Assembly (NCBI GenBank): GCA_963837925.1
Contig: CAWIPK010000003.1
Location: 1,358,441-1,422,440, forward strand
Source: an uncultured Chloroflexia bacterium
GTDB taxonomy: Bacteria; Chloroflexota; Anaerolineae; CG2-30-64-16
Reading direction: 5' to 3'
Length of the DNA: 64,000 nt
This document shows positions 1-64,000 of the stretch, piece after piece. The notes beneath the pieces were generated by a model, which saw nothing but the letters and a program-made list of their open reading frames with translations, was not told the DNA's origin and searched no databases. Each line of letters begins with the position of its first letter. The first letter of the stretch is position 1. A program made the translations under genes and the position numbers.

Positions 1-4
1 CCAG

Positions 5-1846
5 GTGCTCGCAGTGGGCGGGATCCCGGTGGCAGGCGATGCCTTCGACCAGAAGCTGGTGCGCGCCAAACTGCCCCGCCACTTCGGGCAGGGGGGCGTG
101 TACGGGCCGCACGGGCGTGAGCAGCCGGTACCCGAGTGGATCTACGAGGCCTTTGGCAATTGGCAAACGATCATCACCCTGCAGACGCCCGAGCACATGG
201 CCATGTTGCGCGAGATCGCGCGCACGGCGCGCGAGCCGCGCAAGCTGGAAGCCCTGATCAGCATGGTGTCGAGCCACTACGGCTTAAAGATGTTCGACAC
301 GGTGGAACTGACTAAGCGCATGCTCTCGCGACGCGACGACGCCCTGATCCGCCTGGGTGGGCCGCGCTTTGACATCACGCAGCCGGTGACGCGTGGCGAG
401 TTCGAGAATCTGCTCCACGAGGACGTGCTCAGGGTCGACCACTCGCTGGAGGAGGTGCTGCGAGCGTCCGGGCTGACGCCGGGGCAGATCGACGTCGTCA
501 TCCGCACAGGCGGCTCTTCGCAGATCCCCGTTTTCCAGCGGCTGCTGGACGGCAAGTTTGGGCCGGACAAGGTGCGCAGTATCGACATCTTCAGCAGCGT
601 AGCCTCAGGGCTGGGCATTATCGCGCACGGCATCGAGACCGGCGAGGTGGCGCTGCGCAGCTTCAGCCGCCGCCAACTGCCACCGGCCGAGGGCCCGGCA
701 GCCGCAGGCCTGGGCGCAAGGGTGCCGAGGGTCGACCTCGAGCTGGTGCTGAAGCGGCTGGCAGCCGAGCAAGCGGCGCCTGGCCGGAAACTGGGAAACA
801 CGGAGCACGCCGGGACGCGGGGGATTGAGGCGGGCGCGGGAGCGGCATCATCGCCGGAGCTGAGCCTGGCGATCCAGACACGCGATGGGCGGGTGAGCGT
901 GGCCGAGGTGGCGAGGAGCGCCCTGGCCGCCCGGCGCGAGATCCTTCTGCCGGACGGCCGCGCAAGGGACGGAAAGGCTGCCGACGCCAGAGACGTGGCG
1001 GAGGCGACCGGCGGCACGCCCCGCCGGGTGCTGGCCATGGACCGGGACGACCACGTGCTGGTCGTCACCAGCCGTTTCCGCTTTCTGCTGGTCAGTTGGC
1101 GCCAGTTGCAGAGCTATGGCGAGCAAGGGGTGAGCCTGGCAGCGGTCGAGCACCTGGCGCCCGAGGAAAGGCTGGCGGCCCTGGCCCACTGGGAAAGCCT
1201 GCGCGAGTTCAGTCGCCTGCTGCTGCTCTCGAGCAAGGGCTTCGCCCGTTGGTATCGGCTCGAACCGTTGCGCGCGGCCATCGAGGGCCCCAATCCGTTT
1301 CAACTCGACCACCCGCTGCCGGGCGTGCCGGTGGACATCCTGGGCGCCGGCGATGCGGATGAGCTGGTGGTGTTCGACCAGGCGGGCCATGCCTTGCGCA
1401 CGCCTGTCGGCGCGCTGTCGGTGCAGGGCAGCCGGGTGCTCAACGTGACAGGCCGCGAGCGCCTGCGCCTGGGCCTGGCAGCAGGCCCTGATGACGAGGT
1501 CCTGTTGCTGTGCGGCGACGGCAGCGGCAAGCGCATCCCCAGCGGCCTGATCCCCGTCCCCCAGAGGCCGAACAGCCGCGCTCGCAGCTGGCTGGCGCGC
1601 CGGGAGGTCGCCGATGCCTGCATTCTGCGGATCGGGGATGCGCCTGCCAATGCCGGCTTCGAGCCGGCTGCCCTTGTCCGGGCGCAGGCGGCGAAGGCGT
1701 CCGCCGGCCTGTGGGTGGCAACCTCCCGCCGATTAGCGCCGCTGGAGGTGTCGCAAGTCGCGACCGAAAACCTGCCATCGCAGAGAACCCAACGCCTGCT
1801 GAAGCTGGCGGACGGCGAAGAGGCCGGCGCACTCGTGGCATTGTAA
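5..1846 (+). CDS. Hsp70-family ATPase, 5'-truncated by window start; C-terminal half of the nucleotide-binding domain followed by a ~380-aa non-canonical repeat-containing region instead of a DnaK substrate-binding domain
   Basis: Translation contains IDVVIRTGGSSQIPVFQRLLDGKFG...SVASGLGIIAHG, which matches the Hsp70 NBD subdomain IIA connect-2 motif (DnaK IDEVILVGGSTRMP..FG..VALGAAIQG). Downstream are 4-5 repeated blades of the form DDHVLVVTSRFRFLLVSWRQL / DELVVFDQAGHALRTPVGAL / DEVLLLCGDGSGKRIPSGLIP. The ORF is open from the window edge. Confidence 0.6.
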   Translation: MLAVGGIPVAGDAFDQKLVRAKLPRHFGQGGVYGPHGREQPVPEWIYEAFGNWQTIITLQTPEHMAMLREIARTAREPRKLEALISMVSSHYGLKMFDTVELTKRMLSRRDDALIRLGGPRFDITQPVTRGEFENLLHEDVLRVDHSLEEVLRASGLTPGQIDVVIRTGGSSQIPVFQRLLDGKFGPDKVRSIDIFSSVASGLGIIAHGIETGEVALRSFSRRQLPPAEGPAAAGLGARVPRVDLELVLKRLAAEQAAPGRKLGNTEHAGTRGIEAGAGAASSPELSLAIQTRDGRVSVAEVARSALAARREILLPDGRARDGKAADARDVAEATGGTPRRVLAMDRDDHVLVVTSRFRFLLVSWRQLQSYGEQGVSLAAVEHLAPEERLAALAHWESLREFSRLLLLSSKGFARWYRLEPLRAAIEGPNPFQLDHPLPGVPVDILGAGDADELVVFDQAGHALRTPVGALSVQGSRVLNVTGRERLRLGLAAGPDDEVLLLCGDGSGKRIPSGLIPVPQRPNSRARSWLARREVADACILRIGDAPANAGFEPAALVRAQAAKASAGLWVATSRRLAPLEVSQVATENLPSQRTQRLLKLADGEEAGALVAL

Positions 1847-1947
1847 CGGAGAGAACAAATTCCTCATCGTAAGGATGATTGACTTAGCTGCGGTTTGTGG
1901 ACGATCCACACGACTCCGACCAGAGTTTGCCCCCCAGGAGGCAACAC

Positions 1948-2329
1948 GTGAACTACCGTCGGATGGGAAAACGCGGGCTCAAATTGAGCGAATTGTCACT
2001 CGGCGCATGGGTGACCTACGGCGGCCAGGTGGGTCAGGAGGTCGCGGAAAAGTGTATGGTCGCGGCCTACGAAGCCGGAGTCAACTTCTTCGATAACGCC
2101 AAAGGCTACGCTAACGGCAACGCCGAGTGTGGCGGATGAGCTCGGCTGCTCGATGGCCCAATTGGGCCTGGCGTGGTGCCTCAAGAACCCAAACGTGAGC
2201 ACGGTGATCACCGGCGCCAGCCGGCCAGAGCAGGTGACGGAGAACATGAAAGCGCAGGAAGTGGCGCCCAAGTTGACCGATGAAGTAATGGCGCACATCG
2301 ACCAGATACTGGAGAACAAGCCGGAATGA
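1948..2329 (+). pseudogene. Aldo/keto reductase (Kv-beta-like AKR) remnant; N-terminal ~60 aa and C-terminal ~66 aa in different frames, with ~200 aa of the catalytic core missing
   Basis: ORF 1897..2139 (frame 1) encodes [26 protein letters not shown]...[21 protein letters not shown], an AKR N-terminus with GTG at 1948 preceded by AGGAGG. ORF 2129..2329 (frame 2) encodes [37 protein letters not shown]..., an AKR C-terminus. The combined length is ~125 aa versus ~330 aa for an intact AKR. Confidence 0.55.
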
Positions 2330-2363
2330 GCGGCCGGCGACGGACTGCGGCCTCCGGCGTAGG

Positions 2364-3254
2364 ATGATGGTTATGCACATCTACGAGCTGCCGCCGGGCC
2401 GGCTGGCGCGCGTTGAGCACCTGTTCGCCAGCGCCTGGTTCGACCGGGCAATGATCGATGCGAGCCTGGAGGGCCGGCAGCCGGTCAGGGTGTTCGCGAA
2501 CGACCGGGAGCGGCCTGGGGCGGCTCTGCTCTGCCATCCTTATGACTTCTACCTGGCCGGGAGCGTGGACCCGGCCTTGCGCCAGTTCATCGCCGACGCG
2601 CCGGCCGAAGCCGGCGTGTTCGCGCAGGTGTATGGCTACTGCCCGATCGGAATCGACTGGGAACGAACGCTGCTGGCCGATTCAGGCGGGCGCCTGGTCG
2701 TGATCGGACGCCGGAACTTCGAGTACCGGCGCGCACTGCCCCCCGCACCCGGTCGCTTGGTGCAGCACGCCGAACTGCGACCGATCGACAGGGAGCTGGC
2801 TTCCCGGATTGACAGGCGCTTCATGCGCGCCATCAGCCGCAACTGGGGCGATCCGGCGGCCTTCCTGCGGGGCGGGTTCGGTTTCTGCGTCACGGTTCGG
2901 GACACCCTCGCCGCCATCGGGCTGCCGGCCGCGGTGAGCGAGCGCTACGCCGACCTGGACGTCGAAACGGCGCCCGCCTTTCGCCGCCAGGGCCTGGCGT
3001 ACGCGGTCTGTGCGCGCTTCGTCGGGGAATGCCTCGCCCGAGGGCTCACCGCCTGCTGGGATACCGACGCACCAAATCTGGCGTCGGCAGCGCTGGCGGA
3101 GAAGCTCGGTTTCAGCGAAGGAAGCCCGTTCCATGAGTTGGGCATGGCCGAGCGCAGGCCGCTGCCTCTCTCAAACGGACGCTGGACGGAGCTGCGGTCC
3201 GGCGATGGCGGCGAGACGTTCAGAGAATGGGTGACCCAGGGCCCGGCGGCCTGA
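2364..3254 (+). CDS. GNAT-family N-acetyltransferase (~296 aa; GNAT fold in the C-terminal half)
   Basis: C-terminal segment [50 protein letters not shown] matches the GNAT motif A / acetyl-CoA binding region. Consecutive ATG codons at the start. Confidence 0.6.
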
Positions 3255-3269
3255 GGCGTGGGAGGACTG

Positions 3270-3749
3270 ATGGACAAGACGCAGTTTCTGAGCGCCGTGC
3301 GTGCCGACTGGGCGCGCTGGCAGGCGGTGCTGGACGAAGTCGGAGAGGCGCGCATGACCCAGCCGGGGGCGGCGGGCGAGTGGTCGGTCAAAGACATCGT
3401 GGCGCATCTGACCTGGTTCGAGCGCGAGATGGTCGGCGTGATCCGCCAACGCTGGCTGGCCGGTTCTGACCTCTGGAACGTGGGCCAGGACGAGCGCAAC
3501 GCCGTGATTTTCGAGCAGAACCGGGAGCGCGCGCTCGACGACGTATTGGGCGAGGCCGAGCGGGTGCACCAGGAACTGGTGGATGGGCTGGAAGAGCTAC
3601 CCGAGGAGCACTACGGCAACCCGGCCCGTTTCCGCGACATGCCCGCCGATTGGTTGCCCTGGCAGGTGTTCGCCGGCAATACTTACGAGCACTACCAGCA
3701 CCACGCGGCGGACGTGCGGGCGTGGCTGGACGGGCAGGCTACGGGGTAG
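3270..3749 (+). CDS. ClbS/DfsB-like (DUF1706) or DinB-like four-helix-bundle protein
   Basis: ATG at 3270 preceded by GGGAGGA. The ~160-aa protein carries WSVKDIVAHLTWFEREMV and a C-terminal YEHYQHHAADVRAWL, reminiscent of ClbS/DfsB self-protection proteins. It is tightly linked (16 bp) to the upstream GNAT gene. Confidence 0.45.
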   Translation: MDKTQFLSAVRADWARWQAVLDEVGEARMTQPGAAGEWSVKDIVAHLTWFEREMVGVIRQRWLAGSDLWNVGQDERNAVIFEQNRERALDDVLGEAERVHQELVDGLEELPEEHYGNPARFRDMPADWLPWQVFAGNTYEHYQHHAADVRAWLDGQATG

Positions 3750-3796
3750 GAAAAGCGGCGCTTGCCGGGAACCGCTCCCGGTCCCGGCCGCGGCCC

Positions 3797-5305
3797 CTAG
3801 CGCAGAGTCAGATTGACGCTCGGGAGGAACTCAGGCGGGCGGCGGTGCCGGGTGGCCTGCTCGAAGGCGTAGGCGAACTTGAGCAGGGCCGGCTCGCTGT
3901 AGGCGCTTGCGAAGAAAGAGAGGCCCACCGGCAAACCCCAGATGTATCCTGCGGGCACGGTAATGCTGGGGTAACCGGCGACGGCCGGTGGCGTGGTGTT
4001 GCCGCCGATCACGTGATCGCCGTTGACGAAGTCGATCAGCCAGGCAGGACTGCCAGACGGGGCGACGATCGCGTCCAGGTGGTGTTGGGCGAGAGTCTTG
4101 TCGATACCCTCGGACCGGGCGAGACGCCGCCCGGTCTCGAGCGCGTGCAGATACTCTCCATCCGTCAGGGGGCCTTTCTCCGCCGACTCCAGCATGTGTT
4201 CCTGGCCGAAGTATGGCATCACTGCGGCGGCCCGCTCCTCGTTGAACCGGATCACGCCGGCCATGGAGTGTGCTGCGACGCCTGGCCCGCGCCCGGCCAG
4301 GTAGGCGTTCAGGTCGGCCTTGAATTCGTACAGCAAGACCTGGAGCTCGCACTCATCCAGCTCCTTGGGTACGGCCACTTCGGCCGGATCGACGATCTCC
4401 GCCCCCAGCTCGCGCAGCACAGAAATGGCGTCTTCCAGCAAGCGGTCGACGCGTGGGCTGAAGCCGGCCAGGTTGCGCGCGATGCCCAGGCGGGCGCCGC
4501 GCAGGCCGTCGCGTTCCAAAAAGCGTGTGTAGTCGGGCTGCGCCTGGGCGGCGGCCTCGGCAGTCGACGGGTCACGCGGGTCTGGTTGGCGGGCCACGAG
4601 CGCTCCCAGCAGGATCGCGACGTCGGCGACGGTGCGGGCCATGGGACCGGCGGTATCCTGACTATGGGCGATGGGCACGATGCCCGCCCGGCTGATCAGG
4701 CCGAGAGTCGGCTTCAACCCGACGATGCCGTTGGTGGACGCCGGGCAGATGATCGAGCCGTCCGTTTCGGTGCCCACGGCCGCAGCGCAGAGGCCGGAGG
4801 CGACGGCGACCGCCGAGCCGGAGCTCGAGCCGCATGGGCTCCGGTCGAGCGCGTAGGGGTTGAGCGTCTGGCCGCCCCGGCTGCTCCAACCGCTGACCGA
4901 GTGGCTGGAGCGGAAGTTAGCCCACTCGCTCAGGTTGGTCTTGCCCAGGATGACCGCGCCCGCGGCGCGCAAGCCGCTCACCAGGGTCGCGTCCTGCGGG
5001 GCAGGGGCGCCGGCCAGGGCCAGCGAGCCGGCCGTGGTGAGCATGCGATCGCCGGTATCGATGTTGTCCTTGATCAGGATTGGGATGCCGTGCAGCGGGC
5101 CGCGCGCGCCGCGCGTGCGTCGTTCCTCGTCCAGCGCCGCGGCGCTGGCCAGCGCATCCGGGTTGACCTCGATCACCGAGCGCAGGTGCGGTCCGGCCTG
5201 ATCGAGCTCGGCAATGCGCTGCAGGTAGCCTTTGGTCAAGTCCCGCGCTGTCAGCTCATCCCGCGCCATCATCTGCTGAAGATCGTCGATCGTCATCTCA
5301 GGCAT
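3797..5305 (-). CDS. Amidase (amidase-signature family)
   Basis: Contains the GGSSGGSAVAVASG amidase signature, the catalytic Ser-cisSer-Lys context (KDNIDTGD...GGSSSG) and is 502 aa long. GGGAGAG lies upstream of the ATG at 5305. Confidence 0.85.
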   Translation of the reverse strand: MPEMTIDDLQQMMARDELTARDLTKGYLQRIAELDQAGPHLRSVIEVNPDALASAAALDEERRTRGARGPLHGIPILIKDNIDTGDRMLTTAGSLALAGAPAPQDATLVSGLRAAGAVILGKTNLSEWANFRSSHSVSGWSSRGGQTLNPYALDRSPCGSSSGSAVAVASGLCAAAVGTETDGSIICPASTNGIVGLKPTLGLISRAGIVPIAHSQDTAGPMARTVADVAILLGALVARQPDPRDPSTAEAAAQAQPDYTRFLERDGLRGARLGIARNLAGFSPRVDRLLEDAISVLRELGAEIVDPAEVAVPKELDECELQVLLYEFKADLNAYLAGRGPGVAAHSMAGVIRFNEERAAAVMPYFGQEHMLESAEKGPLTDGEYLHALETGRRLARSEGIDKTLAQHHLDAIVAPSGSPAWLIDFVNGDHVIGGNTTPPAVAGYPSITVPAGYIWGLPVGLSFFASAYSEPALLKFAYAFEQATRHRRPPEFLPSVNLTLR

Positions 5306-5542
5306 CTTGTCTCTCCCTGGGAGATCGCCGGAGGCCGGTCGCCGGCGCCGTCAGTTTAGCGCGCTTGCCAGGTTCGTGCAAGCGACCTGGCGCGCGCCGG
5401 GTGGCCGGCAGTTCCGATCGACCGGTGTTTCTGGCAACCCACGATCTGTGATATCCTGCCCGCAACCCCATAACGCTGCTCGATCGAGCGTCGGCGGGTG
5501 ACACGAGTCGGTCATGAGCAACCGCAGGAGGAACACTTGACG

Positions 5543-5986
5543 ATGGACAGACAGGAACTGGCGGACGAGTATTTCCGGCAGGGTTTTAGCTGCTCGCAAT
5601 CGGTGTTGGCCGCTTGTGCCGGGCGCTTCGGGCTGGACGAGCAGACGGCGCTGCGGGTGGCAGCCGCGTTCGGCGGTGGGCTGGCCCGCAGTGGGGAAAC
5701 TTGCGGCGCGGTCTCGGGCGCGTTGATGGTGATCGGGCTGAAGTATGGCCCGGTTACGCCAGGAGACAAGCCTGCCAGGGACGAGACCTACCGCGCCGGC
5801 CAACGACTAATGGCCGCCTTCGCCGCCGAGCGCGGCTCGACGACCTGCCGCGTTCTGCTGGGCTACGATCTCAGCGATGCAGTTCAGCGACAGGCGGCGC
5901 ACGACGCGGGCGCGACCCGGGCGGTCTGCCCTGCGCTCGTGCGCGCGGCTGTTCGGCTGCTGGAGTCGGATGGGGTGCTGGACTGA
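5543..5986 (+). CDS. C_GCAxxG_C_C family putative redox-active protein
   Basis: GFSCSQSVLAACAGRFGLDEQTALRVAAAFGGGLARSGETCGAVSGALMVIGLKYG matches the family hallmark. ATG at 5543 preceded by AGGAGG. Confidence 0.75.
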   Translation: MDRQELADEYFRQGFSCSQSVLAACAGRFGLDEQTALRVAAAFGGGLARSGETCGAVSGALMVIGLKYGPVTPGDKPARDETYRAGQRLMAAFAAERGSTTCRVLLGYDLSDAVQRQAAHDAGATRAVCPALVRAAVRLLESDGVLD

Positions 5987-6320
5987 GCGGTCGTCGTGCC
6001 GGCAGTGGGCACCGCCGATAGGTCTGGTCTCACAGCGACGCGGCGCGCAGCAAGCCACACGGGGCCGATCAATCGCGCCACGCCACCAGCCGCTCGGTTC
6101 TGGGAGCCGGTTTCAGCGGGAAGCGGGCCTCGGAAATCGGCGTGCCGACTATCTCTATCGGCCCTGGTTCGCGCTGCCTGCGCAGCATTCTGAACCGGAA
6201 TTTGTCGCCCCGATGGTAGTCCTTCGAATGAGAGGGCCAGTCGCGGAGGTGTTTGCCTGCCGGGAGTCCGTCTCCCCGGCCGAGCCATCTACCTCTGCTC
6301 GCCTGGAAGGTCGGCGCCGG

Positions 6321-7004
6321 TCACCGATCGCGTGCGGGGAGCGTCGCAAGGTACCCGCGCACGCGCTCGAGCCTGGCGCCGAAGGTCCCTTCGAGGAGAG
6401 CCAGGCCCGGCGAGGGGTGGACCGGGTCGAGAGCGCGCTTCACGCCGTTGCAGCGCGAGCAGGCCGGCACGCAGTTGGCGGCCGTCGTGCCACCGCCGGC
6501 CGATAGCGGGATGAAATGGTCGAGATCGGTGAACGGGCGCACCTGGCAATAGGCACAGAAACGGCGGAAGTGATCCAGCGTGGCCAACCAGTCGGCGAGG
6601 CTGAGGTCGGCGGGCAGACCCTGGGCACGGGCGCGGGCGGCGTGATTACGAACGCGCGCTAGCTCGCGCTGCCGCTCGGGGCTGGAGCAGACCGTGCACA
6701 GGCCGTCCACGTCGCCCGGCATGCCGGTGGAGTAGACAGCACGGCACAGGAGGCAGTGCCGGGTATGGGCGCGCCGGATCTCCTCCACGCAGGCAGCGCA
6801 GTAGCGCGCCCAGCGGTAGCCCGGAATCTCGTCGATGGCCCGCAGTTGCTTGCGCGCGAGCACCGTCCCACAGCGAAAGCACTCGGCCGGCTCGTCCGCA
6901 TAGGCGCCTTCCCTGCCGCGCAGGGCCGCGCGCCAGCGGGCGCGTTCCTCGGCAGCACGGGCGGATGGGCTGCCGGGTGGACAGGCGGAGGAGTGTCCCT
7001 TCAC
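6321..7004 (-). CDS. HNH endonuclease with N-terminal Cys-rich (zinc-finger-like) region
   Basis: HNH motif DLDHFIPLSAGGGTTAANCVPACSRCNGVK at the C-terminus. Several CxxC pairs occur N-terminally. Confidence 0.7.
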   Translation of the reverse strand: MKGHSSACPPGSPSARAAEERARWRAALRGREGAYADEPAECFRCGTVLARKQLRAIDEIPGYRWARYCAACVEEIRRAHTRHCLLCRAVYSTGMPGDVDGLCTVCSSPERQRELARVRNHAARARAQGLPADLSLADWLATLDHFRRFCAYCQVRPFTDLDHFIPLSAGGGTTAANCVPACSRCNGVKRALDPVHPSPGLALLEGTFGARLERVRGYLATLPARDR

Positions 7005-7010
7005 CAGCGC

Positions 7011-7038
7011 ATCATATGCTTTCCCGCTGACCTGTCAA
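7011..7038 (-). promoter_or_regulatory. Candidate sigma70-like promoter for the HNH gene, apparently giving a leaderless transcript
   Basis: On the minus strand there is TTGACA (~7038..7033), a 16-nt spacer and TATGAT (~7016..7011). The predicted TSS lies within a few nt of the ATG at 7004. Confidence 0.3.
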
Positions 7039-7077
7039 GCCGGCAGCGTTCATGCGAGGAGTCATGGCTTCTGCCTG

Positions 7078-7086
7078 TGTTATAAT
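7078..7086 (+). promoter_or_regulatory. Candidate extended -10 promoter (TGtTATAAT) for the PrmA-like gene
   Basis: tgtTATAAT lies ~30 nt upstream of the AAGGGAG RBS and the ATG at 7118. The -35 element is weak. Confidence 0.3.
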
Positions 7087-7117
7087 CGCGCTTGCCACTC
7101 TGCTCTAAGGGAGACGC

Positions 7118-7762
7118 ATGAGCCAAACTAGCTTCGCAGAAGCCGCCATTCGCCCACTCCGCATCGGGCGGCACCTGTGGGTTGGGCCGGGCGGACGCGA
7201 GCCACCCGACGAACCGGGCCTCGTCCCGATCTGGCTGGAGGCGGGACCGGCCTTCGGCACAGGCGCGCACCCAACCACTCAGCTATGCCTCCGCGCCCTG
7301 GAGCGGCATCTGAAACCGGGTATCGCGCTGCTCGATCTTGGTGCCGGCAGTGGGATCCTCTCGATCGCCGCCGCAAAGCTGGGCGCCGGCAGAGTCTTGG
7401 CACTCGACACTGATCCTGAAGCCGTACGCGTGGCGCGAGGCAATGTACATCACAACCAAGTGGACGACCAGGTCAGCGTCGATCTGGGCACGATGTCCGA
7501 TGCCCTGGCCCGGGGATGGGGACGGGGGCAAGCATCGCGGGTGGTAACAAACATTCTGGCAAACGTGATCGTCCAATTCTTCGAGCAAGGCCTCGCAAGC
7601 GTGCTGAGCCCGGGCGGCTGGTTGATCCTGTCGGGGATCCTGCGTGGCCAAACACCGGCGATTCACGCTTGTCTGGTTGCCTCGGGATTGGAGTTGCTGG
7701 CCCAGGAACAGCAAGAGGAGTGGGTATGCGTCATCGCGCGTCGACCCCAGGCTGAGAGTTAG
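7118..7762 (+). CDS. PrmA-like class I SAM-dependent methyltransferase, catalytic domain only (no N-terminal L11-binding domain)
   Basis: GPAFGTGAHPTTQLCLRALERHL...LDLGAGSGILSIAAAKLGAGRVLALDTDPEAV matches the PrmA catalytic core (AFGTG.HpTT...DxGCGSGILsIAA). The protein is only 214 aa versus ~290-310 aa for a canonical PrmA. Confidence 0.65.
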   Translation: MSQTSFAEAAIRPLRIGRHLWVGPGGREPPDEPGLVPIWLEAGPAFGTGAHPTTQLCLRALERHLKPGIALLDLGAGSGILSIAAAKLGAGRVLALDTDPEAVRVARGNVHHNQVDDQVSVDLGTMSDALARGWGRGQASRVVTNILANVIVQFFEQGLASVLSPGGWLILSGILRGQTPAIHACLVASGLELLAQEQQEEWVCVIARRPQAES

Positions 7763-7969
7763 GGGAGCTTCGCAGACGGATCCAGACCAGCGACTTGGAG
7801 AGCGTAGCGAGCGGCGATCCCGGTCCTGGAGCTCTCGGGCGGAACAGGTGCCGGCTGAATGTTGACCGCAAGGCCCGCCGGCTTTGCCCGCCGGCGCAGC
7901 TGGTGCTACAATCGTCGATGGATGTCCGCCGCTCTGCACCCGCCGCAATCGTTCCCGATGGAGGCCTGA

Positions 7970-8452
7970 ATGACACTTCTTGCAGCCGTCCTCGGCGCGG
8001 GCGCGAGCGCGAGCGCGCCCGCCTCGCCCGGCTTGCTTGCCGAACGTAGCTTGACCGGCATTCCTTCGCTCTGGATTGTCGTAGGTATCCTGGTCCTGGT
8101 CGTCGCGGTCAGGATCATTCCGCTCCTGCGCCAGACAGACGGGGGCAGGGCCGCCGCCCAGCCGGCCGGCTCGTACGGCCCGGCCGGCGCCGCGGTTTGC
8201 TCCCGCTGCGGGCTGCCTTTCTCCCGCAGCCTGCTCGGCGTTAACCTCGTGACCGGCAAGCTGGCGCGCTGCCCGCACTGCGGCAGATGGCAGGTGGCAG
8301 GCATCGCCGGCCGCCAGGCGTTGGCGGCGGCCGAGGCCAGGCTGAATGCCCAGACTGGGGCAGGACGAGCCAGGGCACCGGAAACCGAACTAGGCCCGGA
8401 GGAGCGCCTGCGCCGGCAGATCGAGGACTCCAAGTACGAACGCCCCCAGTGA
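7970..8452 (+). CDS. Hypothetical membrane-anchored zinc-ribbon protein
   Basis: One TM helix (IVVGILVLVVAVRII) and a CSRCG...CPHCG zinc-ribbon-like motif. No family recognised. Confidence 0.4.
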   Translation: MTLLAAVLGAGASASAPASPGLLAERSLTGIPSLWIVVGILVLVVAVRIIPLLRQTDGGRAAAQPAGSYGPAGAAVCSRCGLPFSRSLLGVNLVTGKLARCPHCGRWQVAGIAGRQALAAAEARLNAQTGAGRARAPETELGPEERLRRQIEDSKYERPQ

Positions 8453-8611
8453 GGAAGCCCAGCCAGGGAGCCCAACCAGGGGCGCAGAACGCGCGCTTTG
8501 TATCACTGGACACTGCACCGTGTTCCCCAACACATTATGCTCCATTCGGACCGTTCTGGCGCGCCGGCTCCGGCCGGGCGTCGCCTCGCTAGCAAGGAGC
8601 ATTTTTTCGGT

Positions 8612-10741
8612 ATGGCAATCACGAGGATCTGGCCAGGTCGTCCTTCCCCGCTGGGCGCGACCTGGGACGGCGCGGGAGTAAACTTCGCGCTCTTTTCGGC
8701 TGCGGCCGAACGCGTCGAACTTTGCCTTTTCGACGGGTCCGATGGCGCGGACGAGGAACGCATTTCGGTGACCGAATGCACGGACCAGGTGTGGCACTGC
8801 TACCTGCCCGCGATACGTCCCGGGCAGTTGTACGGCTACCGGGTGTACGGGCCCTACCTGCCAGAAGAAGGCTGCCGCTTCAATCCCCATAAACTGCTGA
8901 TGGACCCCTATGCTAAGGCGCTATCGGGCCACCTGCGCTGGGATGACGCGCTGTTCGGCTACACGATCGGTCACCCCGGCGCCGACCTCTCTTTTGACGA
9001 ACGGGATAGTGCGCCGTTCATGCCCAAAGGCATGGTGGTCGACCCGGCTTTCAGTTGGGGCGGCGATGAGCCTCCCGCCACACCCTGGCACAAGACGATC
9101 ATCTACGAGCTGCACGTCAAGGGCTTTAGCGCGCGCCACCCGGACGTTCCTGAGCATCTGCGCGGCACTTATGCTGGCCTGGCACAGCCGGCAGTCATCG
9201 ACTATCTCCTCAAGTTGGGCATCACCGCCGTCGAGCTGATGCCGGTCCAGCAATTTGTGATCGACAAGTACTTGCTGGACAAAGGCCTGACCAATTATTG
9301 GGGCTACAACTCGATCGGCTTCTTTGCGCCGGAGGTCCGTTACAGCAGCAGCGGGAATCTTGGCCAGCAGGTCACCGAGTTCAAGACGCTGGTCAAGACG
9401 CTGCACCGCGAGGGGATCGAGGTGATCCTGGACGTTGTCTACAACCATACCGGAGAGGGCAATGAGCTAGGGCCGACCCTCTCATTTCGCGGTATCGACA
9501 ATCAGGCCTATTACCGCTTGGTGAACGACGACCCGCGCTATTACTTCGATTACACCGGGACCGGCAACACCCTCAACGCGCGCAGCCCGCGCACGCTGCA
9601 GTTGATCATGGACAGCCTGCGGTACTGGGTGCAGGAGATGCACGTCGACGGCTTCCGCTTCGACCTGGCCTCGGCGCTGGCGCGCGGGCTGAACGAGGTG
9701 GACCGGCTGGGTGCCTTCTTCGACATTATCCACCAGGATCCGATCCTCTCACAGGTAAAGCTGATCGCCGAGCCATGGGATGTGGGGGAAGGCGGGTATC
9801 AGGTGGGGAATTTCCCGGTGCTGTGGGCCGAGTGGAACGGCGAGTATCGCGACCAGATGCGCGGCTTCTGGAAAGCCGATCCGGGGCTAAAAGGCGCCGT
9901 GGCCTACCGCCTGACCGGCAGCAGCGATCTTTACGAGCAAGGCGGGCGCCACCCCTACGCGAGCATCAACTTCATCGCCGCACACGACGGCTTCACGCTG
10001 GCCGACCTGGTCAGCTACAACGAAAAACACAACGAAGCCAACGGGGAAGACAATCGCGACGGGCACAACAACAACCTGAGCTGGAACTGCGGCGTAGAGG
10101 GCCCGACCGACGATCCAAACATCCTCGATCTGCGTTACCGGCAGATGCGCAACTTTATCGCTACCCTGATGCTCTCCCAGGGAGTGCCAATGCTGCAAGC
10201 GGGAGATGAGATCGCGCGCACCCAGTACGGCAATAACAACGCCTATTGCCAGGACAATGGCATCTCCTGGATCGACTGGGAGATCGACGGACGTTGCGAG
10301 AACCTGCTCGAGTTCACCCGCTACATGATCGAGCTGTTCCACAAACACCCGGCCCTGCACCGGCGCAAGTTTTTCCAGGGTAAGCCGATCCGCGGCTCAG
10401 AGGTCAAGGACCTGACCTGGTTCCGGCCGGACGGGCAGGAAATGCAGGAGCAGGACTGGCAGAATCACACGAACGCTCTCGGACTGCGGCTCGCCGGCGA
10501 CGCCCTCGACGAGGTCGACGATCGGGGACACCACCTTACCGATGATACGCTGCTGGTGTTGCTGAACGCGGACTGGCGCGCAGTTCACTTCATGCTGCCT
10601 GCCCAGGCAGAAGACACGCATTGGGAGCTGCTCGTGGACACGCGTGAACCGGTCCCCGGCGGGAGGCATCACACGCTGCGCGGCGGCCACAAGCACAAGC
10701 TGGAACCGCGCTCACTGCTCCTGTTCCGGCTAGCACGCTAG
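8612..10741 (+). CDS. glgX: Glycogen debranching enzyme GlgX (GH13 isoamylase-type)
   Basis: N-terminus [29 protein letters not shown] and the conserved GH13 regions ([36 protein letters not shown]) are all present. The protein is 709 aa. ATG at 8612 (M39 of ORF 8498) has AGGAGC upstream. Confidence 0.9.
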
Positions 10742-10772
10742 GCAGCGCCGGCCAGCCGGCTCCTGCATCAGA

Positions 10773-11753
10773 TCAGCGCACGAGTTGCTCGGCGTAGGCG
10801 AACAAGGCGGGAGAGCCGCCGGTATGCCAGAAGAGGATGGTCTCGTCTTTGCCGAACTCGCCCTTGCGGATCAGATCGAGCAGGCCGGCCATGGCGCGCC
10901 CCGTATAAACTGGGTCGAGCAAGATCCCCTCGTAACGCGCCATCATCTCGATCGCTTCCCGCTCCGGCTGACCCATGACCGCGTATCCTCCACCGAGATA
11001 GCCGTCGTAAACCGTCGCCTCGCCGGGCGAAAAGGACGGATCCAACCCCAGACGGCCAAGCGCGGCGCCGGCAATGGCCGCCACAGCAGCGCTCAGCTCG
11101 ACACGGTCGCTGTCAATCGCGATCGCAGCCAGTTGGCCGCGGAAACCGATAGCCTTAGCGCCCGCGCACAGCCCAGCCTGCGTGCCGGCCGAGCTGCTGG
11201 CGAAGACCACGCGATCGACCCGGATCTCGCGCTCCCGCAACTGGCCGTCAAGCTCCTCGATGGCCGCCACGAATCCAAGCGCCCCGACCTCGTTCGAGGC
11301 GCCGACCGGGATCAGGTAGGGCCGCCGGCCGTCAGCCGCTTCCTTCTCGAAGACGGCTGCGCCCACTTCCTCACGCGTTTGCTCGCCGGCGAACACAACC
11401 TCGGCGCCGAGCAAGTGATCGAGGAGCAGGTTGCCGTTCCAGGCCGCGGGCGGATTCCCGCGCAGCACCAAGACGCAGCGCAGGCCACAACGCGCCGCGG
11501 CGGCCGCCGTCTGGCGACAGTGGTTGGACTGAACGGCGCCCAGCGTGACCAGCGTATCCGCCCCCTGCCGCAGCGCGTCGGCGACGCTGAATTCGAGCTT
11601 GCGTGCCTTGTTACCACCGGTGGCCAGGCCGGTCTGATCGTCACGCTTGATGAGCAGCCGCGGCCCGCCAAGGGCCGCGGTCAGTCGAGGCAGTTCCTCC
11701 AACGGAGTCGGCAGGTAGGCCAGCCTCACCCTTGGCAAATGATCAGTGAGCAT
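10773..11753 (-). CDS. PLP-dependent D-cysteine desulfhydrase / 1-aminocyclopropane-1-carboxylate deaminase family enzyme
   Basis: [14 protein letters not shown]...[21 protein letters not shown] (PLP-lysine motif GGNKxRKLE). Start taken at M37 of ORF 10773..11861. Confidence 0.8.
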
Positions 11754-12288
11754 GAGACACGTCTTCTCGGCTGCTGAATGGTTGTCGGACTGCCCTGACC
11801 CTGGAAAGGTGTCAGACAGGCGCATCAGACAACGTGCTGGAGAGCTACCTGCGTATATCATGACAACTGGCGCTTGTCAACAGTGCCCGGGCGCTCGAAC
11901 AAATCCTGCCCTGAGAGACCGCCGCCCGAACCGCCAGGTGCCTTGGACCCCGTCATTAGTAGCTGAAATCAGCCTGGTGCAACAGCGCCCGCCGCTGCGG
12001 CCAGGCCGTTATGGTGAGACTGCGCGGCGAGTATTGGCTGCGCAAGCATACAGCATGGTATTCCTCACGCGCCGTGCCGAGACTGAGATTGACCACGGGC
12101 AGCGCGTTGTCCAGAGTGCAGTCCAGAGTTGCGGGTCTGCGGCATCAGGAGGCGCCGGTTGGTGGCGTCGGCCGCCCGGATGGTCGGTGCTGTTACAGCA
12201 TGGAGGGACTGCTGACGGTAACAGTAGCAAAACGGAGACCAGACACGGTCCCCAGACCCTGCAGGGCAACACTTCCAGGAGGCGTGTA

Positions 12289-12675
12289 ATGGCTAGCCAA
12301 CTCGAGCGGAACAAGGCAACCGTCACTGCTTTCTACGACCTGGCCTTCAACCATGGGCGGCCGGCCGAGGCGGTCGAGAAGTACACCGGCGACACATATA
12401 TCCAGCACAATCCGACGGTGGCTGACGGCAAGCAAGCCTTCATCGAATACTTCGACCGCTTGGCGAAGGAGTATCCGGGAAAACGCGTGGAATTCAGGCG
12501 TGTGATCGCCGAGGGGAATTATGTAGTATGTCACTGCTATCAGGAGTGGCCGGGGGAGGAAATCTGGGCCAGTATCGACATTTTCCGGCTGGACGACGAC
12601 GGCAGGATCGTCGAACACTGGGACGTGCTGCAGGCCGTGCCGAAAGAATCGGCGAATGACAACACGATGTTCTAG
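12289..12675 (+). CDS. SnoaL-like / NTF2-superfamily protein (ester cyclase-like)
   Basis: [42 protein letters not shown]...IVEHWDVLQ is a typical SnoaL_2 pattern. ATG at 12289 is preceded by GGAGG. The upstream part of ORF 11746 is spurious. Confidence 0.65.
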
Positions 12676-12681
12676 CCTGCT

Positions 12682-13518
12682 CTAGCCCAGCGCGCGGCGT
12701 GGCCCAACCATCAGCCCCGGCTGGCAGGTGCGGCAGAAGTTGGTCGCCCGGCGCTCGCGCCTGACTTCGCTGATCGGGCTGCCACAGCGCGGGCAGGGCC
12801 GGCCAGGCTTGCCGTGGACGGCCAGAAAATCACGCACTTCGACGTCGATGTTCTCGCCCACCCGGGCGCGCAGCGTGTCGATCGCCTCGCCCAGCACTGA
12901 GCGCATGGCGGCGTAGAGTGCGGCCCCCTCGTCTGCGCTCAGGTCCGCTCGCCGCCGAAAGGGGTAGATGCGAGCCGCCCAGAGGACCTCGTCGGCATAG
13001 GCGTTGCCGATGCCGGCCACGAAGGCCTGGTTGGTCAGGATGCCCTTGATCTCGCCGTGGTGACGGCGCAGTCGCGCCCGAAAGACTTCCAGCGTCAGGC
13101 CGGGATCGGTCGCCTCCGGACCTTGCCCGGCGAAAGCCGGCACCTGCTCCAGGTCACTGGTTATGTAAATCTTACCCATGTCTTCCGCATCATGGTAGCG
13201 CAGCTCGCGGCCGTCATCCAGCGTCAGGACCAGCGCATCGCGGGTGCGGTCGCGCTTGAGCGGCGCGGCGAAGCGCAGCCGGCCGGCGAGCATCGGGTTG
13301 ATTACCAGGGCGACGTCGCCGTCAAGCCCAAGGATCAGGAACTTGCCCCGGCGGGCAACTGAAACGAAGCGTCGCCCTACCAGGGCCGCACCGGGATCGC
13401 CGCCCAGAAAGTTGCGCACGATGAGTGGGCGGCGCACCTGCGCCGCAAGCACGGTTGCTCCGGGCAGGCGTGGGGCCAGATACTCGCGGATCACTTCCAG
13501 GTCGGGCAGCTCGGGCAT
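12682..13518 (-). CDS. Formamidopyrimidine-DNA glycosylase / endonuclease VIII (Fpg/Nei family)
   Basis: N-terminal MPELPDLEV (catalytic Pro2/Glu3) and C-terminal zinc finger CPRCGSPISEVRRERRATNFCRTCQ. Confidence 0.85.
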   Translation of the reverse strand: MPELPDLEVIREYLAPRLPGATVLAAQVRRPLIVRNFLGGDPGAALVGRRFVSVARRGKFLILGLDGDVALVINPMLAGRLRFAAPLKRDRTRDALVLTLDDGRELRYHDAEDMGKIYITSDLEQVPAFAGQGPEATDPGLTLEVFRARLRRHHGEIKGILTNQAFVAGIGNAYADEVLWAARIYPFRRRADLSADEGAALYAAMRSVLGEAIDTLRARVGENIDVEVRDFLAVHGKPGRPCPRCGSPISEVRRERRATNFCRTCQPGLMVGPRRALG

Positions 13519-13781
13519 GGTCACCTCGTGGCCACATATGCCCCGCTATTATAGCATGACGGCGCGCCGGCGCGCTTTCAGGTCCCTGCTTGAGTCTAGT
13601 CCCGCGCGGGGGCCTGACTCAGCGGGACCGGCCCGCTTTGCTTCCGCGCCAAGATGCAGGTATCATCGGCGGCGGTGAGGCGTTCCGCCTGTCCCCGGAT
13701 GTCCCCTAGCCAAAGGAGGCGCGCCCTTGCGATGTCTGTCCCTCGTCTCGCGGCTCTGCATGGGGCTGCTCGTGTTCCTGA

Positions 13782-14075
13782 CGCTGGCCCTGCGGGCGAG
13801 CGCCAAAGGCGCGCCCTATCGGATCGGTTTGGGGAAAGAACGACCTGACCGGCACGCCGATCCCATCCATCTCGGGCCACCTGATGGTGCTGGTAGGCTT
13901 CGACAGCTTTGAGAACCCGATCGTCAATGACCCAGCCGCGGCCTCAGACGAAGGTCCGCAGGCCATACCAGCGGACGGAGTTCGAGACGCTGTGGCTGCT
14001 AGCGTCGGGCGGGACGGCGTACTTGATCTATCCGGAGGGGGCTGCGGCCCCCGGCTTCCAGATGATCCCATCGTG
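13782..14075 (+). pseudogene. Remnant of the C-terminal part of a C39-like (papain-fold) peptidase domain, frameshifted and lacking the N-terminal Cys-box region
   Basis: Frame 0 encodes ...GTPIPSISGHLMVLVGFDSFENPIVNDPAA (His-box GH..v.GyD...NDP). Frame +1 continues ...YQRTEFETLWLLASGGTAYLIYPEG. There is no upstream coding sequence; the Fpg gene starts at 13518. Confidence 0.3.
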
Positions 14076-14098
14076 GACGGAAAGGGAAAGGTGCCATC

Positions 14099-15271
14099 GT
14101 GAAGCGCGTGCACCTCTTCATCACTCTGGCTGCGGCGCCGGTGCTCCTGGCAGCACTGCTGTTGACGACCGGCCTGGCCCGAGCCGGCGGCATCGGTGGC
14201 CAGGAGACGAAACTGGATCAGGGCGGCGCGGCTTACGATCTCAACGCCGACGCCGACGGCAACCTGTGGCTGAGCGACCTTGGCGGCAACCAGATCTGGC
14301 AGATCGAGCCCGCCAGCGGCGCGTACACGATCTATCACGGCATCGAGGCCGCCAGCGATGCAGGGCTCGATGCCGTCGGCAGGTTGTGGTGGGCCAATGG
14401 CCGTATGGACGGCGGGGTGGGGCGCATCTCCTCCGGGTCAGTCACAACCTGGGCGATTGAAGGAGCAGATTTCCTATGGGGCCTCGACGTCGACGATGCC
14501 GGCACAGTCTGGGTAAGCAATGCCGCCGGCGTCGCCGGCACCGTATACAGCCTGAAGGTCGGGGCGGGAGACGAGGCCGAGCTATGCGGCTATGCGCTGC
14601 CCGATCAGGGGGCAAGCGATTACGTCCTCGTGCGTGCCGGCAAGGTCTGGCTGGGCGACAACATCAACTCGCGCATCCTGAGGCTCGACCCCGATCCGGC
14701 TGTCAGGGCCTTCACCATATGGGAGATGCCGAACGGGCAGTTGCCGGACAGGCCGTCCCCGCAGGGCATGCTGTGGGATGGGGCGGGGTACCTGTGGTGG
14801 GCCGACGACGGCCTGGGCACACTGAACCGTCTGGAGCCGGGAGCGAACCGCCTGACCAGCTACTTACTGCCATATGAGGCCTCGCCAGAGATGATCGCGC
14901 TAGACGAAGGGCTGATCGGGTATACGGAAAGCCAAAGCGACACTGTCGGGGTCCTGGATCCGGCGCGCGCCCAGGCAGCCGTGTCGACGTTGAGCGTGAG
15001 CACCGTGGCGGCAACGCCAAGCTGCCAGACGGTGAGCGGGCATGACGGTGGGCCGGCCAGCCTTACGCACGGCACGGCGGTGTGGGTAGATACAAGCTAC
15101 CCGACCATCGCCAACAGCGGCGGGTGGCGAGCCTACCAGCTCCCCGAACAGACTTTCCCCTGGGGCATGGCGATAACCGATCGGCAGGCGTGGGCTGTCG
15201 ATCAGCGCCGGCAAGTGCTGCTGCGACTGCCGGTGGGAGGCAGGACCTATCTGCCCGTGCTCAGGCGCTAG
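14099..15271 (+). CDS. Secreted beta-propeller repeat protein (Vgb/streptogramin-lyase-like repeats)
   Basis: Signal peptide MKRVHLFITLAAAPVLLAALLLTTGLARA, then repeated DxDGNLWxSD / GRLWWAN / GTVWVSN blades. Confidence 0.6.
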   Translation: MKRVHLFITLAAAPVLLAALLLTTGLARAGGIGGQETKLDQGGAAYDLNADADGNLWLSDLGGNQIWQIEPASGAYTIYHGIEAASDAGLDAVGRLWWANGRMDGGVGRISSGSVTTWAIEGADFLWGLDVDDAGTVWVSNAAGVAGTVYSLKVGAGDEAELCGYALPDQGASDYVLVRAGKVWLGDNINSRILRLDPDPAVRAFTIWEMPNGQLPDRPSPQGMLWDGAGYLWWADDGLGTLNRLEPGANRLTSYLLPYEASPEMIALDEGLIGYTESQSDTVGVLDPARAQAAVSTLSVSTVAATPSCQTVSGHDGGPASLTHGTAVWVDTSYPTIANSGGWRAYQLPEQTFPWGMAITDRQAWAVDQRRQVLLRLPVGGRTYLPVLRR

Positions 15272-15409
15272 CAGGTGGCAGCAGGCGAGCCACTGGCGGT
15301 CCTCCCGGGCGAGTATACCATCACCGAAGCCGGTTCTGACGACTATAACCCGAGCTGAGAATAGGCTGCAAATGGCACGGAATCCGACGGTCCCGGCTCA
15401 TCGTTTTCC

Positions 15410-15637
15410 TTGAACCTCCTGGATCAGCACATCGCGGAGTGCATCTTCACTGATGCGGCCAAGCCGGGCACCCTGACCGTGAAGAAAGTGGTGGTCACCG
15501 ACAACGGTGGGACGAAAACCGCCGAAGGCTTCAGCTTCAATGGCAATGGCGGCGACCCGGGCAGACGGATCGATCACCCTCAAGGTAGGCAATGTGAAGC
15601 AGTGTACAATGTAAATTGTGCCAGACGACGGAGGTGA
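15410..15637 (+). pseudogene. Fragment of a prealbumin-fold (CnaB/SpaA/SdrD-B-like) cell-surface domain
   Basis: GTLTVKKVVVTDNGGTKTAEGFSFNG matches the pattern of isopeptide/adhesin B-type domains. It is only ~75 codons with no N- or C-terminal context, and an alternative frame continues with ...SITLKVGNV. Confidence 0.25.
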
Positions 15638-15639
15638 GC

Positions 15640-16314
15640 ATGGACTTCGAGGCGTTACTGGCGTTCCTCTCCGGGCTCGCACAGAACAACAACAAGGCCT
15701 GGCTCGAGGCGCACCGCGAGACCTACGCCGCGCTGCGCGGGCAGTTCCTGGGCCTGGTCACACGCGTGCTGGACGGCATCACGCTGTTCGACGCCCAGGT
15801 GGGGATCGTCGAGCCGAAAGATTGCCTGTACCGCATCAACCGCGACATCCGCTTCTCGCCCGACAAGAGCCCCTACAAGACGTATTTCAGCGCCGGCATC
15901 TGCCCGCAGGGGCGCAGCAGCAACATGCCGGGCTACTACTTCCACATCTCGGACAAGGCTGAGTTCCTGGCCGCGGGTGGGATCTATATGCCCGAGCCGC
16001 GCCAGCTCGCCCTCATCCGCCGGCACATCGCCGAGCAGCCGGCACGGCTGGCGGCGGTGCTCGAGGCGCCAGAATTTGTGGCGACGTTCGGGACGCTGGA
16101 GGGCGAGCGGCTAAAGCGCCCGCCCCAGGGGTTCGACGAGAGCACGCCCTACATTGAGATGATCAAGCTGAAGAGCTTCTCGGTCGGGCGCGTGCTGTCA
16201 GGCTGGCGAGACGGGCCCGAGCGCGCGGCAGATCAGGCGATCTCCACCTTCCGTGCCATGTACCCGCTGGTCAACTGGCTGCGCGAGGCCCTGGGGGGCT
16301 GGGAACGGGAATGA
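15640..16314 (+). CDS. DUF2461 (TIGR02453) family protein
   Basis: YRINRDIRFSPDKSPYKTYFSAG and FHISDKAEFLAAGGIYMPEP are hallmark motifs. ATG is at M9 of ORF 15616. Confidence 0.75.
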   Translation: MDFEALLAFLSGLAQNNNKAWLEAHRETYAALRGQFLGLVTRVLDGITLFDAQVGIVEPKDCLYRINRDIRFSPDKSPYKTYFSAGICPQGRSSNMPGYYFHISDKAEFLAAGGIYMPEPRQLALIRRHIAEQPARLAAVLEAPEFVATFGTLEGERLKRPPQGFDESTPYIEMIKLKSFSVGRVLSGWRDGPERAADQAISTFRAMYPLVNWLREALGGWERE

Positions 16315-16378
16315 GTGACAAAAGTCCCTGACAGATGAGCGAGGACATGCTACCCTGACCAAGACCAGGAGGTAACTC

Positions 16379-16642
16379 ATGTCCAACGCCTATTGTCCCG
16401 GCTCGTCCGCCCTCAAGGGCACACCCACCCTGACCATCAAGACCTGCCCGCAGTGCGGGGCCGACGTCGAGCTGTTCTCCATCGACCTCAAAGTGGCCTG
16501 TGATCGCTGTGGCTTTGTGGTCTACAACAACGTCCAATCCTGCATCCAGTGGTGCCAGTACGCGGAAGCCTGCGTCGGACCAGAGATGTACGAGCGCTAC
16601 AAACGCAAGCCGGCGGCCGGCAGCGAGAGAAAGCCGAGCTGA
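16379..16642 (+). CDS. Cys-rich zinc-ribbon small protein (8 Cys in 87 aa)
   Basis: CPGSS...CPQCGADVELF...CDRCGFVV...CIQWCQYAEAC. Its stop lies 2 nt before the ATG of the next gene, suggesting translational coupling. Confidence 0.5.
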   Translation: MSNAYCPGSSALKGTPTLTIKTCPQCGADVELFSIDLKVACDRCGFVVYNNVQSCIQWCQYAEACVGPEMYERYKRKPAAGSERKPS

Positions 16643-16644
16643 AG

Positions 16645-17475
16645 ATGACGAAGACCAGGCGGCAAATGATCCGGGTCGACGAGGAGAAGTGCGACGGCTG
16701 CGGCCAGTGCCTGCCCGGCTGCCCTGAAGGGGCGCTCCAGGTGGTCGCGGGCAAAGCGCGGCTGGTGCGTGAGAGCTACTGCGACGGGCTGGGCGCCTGT
16801 CTCGGCGAATGTCCGAACGGCGCCCTCAGCGTGGTCGAGCTCGAATCTCCACCCTACGATGAACCGGCCGTGCTCGCGCACCTGCAGCAAACGGCGCCCG
16901 AAGCGCTGGACAGGCACCTGGCACATCTACGCGAACATGCGCCCGAGCTGGCGGAAGAGGCCAAGAGAGCACTGGCAAACGGCGGCCGTCCTGAGCCGGC
17001 GGCCTGTGCGACGCCGCCCGGTATGGCGGGCCGCCCGTCCGCCGAGATACACTTGTGGCCGCCGGATGAAGCGGAGGCCCTCGACAGACAGGCTCCGGCT
17101 GCGCCCCGAGCGCGCCTGTCCTCGGAGCTGAGACAATGGCCGGTGCAGCTGCGGCTGCTGCCGGTGCGCGCGCCCTTCTTCCAGGGCGCAGACCTGACGT
17201 TGGTGGCCGATTGCGTGCCGTTCGCCAAGCCAAACTTCCATGCGGATGTATTGAAGGGCGCGGCCGTGGCGCTGGGCTGCCCGAAACTGGACGACGCTCA
17301 GGCATACGTGGAGAAACTGGCACAAATCCTCAGCGCGAATGACATCCGCCGCCTTAAGGTCGTCTACATGGAGGTGCCTTGCTGCCGCGGCCTGCTCTGG
17401 ATCGCCGAGCAGGCGCTGGCGCGCAGCTTCAAGCAGCTCCCATATGAGACCGAGTTGGTGCGGATCGGGCTGTAA
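16645..17475 (+). CDS. 2x[4Fe-4S] ferredoxin-domain protein with a ~170-aa C-terminal domain of unknown function
   Basis: CDGCGQCLPGCP and CDGLGACLGECP cluster motifs. The C-terminal domain ...LTLVADCVPFAKPNFHADVLKGAAVALGCPKLDD...VVYMEVPCCRGL has additional conserved Cys residues. Confidence 0.7.
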   Translation: MTKTRRQMIRVDEEKCDGCGQCLPGCPEGALQVVAGKARLVRESYCDGLGACLGECPNGALSVVELESPPYDEPAVLAHLQQTAPEALDRHLAHLREHAPELAEEAKRALANGGRPEPAACATPPGMAGRPSAEIHLWPPDEAEALDRQAPAAPRARLSSELRQWPVQLRLLPVRAPFFQGADLTLVADCVPFAKPNFHADVLKGAAVALGCPKLDDAQAYVEKLAQILSANDIRRLKVVYMEVPCCRGLLWIAEQALARSFKQLPYETELVRIGL

Positions 17476-17596
17476 GCGTGCTGCCCAGGACGAGGATCAG
17501 GGAGTTGTAATCCAATCTACAGTGCCTCCTGCCCAAACCGGCTACCTTTGCATTCGCACTGGCCAGCCAGATCAGCGACGTGACGGAGGCAAGCCG

Positions 17597-17890
17597 ATGG
17601 CAGACAATGGACGCGGTGGGCCACGCGAGGCCACACGCGTCGAAGGGAGCCGCTCTCGCGCTCAGCTAGGCCCGGGCATGCGAGTCGAAGGTTTGGACGG
17701 CAGCCACATCGGACGTGTGAAGACGGTGGAGGAGACGCGCTTTACCCTCGACCGTCCCAAGGGGCCCGACCTGTATGTCCCTATGGAAGCCGTGATGGAG
17801 ATCAGGAACGGCAGCCTGGTGCAACTGCGCATCCCCTCGCACTTGATCCACATGCAAGGCTGGTTGAACACGAAGGGTGGTTATTGGTAA
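17597..17890 (+). CDS. DUF2171 (PRC-barrel-like) domain protein, paralog 1
   Basis: GMRVEGLDGSHIGRVKTVEETRFTLDRPKGPDLYVPMEAV...QGW. GGAGG RBS before the ATG. Confidence 0.55.
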   Translation: MADNGRGGPREATRVEGSRSRAQLGPGMRVEGLDGSHIGRVKTVEETRFTLDRPKGPDLYVPMEAVMEIRNGSLVQLRIPSHLIHMQGWLNTKGGYW

Positions 17891-18213
17891 GGCGCGCGAA
17901 GGCGCCGGCCCTCGGGGTGCCTGTCCCCCGGGAAAGCCGCCCTTGGCAGCGGCTCTTCTGGCCGCCGGGCCGGCGAACCACCCACGTGGCATACCTCTTC
18001 GCCCTGCAAGCGCTGGCGAACGCCGCCGTTCCACGCCTGGTTGCCGGCCGGGGCCCTGGCCCCAACATAACCTCAGGCACCGCGCGCGACCTGTCCGCGC
18101 TTGGAACGCGCCCACTCTCGAAGCAAAAAACCTGCAGTTGGAATTGGGCCAACCGGAAGGGGCGTCGGCAGACGTTATACTCCAGACAAGACATCTCAAA
18201 TGGGGGTCGGGAA

Positions 18214-18498
18214 ATGCCTGTGGACGAAAGCAGCGGTCTGCCGACGGGCGGCTATGCGAGCTGGCACATCGGCTTCGGGATGGATGTGGTCGGCGCCGAC
18301 GGAAGCCGGGTTGGGGAGGTCAAGTTCGTCGGCGACAGCGATTTCCTGGTGGACCGGCCCCTGGCACGCGATATATACGTGCCATACGGCGCCTGCCAGT
18401 CGGTCGAGCCGCACCGGGTGATACTGCGTGTACCGGCCGGTGAGGTCGATAACCAGGGCTGGGCCTATTCTGAGCTGGGTGAGGCACCCGGCGTCTGA
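18214..18498 (+). CDS. DUF2171 (PRC-barrel-like) domain protein, paralog 2
   Basis: GMDVVGADGSRVGEVKFVGDSDFLVDRPLARDIYVPYGAC...QGW matches the DUF2171 core FLVDRPLARDxYVP. It has the same architecture as paralog 1. Confidence 0.6.
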   Translation: MPVDESSGLPTGGYASWHIGFGMDVVGADGSRVGEVKFVGDSDFLVDRPLARDIYVPYGACQSVEPHRVILRVPAGEVDNQGWAYSELGEAPGV

Positions 18499-18509
18499 GG
18501 AGACAAACG

Positions 18510-19484
18510 ATGAACAAGACAATCGGCAAGCTGGCCAGGATCGGCCTGGTCGTACAAATCATGCGTCTGCTGGACCGCCGGCAGGAAAGCCGGATGCAGA
18601 GGCTGTTGCGACGGTTCGAGCGGCGCCAATCGTTGACGACGCGCACCACGCAGCAGTTGTCGCAACTGGCCTCGCGCACCGGCAAACAATTGGAACATCA
18701 GGCGCGGGCGCTGCCACTGGTCGGTAACCGTTTCAGCCGTAAGTCACCGGCCAGACGCCTCCTGGGAAATCTGCCCCTGGTCGCTGGCCTGAGCCTGCCG
18801 GCCCTGTCGGCGGTGAGCCTGCAGAGCCTATCTGCCGGGAACATGCCCTGGACGTCAAACCGGCGCGCCGGCATGACAGAGCGGCGAAACGGCCGGACGA
18901 AGACCACGCGCATCGTAACCATGACGCAGACCGAGCGCCTTGCCGGGCTGGGGCGCAACAACCGTTTGCTGGCCCTGCTCGGCTTAGGCACTGCGCTGGG
19001 TCTGGCCGGCGTCTTCGTTTTTGGCCGGCTGGTCCGCACCAGGGGCAGCGGGCGGGGCGCGACGGCCTGGCCGGGCGGATACGAGGGCAGGCAGTCTGGG
19101 TCGACGGGCGCCGGGCAGGCCACAGCCACAATGCAGATGGCTGATCCTGGCGAGGCGGATCGCAGGCGGGAGCCAGACTGGGGTCATGCCGGCCGCGAAT
19201 TCGCCCAGGCGAACCGGCACCATCCGGTGGACGTCGAGGTGCAAGAGGCCGGCGGCAACGTGCGGCCGCTCGCCCAGGAGATGCCGCTGCTCGGGATCGA
19301 CCTGGGCCTCGACGGCGTTCAGATCATGTTGGGGCACGGCGAGGACGAGCGCATGGAGCACGACATCCATGACCCGACCGGGCTGCAGTCAATCACAGAT
19401 GAGAACGGATCGCAGATAGGGCTGGAGATCAGCGCGCGCGATGGGTCGACGACGACGGTGAAGCTGGCCCGACAGTCGAGCTAG
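18510..19484 (+). CDS. Hypothetical membrane-anchored protein (one central TM helix), co-transcribed with the DUF2171 pair
   Basis: GGAG RBS and an ATG 12 nt after the previous stop. TM segment LLALLGLGTALGLAGVFVFGRLV. No recognisable family. Confidence 0.4.
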   Translation: MNKTIGKLARIGLVVQIMRLLDRRQESRMQRLLRRFERRQSLTTRTTQQLSQLASRTGKQLEHQARALPLVGNRFSRKSPARRLLGNLPLVAGLSLPALSAVSLQSLSAGNMPWTSNRRAGMTERRNGRTKTTRIVTMTQTERLAGLGRNNRLLALLGLGTALGLAGVFVFGRLVRTRGSGRGATAWPGGYEGRQSGSTGAGQATATMQMADPGEADRRREPDWGHAGREFAQANRHHPVDVEVQEAGGNVRPLAQEMPLLGIDLGLDGVQIMLGHGEDERMEHDIHDPTGLQSITDENGSQIGLEISARDGSTTTVKLARQSS

Positions 19485-19505
19485 CGCCCGTCACGCGGCG
19501 GCACC

Positions 19506-19550
19506 GGCGAAGCATCTTCCGGCGCTGGAGCGCCGGAAGATGCTTCCGCC
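19506..19550. terminator. Long GC-rich hairpin (18-bp perfect stem plus 3 bp, 2-4 nt loop) without a U-tract; a factor-independent terminator-like structure ending the 15.6-19.5 kb plus-strand cluster
   Basis: ggcgaagcatcttccggcgct gg agcgccggaagatgcttc(c)gcc lies 22 nt after the stop of the 18510..19484 gene. Confidence 0.45.
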
Positions 19551-19777
19551 AATGCTAGGCATCGCGCTCACTCGCCGCACCCTCCGTATCGCTCAACACG
19601 ACAGCGGGCGCGTCCGCCGCCTATTACGCCCCCGTGTCATGCTGAGCGACGCCTTCGACACGCGTTGCCTGTCAGCCAACCGAGCGAAGCATCTCTCGCT
19701 GGCCCTTCCCATCATGCCGAGCGATGCATCTATCGCGAACGTCGCAGACAGAGGGCCTGTCACCTCGGCTCCGTCCC

Positions 19778-20416
19778 TCAGTAAACGAACGGGATCAGTT
19801 TCTTCGTGCGAGCGGCGTACTCCTCGAACGAAGCGCCGTAGTGGCGGGTCAGATAGGCGTTGAGCAAGGGAATGTTATAGAAAATGAAGCCGGCCAACAT
19901 CGAGACCGGCACCAGCGCCGCGCCAGTATAGTGCGCCAGCCAGGCGTAGCCCCCCCAGGAGATCACCTCCCCCAGGTAGTTCGGGTGCTGCACCCATCCG
20001 AAGAGGCCGCCTGTGTAGAGCTTGCCCTGGTGACCCGGCACCTGCTTCCAGTGATTGCGCGCGGCCTCGGAACCGGTAGTGATGGCCGAGCCGGTCACGA
20101 ACAGCGCCGCCGCCAGGGCATCAGCCGCTCCCGGTGCCTCGGCTGAGCGCCCGCCCAGCACGTCGAGCACGAAGTGCAAGACGTACATGACGAGCGAATT
20201 GCCCCAGGCCTCTTGCCAACCGATCCGCCGGCGCAAGGTGTGAAAGAGGTTGAAGCTCAGGCGTAGCATGTAGATGAGTGCACAGCTGAACAGCCAGACC
20301 CTGCGGAGCCGGTTGCCTGCCCGCCAGCCGAGACGAAACCGGCGGTCGAGGGTGGTATAGCCGCTGCCGAGCAGAAACCAACCAGAAAGGACCACCGCCA
20401 GCACCTGATTGCCCAT
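19778..20416 (-). CDS. DUF1295 / isoprenylcysteine carboxyl methyltransferase-like membrane methyltransferase family protein
   Basis: GLFGWVQHPNYLGEVISWGGYAWL (HPNYLGE motif) and multiple TM helices. Start taken at M78 of ORF 19778..20647. Confidence 0.65.
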   Translation of the reverse strand: MGNQVLAVVLSGWFLLGSGYTTLDRRFRLGWRAGNRLRRVWLFSCALIYMLRLSFNLFHTLRRRIGWQEAWGNSLVMYVLHFVLDVLGGRSAEAPGAADALAAALFVTGSAITTGSEAARNHWKQVPGHQGKLYTGGLFGWVQHPNYLGEVISWGGYAWLAHYTGAALVPVSMLAGFIFYNIPLLNAYLTRHYGASFEEYAARTKKLIPFVY

Positions 20417-20819
20417 GAAGAAGAGCCGCGGCGCCTCCGTCCGGCTGCCCCGCTGGCCGTGCAAGATCACACTTTGCGTCACGCGTTTTTCCTCCCTATC
20501 CGCCTGTGCGGCTGGAACGCGGCTCTCCGGCGAGAAGGCTCGGCCCGGTCTGTGCCCTTCGCCTGGCGGCATGGCCCCTCTCTCCCCAAGCGACAGGAAG
20601 AACGAGCAGTCGGCCACAATCGTACGCCCCTGCCTTGCCGTTGTCAATTGGGTAGCCGAGCGCGAAATCTACCAGTTGCGCTATAATGGGTTTGCGGTGA
20701 GCGCCGGCAGCCGGGCAAATCCCCGGGACCCAGAACAGGAAGCGCGACCGTCGGGCCGGCGGACCGCCACCTTCTCGTGCGGTCGCGCATGAGACAGAGA
20801 TCACCAAGGACGATGAATC

Positions 20820-23800
20820 GTGCCAGACTTCAAACACTATACCCTGCGCCAATTAGACGAGGCTCTGCTCGCGCTCGAGCAGGCCGTCTACACCCCGGTC
20901 GGCGAGCTCGAAATACGCGCCTGGTGCACGCCCGAGCCGCTGCCTTTCGACGAGCGCACGCGCGGGCGCGAGCTGGCCCTCCGCGTGGGCGACAAGTGGG
21001 GCGACCTCTTCGATTGCGCCTGGTTTCGCTTCAGCGGCCAGGTGCCTGCGGCCGCGGCCGGCAAGAAAACCGTGCTCTTGCTCGACGTCCACGGCGAGCT
21101 GTGCGTCTTCGACGGGGACGGCACCCCGCTGCGCGGCCTGACCACCGTCACCTCGGCCTTCGAGTTCACGCTCGGCATGCCCGGCAAACGTGTGCTGCTG
21201 TTGAGCGAACACGCCGCCGGCGGAGAGCCGGTCGAGGTCTGGGCCGACGCGGGCAGCAACGACTTGTTCGGTAACCTCCAGGGAGGGGGGACGGTCCGCG
21301 AAGCCTCGATCGCGACCTGCGATGAAACCGTGCGCGCGCTCTATTACGACTTCGAGGTGCTGCTGGACTTCCTGAGCACGCTTCCGCCCGAACTCACCCC
21401 GCTACGAGCAGGTTCTGACCGGCCTCAACGACGCTCTACATGCGCTCTATGCCGGGCTCCCGCAGGCAGCCGGCGCGGCGCGGGGGTTGCTGGCGCCGCA
21501 CCTCGCGCGGCGCGGCGGCGACCCGGCCCTCGAGGTCAGTGCCGTCGGCCACGCGCACATGGACCTGGGCTGGCTCTGGCCGGTGCGTGAGACGATACGG
21601 AAGAGCGCGCGCACCTTCGCGACCGCCATCGCCAACCTGGAGCTCTATCCCGACTACGTATTCGGGGCCAGCCAACCCCAGCAGTATCAATGGATGAAGG
21701 AACGCTACCCGACCCTCTACGCGAAGATCAAGCAGAAGGTGGCCGAGGGACGCATCGAGCCCCAGGGCGCGATGTGGGTCGAGGCCGACACCAACGTCTC
21801 GGGCGGCGAGGCGCTCGTGCGCCAGATACTGCAAGGCGAGCGCTTCTGGCGGGAAGAATTCGACAAGACGATCGATTACCTGTGGCTGCCGGACGTCTTC
21901 GGTTACAGCGCAGCCTTGCCTCAGATCCTGCGCCGGTCCGGCGTGCCCTACTTCTCGACCCAGAAGCTGTCCTGGAGCCTGATCAACGTCTTCCCACACC
22001 ACTCTTTCCACTGGCAGGGGATCGACGGCAGCCGGGTGCTGGCGCACATGCTGCCCGAGGAAACCTACAACAGCCCGGCCTTGCCGCGCTCCGTGCGCAA
22101 GATCGAACGCAACTACAAAGAGAAGGGGGTCTCCGGACACAGCCTGCTGGTCTTCGGCATCGGCGACGGTGGGGGCGGCCCCGGCGAGGAGCATCTCGAA
22201 CGACTTGACCGGCTGCGGAACCTGGAGGGGCTGAGCCCGGTCAGGCAGGAGCCGGTGGAGGCCTTCATCGCCAAGTGGCGAGAGGATGCGGAGCGCTTCC
22301 CGACGTGGAGCGGCGAGCTCTACCTGGAGCGGCACCAGGGCACGTTGACAACCGAGGCGCGCAACAAGTGGTACAACCGGAAGCTCGAGCTTGCGTTGCG
22401 GGAACTGGAGTGGACGTCGGTCGTAGCCGGTTTCGTCGGCCAGAAAGCCTACCCGGCTGCCCGGCTGCAGGCCATCTGGCGCGAGGTCTTGCTGTACCAG
22501 TTCCACGACATCCTGCCAGGCTCGTCGATCAAGCGCGTGTACGACGAGAGCCTGGCTCGCTATGCGCTCCTGCTAGACGAGGTGGAGAAGCAGATCGCGG
22601 ACAATGACGCCTGTCTGGCCGGGCGGATCGATACCCTGGGCACGGTCGCGCCGTTGCTCGTGCAGAATTCGCTGTCCTGGGCGCGCCGCGAATGGCTGCC
22701 GGTGGGTGAGAGGTGGCTGCAGGTGACGGTTCCGCCGATGGGCTATGTGGTGGTGGATGCGGCCGGGGAGGCGGTACCGGACTCGACGGGCGACCCGCGG
22801 CCGGGAACGCCGGGAGTGGCGGCGACCGAGCGCAGCCTGGAAAACGATCTGCTGCGGGTGCAATTCGGCACGGATGGGGATATCAGCTCGCTTTACGACA
22901 AGCGGCTGCAGCGCGAGCTGATCCCGGCCGGCCTGACGGCCAACCGGCTGGCCGTATACCGGGATTTGGGCGACGCCTGGGACTTCCCGATGGACTATGC
23001 CGAGCAGACGCCACGTAGGATGAAGCTGGTGGGATCGAGCGCCAGGATAGAGGGGCCACGGGCCGTCCTGCAGCAAACCTATCGGCTAGGTCACTCGGAA
23101 CTGCAGCAGACGACTATCCTGACACATGGCAGCGCGCGCCTTGACTTCGTCAGCCGGCTGCACTGGCGCGAAACCGAGGCCATGCTGCGCACGAGCTTCC
23201 CGGTGGCCGTGCACGCCGAGGATGCCACCTTCGAGATCCAGTTCGGGCACGTGCGCCGGCCCACCCACCGCAACACCACCTGGGACCTGGCCCGCGACGA
23301 AGTTGCCGGTCACAAATGGGTCGACCTCTCGCAGCGGGATTACGGGGTAGCCCTTCTGAACGATTCTAAGTACGGGCATAAGGTCAAGGGGCAGGTCATC
23401 GACCTGAACCTGCTGCGCAGCGTACCCTACCCGGGGCCGCGGCTGGTGAACGACGCCAACCTGGCGCCGGGTGAGCCAAACCATGACTACACAGACCAGT
23501 GCGACCATCGATTTATCTACTCGCTGTTCCCTCACCCCGGCGATCATGTCGCCGGCCGGGTAGCGCAGGCGGCGTACGAACTCAACGTGCCCGTGCGAAC
23601 TCTCCCCCTACCCGTGCAGAGCGGGCCGCTGACGGCCCTGACCTCGTTCCTCGAAATCGACGCGCCCAATGTGATCGTGGAGGCGGTCAAGCGGGCCGAA
23701 GATGGGGCCGGCGTCATCGTGCGTCTGTATGAGGCTGAGGGCCAGGCGGCGCGCGCCGACTTGCATTTCGGCTTCCCGGTGGCAAGGGCGCGCGAGACGG

Positions 23801-23904
23801 ACTTGCTGGAGGCGCCGTTGGCCGTGCTGGCGCCGCAGAGAGATCGGCTGAAGCTCGAGTTCGCGCCGTTCGAGATAAAGACGCTGCGCCTGGAAATGGC
23901 ATAG
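20820..23904 (+). pseudogene. GH38 alpha-mannosidase gene interrupted by a +1 frameshift near 21397-21402 (either a real pseudogene or an assembly indel)
   Basis: ORF 20820..21590 (frame 3) is a GH38 N-terminal region ending ...LLDFLSTLPPELTP. ORF 21487..23904 (frame 1) continues (open upstream to 21376) ...PRYEQVLTGLNDAL...AVGHAHMDLGWLWPVRETIRKSARTF plus the full catalytic and C-terminal domains. The combined product is ~1028 aa, typical for bacterial GH38. The junction lies in a CACCCC run. Confidence 0.8.
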
Positions 23905-23922
23905 ATCGCGCCGGCGGCGGAC

Positions 23923-23951
23923 TTGGATTAAATCGTAATTTCGGGTACAAT
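23923..23951 (+). promoter_or_regulatory. Candidate sigma70-like promoter TTGGAT-N17-TACAAT upstream of the SGNH hydrolase gene
   Basis: TTGGAT (~23923) and TACAAT (~23946) with a 17-nt spacer, ~60 nt upstream of the AAAGGA RBS and the ATG at 24013. Confidence 0.35.
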
Positions 23952-24012
23952 TGCCACGTTCCGGCGGCGGGTCGTCTGCCACCGGCCAAGCAACGAGGTG
24001 AAAGGATCGAAG

Positions 24013-25296
24013 ATGCAACGGAAGGTGATCGTGGCCGGCGCAACGCTGGCTGCTCTCCTGCTGATGACACGCGTCATCAGCGGACTTGACAGCAGCGCCG
24101 CCCGCCCCCCCCTACCGGCACCGGCGGTCATCGCTCAGGCTGCCCAACCGGCAGCCGCCCCACTCGCGACCGCAGACCACTCCTCCGCCGATACTCGCCA
24201 GCCGGCCGCACGACGGCAGCCTGGCACGACGGCCCTTCCGGTCTTGCACGGCTCTGCGCCCGCAGCCGGTAAGCTGGTCGCGCCTCTGGCGTCCCAGAGT
24301 AACCCAGCCGCGCCTGCTTCCCGGCCGGCCAACGAGCATTCGGCGGCCAGTCGGAATACATCGAGCGCGGCGCTGACCGGCGCGGCGCAGGGTCCCGCGC
24401 TGCCCGTTGCCGAGGCCGAGAACGAATCGGGGCAGGGGGCGGCAGCGGAGCCGGCCGCAGCCGCCAGTGCGCCCACGCGGCACGCCATCGCCATGGTAGG
24501 GACCGGAATTCTACCGGCCGTGGCATCGGCCCCGGCTCTGGACAGGCCTATCAACGGGATCCCGGTGGAAGCCGTCCTGGTGCTGCCCGACAACGTGAAG
24601 GCGAACGTGCGTGAGATCTATGCCAGGGGTCAGCGCATCGGCCGCGACCCGCGCGCCTTCTCCAAGATAGGCGACAGCACGATGGTCTGGCCGGCCTTCA
24701 TGTCTGCCTTCGACTGGGGCTACAACCTGGGGCCATATTCCTACTTGCAGACGGCGATCGGGCAGTACGCCGGGTCGTTCAGCCGGGTCAGCTTGGCCGC
24801 CGTCAAAGGCATCAACTCCTGGCGCCAGTTTGACCCGGGCTCCGCCGACCTGCAGTACTGCCGTTCGAACGAGGGGCCTGTGCAGTGCGAGTTCCGGCTG
24901 CACAACCCAAGCATCGTCTTCATCCGGCTGGGCGCTAACGATTGGGGCGAGCCCGGCGAGTTCCAGCAAAGCATGGAACGGATCGTCGAGTACTTCCTGA
25001 ACCGGGGTGCTGTCCCCGTGTTGGGCACCAAACCCGATCGCCTCGAGGGCCCTGACAACACGCTGAATAAGATTGTCGGCCAGATCGCCGCCGAATACGA
25101 GATCCCGCTCTGGGACTACGACCAGGTGGCCGCGACCGTGCCGAACCGGGGCCTGCTGCCGGATATGACTCACTTCCAGGACGGCGGCCCGCACAACTAC
25201 TCTTCGCCCGGCACGTTCCAACATGGAGATTCGCTGGAGGACCTGACCGCCCTGATGATGTTGGACGCACTCGACCGGATCATCGCGGCCGAGTAG
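24013..25296 (+). CDS. Secreted/membrane-anchored SGNH (GDSL) hydrolase with a long Ala/Pro-rich linker
   Basis: N-terminal TM/signal (VIVAGATLAALLLM), then a ~150-aa low-complexity A/P-rich region. The SGNH domain carries block I FSKIGDSTMVW and a DxxH-like C-terminal block. Confidence 0.7.
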   Translation: MQRKVIVAGATLAALLLMTRVISGLDSSAARPPLPAPAVIAQAAQPAAAPLATADHSSADTRQPAARRQPGTTALPVLHGSAPAAGKLVAPLASQSNPAAPASRPANEHSAASRNTSSAALTGAAQGPALPVAEAENESGQGAAAEPAAAASAPTRHAIAMVGTGILPAVASAPALDRPINGIPVEAVLVLPDNVKANVREIYARGQRIGRDPRAFSKIGDSTMVWPAFMSAFDWGYNLGPYSYLQTAIGQYAGSFSRVSLAAVKGINSWRQFDPGSADLQYCRSNEGPVQCEFRLHNPSIVFIRLGANDWGEPGEFQQSMERIVEYFLNRGAVPVLGTKPDRLEGPDNTLNKIVGQIAAEYEIPLWDYDQVAATVPNRGLLPDMTHFQDGGPHNYSSPGTFQHGDSLEDLTALMMLDALDRIIAAE

Positions 25297-25359
25297 ACCC
25301 GAGCGCCCCGGAAGGACGTGCTCCCGTTTCCCGCCTCGTCTGCCGGCCACGCACCACCA

Positions 25360-26709
25360 TCAGGGCGCGCTGACAGCGGCGGCGATCAGAGCGGCGTAGG
25401 CGGCGGCTCCGGCGGGCCGAAGGTGTATCCCGTCATCCCAGAACCACTCCGGATGCCGGCTGCCGGCTGCGCTCCAGTCCACAAGCACGGCGCTCGGGTA
25501 GCGCTTGATTCCCTCGGCCAGCACGGTATCGTTGGGAGCCTCCCAGACGCGCGGCACCCTGACATTCACGAACACCACCCGTCGCTGTCCCTGCAGAACC
25601 TGCATCATCTCGTCGAACTGGCGAGCGCTGAAGGTGCCATTGGTCCCCAGGTGCACGATCACCACGCCGCCTAGCTGGCCGGCCGCCTTGCGCTCCTCCA
25701 GCACCTGGATCGAGGGTGTCACCTGCCGGCTGACCGCGGCGTCGACGTGCAGGTGCGGGATAGCGGCCATCAGTTCAGGGACGGCGCCGACCATCACGGA
25801 GTCGCCGATCGCAAACACGCATTCCGCACAAGCGCCGTCAGTCGCCGAGACCGTGGCCGTAGGCGTCGCCGAGGCGGCCAGGGCGCCGGGGGGCGGCCGC
25901 GGCTGCCAGGAACGGCGCAGCCTGGCACTGCCCCCCGCCGGCCCGGCCAAGGGGCCGGCTGCGGACGGCATCGGAGCGGTCGCGTAGGGTGTCGGCGGCG
26001 CAGTCGTGCGAGGCGGCACTGAGGCAGTCGCCGAAGGCGTCAGCGGTAGAGTCGCCGCAGGCGTCAGCGGGCGACCGGCCATTACGCCCACGGAAGCCGC
26101 GTCCAACTGGGGCAGGAACGCTGAAACGGCGGTGCATACCTGAGGGGGATAGGCCGGCGCGCAGCGCGCCAGCAAGCTGCGGGCGGAGCTCAGGATCGCA
26201 CGGGGGTCGGGCGTGGGCGGCGGCTCAGCTGCCTCTGCAGGGGCTGGGGCAGCTGAGGCCAGTCCTCCCGACCTCGAGCTCGGTCCGCGACCGGCGCTGT
26301 ACGGGCTTTCGTCGGCGGTCTGGCCCGAAAGCGGGCCGGCTGCGACCGGCGGGTGAGGCGTGGCGTCGGCGGCGCCGGCACCTGAGGGCGCCATAGAGGC
26401 CCCCGTGGAAACCGCTCCCCGCTCGCCGGTCAGCTCGACTTGCATGATCGCTGCCGGCAATTGCACGCCAGGCGCTTCGCTCGCCTGGGTGTCGATCGAC
26501 GGCACGGCCAGATAGGCAGGGGGTGGAGGTAGTTCGGCCGCCGCCACGTTAGCGATCAGCAGGCCGCCGCAGCCAAGGACGACGGCGGTCGCGCTGCGCC
26601 GGCCGCCTGCGAGGCGCCAGCGTCGCACGCCTGATGCCGCACGGACCGTCGCCCCAGGCCCGGCTGGCCGCGGCAGTGACGATGAGCATCGCCTCGCGCC
26701 GGCGGACAA
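25360..26709 (-). CDS. SGNH hydrolase domain protein (last TM helix, Pro/Ala-rich linker and SGNH domain), probably the surviving C-terminal part of a decayed AT3-SGNH (OafA-like) acyltransferase
   Basis: Block I FAIGDSVMVGAVPEL, block III VVIVHLGTNG and block V DDGIHL. An N-terminal TM helix (ATAVVLGCGGLLIANVAAA) precedes a ~200-aa P/A/T-rich linker. The exact start is uncertain. Confidence 0.6.
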   Translation of the reverse strand: MSAGARRCSSSLPRPAGPGATVRAASGVRRWRLAGGRRSATAVVLGCGGLLIANVAAAELPPPPAYLAVPSIDTQASEAPGVQLPAAIMQVELTGERGAVSTGASMAPSGAGAADATPHPPVAAGPLSGQTADESPYSAGRGPSSRSGGLASAAPAPAEAAEPPPTPDPRAILSSARSLLARCAPAYPPQVCTAVSAFLPQLDAASVGVMAGRPLTPAATLPLTPSATASVPPRTTAPPTPYATAPMPSAAGPLAGPAGGSARLRRSWQPRPPPGALAASATPTATVSATDGACAECVFAIGDSVMVGAVPELMAAIPHLHVDAAVSRQVTPSIQVLEERKAAGQLGGVVIVHLGTNGTFSARQFDEMMQVLQGQRRVVFVNVRVPRVWEAPNDTVLAEGIKRYPSAVLVDWSAAGSRHPEWFWDDGIHLRPAGAAAYAALIAAAVSAP

Positions 26710-26968
26710 GGGGCAGCAACAGGAAAAACAAGGGTGGCCAGATCAGGTAGAACTATTCCTCGACGGCCAGCGACCACAAATGCTGGAGCAGCGGCGGCCG
26801 GCCGACCGTTAGGAAATAGGACCGGTGCGGCAGGCGGGCATGGTAGAGGATGACAGCCAGCAGCGCGAGCGCGCGCAGACCGTCGAGCGCGGCGATGCAC
26901 CCCAGGCTCGCGCCCTGCGCGGGCGGGCTGCCGTCGGCCCGCAGTTCGACCAAGGACCTGATCCCCAT
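26549..26968 (-). pseudogene. N-terminal remnant of an acyltransferase-3 (AT3/OafA) membrane domain with an in-frame amber codon inside the conserved VEEQFY motif and internal deletions
   Basis: ORF 26753..26968 encodes LDGLRALALLAVILYH...LWSLAVEE, then TAG, and the same frame continues FYLIWPPL (the track shows 7 codons to the TTG start of ORF 26549..26731). The canonical AT3 motif is WSLxVEEQFYLxWP. The LYH-to-WSL distance is ~25 aa versus ~100 aa in intact AT3, and the frame differs from the downstream SGNH ORF. Confidence 0.5.
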
Positions 26969-27038
26969 GCCGGATGGCCTACCCCAACGACAGCCACGCT
27001 GTTACCGTGAACGCGTTTGTCTCACCTGAGCAATCCCA

Positions 27039-27521
27039 TTATGCGTTCTCGCGGTACGGATTGTCAAAGCGGAAGAAGTTGCTCTGATTGCCGTTCTTAA
27101 GGTTCTCCTGGTACAGAAAGACCAACTGGCGATCGTCGAACGTCTTGAACCACTGGTCCCAGCTCACTTCCTGCAGCCTATCACCCCCATAGCCCGGGAA
27201 GTTGAAGCGCAGGACGCCCAGGTGCTCGTCATGCTCGGTGCCCGGGACGGTGGCCGGCACCGCCCCTCGTTCTTCGGCCCAGTGCCGAATAACGTCGTGG
27301 CTGCGTGTCGCCAAAGACTGTCCTTTGTGATCCTGATGCTCGTCCGTGCTGCCGATCCACTTGGCGCGCTTGGTGGAGGCAGACAGCTTGTCGCCGACCT
27401 TCTTCAGGTACTTTCGATCCTCGGCCGAGGCGTTCTGCCAGCGCTCGTTCGTGTCCGAACTGGCTTTGCCCTCCGACTTATCCTTTGACTGAGCCTTCGT
27501 GCTCGATTTGGTGTCGGCCAT
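27039..27521 (-). CDS. Hypothetical hydrophilic protein (Lys/Ser/Thr-rich N-terminus, conserved C-terminal region)
   Basis: ATG at M122 of ORF 27039..27884 with GGAGGG RBS. Sequence MADTKSSTKAQSKDKSEGKASSD...FNFPGYGGDRLQEVSWDQWFKTFDD. Its own ~200-bp upstream region has lower GC. Confidence 0.45.
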   Translation of the reverse strand: MADTKSSTKAQSKDKSEGKASSDTNERWQNASAEDRKYLKKVGDKLSASTKRAKWIGSTDEHQDHKGQSLATRSHDVIRHWAEERGAVPATVPGTEHDEHLGVLRFNFPGYGGDRLQEVSWDQWFKTFDDRQLVFLYQENLKNGNQSNFFRFDNPYRENA

Positions 27522-27723
27522 GCAGTTCCCTCCGATATCCGCCCGGCACGCGCTTACCGTGGCAAGCCGCCGTATGCTGGCCGGGCGCTGAGATCGATAG
27601 GCGCCGGTGAGCGCATATCCATCTTCAATCTTAACGGAGAAGAGACCAACAGCCTGTAAGGTAGACAATAATCTTTGGTATACGCAGGGTCCCAAGGGAA
27701 CCTGAAGCCTCGGCAGCAGCCGG

Positions 27724-28581
27724 TCAGAAACCGCGCAGGACGGTGCTTTCGCGCCTGGGCAGGCCTTTCTTTGGGGTACGTTTGAGGACAACGTATTGCA
27801 GGCCGTGCTCAAGGCAAAAGGCGCGCTTCTCGGGCCTGTCACCGTCCTCGTTGACGGCGTAGATGTCCGGCTTGAGACGCTCAATGTCGGGCGCGGCGTC
27901 CATCCAGCCCTGGCCGGAGGTGATCAGCGCCTGTTTGACGAAGCGGATCGCGCCGGCCATGTAGCGCCGCTCCGCCTGCGGGAACAGCGGATGGCCCTCG
28001 CCCTTCAGATAGCGGACACTGGCGTCATTGCCGACCGCCACGTACAGGTCTCCGAGCGCCGAGACCTCCTCGAAGAACCGAATGTGGCCGGAATGGAGCC
28101 AGTCAAAGCAGCCGGTGACGAAGACTTTTTTCCGATCGCCCGGACCGGACACCATGGCGGCGCCGGAGTCAGAGGGGAACCCGGCCACGTCGCTGGCGCT
28201 CACGAGGTGGTGTTCGATGCCCTGGGCACGGCAGAAGGCGTGCCGGCGCGCGCCGGCTTCAGCGTGCGCCGCAAATAAGAGCGCCGGCTCACCCTCGTCG
28301 ACGGCCCAGACTGACGGCCGCTCGCCCTCGATCGCCGGCAGACCAAAGCGATCCGGCGGGCCATTGACTGACCAGACCCGGTCCACAAAGCGAATCGCTT
28401 CCAGAAGGTAGCGGCGTTCGCTCTCCGGGAACCGCGGCGCCTGCCCCTCGAGCATGCCCACCGCAGCGTCGCTCCACAGCAGAACGTGCAGCGAATCGCC
28501 CCGGCGCCGAGCCTCCTCGAGAAAGCGCACGTGGTGGGAGCGGAGGTCGTCGAAACTCCCGCTGACGATGACGGTCCTCAC
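27724..28581 (-). CDS. Tandem cytidylyltransferase-like (CTP_transf_like, TagD/RfaE-domain-II-like) nucleotidyltransferase protein
   Basis: Two repeats each carry the (H/T)xGH nucleotidyltransferase signature: VIVSGSFDDLRSHHVRFLEEARRRG and VFVTGCFDWLHSGHIRFFEEVSALG. Both are followed by an RYxxxAIRFV-like segment. Confidence 0.7.
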   Translation of the reverse strand: MRTVIVSGSFDDLRSHHVRFLEEARRRGDSLHVLLWSDAAVGMLEGQAPRFPESERRYLLEAIRFVDRVWSVNGPPDRFGLPAIEGERPSVWAVDEGEPALLFAAHAEAGARRHAFCRAQGIEHHLVSASDVAGFPSDSGAAMVSGPGDRKKVFVTGCFDWLHSGHIRFFEEVSALGDLYVAVGNDASVRYLKGEGHPLFPQAERRYMAGAIRFVKQALITSGQGWMDAAPDIERLKPDIYAVNEDGDRPEKRAFCLEHGLQYVVLKRTPKKGLPRRESTVLRGF

Positions 28582-28582
28582 C

Positions 28583-29413
28583 TCACTCCTGCTCCTCGCC
28601 CAACCTGACGCTCACCCGCAGTGCGCCGGGCACGGGCTCCTCCGAGACCACGTACAGGTAACCGCCCCCACACCCAGAGTACATCGCGCCAGGATAGCGC
28701 GCCTGGTAGTAACCGAGCAGGCCGGCCAGGTCGACCGTGATGGACGGATGGCGGACGGTCTGCGGGAGCACGGCCGCCCAGCACTGCATGCACTCGTTGA
28801 ACGAGGCGCCCAGGGCTCGTGCGTCCCGCGCGAGGATGGCGGCGTAACAATCGGCCCCCGATCGACCCAGGCGGCGGATCCACTCAGAGTCAAGATTCTT
28901 GATTCCCAGGGGGTTGTAGCCGGACGGGCGCTGGTTGACGGGCAGCAGGTAGATGACTTCTTCAAGCCAGCGTGCTACGAGGGGATCGCAATTGGTCTCG
29001 ATGTGGACGGGAAAGAGCCCGCCCTCGTATGAATAGTCGTAATCCAGGCGGCTGATGCCCGGGTAGATCAGCCCGATCATGTCTTGCGATCCGGATGGTT
29101 CATGTGCGCCCTGGTTCTCGGCCAAATACAAGTCCCGGACAAGCCGCTGCGGGTCGCCGCGCGGGAGCTCCCCCTGCCACAGGGCGGCCGCCACGCGGCG
29201 GGTGCTGGTGCCGAGCCCACAGCGGTCCATGAAACGGCTGGTGGGCTGCAGGGCAACGGTGACCATCGAGCCGGTCGGACTTGGATTCAACCTGGAAAGG
29301 AACGGCTGGTCGATCCAGCCGCCGGCGAGGGCCATGCGGTAGGGCAATTTGCCGATCACATCGCTCAGCCGCGGTGGAGCGGCAGGTCCGGTCGCGGCGT
29401 TCAATGCGGTCAT
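28583..29413 (-). CDS. GHMP-family sugar kinase (HddA/fucokinase-like), 276 aa
   Basis: Motif I MALAGGWIDQPF, motif II CGLGTSTRRVAAAL (PxGxGLGSS-like) and motif III GAMYSGCGGGYLYVV. The gene overlaps or abuts both neighbours. Confidence 0.6.
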   Translation of the reverse strand: MTALNAATGPAAPPRLSDVIGKLPYRMALAGGWIDQPFLSRLNPSPTGSMVTVALQPTSRFMDRCGLGTSTRRVAAALWQGELPRGDPQRLVRDLYLAENQGAHEPSGSQDMIGLIYPGISRLDYDYSYEGGLFPVHIETNCDPLVARWLEEVIYLLPVNQRPSGYNPLGIKNLDSEWIRRLGRSGADCYAAILARDARALGASFNECMQCWAAVLPQTVRHPSITVDLAGLLGYYQARYPGAMYSGCGGGYLYVVSEEPVPGALRVSVRLGEEQE

Positions 29414-29416
29414 GTG

Positions 29417-30454
29417 TTAACTCACTGTGTGCTGGCCCGCCTTGCGGGCATAATACTGCTTCTCGATCCAGGCATAGGTCTTCGCCAGGCCCTCGTGGAA
29501 CGGGGTCGCCGGCTCCCAGCCCAACACCTGTTTGATGAAGGTGTTGTCGCTGTTCCGCCCGGCCACACCGCGCGGGGCACCCAAATCATACCTACGTTCG
29601 AGCTTGACTCCGCCAATTTCTTCGGCCAGGCTCACAAGCCCATCAACCGAGATCAGCTCGCTCGAGCCCAGGTTGATCGGTGTGGCTATCAACTCGTCGC
29701 AGTGCATAATCATGTCGATGCCGTACGTGCAGTCGTCGATATACATGAAGCTGCGCGTCTGCGTGCCGTCACCCCAGATGACGATCTCGTGCTGCCCCAG
29801 GTCCTTGGCGGCTATCACCTTGCGGCTGATGGCAGCCGGCGCCTTCTCACGACCACCGTCCCAGGTGCCAAACGGGCCGTACACGTTGTGGAAGCGGGCC
29901 AGGTGCGTCTCGAGATGCCGTTCCTCCCAATATTCCTGGCAGAAGATCTCGGACATCAGCTTTTCCCAGCCGTAGCCCCGCTCCGCCATCGCCGGGTAGG
30001 CGTCGGATTCCTTGAGGGCGCGCACGTTGGGGTCCTGCTGGAGTGTAATGTTGTAGGCGCAAGCGGAGGACGAGAAGAAGTAACGCTGGACACCGGCCTG
30101 GTAGGAAGCCTCGATTAGGTGAGTGTTGATCAGGATGCTGCGCAGGCATTCCACCCGATTGCGCTCGATAAAGCCCATACCGCCCATATCGGCGGCCAGG
30201 TTGTAGACCTCGACCGCGCCTGCCGCGGCGCGCACGCAGTTGGGGTACTCACTGAGGTCCAGGCAGAGGCTCTCGACACCCGGCAACCGTTGATACCACT
30301 GCGGCAGCGGTTTCTTGTCAACGGCACGAATGCGACTGAAGCCCTGGTCATGGAAGCGCTTCACCAGGTTGCCGCCGATGAAGCCACCGGCCCCGCCGAC
30401 GACGATCAGGTCGTCCTTGCCCAAAACGGTCTCTGCTGTCTGATTACGGCTCAT
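29417..30454 (-). CDS. GDP-mannose 3,5-epimerase (GME)-like NAD-dependent epimerase (SDR superfamily)
   Basis: GGAGGFIGGNL Rossmann motif, YNLAADMGGMGFI, catalytic YGWEKL (GME has YGLEKL), RFHNVYGPFGTWDGGREKAPAAISRK (GME RFHNIYGPFGTWKGGREKAPAAFCRK), WGDGTQTRSF and GVAGRNSDN (GME GVRGRNSDN). Collinear similarity to plant and bacterial GME is recalled from memory. Confidence 0.8.
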   Translation of the reverse strand: MSRNQTAETVLGKDDLIVVGGAGGFIGGNLVKRFHDQGFSRIRAVDKKPLPQWYQRLPGVESLCLDLSEYPNCVRAAAGAVEVYNLAADMGGMGFIERNRVECLRSILINTHLIEASYQAGVQRYFFSSSACAYNITLQQDPNVRALKESDAYPAMAERGYGWEKLMSEIFCQEYWEERHLETHLARFHNVYGPFGTWDGGREKAPAAISRKVIAAKDLGQHEIVIWGDGTQTRSFMYIDDCTYGIDMIMHCDELIATPINLGSSELISVDGLVSLAEEIGGVKLERRYDLGAPRGVAGRNSDNTFIKQVLGWEPATPFHEGLAKTYAWIEKQYYARKAGQHTVS

Positions 30455-30505
30455 GTGCTTGTCTCCTCCAAACGGGCCGGGATCGCCCGATCGCGGCCGC
30501 TCTTC

Positions 30506-31525
30506 TCATGTAGTTGCCCGGCTGACCGCGGCGCCGCTTGAGCGGCGGATGATCAACTCGACGGGCAGCACGATCTCTTGGTGCCCCGGCGGGGCGCTGC
30601 CTTCCAGGCGGCTGAGCAGCAGCTCGGTGGCCCGCTGTCCCATGGTGTAGGCGGGCTGGGCAGCGACGGTCAGGAAGGGATCCATGACGATCGCGGCCGG
30701 CAGGTCGTCAAAGGCCACCAAGGCAACATCTTCGGGGACCCGCAAGCCGGCCTGCCGCAGGAAGCGATAGGCTCCGATGGCGATGAAGTTGTTGGCGGCG
30801 AACAGGGCTGTAGGTCGGGGTTTCAGCGCCAGGGCCTGCTCAGCCATGACCTGGCCGCCCGCCTGAGTGTACTCGCCGAAGAAGACCAGGCGCGGGTCCT
30901 CGGCCAGGCCGGCCCCGGCCAACGCACGCCGGTACCCGGCCACGCGGTCGGCCGCGGTCGAGACATCCTCGGGACCGGCCAGGACGGCGGTGCGGCGGTG
31001 GCCCAGGTTGAGGAGCAGGCAGGTCAGATCGTAGGCGCCTTGCTCCGAGTCGCAGCGCACCACGTCTACGCCGCCCCCCGGCATACGACGATCGAGCACC
31101 ACCACGGGCACGGCCTGACGATGCAGAAACTCAATCGGCTCGGCGCTGCTGCGCGCCGGCACGAGCAGCACGCCGTCAGTTTGCTTCTGCGCGAGGATGT
31201 TGAGCTGCTCAGCCTCCTCCGCCGCAGACTCGTCGGTGTTGCAGAAGATGACGTTGAAGCCGTTCTCGCTGGCAACGTCTTCTACGCCGCGGGCGACCGT
31301 GGTGAAGAACGGGTTCGTGATGTCGGTTAGGATCAGGGCCAGCGTCTTCGTCTGCTTGAAGCGCAGGCTGCGGGCCAGGCTGTTGGGAACGTAGCCGAGC
31401 TCGGCAATGGCCTGCTCGACCCGCTCACGCGTTTCGGTGCTGATGTAGCCCGATCGATTCAGCACGCGTGAGACGGTCATCGTGGAAACGCGCGCTCGCT
31501 CGGCTACGTCACGGATAGTGCTCAT
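30506..31525 (-). CDS. LacI-family transcriptional regulator
   Basis: N-terminal HTH MSTIRDVAERARVSTMTVSRVLN plus a periplasmic-binding-fold sugar-binding domain. It lies 52 bp upstream of the epimerase gene on the same strand. Confidence 0.85.
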   Translation of the reverse strand: MSTIRDVAERARVSTMTVSRVLNRSGYISTETRERVEQAIAELGYVPNSLARSLRFKQTKTLALILTDITNPFFTTVARGVEDVASENGFNVIFCNTDESAAEEAEQLNILAQKQTDGVLLVPARSSAEPIEFLHRQAVPVVVLDRRMPGGGVDVVRCDSEQGAYDLTCLLLNLGHRRTAVLAGPEDVSTAADRVAGYRRALAGAGLAEDPRLVFFGEYTQAGGQVMAEQALALKPRPTALFAANNFIAIGAYRFLRQAGLRVPEDVALVAFDDLPAAIVMDPFLTVAAQPAYTMGQRATELLLSRLEGSAPPGHQEIVLPVELIIRRSSGAAVSRATT

Positions 31526-31688
31526 CCTACCAATACCTGTCGCTAGCCGGCGCATGGCCGTACGCCGGTATGAATGATCGCCAACGGGCTTGAACGGCCC
31601 GGCCAGCAAATCCAGCCGCGCGAGCGCACCGCGATGTACACGCACGCACGGTGTCTCGATTCAGCCCCCCCATAGAGCGCTGGCGGCG

Positions 31689-33176
31689 CTACGAAACCAG
31701 CTTCAGCACGTAGGCATGCTCACAGGGCCTCCGGTCGGGCAGGCGCACGACCAGGCCTTCCGCCGAACGACGCCAATCCAGCGGCCCATCATACCCCAGC
31801 AGCCTCACGGTCTGCAACTGCTCGGGGGCCTGCCCGCTGGCCAACGAACGGACGGTGAGCGTGCTGCCGGCGCCGGGCCAGGCCAAACAAATGGCGTAAA
31901 GGGTATTGTCGCGGCGGGTGAAGCGGAAATCCTGTGCAGTGAATGGCGCGCGCGCCGTATCCTTGAACTGTCCTTCCGGGACCTCGGTCGGCCCTTCGCC
32001 GAAACGCAGCCACGGCCGGGTGCCGTAGATCGCCTCGCCGTTCACGGCCAGCCAGCGTCCAATCTCCCGCAATACCGCCTGCTCGGGCTCGGGGATAGTG
32101 CCGTCCGGACGCGGGCCGATGTTGAGCAGCAAGGCGCCGTTCTTGCTGACGACGTCGACGAGATCCTGAACCAGCCACTCGGCGCTCTTGTAATCCTGGT
32201 CCGTGACGTAGCCCCAGGAATTCTTGGAAATCGAGGTATCGTTCTGCCAGAAGAGCGGTCGGATATCGTTCAATTGGCCGCGTTCCAGGTCGAGCACGGC
32301 GGCACCGGTGGGGAAGGCGCTGAACTTGTAGTTCACGGCGACGCCCTGGCCCCACTCCGCCCCACGATTGTAGTAGTAGGCGGCGAACTTTTGCAGATGC
32401 CCCGCAGCCGTAAACGCCCGGTGGCCGATCCACCAGTCGAACCAGATCAACTGCGGCCGGTACTTGTCGACCAGCTCACACGTGCGCGCTAACCAGTCGT
32501 TCAGATGCTCCGCGCTCGGATCGGGAAGGCAGTCCAGATCGTGCTCGCGACCGTCCTCGATGACGACGGCCGGACCGTAGAAGTCCTGCGTCTGCGGGTC
32601 CTGCACGTCTGAAGGGAACTTGCGCCCACCGTTCATGAACCACCAATGCTCCGCCCGATGGCTGGAAAGGCCGAAGACGAGGCCCGCCTCGCGCGCGGCC
32701 GCCGCCAGCTCGCCGACGACATCGCGCCTCGGCCCCATCTGGGCCGCCGTCCAGCGCGAGAAGCTGCAGTCATACATCGCAAAGCCGTCGTGGTGTTCGG
32801 CCACCGGCACCACGAATTTGGCGCCGGCCTGGCGGAACAAGTCCACCCACGCGGCCGGGTCGAAGTGCTGGGCGCGGAACTGCGGGATAAAGTCCTTGTA
32901 GCCGAATGCCGTGAGCGGGCCGTAAGTCGCTACCTGGTGCTCGTACTCGGGCGTGCCTTGCAGGTACATGTTGCGCGGATACCATTCACTGCCAAAGGCC
33001 GGCACGCTGTAGACTCCCCAGTGGATGAAAATTCCGAACTTGGCGTCCTGATACCAGTCGGGCACCTGGTAGGCACAGAGCGAGTCCCAATTTGCCGCAT
33101 ACGGGCCGGCGACGACGCCTTCCTCGACGCGGCGGAGAGCGGCGTTGACCTGCGCGACAGTGGCTTGCGAATCCAT
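31689..33176 (-). CDS. GH29 alpha-L-fucosidase (family members can also act on alpha-L-galactosides)
   Basis: AKFGIFIHWGVYSVPAFGSEWY, FVVPVAEHHDGFAMYD and WFDWWI are the GH29 catalytic-domain hallmarks. ATG at M14 of ORF 31689..33215 with a GAGGAG RBS. Confidence 0.9.
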   Translation of the reverse strand: MDSQATVAQVNAALRRVEEGVVAGPYAANWDSLCAYQVPDWYQDAKFGIFIHWGVYSVPAFGSEWYPRNMYLQGTPEYEHQVATYGPLTAFGYKDFIPQFRAQHFDPAAWVDLFRQAGAKFVVPVAEHHDGFAMYDCSFSRWTAAQMGPRRDVVGELAAAAREAGLVFGLSSHRAEHWWFMNGGRKFPSDVQDPQTQDFYGPAVVIEDGREHDLDCLPDPSAEHLNDWLARTCELVDKYRPQLIWFDWWIGHRAFTAAGHLQKFAAYYYNRGAEWGQGVAVNYKFSAFPTGAAVLDLERGQLNDIRPLFWQNDTSISKNSWGYVTDQDYKSAEWLVQDLVDVVSKNGALLLNIGPRPDGTIPEPEQAVLREIGRWLAVNGEAIYGTRPWLRFGEGPTEVPEGQFKDTARAPFTAQDFRFTRRDNTLYAICLAWPGAGSTLTVRSLASGQAPEQLQTVRLLGYDGPLDWRRSAEGLVVRLPDRRPCEHAYVLKLVS

Positions 33177-33256
33177 CTGCGATGCTCCTCTCAGATTCGG
33201 GGGCGGGACCAACAATCAAAGCCGCGCCCACAGTCAGCAGGCGCCGGCCTCGAGAT

Positions 33257-33272
33257 ATGTTACGCATAACAT
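33257..33272. promoter_or_regulatory. Near-palindromic 16-mer ATGTTACGCATAACAT, a candidate LacI-family operator in the divergent fucosidase/ABC intergenic region
   Basis: TGTTACG/CATAACA half-sites resemble the TGnnAnCGnTnnCA pattern of LacI-family operators. A TATAAT (~33373) and TTGACA (~33407) lie downstream towards the ABC operon. Confidence 0.3.
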
Positions 33273-33472
33273 AGCACGCGGGCGGGGCTTTGTCAAACCG
33301 AGAAGGGTGCGCGCCTGCGCTGAAAGCTCTCACAGGAGAACTCTGCCCCTGTTCAATCTGGGCTGTTGTGCATATAATACTTCTGCAAGTTTCTCACAAC
33401 AAAACTTTGACAAGTACCCTGAATTCAGAGCAGCGAGCGTCGAGGGCTGCCTGACGGCCGCCGCGGGCCCGG

Positions 33473-34981
33473 ATGCGGGGGAGTATGAGCCAGAGCGACC
33501 ACAACTTGAAGCTGACTAACATCAGCAAGAGCTTTGCCGGGGTGCACGCGCTGCGGGGCGTCCATCTCGAGCTATGTCCAGGCGAGGTGCACGCGCTGCT
33601 GGGTGAGAACGGTGCGGGCAAGTCGACGCTGGTCAAGGTGATGACCGGGGTACACCGGCCGGACAGCGGTGAAATCTACCTGGACGGCGAACGCATCGAG
33701 CTGACGGAGCCACGCCAAGCGACGGAGCGCGGCATCTCGGCGATCTACCAGGAGCTGAGCATCTTCCCCGACCTGGATATTGCCGAGAACATCTTTATCG
33801 GACGGCAACCCACGCTGGCGGGCGGCCTGGTCGAGTGGGGCAAGCTATATCGCGATGCGGAGCGCTTGCTGGGAGCACTGGGCGTGCGCATGAACGTGAG
33901 GACCAAGGCGCGCAGTCTGAGCGTCGCCCAGCAGCAGATGGTCGAGATCGCTCGCGCGCTTTCGGTGAACGCGCGCGTCCTGATCATGGACGAGCCGACC
34001 TCCGCGCTGACCCTGAACGAGGTGGCGGATCTGTTCCAGATCGTGCGCCGCCTGCGCGCGCAGGGGACGGCGGTCCTTTTCATCTCGCACCGGCTGGAGG
34101 AGTTGTTCGAGATCGCGGACCGCGTCACCGTCCTGCGCGATGGGGCGTACGTCGACACGCGCGCGATGGACGGTGTGACCAAGGACGAGCTGATCCGCAT
34201 GATGGTCGGCCGGCCCGTCGACGAGCTTTTCCCGAAGACCGCTGCTGCACCGGGGGAGGTCGTGCTGCGGGTCAACGATCTGGCGCGCAAGGGCGCCTTC
34301 CGCGGTGTCTCCTTTGAGCTTCACAAGGGTGAGATCCTGGGCATGGCCGGCCTGGTGGGCGCCGGGAGGACCGAGGTCAGCCAGGCGCTGTTCGGGGTCG
34401 CGCCGGCCGATGCCGGGACGATCGAGATTGCGGGGCAGGCCGTGCGCATCGCGAACCCGCGCCAGGCCATGCGGCTGGGCCTGGCGCTCGTGCCCGAGGA
34501 CCGGCAGCATCACGGCCTGGTGCTGCCGATGGATATCACGGACAACGTGGTCATGCCGGTGCTCTCGCGCTTCACCAGGCATGGCTGGGTAACGGCAAGC
34601 GGAGCGCGCCGGGCAGCCTACGAAGCCGCGGCGCAGTTGGAGGTCAAGGCGACGAGCGTGTGGCAGAGAGTGCGCGAGCTGTCTGGCGGGAACCAGCAGA
34701 AAGTGGTTCTGTCCAAGTGGTTGACCACCCGGCCGCGCATCTTGATCCTGGACGAGCCGACACGCGGGATCGACATCGGAACGAAGGCTGCGGTCCATAA
34801 GCTGATGAGCGATCTGGCAGGCCAAGGGATCGCGATCCTGATGATCTCCTCGGAGCTACCGGAGGTCCTGGGGATGAGCGATCGCATCCTGGTGATGCAC
34901 GAGGGCCGGGTGACTGGCCTCTTCAGCCGCAGCGAAGCAACGCAGGAAGCGATCATGAGGGCCGCCACGCAAACCGCCTGA
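33473..34981 (+). CDS. Sugar ABC transporter ATP-binding protein (CUT2 family, duplicated ABC domains; RbsA/MglA/RhaT-like)
   Basis: Two Walker A sites (GENGAGKST, GLVGAGRT), two LSGG signatures and two Walker B motifs in 502 aa. Confidence 0.9.
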   Translation: MRGSMSQSDHNLKLTNISKSFAGVHALRGVHLELCPGEVHALLGENGAGKSTLVKVMTGVHRPDSGEIYLDGERIELTEPRQATERGISAIYQELSIFPDLDIAENIFIGRQPTLAGGLVEWGKLYRDAERLLGALGVRMNVRTKARSLSVAQQQMVEIARALSVNARVLIMDEPTSALTLNEVADLFQIVRRLRAQGTAVLFISHRLEELFEIADRVTVLRDGAYVDTRAMDGVTKDELIRMMVGRPVDELFPKTAAAPGEVVLRVNDLARKGAFRGVSFELHKGEILGMAGLVGAGRTEVSQALFGVAPADAGTIEIAGQAVRIANPRQAMRLGLALVPEDRQHHGLVLPMDITDNVVMPVLSRFTRHGWVTASGARRAAYEAAAQLEVKATSVWQRVRELSGGNQQKVVLSKWLTTRPRILILDEPTRGIDIGTKAAVHKLMSDLAGQGIAILMISSELPEVLGMSDRILVMHEGRVTGLFSRSEATQEAIMRAATQTA

Positions 34982-35006
34982 GGGGGCGTCCGAGCGGGAG
35001 AGAAAT

Positions 35007-36020
35007 GTGACCACCAGCGAAGTGACATCACCCAGGCGCAGCCTGGCAACGACCATCGCCCAGTTCAGGGAGCTGGCGCTCCTGGGTTTCGTTGGTCTGC
35101 TGATCGTCGTGATCGGGCTCCAGAGCCCCAGCTTCCTTACCCTGACCAACTTCAGGGATATTCTGCTGGACATCTCGATCCTGGCGATGATCGCCCTGGC
35201 CCAGGGCGTGACCATCATCACCCGCGGTATCGATTTGTCGGTCGCCTCGATACTGGCCCTGACGGCCATGATGGTCTCGTTCCTGATCCGAGCTTATCCC
35301 GAAACCCCGGTGATCCTCACCGTGCTGCTGGGCATCGGCATCGGCGGGGTGTTAGGCAGCCTCAATGGGATCATCATCGGCTTGGCCAACGTTCCGCCGA
35401 TCATCGCGACCCTGGGCACTTTGAGCGTTTATCGTGGCCTGGTTTTCTTGTACAGCAACGGCGCCTGGATCAACGCGTTTGAGATGCCTGAGAGTTTCAA
35501 GCAACTGGCCAAAGGGACACCCTTGATCCTCCCCAACCTGGTGATCGTCGCCATCGTCGTGGCGGTCATTTTCTACGTCTTCCTCAGGTACACGCGGCCG
35601 GGGCGCGACATTTATGCCCTGGGAACCAACCCCGAGGCAGCCGTCGTGGCGGGCATCCGCACGCGGCAGGTAACGTTCATGGTGTACGCCATCTCCGGCC
35701 TGGTTTGTGGGCTGTCGGGCGTGCTGTGGGCCTCGCGCTTTGAGGCTGCACAGACCAATACGGCGCTGGGGTTCGAGCTGCAGACCGTGGCAGCGGCGGT
35801 GATCGGCGGCGTGAGCATGCTGGGAGGGGTTGGCAGCGTGCCGGGCATGGTGCTGGGAGCGCTGATCTTGGGCATCATCCAGAATGGCCTGATCCTCTCC
35901 CGGATCTCTCCATTCTGGCAGTTGGCCGTGCAGGGATTCTTGATCTTGCTGGCGGTCGTCTCGGACGCATCAATACAACAGCGGATCAAGTCGACCGTAA
36001 GGCAGGGAATGGGCAAATGA
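35007..36020 (+). CDS. Sugar ABC transporter permease (CUT2, RbsC-like)
   Basis: Ten-TM permease with the typical CUT2 pattern IGGVSMLGG.G; overlaps the next gene by 4 nt. Confidence 0.85.
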   Translation: MTTSEVTSPRRSLATTIAQFRELALLGFVGLLIVVIGLQSPSFLTLTNFRDILLDISILAMIALAQGVTIITRGIDLSVASILALTAMMVSFLIRAYPETPVILTVLLGIGIGGVLGSLNGIIIGLANVPPIIATLGTLSVYRGLVFLYSNGAWINAFEMPESFKQLAKGTPLILPNLVIVAIVVAVIFYVFLRYTRPGRDIYALGTNPEAAVVAGIRTRQVTFMVYAISGLVCGLSGVLWASRFEAAQTNTALGFELQTVAAAVIGGVSMLGGVGSVPGMVLGALILGIIQNGLILSRISPFWQLAVQGFLILLAVVSDASIQQRIKSTVRQGMGK

Positions 36021-37132
36021 CAACCACGGAAGGAAAGGTTTCAGCCTCGCTCAGCCTCGCGCCGCCACACAGGTCGTTCCCGTCACGCTTTTTGCACTGG
36101 GAATGGTTCCTGGTGGCCCTGATTCTGGTGGTGGTCGTCGTCAACAGCCGCCTTTCGCCCTACTTTTTGGATGTCCGCAACCTGTTTCGAGCATCGGGAG
36201 ACTTCATGGAGATGGGCCTGATGATGCTGCCGATGGTCTGGATCATCGTCACGGGTAATGTCGACCTGGCGGTGGCCTCCACGCTCGGCATGACCGCCTC
36301 TTTCATGGGCCTGTTGTTCAATACTGGCGTCAACATCTGGCTCGCGGCGGCGGCTGCGCTGGTGTTGGGCGTCGTGGCGGGCCTGTTGAACGGCTACCTG
36401 ATCTCGCGCCTGCGCGTGCCGGCATTAGTGATCACGCTCGGCACCTACGCTTTCTACCGCGGCATGGCGTACGTCATGTTGGGCGACCAGGCCGCGCGCG
36501 GTTATCCGGCTTCTTTCACCTACATCGGGCAAGGGACCATCCCGGGGACACCGGTGCCATTTTCGCTGGCGCTCTTCCTGGTAATGGCAGTCATCTTCGG
36601 CCTGGTGCTGCACAAGACGGCCTTCGGCCGCTATCTGTACGCGATCGGCAACAATCAGGAGGCCGCGATCTACTCGGGCATCTCGGTGGCGCGCGTGAAG
36701 GTCATCATCTTCCTGGTCTCGGGGGCAATGTCGGCGCTGGCCGGGCTGGTCCTGGCGGCGCGCTACGGCAGCACGCGTCCCGATATCGGCACCGGCCTCG
36801 AGCTGGCGGTCATCACGGCGGCCGTGCTCGGCGGTGTGGATATCAACGGCGGCAAGGGCAGCATGATCGGGGCAGTGCTCGCGCTGCTGTTGGTGGGCTT
36901 GCTGCGCTTTGGTATGGGTTTGCTGAACGTGCAGGGTCAGGTACAAAGCATAGCCATTGGGGCCTTGCTGATCCTGTCGATCCTGTTGCCCAACCTACCG
37001 CAAATCGTCAGCGGCCAGCGATCACGGCTGAATGGCCGCGCGCTGGCCCTGACCGGCGTCGCGGTCGTCATCGCGATCGCCTTCGGGTGGTTGTTCTTCT
37101 GGTCGCGTGCCGTCGTCTTCTCAATATCCTAG
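36017..37132 (+). CDS. Sugar ABC transporter permease (CUT2, second subunit)
   Basis: Paralogous to the previous permease, with GGVDINGGKGS. Confidence 0.85.
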   Translation: MTTTEGKVSASLSLAPPHRSFPSRFLHWEWFLVALILVVVVVNSRLSPYFLDVRNLFRASGDFMEMGLMMLPMVWIIVTGNVDLAVASTLGMTASFMGLLFNTGVNIWLAAAAALVLGVVAGLLNGYLISRLRVPALVITLGTYAFYRGMAYVMLGDQAARGYPASFTYIGQGTIPGTPVPFSLALFLVMAVIFGLVLHKTAFGRYLYAIGNNQEAAIYSGISVARVKVIIFLVSGAMSALAGLVLAARYGSTRPDIGTGLELAVITAAVLGGVDINGGKGSMIGAVLALLLVGLLRFGMGLLNVQGQVQSIAIGALLILSILLPNLPQIVSGQRSRLNGRALALTGVAVVIAIAFGWLFFWSRAVVFSIS

Positions 37133-37249
37133 GCGACCGGCGCAGCGCATCCCGTCAGCTTAGGGAGGTGAGTCGATCCGAAAGCTCAGATTGTAGGAAC
37201 ATCGTGGTTAATTGTCTTGGACCATCTGCATGCCTAAGGGAGAAAAAAC

Positions 37250-38440
37250 ATGAAGAGCCGTTCAACCTTTGCGATCGTCGCCGCGGTACTGGTGCTCAGC
37301 ATGCTGTTGAGCGCATGCGGTCCGCAGGCGACTGCCGTTCCTGCGGCACCGGCGGCACCGGCGCCCGCAGCCACTCAACCGCCCGCGCCCACGGAGGCCC
37401 CTGCCGCCGCTCCCACGGAAGCGGCCGCGCCTACCGAAGCCGCCGCCACTGCTCCTACCGAAGCCGCCGCGCCTACCGAAGCCGCCGCGCCTACGGCAGC
37501 AGCCGCGCCGGCCGCATCTGGCGCCGGCAACGTGTACGTGTTGGTGCCCAAGAACCTGGGCAATCCCTACTTCGACACCGCCAACAAGGGTGCCCAGGAA
37601 GCCGCTAAAGAGCTCGGCGTGACCGTCAATTACCAGGGTCCGGCAACCGCGGATGCCACCCAGCAGATCCAACTGCTGAACTCGTTGATCGCGCAGAAAG
37701 TCAACGGCCTGGCCATCTCAGCAGACGATGCCGATGCGCTGGTGCCGGTGGGCAAGCAGGCGATGGATGCCGGCATTCCGGTGGTGACCTGGGACTCGGC
37801 GATCGCTCCCGCCGGTCGCACGGTGCACATCAACCAGGCGGTTGCCGCCGACATCGCGGCCATCCAGATCAAGATGGCCTCGGACCTGGCCGGCGGCTCG
37901 GGCAACATCGCCATCCTCAGCGCCACCTCCACGGCGCCGAACCAGAACGAGTGGATCGGCCTCATGAAGGAAGAACTGAAGAAACCCGAGTATGCCAACC
38001 TGAAGCTCGTGGATACCGTCTACGGCGACGACGAGGATACCAAGAGCTACAACGAAGCGCAGGGTCTGATGAAGAAGTACCCGGACCTGAAGGTGATCAT
38101 CGCCCCCACGACAGTCGGCATCGCAGCTGCCGCGCGCGCCGTGCAGGATGCCAACATGGTCGGGAAGGTGTTCGTGACCGGACTGGGGACGCCCAACCAG
38201 ATGCGCGACTACGTCAAGAGCGGCGCCGCGCCGCAATTCGCCCTGTGGAACCCATCTGACCTCGGCTACCTGGCCATCTACACATTGAATGCCATCGCCA
38301 CGGGCGAGATCAAGGGCCAGCCGGGCGACACGTTCACCGCCGGAAAGCTGGGCAAGTACACCGTCAACCCCGACGGCACGGTGCTGTTGGGGCCGCCGAC
38401 CGTCTTCAACAAGGACAATATCGACAACTTCAACTTCTAG
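37250..38440 (+). CDS. Sugar ABC transporter substrate-binding lipoprotein (CUT2, RhaS/LsrB/RbsB-like) with a repetitive Ala/Pro/Thr/Glu linker
   Basis: Lipobox LLSAC, a ~60-aa linker and a periplasmic binding fold (GNVYVLVPKNLGNPYFDTANKGAQEAAKELG). Confidence 0.85.
   Translation: MKSRSTFAIVAAVLVLSMLLSACGPQATAVPAAPAAPAPAATQPPAPTEAPAAAPTEAAAPTEAAATAPTEAAAPTEAAAPTAAAAPAASGAGNVYVLVPKNLGNPYFDTANKGAQEAAKELGVTVNYQGPATADATQQIQLLNSLIAQKVNGLAISADDADALVPVGKQAMDAGIPVVTWDSAIAPAGRTVHINQAVAADIAAIQIKMASDLAGGSGNIAILSATSTAPNQNEWIGLMKEELKKPEYANLKLVDTVYGDDEDTKSYNEAQGLMKKYPDLKVIIAPTTVGIAAAARAVQDANMVGKVFVTGLGTPNQMRDYVKSGAAPQFALWNPSDLGYLAIYTLNAIATGEIKGQPGDTFTAGKLGKYTVNPDGTVLLGPPTVFNKDNIDNFNF
37388..37495 (+). repeat. 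In-frame 18-bp tandem repeat array encoding (PTEAAA)n within the SBP linker
   Basis: The protein reads APTEAPAAAPTEAAAPTEAAATAPTEAAAPTEAAAPT. The nucleotide repeat is ccgaagccgccgcgccta-like, about 6 units. Confidence 0.5.
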
Positions 38441-38460
38441 CCAGGCTGCTGGTCGTCATG

Positions 38461-38500
38461 CAGCGTGGTGAGCGACGCCACAACGTCGCTCACCACGCTG
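38461..38500 (+). terminator. Perfect 17-bp stem / 6-nt loop hairpin after the ABC operon (U-tract-less terminator-like)
   Basis: cagcgtggtgagcgacg ccacaa cgtcgctcaccacgctg lies 20 nt after the SBP stop codon. Confidence 0.5.
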
Positions 38501-38668
38501 ATCCCAGCCCAACTTCTCACCATAATCGCCTCATGCCTCTATTCTCCAAAAAGGTCAGTCTCGGGATTCACGGCAGCGAACTTAGGCGCCGCTACAGTCA
38601 GCCGGCGTCTGGTCCGCTATTCTGGACCAGATTAGGCCACCTGTTCTATTGGGGAGGGGAGGCGTGGG

Positions 38669-39259
38669 GTGACAAAGCAGAACCCGAACTTCTTCGCCAG
38701 CCCTAACGACTTCCGGGACTGGTTCGAAAACAACCACGAGCAGGCCGCCGAGCTCTGGGTCGGCTTCTATAAGGTCGGCTCGGGCCGGCCCAGCATCACC
38801 TGGCCAGAGGCGGTCGATCAGGCCCTGTGCTTCGGCTGGATCGACGGCGTGCGCAAGCGTATCGACGACCTCAGCTACGTCATTCGCTTCACTCCTCGCA
38901 AGCCCGACAGTACCTGGAGCGCAGTTAACATCCGGCGTTTCAAGGAGCTGGAGGCCCAGCGGCTGGTGCGTCCGGCCGGGCAGAAGGCGTTCGCGGCCCG
39001 GGCAGACGAACGGTCGGCGATCTATGCCTACGAGCAGCGCCAGGTCCCTGAGTTGGATCGCGCGGCCGAGGAGCAGTTCCGCGCCAACCCGCGAGCCTGG
39101 GCCTTTTTCCAGGCCCAACCACCCTCCTATCGGCGCACCGCCATCTACTGGGTGATCAGCGCCAAACGGGAAGAGACGCGCGCGCGGCGCCTGGCGACCC
39201 TGATCGACGACTCCGCGGCCGGGCGCACGATCGCGCGGCTGACCCGCCCGGCCGGATAG
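38669..39259 (+). CDS. YdeI/OmpD-associated family protein
   Basis: FYKVGSGRPSITWPEAVDQALCFGWIDGVRKRIDD and C-terminal YRRTAIYWVISAKREETRARR are typical of the family. GTG start is preceded by GGGGAGG. Confidence 0.7.
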   Translation: MTKQNPNFFASPNDFRDWFENNHEQAAELWVGFYKVGSGRPSITWPEAVDQALCFGWIDGVRKRIDDLSYVIRFTPRKPDSTWSAVNIRRFKELEAQRLVRPAGQKAFAARADERSAIYAYEQRQVPELDRAAEEQFRANPRAWAFFQAQPPSYRRTAIYWVISAKREETRARRLATLIDDSAAGRTIARLTRPAG

Positions 39260-39299
39260 GCACTAGGAGTCTCCCCTCACGCTTAAGCGACGAGCGCAG

Positions 39300-40463
39300 T
39301 CAAAGGGTCTTCACGCGTTCCTTTATCGGGGGGTGCGAGTACAGGAGCCAGACCACCCAACGGGGTGGATCGGCTTCCGAGAGGTTCTGGTTGGCCAGCC
39401 GGATCATGGCCCGCGCAAAGGCCAGGGGGTTGCGAGTGGTCTGCACGGCATACTGGTCGGCCAGGCGCTCACGCCAACGCGAGTAGCCGTTGATGAGCGG
39501 CATGGTGACTACCGAGAAAACGCCGACTGCCAACACCAGCAAGGGCATTGCGGCAACATCACCCACGCCGCTGAAGCCGAAGTAGCCAACCCCAGCGCTC
39601 AGGAAGAGCTGCGCCAGATACATCCCACCCAGGAAGAGCAAGCTCTGAACGATGATGCCGAGTTCCAGGTCGTGGTGTACCTGGTGTCCAAGCTCGTGAG
39701 CGATGATAGTCTCAATCTCCTGAGGACTGTAGTCGGCGTAGAGCGTATCGCCCAGGGCAATGCGCTTGCTCGCCCCCAGCCCCATCACCATTGCATTGCC
39801 GGCCGTAGTGCGTGCGCTCAAGTTGATCGTGTAGACGCCGACAATGCGCGCGTGAGCCTGATCGGCGAGGCGCCGGATGCGTTCGATCAGATCAGGGTCA
39901 TTCAGCGGGGTGAGCTTGTAGAACAGTGGTATGATCAACACGGGGGCCAGGTGGCCCAGCAGGACGGCAAAGAAGATCAGGAAAATGGCGGCCCACAGCC
40001 ACCAGCTTGCCGGGAAGGTGCGCAACAACCAATAGATCAGCTCGGCCACCGGCAAGCCAAGCAGCAGTCCCAGCAGCAGGGACTTCATTTCGTCCTCCAC
40101 CCAGCCGGCGGCCGGTTGCGTGCTGAGCCCGTAACGATGCGGCAAGACGAACCCGCCCCACCAGGAAAGGGGCGCCGTGACCAGGCTGTAACCAACGTAG
40201 GCTATGCCCACGTAGCCCGCCACCAGAGCGCCCGGAGCGACCAGGCGTGCGCCCAGCAAGGCATCCTTCAGCCACCGAGAGGCACCGGTCAGGAGAAAGC
40301 CGATCACCAGCACGGCCGAGAGGGCAAGCTCGAGCACCATCAGATTGCGGTGCTGGCGCGCCAGACGTCTGGCCGCCACCTGCCGCCCCTCGTCCAATGA
40401 GGCAGGCTGCACTGACGCGGTGGCAGTCATTTCTTTCTCCTCGGATTGCCCCATTCCGTTCAT
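39300..40463 (-). CDS. M48-family zinc metallopeptidase (Ste24/HtpX-like, membrane)
   Basis: HELGHQVHHD (HExxH), a downstream Glu in ERLADQYA, and multiple TM helices. GAAGG RBS precedes the ATG at 40463. Confidence 0.8.
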   Translation of the reverse strand: MNGMGQSEEKEMTATASVQPASLDEGRQVAARRLARQHRNLMVLELALSAVLVIGFLLTGASRWLKDALLGARLVAPGALVAGYVGIAYVGYSLVTAPLSWWGGFVLPHRYGLSTQPAAGWVEDEMKSLLLGLLLGLPVAELIYWLLRTFPASWWLWAAIFLIFFAVLLGHLAPVLIIPLFYKLTPLNDPDLIERIRRLADQAHARIVGVYTINLSARTTAGNAMVMGLGASKRIALGDTLYADYSPQEIETIIAHELGHQVHHDLELGIIVQSLLFLGGMYLAQLFLSAGVGYFGFSGVGDVAAMPLLVLAVGVFSVVTMPLINGYSRWRERLADQYAVQTTRNPLAFARAMIRLANQNLSEADPPRWVVWLLYSHPPIKERVKTL

Positions 40464-40634
40464 CCTTCACCACCTTCTCACAGCGGAAGATATCTCCAGA
40501 CGGCGGCAAAGGCTGTAATCCTCAAGACAAGGGCCCCGGCATCGCCCCGCCCCCACTCGGCCGCTTAACCAGACTGGCCCCAGCAGGTTGTGCTGGGGCC
40601 AGTCCCTCGGGCAGCGCCTGTCTGGCGCAGCCGA

Positions 40635-42083
40635 TTACTTACCCATGCTCTTGTTATAGTCGCCGATCGCGGTGGTGACGATAGCAGCGGCCTTATCCAT
40701 CGCCTCTTGCGGCGTGGACTTGCCGGCCAGCACTTCTTCGATCGCCGTCTCAACCGTCGCACGTGCGGTGGGGAAGACGCCGATCAGGGCGCCCTGCGTC
40801 ACCCGGTTGTTGGGGGCCATGTGCAGTTGGTCGATAGCCGTCTGGAACTGTGGGTATTTCGCCCGCCATTCCTTATCCAACGGTTCCTCGTACGCGGCCT
40901 TGGTGATCGGGAAGTAACCCGAGGCGGTGTGCCAGTATGCCATCTGCGGCGGTGCGACCAGGAACTTGATGAACTGCCAGGCGCATTCCTGTTCCGCAGG
41001 CGGGCGGTTGTTGACGATCCACAGCGATGCGCCGCCGATAATCGTGCCGCCGGTCTGGAAGGCCGCTTCGTTCGGCCGGGGCAGAATGCCGGTGCCAAGC
41101 TCGAACTTGCCTGTCGAACCGTCGATCAGACCGCGCAGCGTGGCCGTCGATTCGATAATCATGGCAGTTTTGCCGGCGAGGAAGGCGTTGCGCGTGTCGA
41201 CGGTGGTGCGGCCGTAGTTCGCCATGTTGCCGGCATCGTACATGCTCTTCCACCACTCGAGGATCTTGACGCCTTCCGGGCTGTTGAAAGTCGCCTTGGT
41301 AGCCGTGCCGTCGCGGCCGTTGCCGTTATCGACGTACTCCCCGCCCGAAACGGCCAGGAGCTGTTCCACGAACCAACCGTAGATCGCGAAGGCGACGCCA
41401 TAGGTTGACACGTTGCCGCTGCTGTCCTTGACCGTTAGCTTCTGGGCATCGGCGGCGACCTCGTCCCAGGTGCGCGGCGGCTTCTCAGGATCCAGGCCGG
41501 CGGCCTTGAACATGTCCTTGTTGTAGTACAGGATCGGGTTGGAGCTGTTGAAGGGCATCGACCACAGCTTGCCTTCAACCGTGTAGTAGGCGAGGACGTT
41601 GGGTTCGAGGTCCGAGATGTCGTACTTGTCCTTGTCGATGAAATCCTGGACCGGGGTTGCGACCTTCAGGTCGACGATCAGGCGAGTGCCGATGTCGTAG
41701 AGCTGCACCAGGGCAGGCGTATTGTTGCTCTGCAGCCCGGCCTTCATCTTGTTGAGCGAGTCGTCATAGGAGCCCTGGTAGGTCGGGTCGACGAAGCACT
41801 TCTGCTGCGAAGCGTTGAAGTCGTCGGCCAGCTTGGGGATCGCCTTGCCGCCGATATCGCCGGCCATACTGTGCCAGAACGCGATGCGCAGCGCGCCCGC
41901 AGGCGCGACCTTGGTCGGTGGGACCTCCGTCGCTGCCGGGGCAGCCGCGGCCGCAGGGGCGGTGGTGGCCGCCGGGGCAGCCGGGGCGGCCGGAGCGGCG
42001 GGAGCCGCAGGGGCGGCGCAGGCAGTGAGGAGCATGCTCAGGGTCACGAGCACGCTCATAAAGGTGAACAGGGAGCGCTTCAT
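40635..42083 (-). CDS. Carbohydrate ABC transporter substrate-binding lipoprotein (CUT1, SBP_bac_1)
   Basis: Lipobox LLTAC plus a (APAAP)n linker and a family-1 solute-binding fold. It is the last gene of the minus-strand operon. Confidence 0.85.
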   Translation of the reverse strand: MKRSLFTFMSVLVTLSMLLTACAAPAAPAAPAAPAAPAATTAPAAAAAPAATEVPPTKVAPAGALRIAFWHSMAGDIGGKAIPKLADDFNASQQKCFVDPTYQGSYDDSLNKMKAGLQSNNTPALVQLYDIGTRLIVDLKVATPVQDFIDKDKYDISDLEPNVLAYYTVEGKLWSMPFNSSNPILYYNKDMFKAAGLDPEKPPRTWDEVAADAQKLTVKDSSGNVSTYGVAFAIYGWFVEQLLAVSGGEYVDNGNGRDGTATKATFNSPEGVKILEWWKSMYDAGNMANYGRTTVDTRNAFLAGKTAMIIESTATLRGLIDGSTGKFELGTGILPRPNEAAFQTGGTIIGGASLWIVNNRPPAEQECAWQFIKFLVAPPQMAYWHTASGYFPITKAAYEEPLDKEWRAKYPQFQTAIDQLHMAPNNRVTQGALIGVFPTARATVETAIEEVLAGKSTPQEAMDKAAAIVTTAIGDYNKSMGK

Positions 42084-42113
42084 GGATTCTCTTCCTTTCC
42101 TGATGAGAAAAGC

Positions 42114-42971
42114 CTAACCCTTGACGGCACCCGCAGTGAGGCCGCGGATTAGCTGGCGGTTGCCGACTATGAAGAGCAGGAACGTCGGCAAGAGAACGAT
42201 CACGACTCCGGCCATGACCGTGTTGAACATGAACCGTTCTTCGTCCTGAAGAAGGGTGATGCCGATCTGCACCGTGCGCATGCTTTGCTTGTTGGTGATG
42301 AGCAGCGGCCACAGATACTGGTTGTAGGTTTGCAGAAAGCTGTAGACGGCCAGGGTACCGAGCGCCGGCCGCGCCAACGGCAGTACGATGGTGGACAGAA
42401 AGCGCAGGCTGCCGCAGCCGTCTATTGTCGCCGCATCGTGCAGCTCGTGCGGGATCGAGCGGAAAAACTGCCGCAGCAGAAAAGTGCCGAATGCCGTCGC
42501 CAGGAACGGTGCACTAAGCCCCAGGAAGCTATCGGTCCAGCCAATGCTCTTGATCATCAGGTAGTTGGGAATGATCGTAGCCTCCCAGGGGATCATCATG
42601 GTGGACAAGAACAGCAGAAACGCCGCGTTCCGGCCCTTGAAGTCGATGAAAGCGAAGGCGTAGGCGGCGAGGCTGGCGGTGATAAGCTGGCCGGCCATCA
42701 CCAGGCTGGACTGGACGATGCTATTGAGCAGGTAGCGGAAGAGCGGCGCCTGCTGCATGGCATGCACGAAATTCGCCAGGCTCAGGTGCGAAGGCGCCAG
42801 CAAGGGTGGGTAGGTAGAGATCTCCGTCTCGCTCAGCATGCTGATAGTGAAAGCGGTCCACACAGGGAAGAGCACCACGACGGCCATCGCCGTCAGCAAA
42901 AGATACAGACCGGTGCCGCGCAGCAGACGGGCAGGAGTAGCACGACGGACGGTCTTCGCCAGGGTGCTCAT
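42114..42971 (-). CDS. Carbohydrate ABC transporter permease (MalG/UgpE-like)
   Basis: BPD_transp_1 EAA-like region DGCGSLRFLSTIVLPLARPAL. Confidence 0.85.
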   Translation of the reverse strand: MSTLAKTVRRATPARLLRGTGLYLLLTAMAVVVLFPVWTAFTISMLSETEISTYPPLLAPSHLSLANFVHAMQQAPLFRYLLNSIVQSSLVMAGQLITASLAAYAFAFIDFKGRNAAFLLFLSTMMIPWEATIIPNYLMIKSIGWTDSFLGLSAPFLATAFGTFLLRQFFRSIPHELHDAATIDGCGSLRFLSTIVLPLARPALGTLAVYSFLQTYNQYLWPLLITNKQSMRTVQIGITLLQDEERFMFNTVMAGVVIVLLPTFLLFIVGNRQLIRGLTAGAVKG

Positions 42972-43963
42972 TCGTAGAAAACCCTCCTCTCCAGGACGCC
43001 GAACTGGAAAACGGTCAACAGCAACATGATGAAGAACAGCAGCACGGACTGGGCCGCGGCGAGCCCGTACTGACCGTTGAAGTAGAACTGGCGGTAGATG
43101 GAGAAGACGAGCACGTTGGTCGAGTCCATCGGGCCGCCCTTGGTCATTACCTGGACCTGCGTGAACACCTGGAAGGCGGCCAGGACATCTACGACCAGCA
43201 GGAAGAAGATCGTCGACGATAACAACGGCAGTGTGATGTGACGGAACTGGGCTGCGCCACGTGCGCCGTCAATCATCGCGCTCTCGTACAGTTCTTCTGG
43301 AATGCCCTGCATTCCCGCCAGTAAAATGATCGTATTCAGCCCGAGAGCCAGCCAGATAGTGGTGATGGCGATGGCCGGCAAGGCCGTGTCCGGACTGGTC
43401 AACCATGGCACCGGCGACTGGCCGGCCAGCCCCAGCAGATAGTTGAGCCAACCGAGCGCCGGATGGTACAGGTAGGCGAAGATCAACGAGGCCGTCGCGC
43501 CCGAGACGGCGATCGTGGACGAAAAGATCATGCGGTACACGTCGATGCGGCGCAGGCGCAGGTTTCCCAACAGTGCCAGACCCAGAGCACATAGCAGTTC
43601 GGCCGGCACTGTCAGCACCACGAACAAGAGCGAGCGCTGGAAACTGTTAAGAAAGTCCGGGGTGTGGAAGATGCGCTGGTACAGGTCAAGGCCGGCGAAG
43701 GCGGCCGGCCGGCCCAATGGATCGGTGTAGCGCGCGCTCAGCCAGAAGGTGCGCACCAACGGGACAAACACGAAGACGATAAACAGGATCAGCGAGGGCG
43801 AGAGGTACAGTAGAGCTTGCAGCAGCTTTTTTAGTTCTTTGCGGTTGACGGCACTTCGCCGTGCCGCTCGAACGCCAGCCGGGAGTTCGGTTTGCGGGAG
43901 ACTCGAACTAATGTCCGCCATAAGATCGCGACCTCGCGTTGGCTCCGACAATTGCGCTATCAT
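42968..43963 (-). CDS. Carbohydrate ABC transporter permease (MalF/UgpA-like)
   Basis: Six-TM permease with EAA loop ESAMIDGARGAAQFRHITLPLL. Overlaps the downstream permease by 4 nt. Confidence 0.85.
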   Translation of the reverse strand: MIAQLSEPTRGRDLMADISSSLPQTELPAGVRAARRSAVNRKELKKLLQALLYLSPSLILFIVFVFVPLVRTFWLSARYTDPLGRPAAFAGLDLYQRIFHTPDFLNSFQRSLLFVVLTVPAELLCALGLALLGNLRLRRIDVYRMIFSSTIAVSGATASLIFAYLYHPALGWLNYLLGLAGQSPVPWLTSPDTALPAIAITTIWLALGLNTIILLAGMQGIPEELYESAMIDGARGAAQFRHITLPLLSSTIFFLLVVDVLAAFQVFTQVQVMTKGGPMDSTNVLVFSIYRQFYFNGQYGLAAAQSVLLFFIMLLLTVFQFGVLERRVFYE

Positions 43964-44000
43964 CAGAATATTGGCTGCACATTAAGCCAGTAACACGCAC

Positions 44001-44029
44001 AGGTTAACGGATATTGGGCGTCCTGTCAA
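44001..44029 (-). promoter_or_regulatory. Candidate promoter for the minus-strand CUT1 operon (TTGACA-N17-TAACCT on the minus strand)
   Basis: Reverse complement of ~44029..44001 gives TTGACAggacgcccaatatccgtTAACCT, ~40 nt upstream of the permease start. An A/T-rich hairpin-like segment lies just upstream. Confidence 0.3.
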
Positions 44030-44200
44030 GATGCATTAAAAAACAACCGCCGGCGGCGTTTGCCTTCTAGCGGGTGGACGTGGCACACTATCAGGGCACG
44101 GGCAAGTAAGGCGCCGAGCCGAGGGCCAGGCGCAGGAGCACCGGTGGGCGCAGTCCAGTTGCAACCATGATCGTAGCCGTAGATCGCATAGGAAGGCCCA

Positions 44201-45034
44201 ATGAGCGATGACAATCTGACCATTCGCACCGAGAATCTGAGCCGGCAGTTCGGCAAGTTGGTCGCAGTCGACCGTCTGAACCTGGCCGTACGACCCGGGA
44301 CCATTTTCGGCTTCCTCGGACCAAACGGCGCCGGCAAATCCACGACCATCAACATGCTGGTGGGGCTGCTGCCGCCCAGCGCAGGGACGGCGCAGGTGGC
44401 CGGCTTTTCGGTGCTCGACGAGCCGCTGATGGTCAAGCAGCGCATCGGCGTGGTGCCCGAAGGCCTGAACCTCTACGAACGACTGACGGTCACCGAGCAG
44501 GTGGAGCTGGTCGGCCGCCTGCACGGGCTTAGCCGCTCAGAGATCCTGCGGCGCCTGCCGTCACTGCTAGATCTGCTAGATCTGGCCGACAGCGCCAACA
44601 AGATGATCCTGGACTATTCGGCGGGTATGCGTAAAAAGACGGCGCTGGCTTGCGCACTGGTGCACGTGCCCGAAGTGCTGTTCCTGGATGAGCCTTTTGA
44701 GAGCGTGGATCCCGTCTCGACGCGCGCGATCAAGAACGTGCTGCGCGACATGGTCGCGCAGCGCGGCACGACGGTGTTCTTCTCGACCCACGTGATGGAG
44801 CTGGCCGAGCGTTTCTGCGACCAGGTGGGCATCATCAACCGAGGCCAACTGGTGGCGACCGGCAGCATCGACGAACTGCGGGCACGGACAGGCTTGGGCC
44901 AAGAAGCAGCCCTCGAGGATGTGTTCTTGCACGTCGTCAAGGCGGATGTGGCGGTCGAACAGGATGAGGAACTGTTGGGCTGGTTGACAGGCGCCGGCGC
45001 GGCAGAAAGGATAGGCGTCCACCATGGGAGCTGA
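44201..45034 (+). CDS. ABC transporter ATP-binding protein (ABC-2 exporter type)
   Basis: Walker A GPNGAGKSTTINM, signature LSGGMRKK-like (YSAGMRKK) and Walker B LLFLDEP. Overlaps the next gene by 11 nt. Confidence 0.85.
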   Translation: MSDDNLTIRTENLSRQFGKLVAVDRLNLAVRPGTIFGFLGPNGAGKSTTINMLVGLLPPSAGTAQVAGFSVLDEPLMVKQRIGVVPEGLNLYERLTVTEQVELVGRLHGLSRSEILRRLPSLLDLLDLADSANKMILDYSAGMRKKTALACALVHVPEVLFLDEPFESVDPVSTRAIKNVLRDMVAQRGTTVFFSTHVMELAERFCDQVGIINRGQLVATGSIDELRARTGLGQEAALEDVFLHVVKADVAVEQDEELLGWLTGAGAAERIGVHHGS

Positions 45035-46763
45035 GGCGCAAGCGGACCGGCGGAGCGATCTGCGCACGTTGTTCTGGCTGCAGTGGCGGCTGACGGTCGC
45101 CATGTTTCGCAGCCGGCGGTCGGACAACTGGGCGCGCCTGGGGCGTGTGCTGCTGGGAGTGCTGGTAATGATCCTCAGCTTGCCCTTCTTCACCACCGTC
45201 GGGGTGCTGCTGGCCCTGGCGGCAGCGCGCCTCTCGCCACGCGGCGCCTACGAGCTCTTGATCATGGTCAATAGCGCCCTACTCTTCTTCTGGTTGCTAA
45301 TGCCAGCCACCTACAACAGCGAGTTCATCGAGCGTTTCGAGATGACGCGCCTGTTCAGCCAGCCGATCGCAATCAACAGTCTGGCGGCCGGCAGCACTAT
45401 CATCGGGTCCCTGAGCTTCATTGGTGTCTGGAGCTTCCTTATGCTTGCGGGCGAGGTGATCGGCCTCGCCGCGCATGGCCTGGCCAGCGCACCGCTGGTA
45501 CTGTTGGGCGCGCTACCGACCTTTGCGATCTTGATGCTTGCCGGGCGGCTGATGGACGACGTACTGGACCTGGTCGCCAACGACCGGCGCTTGCGTGGGT
45601 TACTGCTAGGCCTCTTGAGCCTACCCTTCGTTCTGCTCTTCTTTGGAAACTACTATCTTCAGTACGTGACCAACAACTTTCGCGGGATAGAGGACTTCCT
45701 CCGGCCAATCGTTGGCGACGTGGGCTCGCTGCGCAGCCTCAGCTTCATCCAGGTGCTGGATCTGCTGCTCGTCAGCCTCAGGCCCTCGCGCTACCTGATC
45801 TACCTGCCGGCCGGCTGGGCCACGGCCAGCATGGCCCTGCCGGTGGCCGGTCAGTGGGTCGCGGGCCTGGCCTTTCTGGTCCTCTCATCGGCCGCGGCCG
45901 TCGGGCTATATGCCGTCCACGCCGCGATTGTGCGCCGCATGATGCAAGGAGTGGCCTTGCACATGAGCTCCGAACGGGTACGCAGCCAGAGGCTTGACCT
46001 GCGTCTGCCCGGTCCGCCCGCGCTATGGTCGCTGGTCGAGAAGGATTGGGCCTACTTGCGACGCAGCCCGATGACCCGGCGCATCCTTCTCGGCACCCCG
46101 GTGGTTGCGGTGGCCTTCGGCTTTGCCGTCTGGCAGGCGAACAACGTCGGCCAGACAATCGGACGGGGCTTGACGGGCTCGCTCCACCCTGATCTGCCCT
46201 TCCTCGGCGCCTGCCTGATGGCCATCTCCGTCAGCCTGTCGATGTGCAATCTCACAGCCAATTACTTCGGTGTTGTCGATCGCGAGGGTTTCGGCAGCCT
46301 GATGCTCTGCGGCGTCGACCGGCGCTGGGTGTGGCTGTCCGCCAACCTGGTATCCTTGATCTTCACCCTGGCGCTGACCCTGCTCCTGCTGCTCGTCGTC
46401 GCCGTGCTAACGCGCTCCTGGCTGGCGCTGCCGTGGGGCCTTCTCTTTGCCGTGTGCCTCTACCTCTCCACCGTCCCGGCCGCCAACCTGACCAGCGCCC
46501 TGGCGCCACACCGGGCCCGGTTCAGCCTGGGCAACAACAACCAGGGCAACCTCTGGCTGCTGGCGTCGTGGGCCATCGCCGCACCGCCGGTCTGCCTCCT
46601 GTTCATCCTGCCCTACTTCCTCTGGCGACCCGGCCTCGCGATCACCCTGCCCTTGGCCGCGCTCTACAGCGCCGCTCTCTACGTGCTCACGCTCAAGCCG
46701 TTGGCGCGGCTGTTGGATCGGCGCACCCATTCGATCTACGAGGCGATCAGCGGCGAGGGATGA
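45024..46763 (+). CDS. Large (579 aa) polytopic membrane protein, putative ABC-2-type exporter permease
   Basis: More than 12 predicted TM helices, translationally coupled to the ABC ATPase. No confident family match. Confidence 0.55.
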   Translation: MGAEAQADRRSDLRTLFWLQWRLTVAMFRSRRSDNWARLGRVLLGVLVMILSLPFFTTVGVLLALAAARLSPRGAYELLIMVNSALLFFWLLMPATYNSEFIERFEMTRLFSQPIAINSLAAGSTIIGSLSFIGVWSFLMLAGEVIGLAAHGLASAPLVLLGALPTFAILMLAGRLMDDVLDLVANDRRLRGLLLGLLSLPFVLLFFGNYYLQYVTNNFRGIEDFLRPIVGDVGSLRSLSFIQVLDLLLVSLRPSRYLIYLPAGWATASMALPVAGQWVAGLAFLVLSSAAAVGLYAVHAAIVRRMMQGVALHMSSERVRSQRLDLRLPGPPALWSLVEKDWAYLRRSPMTRRILLGTPVVAVAFGFAVWQANNVGQTIGRGLTGSLHPDLPFLGACLMAISVSLSMCNLTANYFGVVDREGFGSLMLCGVDRRWVWLSANLVSLIFTLALTLLLLLVVAVLTRSWLALPWGLLFAVCLYLSTVPAANLTSALAPHRARFSLGNNNQGNLWLLASWAIAAPPVCLLFILPYFLWRPGLAITLPLAALYSAALYVLTLKPLARLLDRRTHSIYEAISGEG

Positions 46764-46824
46764 TCGGCGCCAACCATCCAGGCAGTCAAATGACGACGCA
46801 AACCAAAGCCAGTGGGAGGTGTAG

Positions 46825-48564
46825 ATGCCCGATCGGAATGTTGACCCAGGGAGACAGGCGGCCGGTGAGGGGAGGCGCGAGAGCGTGCGCGGGCCGGCGC
46901 ATGGGACGGCAGGCGAGCCCGCGCGCGAGGTGACACGCGGACAGTGGCTAAGCCTGCTGGTCCTGAGCCTGGGGTTGGCCATCGTCATCATCGATAGCAC
47001 CATCGTCAACGTGGCTATCCCTTCCATCCAGCAAGAGTTCAACGCCAGCCTGAAAAACCTCGAGTGGGTGAATTCCATCTACTCGCTGGTCTACGCGGCG
47101 CTGATCGTGACCTGGGGACGGATCGGCGACCAGATCGGGCGCAAGCGCATCTTCATCGCCGGCGTGATCGTATTCGTGCTTGGCTCGGCGCTGGCCGGCG
47201 CATCGCAAAGCATCAGCTTCCTGATCGGCGCCCGCACCATCCAGGGCCTGGGGGCAGCCATGACCTCGCCCTCGACCCTTTCCATCATCTCGGCGACCTT
47301 CACCGGGCGAATGCGCGGCGTGGCCTTCGGCGTATGGGGCGCGGTGGCCGGGGCAGCCGCCGCCCTGGGGCCACTCCTCGGCGGCTGGCTGACTACCAGC
47401 GCCAGTTGGCGCTGGGCCTTCTACGTCAACCTGCCAATCGGCGTGGCCGCGATCCTGGGCGCGCTGTTTGTCCTCAGCGAGTCACGCCAGGAAAACGCGC
47501 GCCTGGACTTTGACATCCCGGGCATCATCCTGGTGGCCCTCGGTATCGGCGGCATCGTCTTCGGCCTGATCGAGGGTCAGAGTTACGGCTGGTGGCAGCC
47601 GCGCCAGTCTTTCAGCCTGGGCAGCTGGAACTGGCCGCTGGCAGACCTCTCGATCACGCCGGTCAGCTTCGCGGTCGGGCTGGCCGGCCTGGTTGCCTTC
47701 GTCGCCTGGGAGCAACACCTTCGGTCACGCGGGCAGGAGCCCCTGTTCGACTTCAGCCTCTTGCGCTTCCGTAGCTTTCGTTTCGGGCTGACGACCGTGG
47801 CCATTGTCGCCGTAGGCGAGTTTGCGGTAGTGTTCGTACTATCGTTATACTTGCAGGGAGTCTTGGGGCTGAGCGCATTCGACACCGGGCTGACCCTGCT
47901 GCCGTTTGCGCTGGCGACCCTGGTCGTCGCACCCTCAGCCGGTTTTCTCTCGGCGCGCTTCGGACCCAAGTGGGTCGTGACAAGCGGCATGCTGCTGGAG
48001 GCGACGGCAATCTTCCTGCTCAGCCGGATCATCGGGCTGACCGCGGCTCGCGGTACGTTGATCGCCGTGCTGGTGGTTTATGGGGCAGGAGTCGGGCTGG
48101 CAATTGCCCAGCTCACCAACGTGGTGCTCAACGAGATCCCGTCCGCCCGTTTGGGCGCCGCCTCGGGCGCCAACAATACCATCCGCCAGGTAGGCGCGTC
48201 CATGGGGATCGCGGTGGTCGGTGCCGTGCTGGCCACGCAAATGGCCGCTGCCGCCCAGGCACAGTTTGCCACCGTCAGCTCGGTGCCGGCGCCGGTCAAG
48301 ACCGCCATCGTGCAAGGTCTGGAAGAAAGCGGGGGCGGAGAGGGGCTATCAACCGTGCCGGGCACGCCCGCCGGGCTCCAGGATACGCCCGGCGGCCAGG
48401 CGATGGCCAAGACCATCACTCACGTCATCCAGCAGTCGTTCGTCGACGGCGCCCGCGCCTCGGCGGTCACCGCCAGCATCTTCGTTCTCCTGGGGGCGCT
48501 GAGTTCGTTGTTCATTCCGAACCCCGGCCCACGCCGGAGCAAAGGGGTCGTGCCTGCAGAGTAG
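46825..48564 (+). CDS. MFS transporter, DHA2 (14-TM EmrB/QacA) drug:H+ antiporter family
   Basis: LGLAIVIIDSTIVNVAIPSIQQEF...WVNSIYSLVYAALIVTWGRIGDQIGRKRIF matches MFS motif A and the DHA2 N-terminus. 14 hydrophobic segments. Confidence 0.85.
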   Translation: MPDRNVDPGRQAAGEGRRESVRGPAHGTAGEPAREVTRGQWLSLLVLSLGLAIVIIDSTIVNVAIPSIQQEFNASLKNLEWVNSIYSLVYAALIVTWGRIGDQIGRKRIFIAGVIVFVLGSALAGASQSISFLIGARTIQGLGAAMTSPSTLSIISATFTGRMRGVAFGVWGAVAGAAAALGPLLGGWLTTSASWRWAFYVNLPIGVAAILGALFVLSESRQENARLDFDIPGIILVALGIGGIVFGLIEGQSYGWWQPRQSFSLGSWNWPLADLSITPVSFAVGLAGLVAFVAWEQHLRSRGQEPLFDFSLLRFRSFRFGLTTVAIVAVGEFAVVFVLSLYLQGVLGLSAFDTGLTLLPFALATLVVAPSAGFLSARFGPKWVVTSGMLLEATAIFLLSRIIGLTAARGTLIAVLVVYGAGVGLAIAQLTNVVLNEIPSARLGAASGANNTIRQVGASMGIAVVGAVLATQMAAAAQAQFATVSSVPAPVKTAIVQGLEESGGGEGLSTVPGTPAGLQDTPGGQAMAKTITHVIQQSFVDGARASAVTASIFVLLGALSSLFIPNPGPRRSKGVVPAE

Positions 48565-48577
48565 GAGGTGACTACCC

Positions 48578-49024
48578 GTGTACACAAGAATCCTCGTCCC
48601 GCTGGATGGCTCGGGCCTGGCCGAAGGCGTCCTCGATCACGTGCGCGCCCTGGCCGCCTGCATGGGCAGTGAGATCGTGCTGCTCACCATCATGACCTAT
48701 CCCCACTACGACTACCTGATCAGCGATCCCGAGATTGTGGCCTCCCTGCACGCCACGCTCGAAGCCGAGGCCTGTCAGTACCTGTCCTCGGTCGCGGCCG
48801 GCCTGCAGTCAGACGGGCTGAGGGTCACCGCCGAGGTGATCACGGTCAGCGGCGCGGTGGCCGACGCGATCATCGACTTTGCCAAAGAAAAGCGCGCCGA
48901 GCTGATCGCCATGTCGACGCACGGCCGGACCGGTCCGGCGCGCTGGTTTCTGGGCAGCGTCGCCGATCGGGTGGTGCGCGGCGCGGGGATGCCCGTGCTG
49001 ATGGTGAGGCCGGTCAAGCGCTAG
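48578..49024 (+). CDS. Universal stress protein (UspA family)
   Basis: ILVPLDGS...AELIAMSTHGRTGPARWFLGSVADRVVRGAGMPVLMV. GTG start with GGAGGTG RBS. Confidence 0.8.
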   Translation: MYTRILVPLDGSGLAEGVLDHVRALAACMGSEIVLLTIMTYPHYDYLISDPEIVASLHATLEAEACQYLSSVAAGLQSDGLRVTAEVITVSGAVADAIIDFAKEKRAELIAMSTHGRTGPARWFLGSVADRVVRGAGMPVLMVRPVKR

Positions 49025-49104
49025 CCGGTGCGGGGAGGTCGAGAGGCGCTCCCGGCCTGCGCGCTTTCCGGCCGGACAGCCGAGCGCCCGAGTGCCCTGC
49101 TGCC

Positions 49105-49575
49105 CTACTGCACGACCGCCGTCCCGACCATGCCGGCTTCCTTGTGGCCGGGCAGGTTGCAGGCGAACGAGTAGCTGCCGGCCTGCGTCGGCGTGAAAGT
49201 GACCGTCGTCTGGCCGCCTGCCGCAGCATACGCAAACACCTTGCCGGCCTGGGCATCGCTCTGGACGGTGCTCTTCTTATCCGCCGGGACGTTGCCCGCC
49301 TTGCTCAGATCGACCGTCACGTTCTTGGCCGGCATCGCCGTCAGATCGAGCTCGTGATCCACCGTGCCGGTGTTCTGGAACGTGAGGCTGACCGGCTGCT
49401 GGGCCTTGAACGTCAGTTGGTTCGGCTCGAACTTGAACTCAGAACCCTTTACCGTGATGGCCTGGGTTGACGAGCCGGAAGCGCTCGAGGACACGCCCGA
49501 CGGTCCGCACGCCGCCAATACGAGCGCTCCCAGCACGCAGACCATCAAGACAGACAGGACCTTTCCATCTCTCAT
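49105..49575 (-). CDS. Cupredoxin (plastocyanin/azurin-like type-1 copper) lipoprotein
   Basis: Lipobox LAAC and T1Cu ligands in TVDHELDL...FACNLPGHKEAGMVG (His, Cys, His, Met). ATG at M64 of ORF 49105..49764 with GGAGGG RBS. Confidence 0.7.
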   Translation of the reverse strand: MRDGKVLSVLMVCVLGALVLAACGPSGVSSSASGSSTQAITVKGSEFKFEPNQLTFKAQQPVSLTFQNTGTVDHELDLTAMPAKNVTVDLSKAGNVPADKKSTVQSDAQAGKVFAYAAAGGQTTVTFTPTQAGSYSFACNLPGHKEAGMVGTAVVQ

Positions 49576-49905
49576 GATATACCCTCCAGTCGAATGTCTC
49601 GGCTTCTCCTTATCGCGCCACCCGCGGGCATCTGCCCTTAAGTGAACCTTCGCGCAAGCTAACGGGGGAATTAAGCACCCCTGGCGTCCGTTCTGCAGGT
49701 CACGAGCCGGTGGGGGGATCTGTCTGATGCCGCGGGTGAGGGTTCTGCTAAAGTGACGAGCCATCGGTCACAATCACCCAAAGTTGCAACACCGAAGTCA
49801 TGGGCGGACATCGACTTGCTCTTCTAGGCTTCGCTATATCAAGCGTTGCAGCTTCTCGGCGTAGTCACACCTTGACAGTACCGCATTCTCCAGGTTCGAA
49901 CCGAC

Positions 49906-49934
49906 TTGCGCGCCTTTCGTGCTTAAGGTATACT
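49906..49934 (+). promoter_or_regulatory. Candidate promoter TTGCGC-N17-TATACT upstream of the third sugar ABC operon
   Basis: Located ~155 nt upstream of the AAGGAGG RBS and the ATG at 50090. An additional TTGACA lies at ~49872. Confidence 0.3.
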
Positions 49935-50089
49935 CGCTGCTTATGGTCAAATCATTACCCTCGTCTGGCTTGCCACATGCAAAATCAGTACTCGCTTGGC
50001 CCAGCTAGAAGGAGGTGGCGAAGCCGATACGATGCGCTCTTGCCCCTGGCAGGAACGCAGATGAGTTCTCTGAAGGAGGAAGTAACCCG

Positions 50090-51550
50090 ATGAAGCGTAC
50101 CTATGGTACCCTGGCGTTTGCCCTGATCTTGAGCTTCGTGCTCGCCGCTTGTGCGCAGCCGCCGTCCGCCCCAGCTCCTGCGGCCCCGGCCAGCGCGCCT
50201 GCGGCCACCACGGCTCCTGCAGCTACCGCGGCTCCGGCAGCTGCCGCAGCTCCGGCAGCCGGCGCAGTCCCTACGGCGTCCAAACCGATCCCCGCCGGCA
50301 AGCTGATCACCTGGGCTTTTGGCCAGCCCAAATTCTTGCAGATGTGGAACGAGGACTATCTCGCGCGTCACCCTGAAGTAAAGGACGTAACGTCTGAGAT
50401 GGTGACCACCACCGGCGAAGAAGAAGTACGCCAGAAGACGATGTTGGCCTTCACCTCGGGCAGTCTCGCCGACGCGGCCGACGTCATCTCTACCTTCCCG
50501 GTCAGCATGCAGGCCATGGCCGATGCCGGAATGCTGGTGGACAACACCGCCTTCCTGACCCCGCTCAAAGACAAGTTCGTGCCCGGTACCTACGACCAAA
50601 TCGCCTACAAGGGCAAGTTGTACTGCTTGCCGCGTTCGCTGCGCCCGCAGCTTCTTTTCTACAACAAGGAAATCTTCGACAAGTACGGCATCGACCCAGC
50701 CCAGATGAAGACGTTCGAAGGCTACCTGGAAGTCGGGCGCCAGCTCAAGCAAAAGAGCAACGGCGAGGTCTTCCTTTCCTACGAAGATCCTGCCACCCGC
50801 ACCTGGCGCTACTGGGGCCGTCGCGGCCTGATGCCCCAGGCCGGCGCAAAGATCTGGGACGATGCCGGTAACGTCGTCATCGACACAGACCCTGGCGCGC
50901 TCAAGGCGCTCAAGTACTTCGAGACACTGCACACGGAAGGCCTGCTCTTCAACTCCAAGATCCTGGAGCCACCGCTCTACGAGGCCACTCGCCAGGGCAA
51001 GGTCGCCACGTACTACATCGGTGCTTTCTTCGACGAGTTCCTCAAGGCCAATCTGCAGGACATGGCCGGCAAGTGGCGCGTCATGGACGCTCCGGTCTTC
51101 AAGGACCTGAATCTCGGCGGCGCGCCTGTGGTCGACATCCAGTGCCTGACCAACAAGCCCGGCACGCCGTACGTCGATCTGGCCCGCCAGATGTGGTACG
51201 ACTACAACTTCAATAGCGAAGCGCGGTTGAACTATACCCAAAACGTGATCAAGGAAAACGGCCCGGTCCAGAATCCGCTTTCCAAGGCCATGCTGGACGA
51301 ACCGTTCTGGAAGGAAGTCGATCCCTTCTATGGCGATCAGTCCTTCCGCCAGCTGGAAGGCGCCGGCTTGAAGAACGTCTCCGAAAACTTACGCGTGACG
51401 ACCAAGGATGCTGAGGCCGATACCATTATCTCCAGCGAACTTGAGAAGTTCGTCGCGAACGCACAGACGATGGATCAGGCCATTGCCAACATGGGGAAGA
51501 ACCTGCGTGATCAGATCGGCACTGCGCCTGCTAATCCGGACGCGAAGTAG
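50090..51550 (+). CDS. Carbohydrate ABC transporter substrate-binding lipoprotein (CUT1)
   Basis: Lipobox LAAC, an (A/P)-rich linker and SBP_bac_1-type sequence. ATG at M26 of ORF 50015 with AAGGAGG RBS. Confidence 0.85.
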   Translation: MKRTYGTLAFALILSFVLAACAQPPSAPAPAAPASAPAATTAPAATAAPAAAAAPAAGAVPTASKPIPAGKLITWAFGQPKFLQMWNEDYLARHPEVKDVTSEMVTTTGEEEVRQKTMLAFTSGSLADAADVISTFPVSMQAMADAGMLVDNTAFLTPLKDKFVPGTYDQIAYKGKLYCLPRSLRPQLLFYNKEIFDKYGIDPAQMKTFEGYLEVGRQLKQKSNGEVFLSYEDPATRTWRYWGRRGLMPQAGAKIWDDAGNVVIDTDPGALKALKYFETLHTEGLLFNSKILEPPLYEATRQGKVATYYIGAFFDEFLKANLQDMAGKWRVMDAPVFKDLNLGGAPVVDIQCLTNKPGTPYVDLARQMWYDYNFNSEARLNYTQNVIKENGPVQNPLSKAMLDEPFWKEVDPFYGDQSFRQLEGAGLKNVSENLRVTTKDAEADTIISSELEKFVANAQTMDQAIANMGKNLRDQIGTAPANPDAK

Positions 51551-51560
51551 GTAGATGTTT

Positions 51561-51633
51561 CGGCGCGGCATCATACGCCGCGCCGTCCGAATGCTGAGTC
51601 GTCTCTGGTTGGGCGGGTCTCTGGCCCGCCCGA
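51561..51633 (+). terminator. Two consecutive GC-rich stem-loops in the SBP-permease intercistronic region (partial terminator/attenuator)
   Basis: cggcgcggc atcatac gccgcgccg (9-bp stem) and tgggcggg tctctgg cccgccca (8-bp stem) lie 11-83 nt after the SBP stop and ~80 nt before the permease start. Confidence 0.4.
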
Positions 51634-51712
51634 CCACCCATGGCGTGCAAATCCACTCATCCCCGGACTAGCCGGGAGGAATATCATTCCGATCTCTCGC
51701 GGACCGTTCCTC

Positions 51713-52648
51713 GTGTTTCTATCATCCCGGAGTCTCGTGGCGAAAAGAAAGGGGCTTCTGCAGCGCATCTGGAAAAGCCGTACCATCTACCTTTTCATCT
51801 CGCCGTTCTATATCCTCTTCCTGATCTTTGGGCTATTTCCCATCTTGTGGTCCTTCTACCTCACGTTTCAGGACTGGAATGGCTTGAGTGAGATGCGATT
51901 TATCGGATTGGGGAACTACAGAGCGTTACTGCGCGACAACACATTCCTCGAAGCGCTGCGCAACACCGCTGTTTACTGGGTAGTGGATGTCTTTTTCATC
52001 ATCCTGCTGGCACTCATTCTCGCTTCTCTGCTCCACAATGCCTGGATTAAGGGCAGCAAGACGATACGAGTAGTGATTTTCCTGCCTTATGTAACTGCCA
52101 CGGTGGCCGTCGGGCTGGTTTTCAATATGATCTTCGACTTCAACAGCGGGCTGATCAACAGCATCCTCAAGAGTCTCAGTCTGGCTCCACAGCCGTGGCT
52201 GAACAGCGTAACGCTGTCGAAAATACCGGTGATGGTGTTGAATGTTTGGCGTGTGATGCCGTGGTACCTGCTGATCATTTTTTCCGGTTTGCAGGCACTC
52301 AACCCCGAGCACTATGAGGCTGCCACCGTTGACGGCGCCAATAGCGTTCAGAAGATGCTCCACATTACTATCCCAGGCCTGGCGCCCATCCTGTTTTTCT
52401 GTTTCCTGACTGAAACGATCGAATCATTCCGCATCTTTACTGAGCCGTATGTCATGACCAGCGGCGGACCCGGCTCCTCCTCGCTTTCTGTCGTACTTTA
52501 TCTCTACCGCAACGGCTTCGAGATTTTCAAAATGGGTTACGCCTCCACCATCGGGTATGCTCTCACCTTCATCCTGTTGATCATTTCTGCCGGCCAGATA
52601 GTGCTGCTACGCAATCAGGGCGGGCTGCTCGAGGAGGGTCCCCGATGA
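51713..52648 (+). CDS. Carbohydrate ABC transporter permease (MalF/UgpA-like)
   Basis: EAA loop EAATVDGANSVQKMLHITIPGLAP and six TM helices. Confidence 0.85.
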   Translation: MFLSSRSLVAKRKGLLQRIWKSRTIYLFISPFYILFLIFGLFPILWSFYLTFQDWNGLSEMRFIGLGNYRALLRDNTFLEALRNTAVYWVVDVFFIILLALILASLLHNAWIKGSKTIRVVIFLPYVTATVAVGLVFNMIFDFNSGLINSILKSLSLAPQPWLNSVTLSKIPVMVLNVWRVMPWYLLIIFSGLQALNPEHYEAATVDGANSVQKMLHITIPGLAPILFFCFLTETIESFRIFTEPYVMTSGGPGSSSLSVVLYLYRNGFEIFKMGYASTIGYALTFILLIISAGQIVLLRNQGGLLEEGPR

Positions 52649-53502
52649 CTTCCGTCACCGCTACCCGCACGAGCGCGCGTCTGCCCGTTGGCCGGCTGGC
52701 GGTCTATGCCGTCTTGCTGGTATGGTGCGTCCTATCGGTCTTTCCATTGCTATGGATGGTTGGGACATCACTCAAGCCGGTCGAGGAACCAATCGGGGGC
52801 CTCGGCTCGATGATACCGGGGCAGGCGACCCTCGCCAACTTCGTCAGAGTGTCTACCCTGCTGCCGCTCGGACGCAACACATTCAACAGTTTCCTGGTTG
52901 CCACCACCAGCACCATCGTGACCGTCTTCCTATGCGCGCTGGCAGGTTATGCCTTCGCGAAATTCGAATTTCCAGGCAAGAGCTGGCTGTTCTTCCTGCT
53001 GCTTGGCACCATGCTGATCCCCCCAGAGGCCGGCATCGTGCCCACCTTCATCATCATGCGCCGGCTCAGCTGGATTAACACCTATTGGTCGCTGATCGTC
53101 CCACGGGCCGCGACAGCCATCGGCATCTTCTATATGCGCCAGTACATCGGCAGTTTCCCGACGGAGATCATGGAAGCCGGCCGTATGGATGGCTGCAGCG
53201 ACTTCCGGATTTTCTGGAACCTGGTTTTGCCGGTCGTTTCCCCGGCGCTCGCAGCCTGGGCAACGCTGGCCTTCATCGCCCGCTGGAACGATTTCATGTA
53301 CCCGCTCCTTTTCATGACATCCAAGGAGATGTACACGCTGATGGTGGCCATCTCGAAGCTACCCGTCAGCGAGAGCCTTTCTACCCCGTGGCCGGTGATC
53401 ATGGCGGGCGGCGTTATGGCGGTGTTTCCGCTCGTAGTCATCTACCTGCTTATGCAGCGTTTCCAGGTCGCTGGGCTGCAAATGGGCGCCGTCAAAGGTT
53501 AG
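52645..53502 (+). CDS. Carbohydrate ABC transporter permease (MalG/UgpE-like)
   Basis: EAA loop EAGRMDGCSDFRIFWNLVLPVVSPAL. 4-nt overlap with the upstream permease. Confidence 0.85.
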   Translation: MTSVTATRTSARLPVGRLAVYAVLLVWCVLSVFPLLWMVGTSLKPVEEPIGGLGSMIPGQATLANFVRVSTLLPLGRNTFNSFLVATTSTIVTVFLCALAGYAFAKFEFPGKSWLFFLLLGTMLIPPEAGIVPTFIIMRRLSWINTYWSLIVPRAATAIGIFYMRQYIGSFPTEIMEAGRMDGCSDFRIFWNLVLPVVSPALAAWATLAFIARWNDFMYPLLFMTSKEMYTLMVAISKLPVSESLSTPWPVIMAGGVMAVFPLVVIYLLMQRFQVAGLQMGAVKG

Positions 53503-53719
53503 TCATTCGCCTCTCGGCGCGGACTGCACCAGTCCAAACCCACCACGTCATGGGATAACCTGAAAAGCGCGAGTTTGGCCAACCTTCTCCAACACTCTCG
53601 GTGCCGCGGGCGTTTGCCAAAGGCCGCCAGTCCGCGGTACGATTTGGCATCTTTCTGATCGGAGCGCGTCCCTGGCAACCATCACCGAACGGAGCAGGCC
53701 CCACGCGGGGCTGTGGGAG

Positions 53720-54280
53720 TTGTTCGCAACCTACTTCTGGATCGGTATGCAGTCGTTCGGCGGCGGCTCGGCGACGCTGTACCTGATCCGCCAGGCGTGC
53801 ATGACGCGTGGTTGGCTGGACGAGATCGAGTTCACGCGGGACTGGGCGCTGATCCAGATCGCGCCGGGTATCAATCTCCTCAAACTGACGGCGTTGGTCG
53901 CGCACCAGCTTCGTGGCTGGCCGGGGGTGGTGGCAGCCGTAAGCGGCCTGATGCTGCCCAGCGCCTGCGTGACGACGCTGATGACCGCCGGTTTCGCCGT
54001 GATACGGGAGGATCCGGCCGTGCAGGCCGCCATGCGCGGGGTGCTGCCGGCAACCATCGGCATAAGCGTGGCGATCGCCGCCCAGATGGGGCTGCCGGTG
54101 CTGAGGCAGGCCCGGCGCGAGAGCGCTCGCCGGCTGATCGCCCACGTCGCGGTGTTGGCCGGCGCCGCCCTGCTGCTGGCCGCCGCCGGCCTCTCGCCGG
54201 CCCTGGTGCTGTTGGCGGCCGGCGGCGTCACCGCCGCTCTATTGGCCCTCATACCCAGCGCCCTGCCGCGCGAGCCATGA
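53720..54280 (+). CDS. chrA: Chromate transporter ChrA, short-form subunit 1 (CHR family)
   Basis: LWELFATYFWIGMQSFGGGSATLYLIR matches the CHR N-terminal motif (FGGG). ~186 aa with TM helices. The TTG start is uncertain. Confidence 0.7.
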   Translation: MFATYFWIGMQSFGGGSATLYLIRQACMTRGWLDEIEFTRDWALIQIAPGINLLKLTALVAHQLRGWPGVVAAVSGLMLPSACVTTLMTAGFAVIREDPAVQAAMRGVLPATIGISVAIAAQMGLPVLRQARRESARRLIAHVAVLAGAALLLAAAGLSPALVLLAAGGVTAALLALIPSALPREP

Positions 54281-54786
54281 ACCCCGTCACCTTCTTCTGG
54301 CTTTTCCTTAAGGCGTCCCTGCTGTCGACCGGCGGCTTTGGCAACCTGCCGTACCTCCACCAGGATATGATTGAGCTGGGCCGCGCCACCGAGGCGGACT
54401 TCGTTACCGCCATCGCCGTGGGACAGGTGAGCCCTGGCCCCACCGGCGTGTGGAGCATAAGCCTGGGTTACCTGATCCTGGGTTGGCTGGGCGCCGCCCT
54501 GGCCATGCTCGCCCTCAGCCTTCCACCCCTGTTGGCGCTTGGGGTAGCCGCGATCTACAATCGTATCGAGCGCATGCAGAGCGTGCAAGACTTCGTGCGC
54601 GGTCTCTCGCTGGGGGTTGTCGGCCTGACGCTGGCGATCGCCTATGCTTTGGCTCGCTCGGCGATCACCGACTGGCGGGGGCTAGCCATCGCGGCCGGCG
54701 CACTAGCGCTCGCCGCCGGCAAGCGCGTGCCGGTGGTCGCGATCCTCGGCGCGGCCGGCGTGATAGGCTGGGTCATCTACCGCTGA
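54277..54786 (+). CDS. chrA: Chromate transporter ChrA, short-form subunit 2 (CHR family)
   Basis: MNPVTFFWLFLKASLLSTGGFGNLPYLHQD... ATGA overlap with subunit 1. The long Arg-rich N-terminus of ORF 53713 is spurious. Confidence 0.7.
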   Translation: MNPVTFFWLFLKASLLSTGGFGNLPYLHQDMIELGRATEADFVTAIAVGQVSPGPTGVWSISLGYLILGWLGAALAMLALSLPPLLALGVAAIYNRIERMQSVQDFVRGLSLGVVGLTLAIAYALARSAITDWRGLAIAAGALALAAGKRVPVVAILGAAGVIGWVIYR

Positions 54787-55711
54787 AGTCCCACCTCGAC
54801 CATTTCCGGCCACCCATATCCTCCAGGACTTCGGCCACCGCAAGGGCCGGCTCCCAGCCGTAACCCTGGTCTTCGAGCGACCAGAAGCCGGACAGCGCGG
54901 CGCGCAGCACGCCCCAGGCGAGCAGCTCGCGCTGGTCGACGGCCAGTTCCGCCGCCATCTGTTCGCTGCGCCTGGCCAGCACGCGGCGCAGGGCGGCGGG
55001 CTCGCTGGCCGGGGGCAGCTGGTTGATCAGCAGCGGGCCGGTCTCCCACACGGGCGGCCCAACGATCCCTTTCGGGTCGATGGCCAGCCAGGGCTCCCGG
55101 CCGGCCGCCAGAATGTTGGCGTGGTGCAGGTCGCCGTGCAGCAGCGCCGGTGGCGGCGCCGAGGCCAGCAGCTCGGAGCCCAGCGCCAGGATACGCTCGA
55201 CCCACCGGGCCGGGAAGCTGGGGTCGCGTGGCAGCACCTCGGGTGCGTGCCGGCGCATGTTCTCGAGCCAGCTCGCGGTGGTCGGGAACGGGTGTCCCGG
55301 CGCCACCGGCCGGCACAAGCGGCGCATCACCGAGACCGCCACTGCCGTGGCCAGGTCGTCGCCGGCAATCTTCGTCAACGGGGTGCCGGGGGTGAGCCGC
55401 TCGATCAGCAGCGCGCCCAATTCCAGGTCGTGCTCGAGCAGGCGGGCAGCGCCCTGGCCGTCGAACCAGCGCAGTGCCTCGACCTCGGTGTAGAATTCCT
55501 TGTCCGGGTAACAGATCTTCAGAACCGCAGGTCCGTCGCCGCGCCGCACGTGCAGGACGTAGTTGATCGACAGGCCGTGAAACGGCCCGTCGATCGCCAA
55601 CGACCAATGCCGCGCGCACTCGTCGACGATGGCGGGCAAGCGCGCCAGCCAGGCGGCGCCGGCCTGGCCGCGCGCCTCCAGTGCGAAGCGCTTGACGCGC
55701 TCTGGAATCAT
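54773..55711 (-). CDS. Aminoglycoside phosphotransferase-family kinase (APH(6)/StrA-like)
   Basis: LLHGDLHHANIL (Brenner motif HGDxxxxN) and AIDPKG. Its 3' end overlaps the chrA 3' end by 14 nt (convergent). Confidence 0.75.
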   Translation of the reverse strand: MIPERVKRFALEARGQAGAAWLARLPAIVDECARHWSLAIDGPFHGLSINYVLHVRRGDGPAVLKICYPDKEFYTEVEALRWFDGQGAARLLEHDLELGALLIERLTPGTPLTKIAGDDLATAVAVSVMRRLCRPVAPGHPFPTTASWLENMRRHAPEVLPRDPSFPARWVERILALGSELLASAPPPALLHGDLHHANILAAGREPWLAIDPKGIVGPPVWETGPLLINQLPPASEPAALRRVLARRSEQMAAELAVDQRELLAWGVLRAALSGFWSLEDQGYGWEPALAVAEVLEDMGGRKWSRWDFSGR

Positions 55712-55856
55712 CTCTCTGCCTCGGTACCCTTCGGGAAGGTCATTCTACACCTTCGGCCGGCGGAGGCCAGGCTGCGGCTCATCCTCGGCATAAATGCTCG
55801 CTCGGGCTCACGCGTGATGCAGGCGCGTGCCAATGACCGCCAGCCCGTCCATCGGG

Positions 55857-57086
55857 TCAGGCACGTGCTACCACGCGGCGCCAGCGCACCGCGACACCGT
55901 AGACGCCGGCCGCCAACGCGGCCAGGCCGCCGGTTGCCAGGCCCCAACGCGGGCCGGCGGTCTGGCCGATGAAGCCGATCACCGGCCCGCCGATGGTCGT
56001 CGAGCCGAGGAAAGCGATCGCCCACAAGGCCATGACCCGGCCGCGCATCTGCGGATCGCTGTTCAGTTGAAGGGTCGTGTTCCCGGTGGCCGAGAAGACA
56101 ATCGAGCAGACTCCCACCAACACCATGCCACCGACGGCCAGCGGCAGAGTGGGCATCAGGCTGGCCAGCAGGGCCGTCAGGCCGAACAGGAAACACGCGC
56201 CGACGAGAACCCTGAACGAGGTCGTCCTGAAGCTGGCGCTGGCCAGTCCGCCCACAACGGCCCCAAGCCCAAGCGCGGCCGTCAGCGCGGCGTAGCCGGT
56301 CGCATCGCTGCGAAAGGTGAACTGCGCCATCAGGGGCAGGCTGACCTGGAACTCGTACGTCAGGGTACCAATGATGGCCATGATGATGAGCACATCACGC
56401 AGGATCGGGGTGGCAATCACGTATTTGAGGCCGGCGCTGATCTGGCCCTTGGCCCGCGCCAGACGCGGTGGTGGGCGCAGCTCGGACGCGTGCATGGCAA
56501 AGAGCATGATGACGACCGCTGCGTAGGACACTCCGTTCAAGACGTAGCAGATACCGAGGCCCACCGTCACGATCAGGACACCGGCGATGGAAGGCCCGAT
56601 GATGCGCGCCAGGTTGACCAGGCTCGAATAGAGGGTGACGGCGTTCTTCAGGTGATCCTCGCCGACCATCTCGACCACGAATGATTGGCGGGTCGGATTG
56701 TCGACGACGTTGATCAGTCCGAACGCGAGCGCGACGGCGTACACCATCCACAGGCGCACCCAGTCCGTCAGAACGAACACCCCGAGGATCAGGGCGAGGA
56801 TGCCAAAGCCGGATTGGGTCAGATAGAGGAGCTTGCGTTTAGGGAAGCGATCGGCGATCACACCGCCCCAGGGTGCCAGGAGCAAGATCGGCAGATTCTG
56901 CAGCGCTGCCACCAGGCCCAAGGCAGTGCCCGAGTTGGTCAGCCTGAGCACCAGCCAGGCCTGCGCCACCGACTGCATGAACGTGCCCGAGGTCGAGATG
57001 GTCTGGCCGATGAAGTACAGCCGGTAGTTGCGGACTCTCAGCGATGAGAAAGTCCGGTCGCCAAACGAAGTCAGAGTCCGAGCCAC
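55857..57086 (-). CDS. MFS transporter (12 TM)
   Basis: [13 protein letters not shown] (MFS motif A-like) and 12 hydrophobic segments. GTG start with AAGGGGAAGG RBS inferred at residue 36 of ORF 55857..57191. Confidence 0.75.
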
Positions 57087-57237
57087 TACGCCTTCCCCTT
57101 TTCCTGGATCGAGGACAGCCCGTATGTTCGCAGCGGGAGAGGGGCGCCACTGCAATGCGGATGTTATACCCGAACCGCCCTTGGTGTACAATTACGCTAT
57201 CGTCCGTGCCATCCATCACCGTTTGCAGGAGCCGCTC

Positions 57238-58812
57238 ATGTCCCGCGACCTGATCCTCGCCATTGATACCGGCACCCAGAGCATTCGGGCGATCGTCCTC
57301 GACCCGAAAGGCAACCTGATCGCCCGGGCGCGCGTGCCGATCGAGGCTTACTTTTCCGAGCGACCAGGCTGGGCCGAGCAGCGCCCGGAATACTACTGGG
57401 AGTCTTTGTTCAAGGCCTGCCAGCAACTGTGGCAACAGCCGGCGGCCGCCTCGCTGCGCTCCCGCCTCGCCGGGGTGGCCCTGACCGCGCAGCGCGCCAC
57501 CGTCGTCAACGTGGATCGGGAAGGCTGCTCGCTGCGCCCCGCCATCCTCTGGTTGGACCAACGGCGCACCTTCGGTCAACCGCCGGTGGGCGGCTTGTGG
57601 GGGCTGGCGTTCCGCTTGAGCGGCGTGACCGACACCGTGGCCTACCTGCAGGCCGAGGCCGAGGCAAACTGGATCCGGGTAAACCAGCCGGACATCTGGG
57701 CTCGGACCTACAAGTATCTCTACCTCTCGGGTTACCTCACCTACCGCCTGTGCGGCCGCTTCGTCGATTCGGTAGGCTGCCAGGTGGGCTACATGCCATT
57801 TGACTACAAGCGGCTGCGCTGGGCGGCGAAGAGCGACTGGAAGTGGCAGGCCGTGCCTATGCCCGATGCCATGTTGGCCGAGCTCGTGCCGCCGGCCGGC
57901 CGGCTGGGCGAGATCACCCCCGAGGCGGCGGACGCGACCGGCATCCCCGTCGGGCTGCCCCTCATCGCAGCCGCGGCTGACAAGGCCTGCGAGGTGATCG
58001 GCGCAGGCTGCCTGGCGCCACACATGGGCTGCCTGAGTTACGGCACGACCGCGACCATCAATACCACCCACCGCAAGTACGTCGAGCCGATCCCCCTCAT
58101 TCCACCCTACCCCGCCGCGGTCCCCGGCGCCTACAGCCTGGAGATCCAGGTGTTCCGCGGCTACTGGATGGTAAGCTGGTTCAAGGAGCAGTTCGGCTTT
58201 CCGGAGCAGACCCTGGCCGCCGACCTGGGGGTGGAGGCGGAGGATCTGTTCGAGAAGCTGGTGGAGCAGGTGCCGCCCGGCTCGATGGGATTGATGCTCC
58301 AGCCCTATTGGACGCCGGGATTGCGCTCGCCTGGGCCTGAGGCCAAGGGCGCGATCATCGGCTTTGGCGACGTTCACACGCGCGCCCATCTCTACCGCGC
58401 GATCCTCGAGGGGTTGGCCTACGCCTTGCGCGAGGGCAAGGACCGCATCGAGCAGCGCAGTCATGTGGCCGTGACGGAGCTGCGGGTGTCCGGCGGAGGC
58501 TCACAGAGCGATGCAGCCATGCAGCTGACGGCCGACATCTTCGGTCTGCCGACCGCACGCCCGCATCTCTATGAAACCTCCGCGCTTGGGGCAGCCATCG
58601 ACGCGGCGGTGGGGCTGGGGCTGCACCCGGACTTTGACACGGCCGTGCGCGAGATGACGCGCGTGGGGACGGTCTTTGAGCCGGACAGCGAACGGCACAG
58701 GATCTACGATGGGCTGTATCAGCGCGTGTACAAACAGATGTACCGTCGCCTCAAACCGCTCTACGAGCAGATTCGTGAGATTACCGGCTATCCGGGGCGG
58801 GTGGGAAGGTGA
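57238..58812 (+). CDS. FGGY-family carbohydrate kinase (xylulokinase/gluconokinase-like)
   Basis: [14 protein letters not shown] (FGGY N-terminal ATPase motif), GGGSQSD and 524 aa. ATG at M71 of ORF 57028 with AGGAG RBS. Confidence 0.8.
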
Positions 58813-59147
58813 CTTGGAGCGCGGCCCAGAGCGCTCGCACGCTTAGCCTGTCTGATGCAGGCCCTGATTCCGCAGACTGCCAGCGCGCGCCGTCGCCATC
58901 AGCTCGCCCTGGACGAGGTCATTCGCCGGCGCCTCATGGGCACACGCCCCCCTGCCCTCCTTCGCCCTAGCCACCTGGCCGGTTCTCCTGACCGGCCAGT
59001 AGACGGACAGCAAGACTCTTCCCTTGTAGGGCCCCTGGATACGCCACCTGCCGGATGTGCACCGGCCGACGCCCGTCTATGCTTGCGCTGCCCGAAAGCG
59101 ACCGCGGGCCTGGCTCTTCACGGTCCCTTACAATCAGGAGGTTCATC

Positions 59148-60008
59148 ATGCAAAAGTCGCTCTGGCGCCGGATGGGCGCCGCCTTTGCTGGCCTGGTAAT
59201 GCTCGGTGTCCTTTTGGTCCCGACCGCGGCTGCGGCCGGCAACGCCGGTTTCCGCGATGCCTCGCCGGCCACAGCCGAGACCGTCCATATCGTACGTCTC
59301 GGCGAAACGCTCTCCCAGATCGCCCGCAGCTACGGCGTGAACATTTACGTCCTGGCCAAGGTCAACGGCATCGGCAACTTAAACAACATTTATGCCGGAC
59401 AGCGCCTCGTGATCCCGCGCAGCGAAGACGGCCAGGCACCGGTCTACACCGTACGCTACGGCGACACGCTGGCCAACATCGCCTATCGCTACCACACTAG
59501 CGTGGGCGCCCTGCTCAGCCTGAACCATCTGACCGGCGACAAAATCTATGCCGGCCAGGTACTGAGGATCAGCGGAAGTAGGCCCGGCGAGCCGCCCCAG
59601 CCTCCTGCACTACCCGTGGCGCCCGTATCCGGCGACTGGGTGGGCCAGTACTACGAGAGCACCGACCTGAGCGGACGCCTGGCGCTGGAGAGGCGCGAGC
59701 CAGCCATCGACTTCGACTGGGGCCTGAGCAGCCCGGCGCGCCAGATCATGCGGCCCGATCGCTTCTCGGCCCGCTGGACGCGCACTTATCGCTTCGCCGA
59801 GGGCACCTACCGCATCGAGGCGCAAGCCGACGACGGCGTAAGGGTCTACCTGGACGGCAGCCTGATCGTCGACGCCTGGAGGGTTCAAGCCCTGACCACG
59901 CACAGCGCAGACTTTCACGTCCTGTCCGGGGAACATACGCTGACCGTCGAGTACTTCGAGGCCGAAGGCACGGCGGAGATCCATTTCATGCTGGACAAGT
60001 TGGGCTAG
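59148..60008 (+). CDS. Secreted LysM-LysM-PA14 domain protein
   Basis: Signal peptide; two LysM repeats (HIVRLGETLSQIARSYG, YTVRYGDTLANIAYRY); a C-terminal PA14-like segment RFSARWTRTYRFAEGTYRIEAQADDGVRVYLDGSLIVDAW. AGGAGG RBS. Confidence 0.7.
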   Translation: MQKSLWRRMGAAFAGLVMLGVLLVPTAAAAGNAGFRDASPATAETVHIVRLGETLSQIARSYGVNIYVLAKVNGIGNLNNIYAGQRLVIPRSEDGQAPVYTVRYGDTLANIAYRYHTSVGALLSLNHLTGDKIYAGQVLRISGSRPGEPPQPPALPVAPVSGDWVGQYYESTDLSGRLALERREPAIDFDWGLSSPARQIMRPDRFSARWTRTYRFAEGTYRIEAQADDGVRVYLDGSLIVDAWRVQALTTHSADFHVLSGEHTLTVEYFEAEGTAEIHFMLDKLG

Positions 60009-60339
60009 CGGGTCACAAGTCACCTTGTGCAGGCATTCGGCGAGGGCCGGATGCCTGCTCTTTTAGTTTGCCCGCGCGATCCCCGGCCAAAACCACCGAG
60101 CTTCCGCCCCCTACCGAAGCGCGAGCGCCCCCCACGGGCCAGCCGTCAGGCACTGATCTGCCAGAACTACCCCGCCTTGTCGCGCGCGCTCAACTGTGAT
60201 ATCCTGCTCGTCAAGCGGGAACCAAGCCCGTCCGCCCTTCGTCTTGAATGCTAAGGGCGATGTTTCGTTCGCCCCATTTATTGACTGCCCCATGGCTCCC
60301 GGCTTGCGCCGGGCAGCCCCGCCAAGAAGGAGAGACGCG

Positions 60340-63300
60340 ATGCGGCGCTACCGGTTCCTGCTTTCGATCATTGTACTGTCTCTGGTGTTGTCGAGCTGCG
60401 GAACGCAGCCGTCGTCGAGTTCCGCCGCCGCCATCGGCGGTCCGGTCTCTAGCAGTTACGTGGAGCAAGGCATGCCGTTCGCCATCGGCGGCCCCGGAGG
60501 GGGCGAGGTCCAGGGCCTGCACATGCGTCTGAGCGAAGGCTCCGAGGCCGCGAGCGCCGGGCCGTCCGCCCCGGTCGCGAGCGGGCAGCCCCTGTCCGAG
60601 GCCGAGACTCAAGCGGTACTGAGCCGCCTGCCCGCCCTACCCGCCGCCGGCGGCGACCAGACGGCCTTCAATTTCCCCAAGAGCTCCCTGCCGCTGCCAC
60701 GTCCCGGGCAGACCATCCAGGCGACTTTCCCGCCGACCGGCACTGCCGAAGCGGTCACGGCGACCGTATCCGGCCCGCTGGAAGTGCTGCGCTTCTCGCC
60801 CGAGGGTGACGTTCCGCTGGCGCCGAACCTGAGCCTGACCTTCTCACAGCCGATGGTCGCGCTGACTTCGCACGAGGAGCTGTCGGCCGGGACCGTGCCG
60901 GTCAAGCTCAGCCCGGAGCCACCCGGCGCCTGGCGCTGGGTGGGCACCAGGACCCTGTTGTTCGAGGCCGGCAGCCCCAAGGGCGGGCCGCAGGGCGTTG
61001 GCGGCGCGCGCCTGCCGATGGCCACCTTCTACACCGTCACCGTCCCGGCCGGCACGGCTTCGGCGAACGGAGGCAAACTCGATCAGCCGCTCAGCTTCAC
61101 CTTCAACACTCCGCCGCCCAAGATCGAAACCTCGTTCCCCAACGGCGGGCCGGAGCGTGTCGATCCGCTGCTCTTCGTAGCCTTCGACCAGCGAATCGAT
61201 CCTGGCGCGGTTCTGGCGACCATCAGGATCGACGCCGGGGGCGGCGCGTATTCCCTGCGGCTGGCGACGGCCGGCGAGGTAAAGGCTAACCCGCAGGTAC
61301 AGCGCCTGGCCGATGCGGCCGGGGACGGCCGGTGGCTGGCGTTCAGAGCCGAGGAACCATTCCCGAGCGACCAGAACGTCATCGTCAGCGTGGGGCCCGG
61401 CACCCCATCGGCCGAGGGCCCGCGCAAGACCACCACCACGCAGAGCTTCAATTTCCGCACCTACGGCCCTTTGCGTATCGTCCAGAGCCAGTGCGGTTAT
61501 GACAACAACTGTCCTCCCTTCTCGCCCTGGATCATCCGTTTCAGCAACCCGCTGGACGCGGCCGCCTTCGACGAGACAATGCTTTCCATCAACCCGGCCC
61601 TGGCCGCGGCCAACATCAACCTCTACGGCGACACGATCCAGATCCAGGGCGCCAGCGAGGGGCGCACGACCTACAGCGTGACGGTGCGCGGCACCCTGAA
61701 GGACCTGTTCGGCCAGACGCTCGGCCAGGATCAGACGGTCGCCTTCAAAGTGGGCTCGGCCCAGCAGACGATTTACGCGCCCGGCAGCGGTTTCGTGGTG
61801 CTGGACCCCGGCGCTAGCAAGCCCTCCTACTCCGTGTTCACGATCAACTACGACCAGCTGGCAGTGCAGGTCTATTCCGTCAAGCCGGAAGACTGGCCGG
61901 CTTACCAGAACTGGCAGCAGATCTATTACCAGTCCCAGACACCGCCCACGCCACCTGGCCAGCGCGTGCTGGATAGGACGATCAACACCGGAGGCCAACC
62001 CGACCAACTGACCGAAACAGACATCGATCTGAGCGCGCTGCTGAGGGGTGGGCTGGGGCAACTGGTGCTGGTGGTCGTGCCGGGACCACAGCGCGACCGC
62101 AACCAGCGGCCCGTCGTGCAGGCCTGGGTCGAGGGCACGCACATCGGGCTGGACGCGGCGGTGGATAATGACCGGATGCTGGCCTGGGCCAATGCCTTGA
62201 GCGACGGCGCCCCGCTGCCCGGCGTCCAACTGAGCCTGTCGAACAGTCAAGTGGCCGCGACGACCGGCGCGGACGGGACCGCCAGCCTGTCTCTGCCCGA
62301 TGCGAGCGGTGCCCAGTTACTGATCGCGCGCCTCGGCGACGACACGGCGTTCCTGCCGCAGAATCCGTATTGGGGTGGGGGCGAGGGCTGGAAGCGACGC
62401 CCGAGCGTCGACAGCCTGCGCTGGATGATCTTCGACGACCGGGGCATGTACCGGCCCGGCGAAGAAGTGCACGTCAAGGGCTGGCTGCGCCGGGTGGGCG
62501 CCGGACCGGCTGGCGACGTCATGCCGCTGCCAGCCGAAGTCAAGCAGGTTTCCTGGGAGCTGAGGGATCCCCAGGGGAACCAGGTGGCCAAGGGCACGAT
62601 GCCGGTCACGGCGCTGGGGGGCTTCGACACCGCCATCGCGCTGCCCGACAACATGAACCTGGGCCAGGCGCAGATGATACTGACCGCCGAGGGCGCAGGT
62701 AACCTGGACGGCAGCCAGTGGGGGCACCAGTTCCAGGTGCAAGAGTTCCGGCGGCCCGAGTTCGAGGTATCGGCCGGCGCCAGCGACGGCCCGCACTACG
62801 TGGGCGACCACGCGGTGACCACCGTCACTGCCCGCTACTACGCCGGCGGCGCCCTGCCCAACGCAGACGTCACCTGGACCGTGAGCTCCTCGCCGACGAC
62901 CTACAGCCCTCCCGGCTGGGATGGTTTCACCTTCGGCACCTGGACCCCCTGGTGGGCGATGCCGATGGCCAGTTACGGCAAGCCTGCCTTTTACGGCGGG
63001 CCGTTCCGCCAGCCTTCTGTCTCGCAAACCTTCGCCGGCCACACCGACGCTTCGGGCAACCACCAGCTGAGGATCGACTTCGACTCGACCGACAAGCCTG
63101 AGCCGTCCAGCGTCGTGGCCCAGGCGACGGTGATGGACGTCAACCGGCAGGCGTGGAGCGCCGAGGTGGATCTGCTCGTGCATCCGGCCGCGCTGTACGT
63201 GGGCCTGCGCAGCGAGCGCATGTTCGTCGACCGCGGACAACCGCTGCGCGTCGACGCGATCGTGGTGGACGTGGACGGGCAAATATCGGCCGGACGGCCG

Positions 63301-64000
63301 ATCAGCATGACCGCCGCCCGCCTCGAGTACAAGTACCGGCCGGTAGCAGGCGGCGGCAGCCAGTACGTGCAGGTCGAGACCGACCCGCAGCAGTGCACGC
63401 TCCAGTCGGCCGCCGAGCCCGTCACCTGCACCTTTGAAACCCCGGTGGGTGGGGAGTACCGTATCACGGCCAGCGTGATCGACGATCAGGGACGCCGCAA
63501 CCAGAGCCAATTCACGCGCTGGGTCAGCGGAGGCAACCAGCCGCCGGCGCGCGATGTGCAGCAAGAGCAGGTCACGCTGATCCCCGACAAGAAGGACTAC
63601 CAGGCCGGCGACACGGCGGAGATCCTGGTGCAGTCGCCGTTCGCCCCGGCCGAAGGCCTCATGACGCTGCGCCGGTCTGGCCTTGTGACCAGCCAGCGCT
63701 TCAGCATGACCACGCAATCCTATACTCTCAAAGTGCCCATCGTGGACGCCTACGTGCCCAACGTGCAGGTGCAGGTCGACCTGGTGGGCGCGGCCCCGCG
63801 CCTGGATGACGCCGGGAATATCGACGCCGCGCTGCCGAAGCGGCCGGCCTTCGCCAGCGGTGCGCTGGACCTATCCGTGCCGCCCCTGGCGCGGACGCTC
63901 AAGGTCGCGGTGACGCCGCGCGCCAAGGCCCTCGATCCGGGCGGCCAGACTACGCTCGATATCGCGTTGAAGGCCGCGAGCGGGCAGCCGGTCAAGGGCG
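60340..64000 (+). CDS. Alpha-2-macroglobulin-family (MG-domain) lipoprotein, 3'-truncated by window end (>1220 aa)
   Basis: Not in the ORF track because it never reaches a stop. ATG at 60340 with AAGGAG RBS and lipobox LVLSSC. Frame 1 was translated by hand and is open to 64000, with repeated beta-rich MG-like segments. Long antisense ORFs lie opposite. Confidence 0.6.
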   Translation, partial: MRRYRFLLSIIVLSLVLSSCGTQPSSSSAAAIGGPVSSSYVEQGMPFAIGGPGGGEVQGLHMRLSEGSEAASAGPSAPVASGQPLSEAETQAVLSRLPALPAAGGDQTAFNFPKSSLPLPRPGQTIQATFPPTGTAEAVTATVSGPLEVLRFSPEGDVPLAPNLSLTFSQPMVALTSHEELSAGTVPVKLSPEPPGAWRWVGTRTLLFEAGSPKGGPQGVGGARLPMATFYTVTVPAGTASANGGKLDQPLSFTFNTPPPKIETSFPNGGPERVDPLLFVAFDQRIDPGAVLATIRIDAGGGAYSLRLATAGEVKANPQVQRLADAAGDGRWLAFRAEEPFPSDQNVIVSVGPGTPSAEGPRKTTTTQSFNFRTYGPLRIVQSQCGYDNNCPPFSPWIIRFSNPLDAAAFDETMLSINPALAAANINLYGDTIQIQGASEGRTTYSVTVRGTLKDLFGQTLGQDQTVAFKVGSAQQTIYAPGSGFVVLDPGASKPSYSVFTINYDQLAVQVYSVKPEDWPAYQNWQQIYYQSQTPPTPPGQRVLDRTINTGGQPDQLTETDIDLSALLRGGLGQLVLVVVPGPQRDRNQRPVVQAWVEGTHIGLDAAVDNDRMLAWANALSDGAPLPGVQLSLSNSQVAATTGADGTASLSLPDASGAQLLIARLGDDTAFLPQNPYWGGGEGWKRRPSVDSLRWMIFDDRGMYRPGEEVHVKGWLRRVGAGPAGDVMPLPAEVKQVSWELRDPQGNQVAKGTMPVTALGGFDTAIALPDNMNLGQAQMILTAEGAGNLDGSQWGHQFQVQEFRRPEFEVSAGASDGPHYVGDHAVTTVTARYYAGGALPNADVTWTVSSSPTTYSPPGWDGFTFGTWTPWWAMPMASYGKPAFYGGPFRQPSVSQTFAGHTDASGNHQLRIDFDSTDKPEPSSVVAQATVMDVNRQAWSAEVDLLVHPAALYVGLRSERMFVDRGQPLRVDAIVVDVDGQISAGRPISMTAARLEYKYRPVAGGGSQYVQVETDPQQCTLQSAAEPVTCTFETPVGGEYRITASVIDDQGRRNQSQFTRWVSGGNQPPARDVQQEQVTLIPDKKDYQAGDTAEILVQSPFAPAEGLMTLRRSGLVTSQRFSMTTQSYTLKVPIVDAYVPNVQVQVDLVGAAPRLDDAGNIDAALPKRPAFASGALDLSVPPLARTLKVAVTPRAKALDPGGQTTLDIALKAASGQPVKG

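What the first reader, a model, noticed from the sequence alone, without database searches (positions are those of the whole stretch)
25360..26968. Decaying OafA-like AT3-SGNH O-acyltransferase with an amber codon exactly in the VEEQFY motif
Upstream, and in a different frame from the SGNH ORF, lies the N-terminus of an acyltransferase-3 domain: LDGLRALALLAVILYH then WSLAVEE-TAG-FYLIWPPL. The stop replaces the invariant Gln of WSLxVEEQFYLxWP, consistent with a CAG to TAG nonsense mutation. The spacing between the LYH and WSL motifs is ~75 aa too short, and the C-terminal SGNH part (last TM, P/A-rich linker, SGNH fold) is shifted out of frame. Together these indicate step-wise inactivation of a surface-polysaccharide O-acetyltransferase, possibly leaving a free-standing secreted esterase.
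Basis: seen in the sequence. Interest (0 to 1): 0.5.

Follow-up and report, generated by a model that had tools for sequence, protein, structure and literature searches.

The report
Recently broken OatA-like cell-wall acetyltransferase gene
This is the wreck of a two-domain membrane enzyme gene (AT3 plus SGNH, closest to the peptidoglycan O-acetyltransferase OatA), disabled by two large deletions, a stop codon and a frame shift while a related organism keeps it intact at the same spot: an ordinary young pseudogene.

Summary
On the minus strand, 26968..26663 encodes pieces of an acyltransferase-3 (AT3) domain with TAG (26755..26753) at the Gln of WSLAVEEQFY. A 449-codon ORF in another frame (26709..25360) carries the last membrane helix, a Pro/Ala-rich linker and an intact SGNH domain.

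Three metagenome contigs (L084, L086, L087) are about 80% identical in DNA on both flanks. They hold an uninterrupted 858-aa AT3-SGNH gene at this position. Against it the window has:
- lost 279 nt (residues 48-140, including the GGFxGV/FFxISG and RxxR motifs);
- changed CAG to TAG at residue 165;
- lost about 525 nt (residues 198-372);
- gained 1 nt just before helix 11, which changes the frame.

The SGNH domain keeps its catalytic residues. [quoted passage not shown]

dN/dS against the intact ortholog is about 0.2 in both the AT3 remnants and the SGNH domain. The decay is therefore recent, and nothing shows the SGNH part is separately maintained. No internal promoter or ribosome-binding site was found, so a surviving free-standing esterase is possible but unsupported. 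This is a known kind of event and of low interest.

The parts
27038..27067 (-). Promoter-like site TTGACA-18 nt-CATAAT (11 of 12 matches), overlapping the stop codon of the upstream gene, about 70 nt before the native ATG. It is the probable native promoter of the AT3-SGNH gene and is still present.
   Evidence: 1 site found against 0.2 expected in shuffles. The sequence is identical in ortholog L084. Function is inferred, not shown.
26828..26968 (-). AT3 remnant 1: native start ATG 26968 through helix 1 (LDGLRALALLAVILYHARLP). The R-X10-H motif is retained.
   Evidence: Aligns to ortholog residues 1-47. HMM positions 14-47.
26827..26828 (-). Junction of deletion 1: 279 nt (93 codons, in frame) missing relative to the ortholog (its residues 48-140).
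   Evidence: clean gap, L084 2054..2332, with 2-nt microhomology; the lost residues include [14 protein letters not shown] and RRARRL (RxxR).
26756..26827 (-). AT3 remnant 2a: HRSYFLTVGRPPLLQHLWSLAVEE.
   Evidence: HMM positions 141-164.
26753..26755 (-). Amber codon TAG replacing the Gln of WSLAVEEQFY (ortholog Q165, codon CAG).
   Evidence: GAGGAGCAGTTT in L084 against GAGGAATAGTTC in the window. Q is present in all motif instances. TAG is also the normal stop of four neighbouring genes.
26663..26752 (-). AT3 remnant 2b: FYLIWPPLFFLLLPLVRRREAMLIVTAAAS.
   Evidence: HMM positions 166-195.
26654..26663 (-). Junction of deletion 2, followed by codons RAW in the old frame. About 525 nt (ortholog residues 198-372, roughly helices 6-10) are missing.
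   Evidence: HMM positions 196-382 are absent. The exact break point is ambiguous by a few bases (GCCG microhomology).
26644..26653 (-). Diverged 10-nt patch that is 1 nt longer than the ortholog's 9 nt. It shifts the reading frame into that of the SGNH ORF.
   Evidence: alignment. Net loss between anchors is 577 to 47 nt, that is 530 nt, not a multiple of 3.
26536..26595 (-). Helix 11 (SATAVVLGCGGLLIANVAAA), preceded by RRWRLAGGRR and followed by ELPPPPAYLAVPS. This is the helix that carries the SGNH domain across the membrane in intact proteins.
   Evidence: aligns to the same segment of 10 intact fusions. (hydropathy). (coordinates).
25825..26535 (-). Pro/Ala/Thr-rich linker, fast-evolving.
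   Evidence: dN/dS 0.69 against L001. The ortholog's linker is about 46 codons longer.
25363..25824 (-). OatA-type SGNH domain, uninterrupted. Ser304 (GDS), Asn357 (GTNG), Asp426 and His429 (DGIH) are all present.
   Evidence: all 25 invariant family columns kept. (family profile against 6VJP, E 8.7e-35). (38% identity). (coordinates).
25360..26709 (-). Mechanical ORF (449 codons from TTG) that contains helix 11, the linker and the SGNH domain. No evidence that it is translated.
   Evidence: no Shine-Dalgarno-like sequence before TTG 26709 or GTG 26628.

Best explanation
The locus is a young pseudogene of an OatA-like AT3-SGNH O-acetyltransferase.

[quoted passage not shown] Helix 11 and a linker hold the SGNH domain outside the cell, where it puts the acetyl group on a cell-envelope glycan. 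For OatA that glycan is the C6-OH of MurNAc in peptidoglycan.

In this genome the AT3 domain has lost 268 of its roughly 390 residues through two deletions, including motifs shown to be essential in OafA. It also carries an amber codon at an invariant Gln and a +1 frame shift before helix 11. Acetyl transfer across the membrane by this gene is therefore abolished. That follows from the sequence together with published mutagenesis.

The downstream SGNH part is still an open frame with all catalytic residues. Most likely it is simply not yet degraded; this last step is inference.
For: - Syntenic intact ortholog. L084, L086 and L087 match the window at about 80% nt identity on both sides (window 20802-25965 and 27527-33304). 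They carry one 858-aa ORF with PF01757 (E 2e-29) plus SGNH at this position.
- Lesions mapped base by base against it and independently with an HMM of 18 intact homologs.
- The lost segments hold the GG-F/Y-xGV-D motif and the RxxR motif. Alanine mutants of these abolish OafA activity (PMC7448272, read).
- The fused architecture is the norm. About 50 of 80 species-representative loci are single-ORF fusions.
- dN/dS against the intact ortholog is 0.25 and 0.24 for the two AT3 remnants, 0.25 for helix 11 and 0.17 for the SGNH domain. All parts were under purifying selection for most of the divergence, so inactivation is recent.
- No start signals for the SGNH ORF were found.
- TAG is the ordinary stop codon of neighbouring genes.
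Against: - The SGNH domain has no disabling lesion. Its non-synonymous branch length in the window lineage (0.034-0.056) is not higher than in the intact sister lineage (0.057-0.091). Continued use of the SGNH part would give the same result.
- Both large deletions are multiples of three (279 and about 525 nt). That is about a 1-in-9 coincidence if deletion lengths are random. It could mean the downstream frame was still being selected when they occurred.
- The native promoter-like site is intact, so the remnant may still be transcribed.
- Read-level data were not available, so none of the lesions is verified against raw reads.
Confidence: 0.8

Rival explanations
1. Domain fission in progress. 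After loss of the AT3 domain, the helix 11-linker-SGNH part is still made from an internal start (TTG 26709 or GTG 26628) on the transcript from the native promoter. Helix 11 would act as an N-in/C-out signal anchor. The exposed SGNH domain would then work alone as an esterase, or with an acetyl donor supplied in trans.
For: - The 449-codon ORF is intact and all catalytic and invariant residues are kept.
- An Arg-rich stretch plus a 20-residue hydrophobic helix looks like a signal anchor.
- Non-synonymous change in the window's SGNH branch is not accelerated.
- Both large deletions are in frame.
- The native promoter-like site is kept.
- Genuine free-standing relatives with their own signal peptide or lipobox exist: about 19 of 80 loci and proteins such as P0015, P0030 and P0070.
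Against: - No Shine-Dalgarno-like sequence precedes either start, while several neighbouring genes have GGAGG-like sites.
- No internal promoter-like site was found.
- The AT3 remnants show the same low dN/dS as the SGNH domain, so low dN/dS is explained by recency alone.
- Departures from conserved columns do not differ significantly: AT3 3 of 35, SGNH 1 of 42.
- A long open frame is weak evidence in 65% G+C DNA.
- The N-termini of natural stand-alone relatives lack the helix 11 junction motif PPxPxYL, so they give no precedent for this route.
- OatA-type SGNH domains receive their acetyl group from their own AT3 domain (PMC9487903).
Confidence: 0.13
2. Assembly or sequencing artefact: the real genome has an intact gene.
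For: - Reads could not be inspected.
- A second gene 1.5 kb away (GH38, +1 A at about 21390) is also frame-shifted relative to the ortholog. Single-base indels are typical sequencing errors.
Against: - There are four independent lesions of three different kinds. Two are clean deletions of 279 and about 525 nt without flanking repeats, and one is a C-to-T substitution. Neither type is a typical assembly error.
- Five other genes compared with orthologs (27527-33304) are collinear in one frame, so the window is not generally error-ridden.
- Even if the 1-nt insertion were an error, the deletions alone remove essential motifs.
Confidence: 0.05
3. The SGNH ORF was always an independent gene of the free-standing SGNH family, and the AT3 fragments upstream are an unrelated remnant.
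For: The 120 best database hits to the SGNH domain are all short proteins (126-284 aa) without an AT3 domain. Some sit on long contigs with no AT3 gene nearby.
Against: - Many of those hits are fragments from 1-2 kb contigs.
- In species-representative genomes the closest relatives are fusions.
- The window's ORF contains helix 11 and the PPPPAYLAVPS junction, homologous to the same segment of intact fusions.
- The syntenic ortholog is a single fused ORF.
Confidence: 0.02

Closest known systems
OatA, peptidoglycan O-acetyltransferase A of Staphylococcus aureus / Streptococcus pneumoniae (AT3-SGNH; C-terminal domain structures 6VJP, 6WN9, 5UFY, 5UG1)
   Same: - The ancestral architecture is the same: N-terminal AT3, helix 11, linker, C-terminal SGNH (ortholog L084).
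- The SGNH family profile matches SaOatA-C over its full length (E 8.7e-35), and the window domain is 38% identical to it.
- GDS Ser, block III Asn and the DxxH pair are conserved.
   Different: - The window copy is a pseudogene: the AT3 domain is gutted and the frame is broken.
- The linker is far longer, about 290 residues in the ortholog.
- The source is probably a Chloroflexota-like organism, inferred from the names of the closest hits, not a Firmicute.
- The acceptor glycan is untested.
OafA/OafB, Salmonella O-antigen O-acetyltransferases (AT3-SGNH)
   Same: The two-domain plan is the same. The AT3 motifs are shared (R/K-X10-H, GG-F/Y-xGV-D, RxxR, WSLxxEExFY-type segment). Mutagenesis of OafA shows that the motifs deleted here are essential (PMC7448272).
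   Different: No solved Oaf SGNH domain is matched by the family profile at E <= 1. Oaf SGNH domains have an extra helix and a structured SGNH extension that OatA lacks (PMC7448272).
PatA/PatB and other split systems (membrane acyltransferase plus separate SGNH protein)
   Same: If the SGNH part were still made, it would resemble a separate extracytoplasmic SGNH partner. Free-standing relatives of this SGNH family do exist.
   Different: PatB belongs to another SGNH family (DUF459). It is matched only at E 0.08-0.7. No partner acyltransferase is present in the 64-kb window.

Membership tests
Acyltransferase-3 (AT3, PF01757) domain | Significant match to the family profile over the whole domain | tested here: not met
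   The repaired remnant scores 27.7 bits, below the 31-bit cut-off, and covers only profile positions about 1-20 and 118-162 of 326. The intact ortholog scores 103 bits over positions 3-320. The window sequence is a fragment derived from the family, not a functional member.
Acyltransferase-3 (AT3, PF01757) domain | R/K-X10-H motif in helix 1 | tested here: met
   RALALLAVILYH is present at 26968..26828.
Acyltransferase-3 (AT3, PF01757) domain | RxxR motif, and the GG-F/Y-xGV-D / FFxISG motif of fused proteins | tested here: not met
   Both lie in ortholog residues 48-140, which the window lacks. They are essential in OafA (PMC7448272).
Acyltransferase-3 (AT3, PF01757) domain | Ten-helix membrane core in one reading frame | tested here: not met
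   HMM positions 48-140 and 196-382 are absent. There is an amber codon at position 165 and a frame shift before helix 11.
SGNH-AT3 family, OatA type | SGNH catalytic Ser (block I GDS), block III Asn, block V Asp-x-x-His | tested here: met
   S304, N357, D426 and H429 of the 449-codon ORF. All 25 invariant columns of the family alignment are kept.
SGNH-AT3 family, OatA type | Sequence similarity to solved OatA C-terminal domains | tested here: met
   Family profile: 6VJP E 8.7e-35, 5UFY E 2.4e-15. Window domain: 38% identity over 146 residues. Identity of these PDB entries taken from PMC9487903.
SGNH-AT3 family, OatA type | SGNH domain fused to an AT3 domain through helix 11 in one polypeptide | tested here: not met
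   This holds for the ortholog and for about 50 of 80 related loci. In the window the two parts are in different frames, separated by a stop codon.
SGNH-AT3 family, OatA type | O-acetylation of peptidoglycan MurNAc (or another envelope glycan) | not testable with these tools
   Requires biochemistry or cell-wall analysis.
OafA/OafB-type SGNH | Structured SGNH extension and additional helix alpha8 | tested here: inconclusive
   No Oaf structure is matched by sequence at E <= 1. No structure prediction was run.
Pseudogene | Intact ortholog at the syntenic position, plus disabling lesions in the copy studied | tested here: met
Pseudogene | Relaxed selection (dN/dS approaching 1) | tested here: not met
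   dN/dS is 0.17-0.25 in all parts against the ortholog. This is read as recent inactivation; it does not by itself show function.

The most novel reading that the evidence does not exclude
The locus is a snapshot of domain fission. After the AT3 domain was destroyed, helix 11 serves as a ready-made signal anchor, and the OatA-type SGNH domain persists as a free-standing surface enzyme. This would show one route by which the many stand-alone members of this SGNH family could arise.
Probability: 0.12. Interest if true: 0.4.

Novelty: new member of a known kind. Interest (0 to 1): 0.15.

Why it matters
It matters little beyond correct annotation. The locus should be called a pseudogene of an OatA-like AT3-SGNH O-acetyltransferase, not a "lysophospholipase L1-like esterase" or a hypothetical protein. 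The organism probably lacks whatever envelope O-acetylation this gene provided, unless a paralog exists elsewhere in its genome.

The case also shows how gene callers turn the tail of a broken fusion gene into an apparently independent SGNH protein. This may inflate the count of stand-alone members in protein databases.

Tried and rejected
1. The first protein search returned only short, AT3-less proteins. For a while this suggested the SGNH ORF belonged to a free-standing family. It was rejected after the scan of species-representative genomes and the syntenic ortholog showed that fusion is the ancestral state here.
2. The closest contig from that search (L001) is syntenic but ends inside the linker, so it could not show the upstream state.
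3. I looked for a helix 11 junction motif in natural stand-alone relatives, as a precedent for fission by AT3 loss. None was found.
4. I tested for differential constraint between the AT3 remnants and the SGNH domain, using pairwise and three-point dN/dS and departures at conserved columns. No significant difference emerged.
5. I searched for repeats or mobile elements that could have mediated the deletions. Only chance G+C-rich matches appeared. A weak ISAzo13 hit in the upstream ORF (E 0.026) is not significant.
6. I tried to locate the source contig through an exact look-up of the neighbouring epimerase. It is not on record.
7. I considered stop-codon reassignment (amber read as Gln). This was rejected: TAG ends four neighbouring genes, and the deletions disable the gene regardless.
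8. I looked for a paralogous AT3 or SGNH gene in the window. There is none.

Full report
**What is in the sequence**

The window is 65% G+C. On the minus strand, a frame opening at ATG 26968 reads MGIRSLVELRADGSPPAQGASLGCIAALDGLRALALLAVILYHARLPHRSYFLTVGRPPLLQHLWSLAVEE. Then comes TAG (26755..26753), followed by FYLIWPPLFFLLLPLVRRREAMLIVTAAAS. A second frame carries a 449-codon ORF (TTG 26709 to stop 25360). It begins with an Arg-rich stretch and a 20-residue hydrophobic helix (SATAVVLGCGGLLIANVAAA, 26595..26536). It continues through a long Pro/Ala/Thr-rich linker and ends in a 154-residue domain with GDS, GTNG and DGIH motifs.

**Is it really AT3, beyond chance?**

With the TAG read as Gln, the upstream frame matches Pfam PF01757 at E 1.8e-6 in two stretches. 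Profile positions of about 20-118 are skipped and nothing matches after position 162. A database search returns 463 hits. The 120 listed best are AT3 proteins (119 carry PF01757), the best at E 1e-20. They include Roseiflexaceae, Kouleothrix and other Chloroflexia entries. Their sequences show the missing middle directly, for example P0121...[28 protein letters not shown]...RRARRLLP...NWGLIFSQRSYFETVGRPPLLQHLWSLAVEEQFYLLWP.

**Is the SGNH ORF part of the same former gene?**

The first search with the SGNH domain was misleading. Its 120 best hits are 126-284 aa proteins without AT3. Many come from 1-2 kb contigs, and a few are genuine stand-alone secreted or lipoproteins.

A scan of one genome per species gave a clearer picture. 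Of the 80 best loci:
- about 50 have the SGNH relative in a single 600-1000 aa ORF that also contains WSLAVEEQFY and a complete AT3 domain;
- about 10 have a complete AT3 in another frame (mostly long-read MAGs);
- about 19 are stand-alone.

tblastn and MAFFT against intact fusions place the window's pieces consistently: helix 1, a gap, the WSLAVEEQFY region, a gap, then helix 11 with the junction PPPPAYLAVPS, the linker and the SGNH domain. An HMM of 18 intact fusions matches the window only at positions 14-47, 141-164, 166-195 and 383-655 of 657. No paralog was found elsewhere in the 64 kb.

**The orthologous locus**

A metagenome scan found contigs L084, L086 and L087, which are 99% identical to each other in this protein. 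They align to the window at about 80% nt identity on both sides (window 20802-25965 and 27527-33304). Between those flanks they carry one uninterrupted 858-aa ORF with a full PF01757 match (E 2e-29).

Base-level alignment shows four lesions in the window:
1. A clean 279-nt deletion, junction 26828|26827. It removes ortholog residues 48-140, which include [14 protein letters not shown] and RRARRL.
2. CAG to TAG at Q165.
3. A deletion of about 525 nt, junction near 26663. It removes residues 198-372, roughly helices 6-10.
4. A diverged 10-nt patch (26653..26644) that is one base longer than the ortholog's 9 nt, which shifts the frame.

The net loss between alignment anchors is 530 nt. The break point of deletion 2 is ambiguous by a few bases, so the split into 525 + 6 - 1 is the best decomposition but not the only one. 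The junctions have only 2-4 nt of microhomology, and no repeats or mobile elements are nearby.

**Consequence for function**

In OafA, alanine substitutions in the R/K-X10-H motif, in the GG-F/Y-xGV-D motif (F35, D39), in both RxxR arginines and at S112 abolish or strongly reduce activity (PMC7448272). The window keeps R-X10-H but has lost the next two motifs and more than half of the membrane core. The AT3 function of this gene is therefore gone. This rests on sequence evidence combined with published mutagenesis.

**What kind of AT3-SGNH enzyme was it?**

A profile of the SGNH domain matches the C-terminal domain of S. aureus OatA (6VJP, 6WN9) at E of about 1e-34 over its whole length. It matches S. 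pneumoniae OatA (5UFY, 5UG1) at about 1e-15, and PatB only at E 0.08-0.7. No Oaf structure appears at all. The identities of these PDB entries were taken from PMC9487903. The window domain is 38% identical to SaOatA-C. The gene is thus OatA-like rather than OafA-like, and the actual acceptor glycan is untested.

The neighbourhood is about glycan use and sugar-nucleotide metabolism rather than an O-antigen cluster. It holds a GH38 alpha-mannosidase, a secreted GDSL-like protein, a cytidylyltransferase-like protein, an epimerase, a LacI regulator, an alpha-L-fucosidase and an ABC sugar transporter.

**How old is the damage, and is the SGNH part still used?**

| Comparison with the intact ortholog | dN/dS |
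|---|---|
| AT3 remnant 1 | 0.25 |
| AT3 remnant 2 | 0.24 |
| Helix 11 | 0.25 |
| SGNH domain | 0.17 (0.23 against L001) |
| Neighbouring GDSL-like gene (against L001) | 0.25 |
| Neighbouring GH38 gene (against L001) | 0.13 |

With outgroups, the window's SGNH branch has a non-synonymous length of 0.034-0.056. The intact sister lineage has 0.057-0.091. The SGNH domain is therefore not accelerated, but neither are the AT3 remnants, which are certainly dead. The simplest reading is that inactivation is recent relative to the roughly 0.6 synonymous substitutions per site separating the two lineages.

Departures from columns conserved at 80% or more in 52 intact homologs are 3 of 35 for the AT3 remnant and 1 of 42 for the SGNH domain, which is not significant. 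The only promoter-like site is the native one (TTGACA-18-CATAAT, 27067..27038). Neither TTG 26709 nor GTG 26628 is preceded by a Shine-Dalgarno-like sequence, although several neighbouring genes have one. The N-termini of natural stand-alone relatives lack the helix 11 junction motif.

The free-standing-esterase idea therefore remains possible. Three things leave it open: helix 11 has the right N-in/C-out topology, both big deletions are in frame, and the native promoter is kept. It has no positive support, and I give it about 0.13.

**Artefact?**

Reads were not available. TAG is a normal stop codon here. Five neighbouring genes are collinear with their orthologs in one frame. One nearby gene is not: GH38 carries an extra A at about 21390 that splits it into two frames. 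This could be a real second lesion or a sequencing error.

The same caution applies to the 1-nt insertion in the AT3 gene. It does not apply to the two large deletions or to the C-to-T change. I give a full artefact about 0.05.

**Verdict**

The locus is a recently and repeatedly hit pseudogene of an OatA-like AT3-SGNH O-acetyltransferase, with an intact ortholog at the same position in a related organism. This is a known kind of event in a known family, and its interest is low.

Noticed in passing
window 20802-23928 (+), break at about 21388-21392: The GH38 alpha-mannosidase is split into two frames by one extra A (CCGCCCGAACTC against CCGCCCG-ACTC in the ortholog, whose frame is open for 1050 codons). 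It is either a second disrupted gene 1.5 kb from the AT3-SGNH pseudogene or a single-base sequencing error.
   Followed up: partly
window 23998-25296 (+): A 432-aa protein with an N-terminal signal-like segment, a long Pro/Ala-rich linker and a weak GDSL_2 match (E 1e-5, below the cut-off). It is convergent with the SGNH ORF and conserved in L001, L084 and L088 (76% aa identity to L001, dN/dS 0.25). This makes a second secreted SGNH-like protein next to the pseudogene.
   Followed up: partly
window 27042-27521 (-): A 160-aa ORF (MADTKSSTKAQ...FRFDNPYRENA) with a good Shine-Dalgarno-like site and no Pfam or NCBIfam family. It is conserved upstream of the AT3-SGNH gene in the orthologous contigs. 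Its last codons contain the promoter-like site of the AT3-SGNH gene. The 281-aa ORF 27039-27884 listed mechanically is probably an over-extension of it.
   Followed up: no
window 27724-30454 (-): A run of three genes: a protein with two cytidylyltransferase-like stretches (PF01467), a 276-aa protein without any Pfam match, and an NAD-dependent epimerase/dehydratase. They look like a sugar-nucleotide pathway and are syntenic in L086 and L087.
   Followed up: no
loci L005, L008, L014, L015, L034, L046, L049, L060, L072, L080: In about 10 of 80 species-representative genomes the AT3 domain is complete, but it lies in a different frame from the SGNH part (one or two frame changes). Most are long-read MAGs, so these may be indel errors. 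L005 and L034 (Rubrobacter MAGs) could be real young pseudogenes.
   Followed up: partly
loci L047, L051, L056; protein P0083: Some free-standing relatives of this SGNH domain carry an N-terminal membrane anchor followed by an SH3-like segment (P0083 has PF06347/PF08239). This architecture is different from the AT3 fusion.
   Followed up: no
(protein database): For both the SGNH and the AT3 queries, all of the 120 best database hits were short (at most 284 and 244 aa). Many were fragments from short contigs or from frame-shifted long-read assemblies. Length and architecture statistics from such hit lists are biased against full-length fusions.
   Followed up: partly
window 26827/26828 and about 26663: Both large deletions in the AT3 part are multiples of three (279 and about 525 nt). 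By chance this has a probability of about 1 in 9. It might mean the downstream frame was still under selection when they arose.
   Followed up: partly

Follow-up and report, generated by a model that had tools for sequence, protein, structure and literature searches.

A 64,000-nt stretch of DNA from an uncultured Chloroflexia bacterium (hereafter the window) carries three adjoining genes for a GDP-mannose 3,5-epimerase homologue (GME), a compact GHMP-fold protein (KIN), and a tandem nucleotidyltransferase (NT2), next to a LacI regulator, a GH29 glycosidase, and a CUT2-type sugar importer (Table 1). The locus raises the question of which sugar this cassette handles and in which direction. An earlier note, made from the sequence alone, had proposed a Leloir-like route linking L-fucose or L-galactose to the GDP-mannose pool. 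That interpretation is supported overall: of the predictions that we could check, most agreed with it. We see about an even chance that the genes form a LacI-repressed catabolic operon for L-galactose from alpha-L-galactosides, analogous to the pyrophosphorylase-type (Isselbacher-like) form of the Leloir pathway.

Genes and proteins of the locus

All nine open reading frames (ORFs) were verified at the coordinates and strands first assigned to them, and their GC3 values (0.81–0.86) are usual for coding DNA in this 65% GC genome. The 3-nt gap between GME and KIN was likewise confirmed, whereas the KIN/NT2 junction, given earlier as −1 nt, is a 1-nt gap (TGA g GTG).

Table 1. Features of the cassette and its surroundings (positions in the window).
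Feature	Position	Strand	Basis
NT2, tandem HIGH-type cytidylyltransferase-fold nucleotidyltransferase	27724..28581	-	PF01467 twice
KIN, compact GHMP-fold protein	28583..29413	-	Fold-level assignment
GME, GDP-mannose 3,5-epimerase homologue	29417..30454	-	E=1e-74 to PDB 8sg0, 2c59
LacI-family repressor	30506..31525 (ORF to 31645)	-	PF00356 + Peripla_BP_1/3
GH29, BpGH29 exo-alpha-L-galactosidase type	31689..33215	-	PF01120 + PF16757
Putative LacI operator ATGTTACGCATAACAT	33257..33272	.	Core TATGTTA-N4-TAACAT
Sigma-70-like promoter of minus-strand operon	33268..33296	-	Consensus match only
Second inverted repeat, divergent promoter region	33378..33416	.	15-nt arms, 80% complementary, 9 nt between
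CUT2 importer ATPase, two ABC domains	33473..34981	+	PF00005 twice
CUT2 importer permease 1	35007..36020	+	PF02653
CUT2 importer permease 2	36017..37132	+	PF02653
Substrate-binding lipoprotein, RhaS (rhamnose-binding) type	37250..38440	+	TIGR02637, 4KVF

The epimerase had been placed with GME rather than with GalE or dTDP-sugar enzymes, and this placement holds. Its best matches are plant GDP-mannose 3,5-epimerase structures (the next family scores 1e-20), it shares 42% identity with AtGME across 316 columns, and the catalytic set (Ser143, Cys145, Tyr174, Lys178, Lys217, and Arg306) is complete. On sequence grounds, it is a true GM35E homologue. Identity as a heptose 6-epimerase was rejected, the score being 45 bits where the cut-off is 275. 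The GME reaction is reversible with an equilibrium that disfavours the L-galactose side (PMC8787198), and the sole bacterial GM35E characterised to date was assigned by its authors to lipopolysaccharide (LPS) synthesis (PMC6678494). The role proposed here is conversion of GDP-L-galactose to GDP-D-mannose.

For the middle gene, described as a GHMP kinase, the suggested Pfam check failed. KIN has no Pfam or NCBIfam match even at E<=10, and comparison with solved GHMP kinases by sequence gave nothing significant (E about 0.1). Membership in the GHMP group is lost at the level of family profiles and retained at the level of fold, where the heptokinases WcbL and HddA are among the matches, and through distant relatives that match PF08544 (GHMP_kinases_C). 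The motifs GMGTST (phosphate-loop-like), GSQD, and GGGY (motif III) show little or no variation, and the sugar-site residues of fucokinase are retained. About 80 residues between GHMP motifs I and II are missing (35 to 68 in KIN, compared with 601 to 717 in FKP). This segment holds the adenine pocket of GHMP kinases, so the use of ATP is uncertain. KIN is proposed to be an anomeric L-galactose (L-fucose-type) 1-kinase.

Two CTP_transf_like domains had been claimed for NT2, and each half, when searched separately, clears the Pfam cut-off by itself (41.5 bits for the C-terminal half and 23.6 bits for the N-terminal half). A Foldseek search with the AF2 model (pLDDT 88.6) returned the full-length tandem human ECT first (TM 0.70–0.74), followed by the single-domain HldC and TagD. 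HSGH is invariant in the C-terminal half and RSxH stands at its place in the N-terminal half; the C-terminal half is the likely catalytic one, and the N-terminal half is degenerate. The closest curated model is rfaE domain II, a heptose-1-P adenylyltransferase (98 bits, below the cut-off of 181.5), which shares this fold and acts on a sugar-1-P. We know of no guanylyltransferase among the characterised members of this fold, and GDP as the carrier is suggested by the neighbouring genes only. NT2 is proposed as an L-Gal-1-P nucleotidyl (possibly guanylyl) transferase. To our knowledge, neither the KIN nor the NT2 family has any characterised member. Homologues of KIN and NT2 fall into more than 7,000 and nearly 6,000 protein clusters, respectively, numbers that show the pattern is not due to chance.

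Pfam agrees with the earlier identification of the LacI, GH29, and importer genes. The helix-turn-helix of LacI begins only at residue 43 of the 379-aa ORF, which makes the ATG at 31525 the probable true start. GH29 contains Alpha_L_fucos and Fucosidase_C domains, has no obvious signal peptide, and is closest to the BpGH29 structures 7LJJ, 7LNP, and 7SNK (E=1e-148, 48% identity); the next-best fucosidase scores 1e-80. BpGH29 has described exo-alpha-L-galactosidase activity (PMC12316285), and this activity is limited to a narrow GH29 clade (bioRxiv 10.64898/2026.05.19.726164). All seven other cassette-adjacent GH29 proteins are of the same type. This subtype sharpens the reading toward L-galactose. 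The importer comprises an ABC ATPase, two BPD_transp_2 permeases, and a Peripla_BP_4 binding protein, and its ATPase scores close to the models for xylose, ribose, and arabinose ATPases. The binding protein exceeds the curated cut-off of the RhaS model (430 against 342 bits) and has a rhamnose-binding protein as its best PDB match (E=6e-92), which counts against L-galactose.

Conservation and regulation of the cassette

As the earlier note expected, the three genes form a conserved neighbourhood. GME, KIN, and NT2 follow each other in this order on one strand in 49 of the 70 loci that have enough flanking sequence on either side, and the loci span Chloroflexota, Planctomycetota, Acidobacteriota, Verrucomicrobiota, and Latescibacterota. 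The operon is present in hundreds of bacterial species from soil and freshwater. GME lies directly 5' of KIN in 64/78 loci (72–93% identity) and NT2 directly 3' in 62/74. Some loci lack NT2 or GME, which weakens the L-galactose reading. Among the long, distant relatives of KIN, 24 of 35 carry an N-terminal CTP_transf_like domain, which favours the L-galactose reading; one of these relatives is a mutarotase-NT-KIN fusion.

The commonest flanking families are LacI (28 loci) and AraC (7) regulators, mannose-1-phosphate guanylyltransferase (ManC, counted as the GMP part of TIGR01479; 19–23), an RbsD/FucU-family enzyme (12), sugar importers, and GH29. The regulators tend to precede the triad, and ManC often follows it. 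PGM_PMM and PMI each adjoin the cassette in two loci. The neighbours ManC, PMM, and PMI suggest an exit via mannose phosphates. Several observations count against the L-galactose reading: ManC is absent from the operon in the window, GH29 adjoins the cassette in just 8–9 of 82 loci, and the RbsD/FucU-family enzyme scores as a ribose pyranase rather than a fucose mutarotase. A further point against it is that most of the source genomes come from soil, peat, or groundwater, settings with no obvious abundant supply of L-galactosides.

A link between the cassette, the fucosidase-family gene, and the importer, as previously proposed, is supported by a putative LacI-type operator common to them. The palindrome ATGTTACGCATAACAT has a single match in the window, where it overlaps the −10 element of the promoter predicted for the GH29 operon (TTGACA, 17-nt spacer, TATGTT, and TG upstream of the −10; 10/12 consensus positions). 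The same palindrome occurs elsewhere 5' of GH29 (locus L004), GME (L050 and L031), and LacI (L031). In 1.31 Mb of loci, eight of nine matches to TGTTA-N4-TAACA fall in cassette promoter regions, compared with a chance expectation of about 1.3 matches anywhere. The palindrome co-occurs with LacI orthologues (53–89% identity), which flank the cassette in 28 of the 82 loci. The cassette is probably under LacI repression.

A proposed route for L-galactose and its alternatives

In the proposed route, GH29 would free L-galactose, or the importer would take up the free sugar. KIN would phosphorylate the anomeric hydroxyl to give beta-L-Gal-1-P, which the C-terminal domain of NT2 would convert with NTP (most likely GTP) to GDP-beta-L-galactose and PPi. 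GME would then epimerise C3 and C5, yielding GDP-alpha-D-mannose, the side favoured by the equilibrium. Mannose-1-P guanylyltransferase, running in reverse with PPi, would release mannose-1-P and GTP; this enzyme is encoded in the operon in about one-third of the genomes and would here have to come from another part of the genome. Phosphomannomutase and then phosphomannose isomerase would lead to fructose-6-P. The data themselves show the gene identities (by family or by fold), the conserved order of the genes, the fusions of kinase and transferase, the operator common to several promoters, and the GH29 subtype. What we infer is each of the substrates, which nucleotide and phosphoryl donor are used, and which way the flux runs, including feeding rather than draining of the GDP-mannose pool.

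It is unlikely, but deserves consideration, that the cassette is anabolic, with KIN and NT2 salvaging L-galactose or L-fucose as GDP-L-Gal or GDP-L-Fuc in the manner of FKP, ManC and GME making GDP-L-Gal de novo, and the products going to the cell's own glycans rather than into glycolysis. The enzyme set is neutral as to direction, the analogy with FKP of Bacteroides holds, and LPS synthesis is the role given to the characterised bacterial GM35E. Fusions to glycosyltransferases (GT2 or TcdA-like) occur in a few distant relatives of KIN, suggesting anabolic use in those lineages and weighing against catabolism. The GME-less mutarotase-NT-KIN fusion, whose operon also contains an MFS transporter and a GH29 that is an ordinary fucosidase, resembles plain fucose salvage. 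However, neither flanking-gene census (251 flanking ORFs) has a glycosyltransferase, flippase, or polymerase among its 25 commonest families, PMM and PMI adjoin the cassette in a few loci, and the GME equilibrium favours GDP-mannose. Moreover, a degradative exo-glycosidase shares the predicted transcript, and the adjoining regulators are of the sugar-responsive LacI/AraC type, with a putative operator overlapping the promoter.

A somewhat lower probability is given to the same architecture acting on another sugar, such as L-fucose, L-rhamnose, or D-arabinose, with GME using the matching GDP- or NDP-sugar. The RhaS-type binding protein and the ribose pyranase-like neighbour fit this alternative, as do a rhamnose-mutarotase-family domain fused to one KIN relative, the roughly 100-fold preference of FKP for L-fucose over L-galactose, and the L-fucose catabolic genes (FucI, FGGY kinase, and FucU) found within 10 kb in 3–5 loci. 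From known chemistry, however, GDP-L-fucose or GDP-L-rhamnose epimerised at C3 and C5 would become GDP-D-rhamnose or GDP-D-fucose, neither with an obvious catabolic exit, and only with a 6-hydroxy sugar do GME, ManC, PMM, and PMI make up a coherent route. The cassette-linked GH29 proteins are also all of the L-galactosidase type, and the ordinary fucosidase adjoins the fusion that lacks GME.

It is improbable that KIN has some other GHMP-fold activity or is a non-catalytic partner of NT2, the cassette making or remodelling a nucleotide-sugar by other means. Decarboxylases and the non-enzyme Xol-1 share the fold, and the absent adenine-pocket segment and the failure of sequence searches to match KIN significantly with a kinase family agree with this; the conserved motifs, the fucokinase sugar-site residues, the GHMP_kinases_C matches of relatives, and nucleotidyltransferase fusions that parallel the kinase-transferase pairs FKP and HldE argue against it. 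Finally, the three genes could be an HddA/HldC/HldD-like cassette that activates heptose for LPS or capsule and has no connection with GH29 and the importer. This scenario, which the earlier note listed among its possible refutations, has a very small probability and is already contradicted by the results: despite the rfaE domain II and WcbL/HddA resemblances, NT2 falls far short of that model, the SDR is GME, GmhA, GmhB, and glycosyltransferase or heptose families are absent from the 25 commonest flanking families, and the operator is common to GH29 and the importer promoter region.

Comparison with known pathways

In agreement with the earlier suggestion of novelty, the searched literature yielded no description of a route from L-galactose to mannose phosphate via GDP-linked intermediates. 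Based on established pathway knowledge and the gene content of the loci, the L-galactose route proposed here resembles the Isselbacher form of the Leloir pathway (galactokinase, UDP-sugar pyrophosphorylase, UDP-glucose 4-epimerase, and UDP-glucose pyrophosphorylase). Both have a GHMP-fold anomeric kinase, nucleotide activation, an SDR epimerase acting on a nucleotide-bound rare sugar, and release as hexose-1-phosphate with NTP and PPi recycled. The proposed route differs in that it would start from an L-sugar, probably carried on GDP instead of UDP, the epimerisation is double (3,5), the activating enzyme has the HIGH/cytidylyltransferase rather than the NTP_transferase fold, and a GalT-type (HIT) transferase is absent.

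The plant Smirnoff-Wheeler pathway (GMP, GME, GDP-L-Gal phosphorylase, and L-Gal-1-P phosphatase) shares the GME family and the proposed intermediates GDP-Man, GDP-L-Gal, and L-Gal-1-P. It leads from mannose through L-galactose to ascorbate with a HIT-family phosphorylase and a phosphatase, whereas the proposed route would run in the opposite direction with a kinase and a nucleotidyltransferase instead. Oxidative L-galactose catabolism, described in Bacteroides vulgatus and for the lgu genes of Luteolibacter (PMC12632266), has the proposed nutrient in common. It proceeds by L-galactose dehydrogenase via L-galactonate and D-tagaturonate to KDG, shares no enzyme with the operon and, unlike the proposed route, involves no phosphorylated or nucleotide-bound L-sugar.

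FKP functions in glycan synthesis and, unlike the cassette, has no linked epimerase. It has only 16–18% identity to KIN with no significant sequence match, lacks the KIN shortening between motifs I and II, and its partner transferase is of an unrelated fold. The HldE and HddA-HldC systems for D-glycero-D-manno-heptose, to which the adenylyltransferase model closest to NT2 belongs, likewise place a cytidylyltransferase-fold sugar-1-P nucleotidyltransferase after an anomeric kinase, which in HddA is of the GHMP fold, as in KIN. In contrast, NT2 is tandem and far under the family cut-off, the SDR is not a heptose 6-epimerase, and the context is catabolic rather than LPS synthesis. Among solved proteins, the tandem architecture of NT2 occurs in ECT/Pcyt2 (3ELB and 4XSV) alone. 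ECT has 19–20% identity to NT2, is eukaryotic with phosphoethanolamine as its substrate, and keeps HxGH in both halves (HYGH and HIGH), unlike NT2, whose N-terminal half has lost this motif.

Operon layout and putative regulation

All nine open reading frames (ORFs) listed in the earlier note were recovered at unchanged coordinates, and their GC3 values (0.81–0.86) are as expected of coding sequence in a genome with 65% GC. The operon ends in three genes, referred to here as the cassette, that encode a GDP-mannose 3,5-epimerase homolog (GME), a compact GHMP-fold protein proposed to be a sugar 1-kinase (KIN), and a tandem nucleotidyltransferase (NT2). The earlier note had described junctions of 3 nt between GME and KIN and −1 nt between KIN and NT2. 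The former was recovered, but the latter is a 1-nt gap (TGA g GTG) rather than an overlap, and a GGAG is present upstream of the NT2 start.

Coordinates of the operon, its putative regulatory elements, and adjacent features in the window
Feature	Position	Strand	Remark
GH38 alpha-mannosidase	20820-23904	+	four Pfam domains all present; 4 kb past operon
ORF overlapping GH38 5' end	20820-21590
Proline/alanine-rich ORF	23998-25296	+	convergent with next; between GH38 and operon (23998-26709)
Proline/alanine-rich ORF	25360-26709	-	convergent with previous
ORF without Pfam match	27039-27884	-	overlaps NT2 3' end
Promoter-like site	27067-27038		at 3' end of ORF 27039-27884
NT2, tandem nucleotidyltransferase, 285 aa	28581..27724	-	fifth in transcription order
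KIN, 276 aa	29413..28583	-	fourth in transcription order
GME	30454..29417	-	third in transcription order
LacI repressor	31525 (likely start)..30506 (stop)	-	second in transcription order
GH29	33215..31689	-	first in transcription order
Putative LacI operator palindrome ATGTTACGCATAACAT	33257-33272		GH29/ABC divergent region; single match in window
Inverted repeat TACTTCTGCAAGTTT ... AAACTTTGACAAGTA	33378-33416		divergent promoter region, nearer ABC genes
CUT2-type ABC importer (ATPase, two permeases, binding protein)	from 33473	+	divergent; Pfam

The putative operator overlaps the −10 hexamer of a predicted, consensus-like promoter on the minus strand (TTGACA, 17-nt spacer, TATGTT). Its core, TATGTTA-N4-TAACAT, recurs in homologous loci from other genomes in which LacI is 69–89% identical to that of the window. 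The core is found upstream of GH29 in the nearest relative (L004). L050 has two copies in the region between the divergent LacI and GME genes, and L031 has two upstream of GME and another two upstream of LacI. For the shorter form TGTTA-N4-TAACA, eight of the nine matches in 1.31 Mb of loci fall in cassette promoter regions, compared to about 1.3 matches expected by chance anywhere. This recurrence links the regulator to GME-KIN-NT2 and, in the window, also to GH29 and the promoter region of the importer. No operator was found in the 51-nt gap between LacI and GME or upstream of LacI in the window. With the GH29/ABC divergent region holding the sole operator, transcription of GME-KIN-NT2 probably continues from the promoter of GH29. 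The inverted repeat in the same divergent region has no conserved motif counterpart elsewhere.

Beyond the operon, the overlap of a second ORF with the 5' end of the GH38 gene leaves the start of that gene ambiguous or indicates a frameshift. Both convergent ORFs between GH38 and the operon encode a long proline/alanine-rich N-terminal region; the plus-strand ORF has a weak GDSL-lipase match under the Pfam cut-off, and the Pfam scan of the minus-strand ORF gave no match. The ORF without a Pfam match at the 3' end of NT2 probably represents a small gene of its own that starts later.

The three cassette proteins

The window epimerase groups with GME, as the earlier note had proposed. It matches the solved plant GMEs 8sg0 and 2c59 at E=1e-74, with the next short-chain dehydrogenase/reductase (SDR) families, MoeE5 and GDP-fucose synthase, at 1e-20. 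The amino acid sequence identity to Arabidopsis GME (AtGME) is 42% over 316 columns. Residues Ser143, Cys145, Tyr174, Lys178, Lys217, and Arg306 of AtGME correspond to Ser130, Cys132, Tyr161, Lys165, Lys204, and Arg300 of the window protein and are all identical. In AtGME, Cys145 is the catalytic acid, Lys217 is the base, Arg306 acidifies the cysteine, and Ser143, Tyr174, and Lys178 are the SDR residues (PMC8787198). These six are also the residues that set GME apart from GalE and GDP-fucose synthase. We propose from these comparisons that the window GME may interconvert GDP-D-mannose and GDP-L-galactose.

KIN could not be identified by sequence alone. The families expected of the short GHMP kinase in the earlier note (PF00288, PF08544, and PF07959) were not matched, nor was any other Pfam family at E≤10 or any NCBIfam family at E≤0.01. 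Searches of the PDB by phmmer and profile returned only FKP, the bifunctional fucokinase of Bacteroides, at a sub-threshold E of about 0.1. The GHMP identity was instead settled by fold: the AlphaFold model built with 20 homologs (pLDDT 76, pTM 0.78) clearly has the GHMP two-domain fold, which is supported by a Foldseek search. Moreover, PF08544 is matched by 3 of 35 distant fused relatives of KIN.

In a short HMMER alignment of FKP 585-608 with KIN 19-42, the FKP sugar-site residues Arg592, Trp599, and Asp601 correspond to Arg26, Trp33, and Asp35 of KIN, which are invariant in the 20 homologs. Arg592 of FKP contacts O1, Trp599 stacks on C4-C6, and Asp601 binds O3 and O4 (PMC11982464). Two further candidate motifs are invariant or nearly so, namely motif II (C-G-M-G-T-S-T, 65-71), assigned by spacing to GSQD rather than by alignment, and motif III (G-C-G-G-G-Y, 247-252), aligned to FKP 900-907. 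Also invariant are Glu99 and G-S-Q110-D111, the latter lying 43 residues past G-M-G-T-S-T. In FKP, Gln761-Asp762 lie 45 residues past the phosphate loop, and Glu751 is the other catalytic residue compared. From this spacing, rather than from alignment, the GSQD of KIN may be the counterpart of Gln761-Asp762. One anomaly is the distance between motifs I and II, which is 33 residues in KIN and 116 in FKP. In GHMP kinases, the segment between these motifs forms the adenine pocket. The segment of KIN equivalent to that containing Asp644, Met645, Pro666, and Ile669 in FKP is missing. Our proposal for KIN is a minimal kinase of the GHMP type, acting on the anomeric position of L-sugars, which would lack the canonical adenine pocket.

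NT2 consists of two PF01467 domains, either of which alone scores above the Pfam cut-off. The C-terminal half is highly conserved and has an invariant H163-S-G-H166, whereas the N-terminal half has R-S-x-H and fails the HxGH motif while keeping ten invariant residues. Human ECT, which is the only tandem cytidylyltransferase with a solved structure, can be superposed on the entire NT2 model (pLDDT 88.6), and HldC and TagD are matched by the individual halves. Among curated models, TIGR02199 (rfaE domain II/HldC), a sugar-1-phosphate enzyme, scores best. Assignment of NT2 to this heptose-1-phosphate adenylyltransferase family was rejected, given a score of 98.3 bits that is far under the equivalog cut-off of 181.5.

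Conservation, fusions, and gene neighborhoods

Homologs of KIN form more than 7,000 clusters at 90% identity, all unnamed, and those of NT2 form nearly 6,000 clusters labeled only as "cytidyltransferase-like." One genome per species was scanned with a sequence pattern, which gave at least 578 confirmed hits. The best 80 of these belong to Chloroflexota (Anaerolineae and others), Planctomycetota, Acidobacteriota, Verrucomicrobiota, and Latescibacterota, along with a small number of other groups. Among these 80, KIN is 65–82% identical, and the core KIN clade is a single representative at 50% identity across five phyla, whereas the NT2 partner is only 50–60% identical. This difference implies unusually strong constraint on KIN or frequent horizontal transfer.

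The triad singled out in the earlier note is a conserved neighborhood. ORF calling was crude and mis-assigned some loci (e.g., L030), and counts were taken from tblastn where the two differed. By tblastn, GME immediately precedes KIN, in the same orientation, in 64 of the 78 loci with room, NT2 immediately follows KIN in 62 of 74, and the full GME-KIN-NT2 order is present in 49 of 70. In 22 of 61 loci, NT2 is followed by mannose-1-phosphate guanylyltransferase (ManC), equivalent to the GMP portion of TIGR01479. The nearest relative, an Anaerolineales MAG (L004), has the order GH29-LacI-GME-KIN-NT2, identical to that of the window. In one Chloroflexia genome, two cassette copies (L064 and L076) are located about 18 kb apart on contig CAVRUI010000003.1; one is LacI-GME-KIN-NT2-ManC plus an importer and the other is GME-KIN only.

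Gene fusions support a functional pairing of KIN with a transferase on a free sugar independently of gene order. Among the long distant relatives of KIN, 24 of 35 begin with a cytidylyltransferase-like domain whose HxGH is intact, an arrangement that parallels FKP and HldE. In one 593-aa protein (P0296; L084:8001-12659), a rhamnose-mutarotase-family domain, a nucleotidyltransferase domain, and a KIN-like domain are fused. Further along its operon are genes for an MFS transporter and for a GH29 enzyme, and its genome encodes a Por_Secre_tail-domain protein; P0296 looks like a non-FKP enzyme of L-fucose salvage. KIN-like domains are also fused to GT2, TcdA/TcdB-like glycosyltransferase, and PNP_UDP_1 phosphorylase domains (P0315, P0363, and others). 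These fusions imply a wider superfamily of sugar-activation modules, and the glycosyltransferase-fused relatives evidently serve glycan synthesis in those lineages.

A census of the ORFs flanking the cassette, two per side and 251 in all, found LacI (15–17 ORFs), AraC (7), GH29 (5), GH43, and FGGY kinases upstream. Downstream are ManC (19), the RbsD/FucU family (6; 12 loci overall), LacI, CUT2 ATPases, MFS transporters, PGM_PMM (2), and PMI (2). No glycosyltransferase, flippase, or heptose gene is among the top 25 families in either census of these flanking ORFs. The company of the cassette is thus catabolic and regulatory rather than LPS-type.

Candidate sugar, proposed route, and alternatives

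The window GH29 matches BpGH29 (7LJJ, 7SNK) at E=1e-148 with 48% identity, compared to 1e-80 for the best fucosidase. BpGH29, from the porphyran locus of Bacteroides plebeius, is a characterized exo-alpha-L-galactosidase (PMC12316285), and according to a recent screen, alpha-L-galactosidase activity is limited to a narrow GH29 clade (bioRxiv 10.64898/2026.05.19.726164). The window enzyme is accordingly predicted from similarity to be of this exo-alpha-L-galactosidase type. The seven further GH29s found next to the cassette all belong to this type as well (44–49% identity to BpGH29), and the GH29 beside the GME-less fusion, a single case, is of the ordinary fucosidase type and only 24% identical to that of the window. 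No hydrophobic N-terminal segment was seen by eye in the window GH29, so the enzyme probably works in the cytoplasm on small L-galactosides that have been taken up. The adjoining importer, however, is of the monosaccharide (CUT2) type.

The best explanation of these data, although an evenly balanced one, is a catabolic route for L-galactose through KIN, NT2, GME, and ManC. KIN would convert L-galactose to beta-L-galactose-1-phosphate, with ATP as the putative donor, and NT2 would convert the latter to GDP-L-galactose and PPi. GME would then convert GDP-L-galactose to GDP-mannose, from which ManC, with that PPi, would free mannose-1-phosphate and GTP. ManC, PMM, and PMI would then give fructose-6-phosphate at a net cost of one ATP per hexose. 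The logic is that of the pyrophosphorylase (Isselbacher) variant of the Leloir pathway, but with an L-sugar, GDP, and a different transferase fold. HIT-family genes (GalT) are absent from both the window operon and the frequent neighbors, so the comparison holds only with this variant and not with the classical Leloir pathway.

Several alternatives may be considered. The cassette may be an anabolic module that supplies GDP-L-galactose or GDP-L-fucose, which would agree with the glycosyltransferase-fused relatives of KIN and with the single characterized bacterial GME, tentatively given a role in LPS synthesis (PMC6678494). Given the catabolic neighbors and a GME equilibrium that lies on the GDP-mannose side (PMC8787198), we consider this unlikely. 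Less likely still is that this architecture handles a different sugar. The window binding protein scores 430.2 bits on the RhaS model TIGR02637 (equivalog cut-off 342.25), and its best PDB match is the rhamnose-binding protein 4KVF. Starting from L-fucose or L-rhamnose, the route would lead to GDP-D-rhamnose/GDP-D-fucose, products that seem to have no evident exit, and the cassette-adjacent GH29s point to L-galactose. That KIN is not a kinase would suit its missing adenine-pocket segment, yet with the invariant sugar-site residues and the fusions of its relatives to a nucleotidyltransferase this seems improbable. A heptose cassette, the contrary case raised in the earlier note, has the TIGR02199 match of NT2 in its favor and is hardly credible, since GmhA, GmhB, and heptose epimerase are all absent from the top 25 families in both flanking-gene censuses (251 ORFs) and the window SDR scores 44.7 bits on the heptose epimerase model (cut-off 274.6).

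In the searchable literature, bacterial L-galactose catabolism has been described via dehydrogenase routes only, most recently in October 2025 (PMC12632266). A bacterial kinase/nucleotidyltransferase/GME route, GDP-L-galactose catabolism, an L-galactokinase, or an L-galactose-1-phosphate guanylyltransferase was not found in the searchable literature, which leaves out most subscription journals, such that a prior description is possible. The proposed pathway variant would be built from two uncharacterized enzyme families, KIN and NT2. Somewhat more tentatively than for the window itself, we suggest that GME-KIN-NT2, with or without ManC, may represent a widespread and unrecognized non-oxidative catabolism of L-galactose at the nucleotide-sugar level. 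It would involve a minimal KIN, an NT2 guanylyltransferase, and a GME with a catabolic role, which would replace or add to the part in LPS synthesis proposed for the one characterized bacterial enzyme.

If true, this L-galactose catabolism would be a third and energetically inexpensive way for bacteria to use the sugar, requiring one ATP and no redox steps and entering directly at mannose-phosphate, whereas the known ones are oxidative. It would also provide functions for two large families now annotated as "hypothetical" or "cytidyltransferase-like," and a physiological role for the GDP-mannose 3,5-epimerases that occur widely in Chloroflexota, Planctomycetota, Acidobacteria, Verrucomicrobia, and Latescibacteria. 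In soils, peat, and sediments, these groups are the dominant agents of polysaccharide turnover. Furthermore, the enzymes would be thermodynamically favorable biocatalysts for producing GDP-L-galactose, and L-sugars generally, from the free sugar, a synthesis that is the stated aim of recent GME engineering (PMC8787198).

Two other neighbors recur beside the cassette. In 8 of the 82 loci (L013:4742-5764 plus seven others), it is flanked by a uroporphyrinogen-decarboxylase-like protein (PF01208). Some relatives of these proteins act as methyltransferases, and the flanking ones might demethylate O-methylated sugars; the anaerobic demethylation of methyl-galactose is unsolved (PMC12316285). The gene after ManC was at first taken for a FucU fucose mutarotase. 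This assignment was withdrawn, as the protein belongs to the RbsD/FucU family without a match to the FucU model. Those at L055:5107-5520, L060:12832-13239, L074:11621-12049, and others score 80–94 bits as D-ribose pyranase (cut-off 93), and a gene in the FucI/FucK cluster of L001 matches the L-fucose mutarotase (FucU) model at 206 bits. The cassette neighbor is described only as a putative enzyme that converts the anomer or ring form of a free sugar, and may represent a third subfamily with its own sugar.
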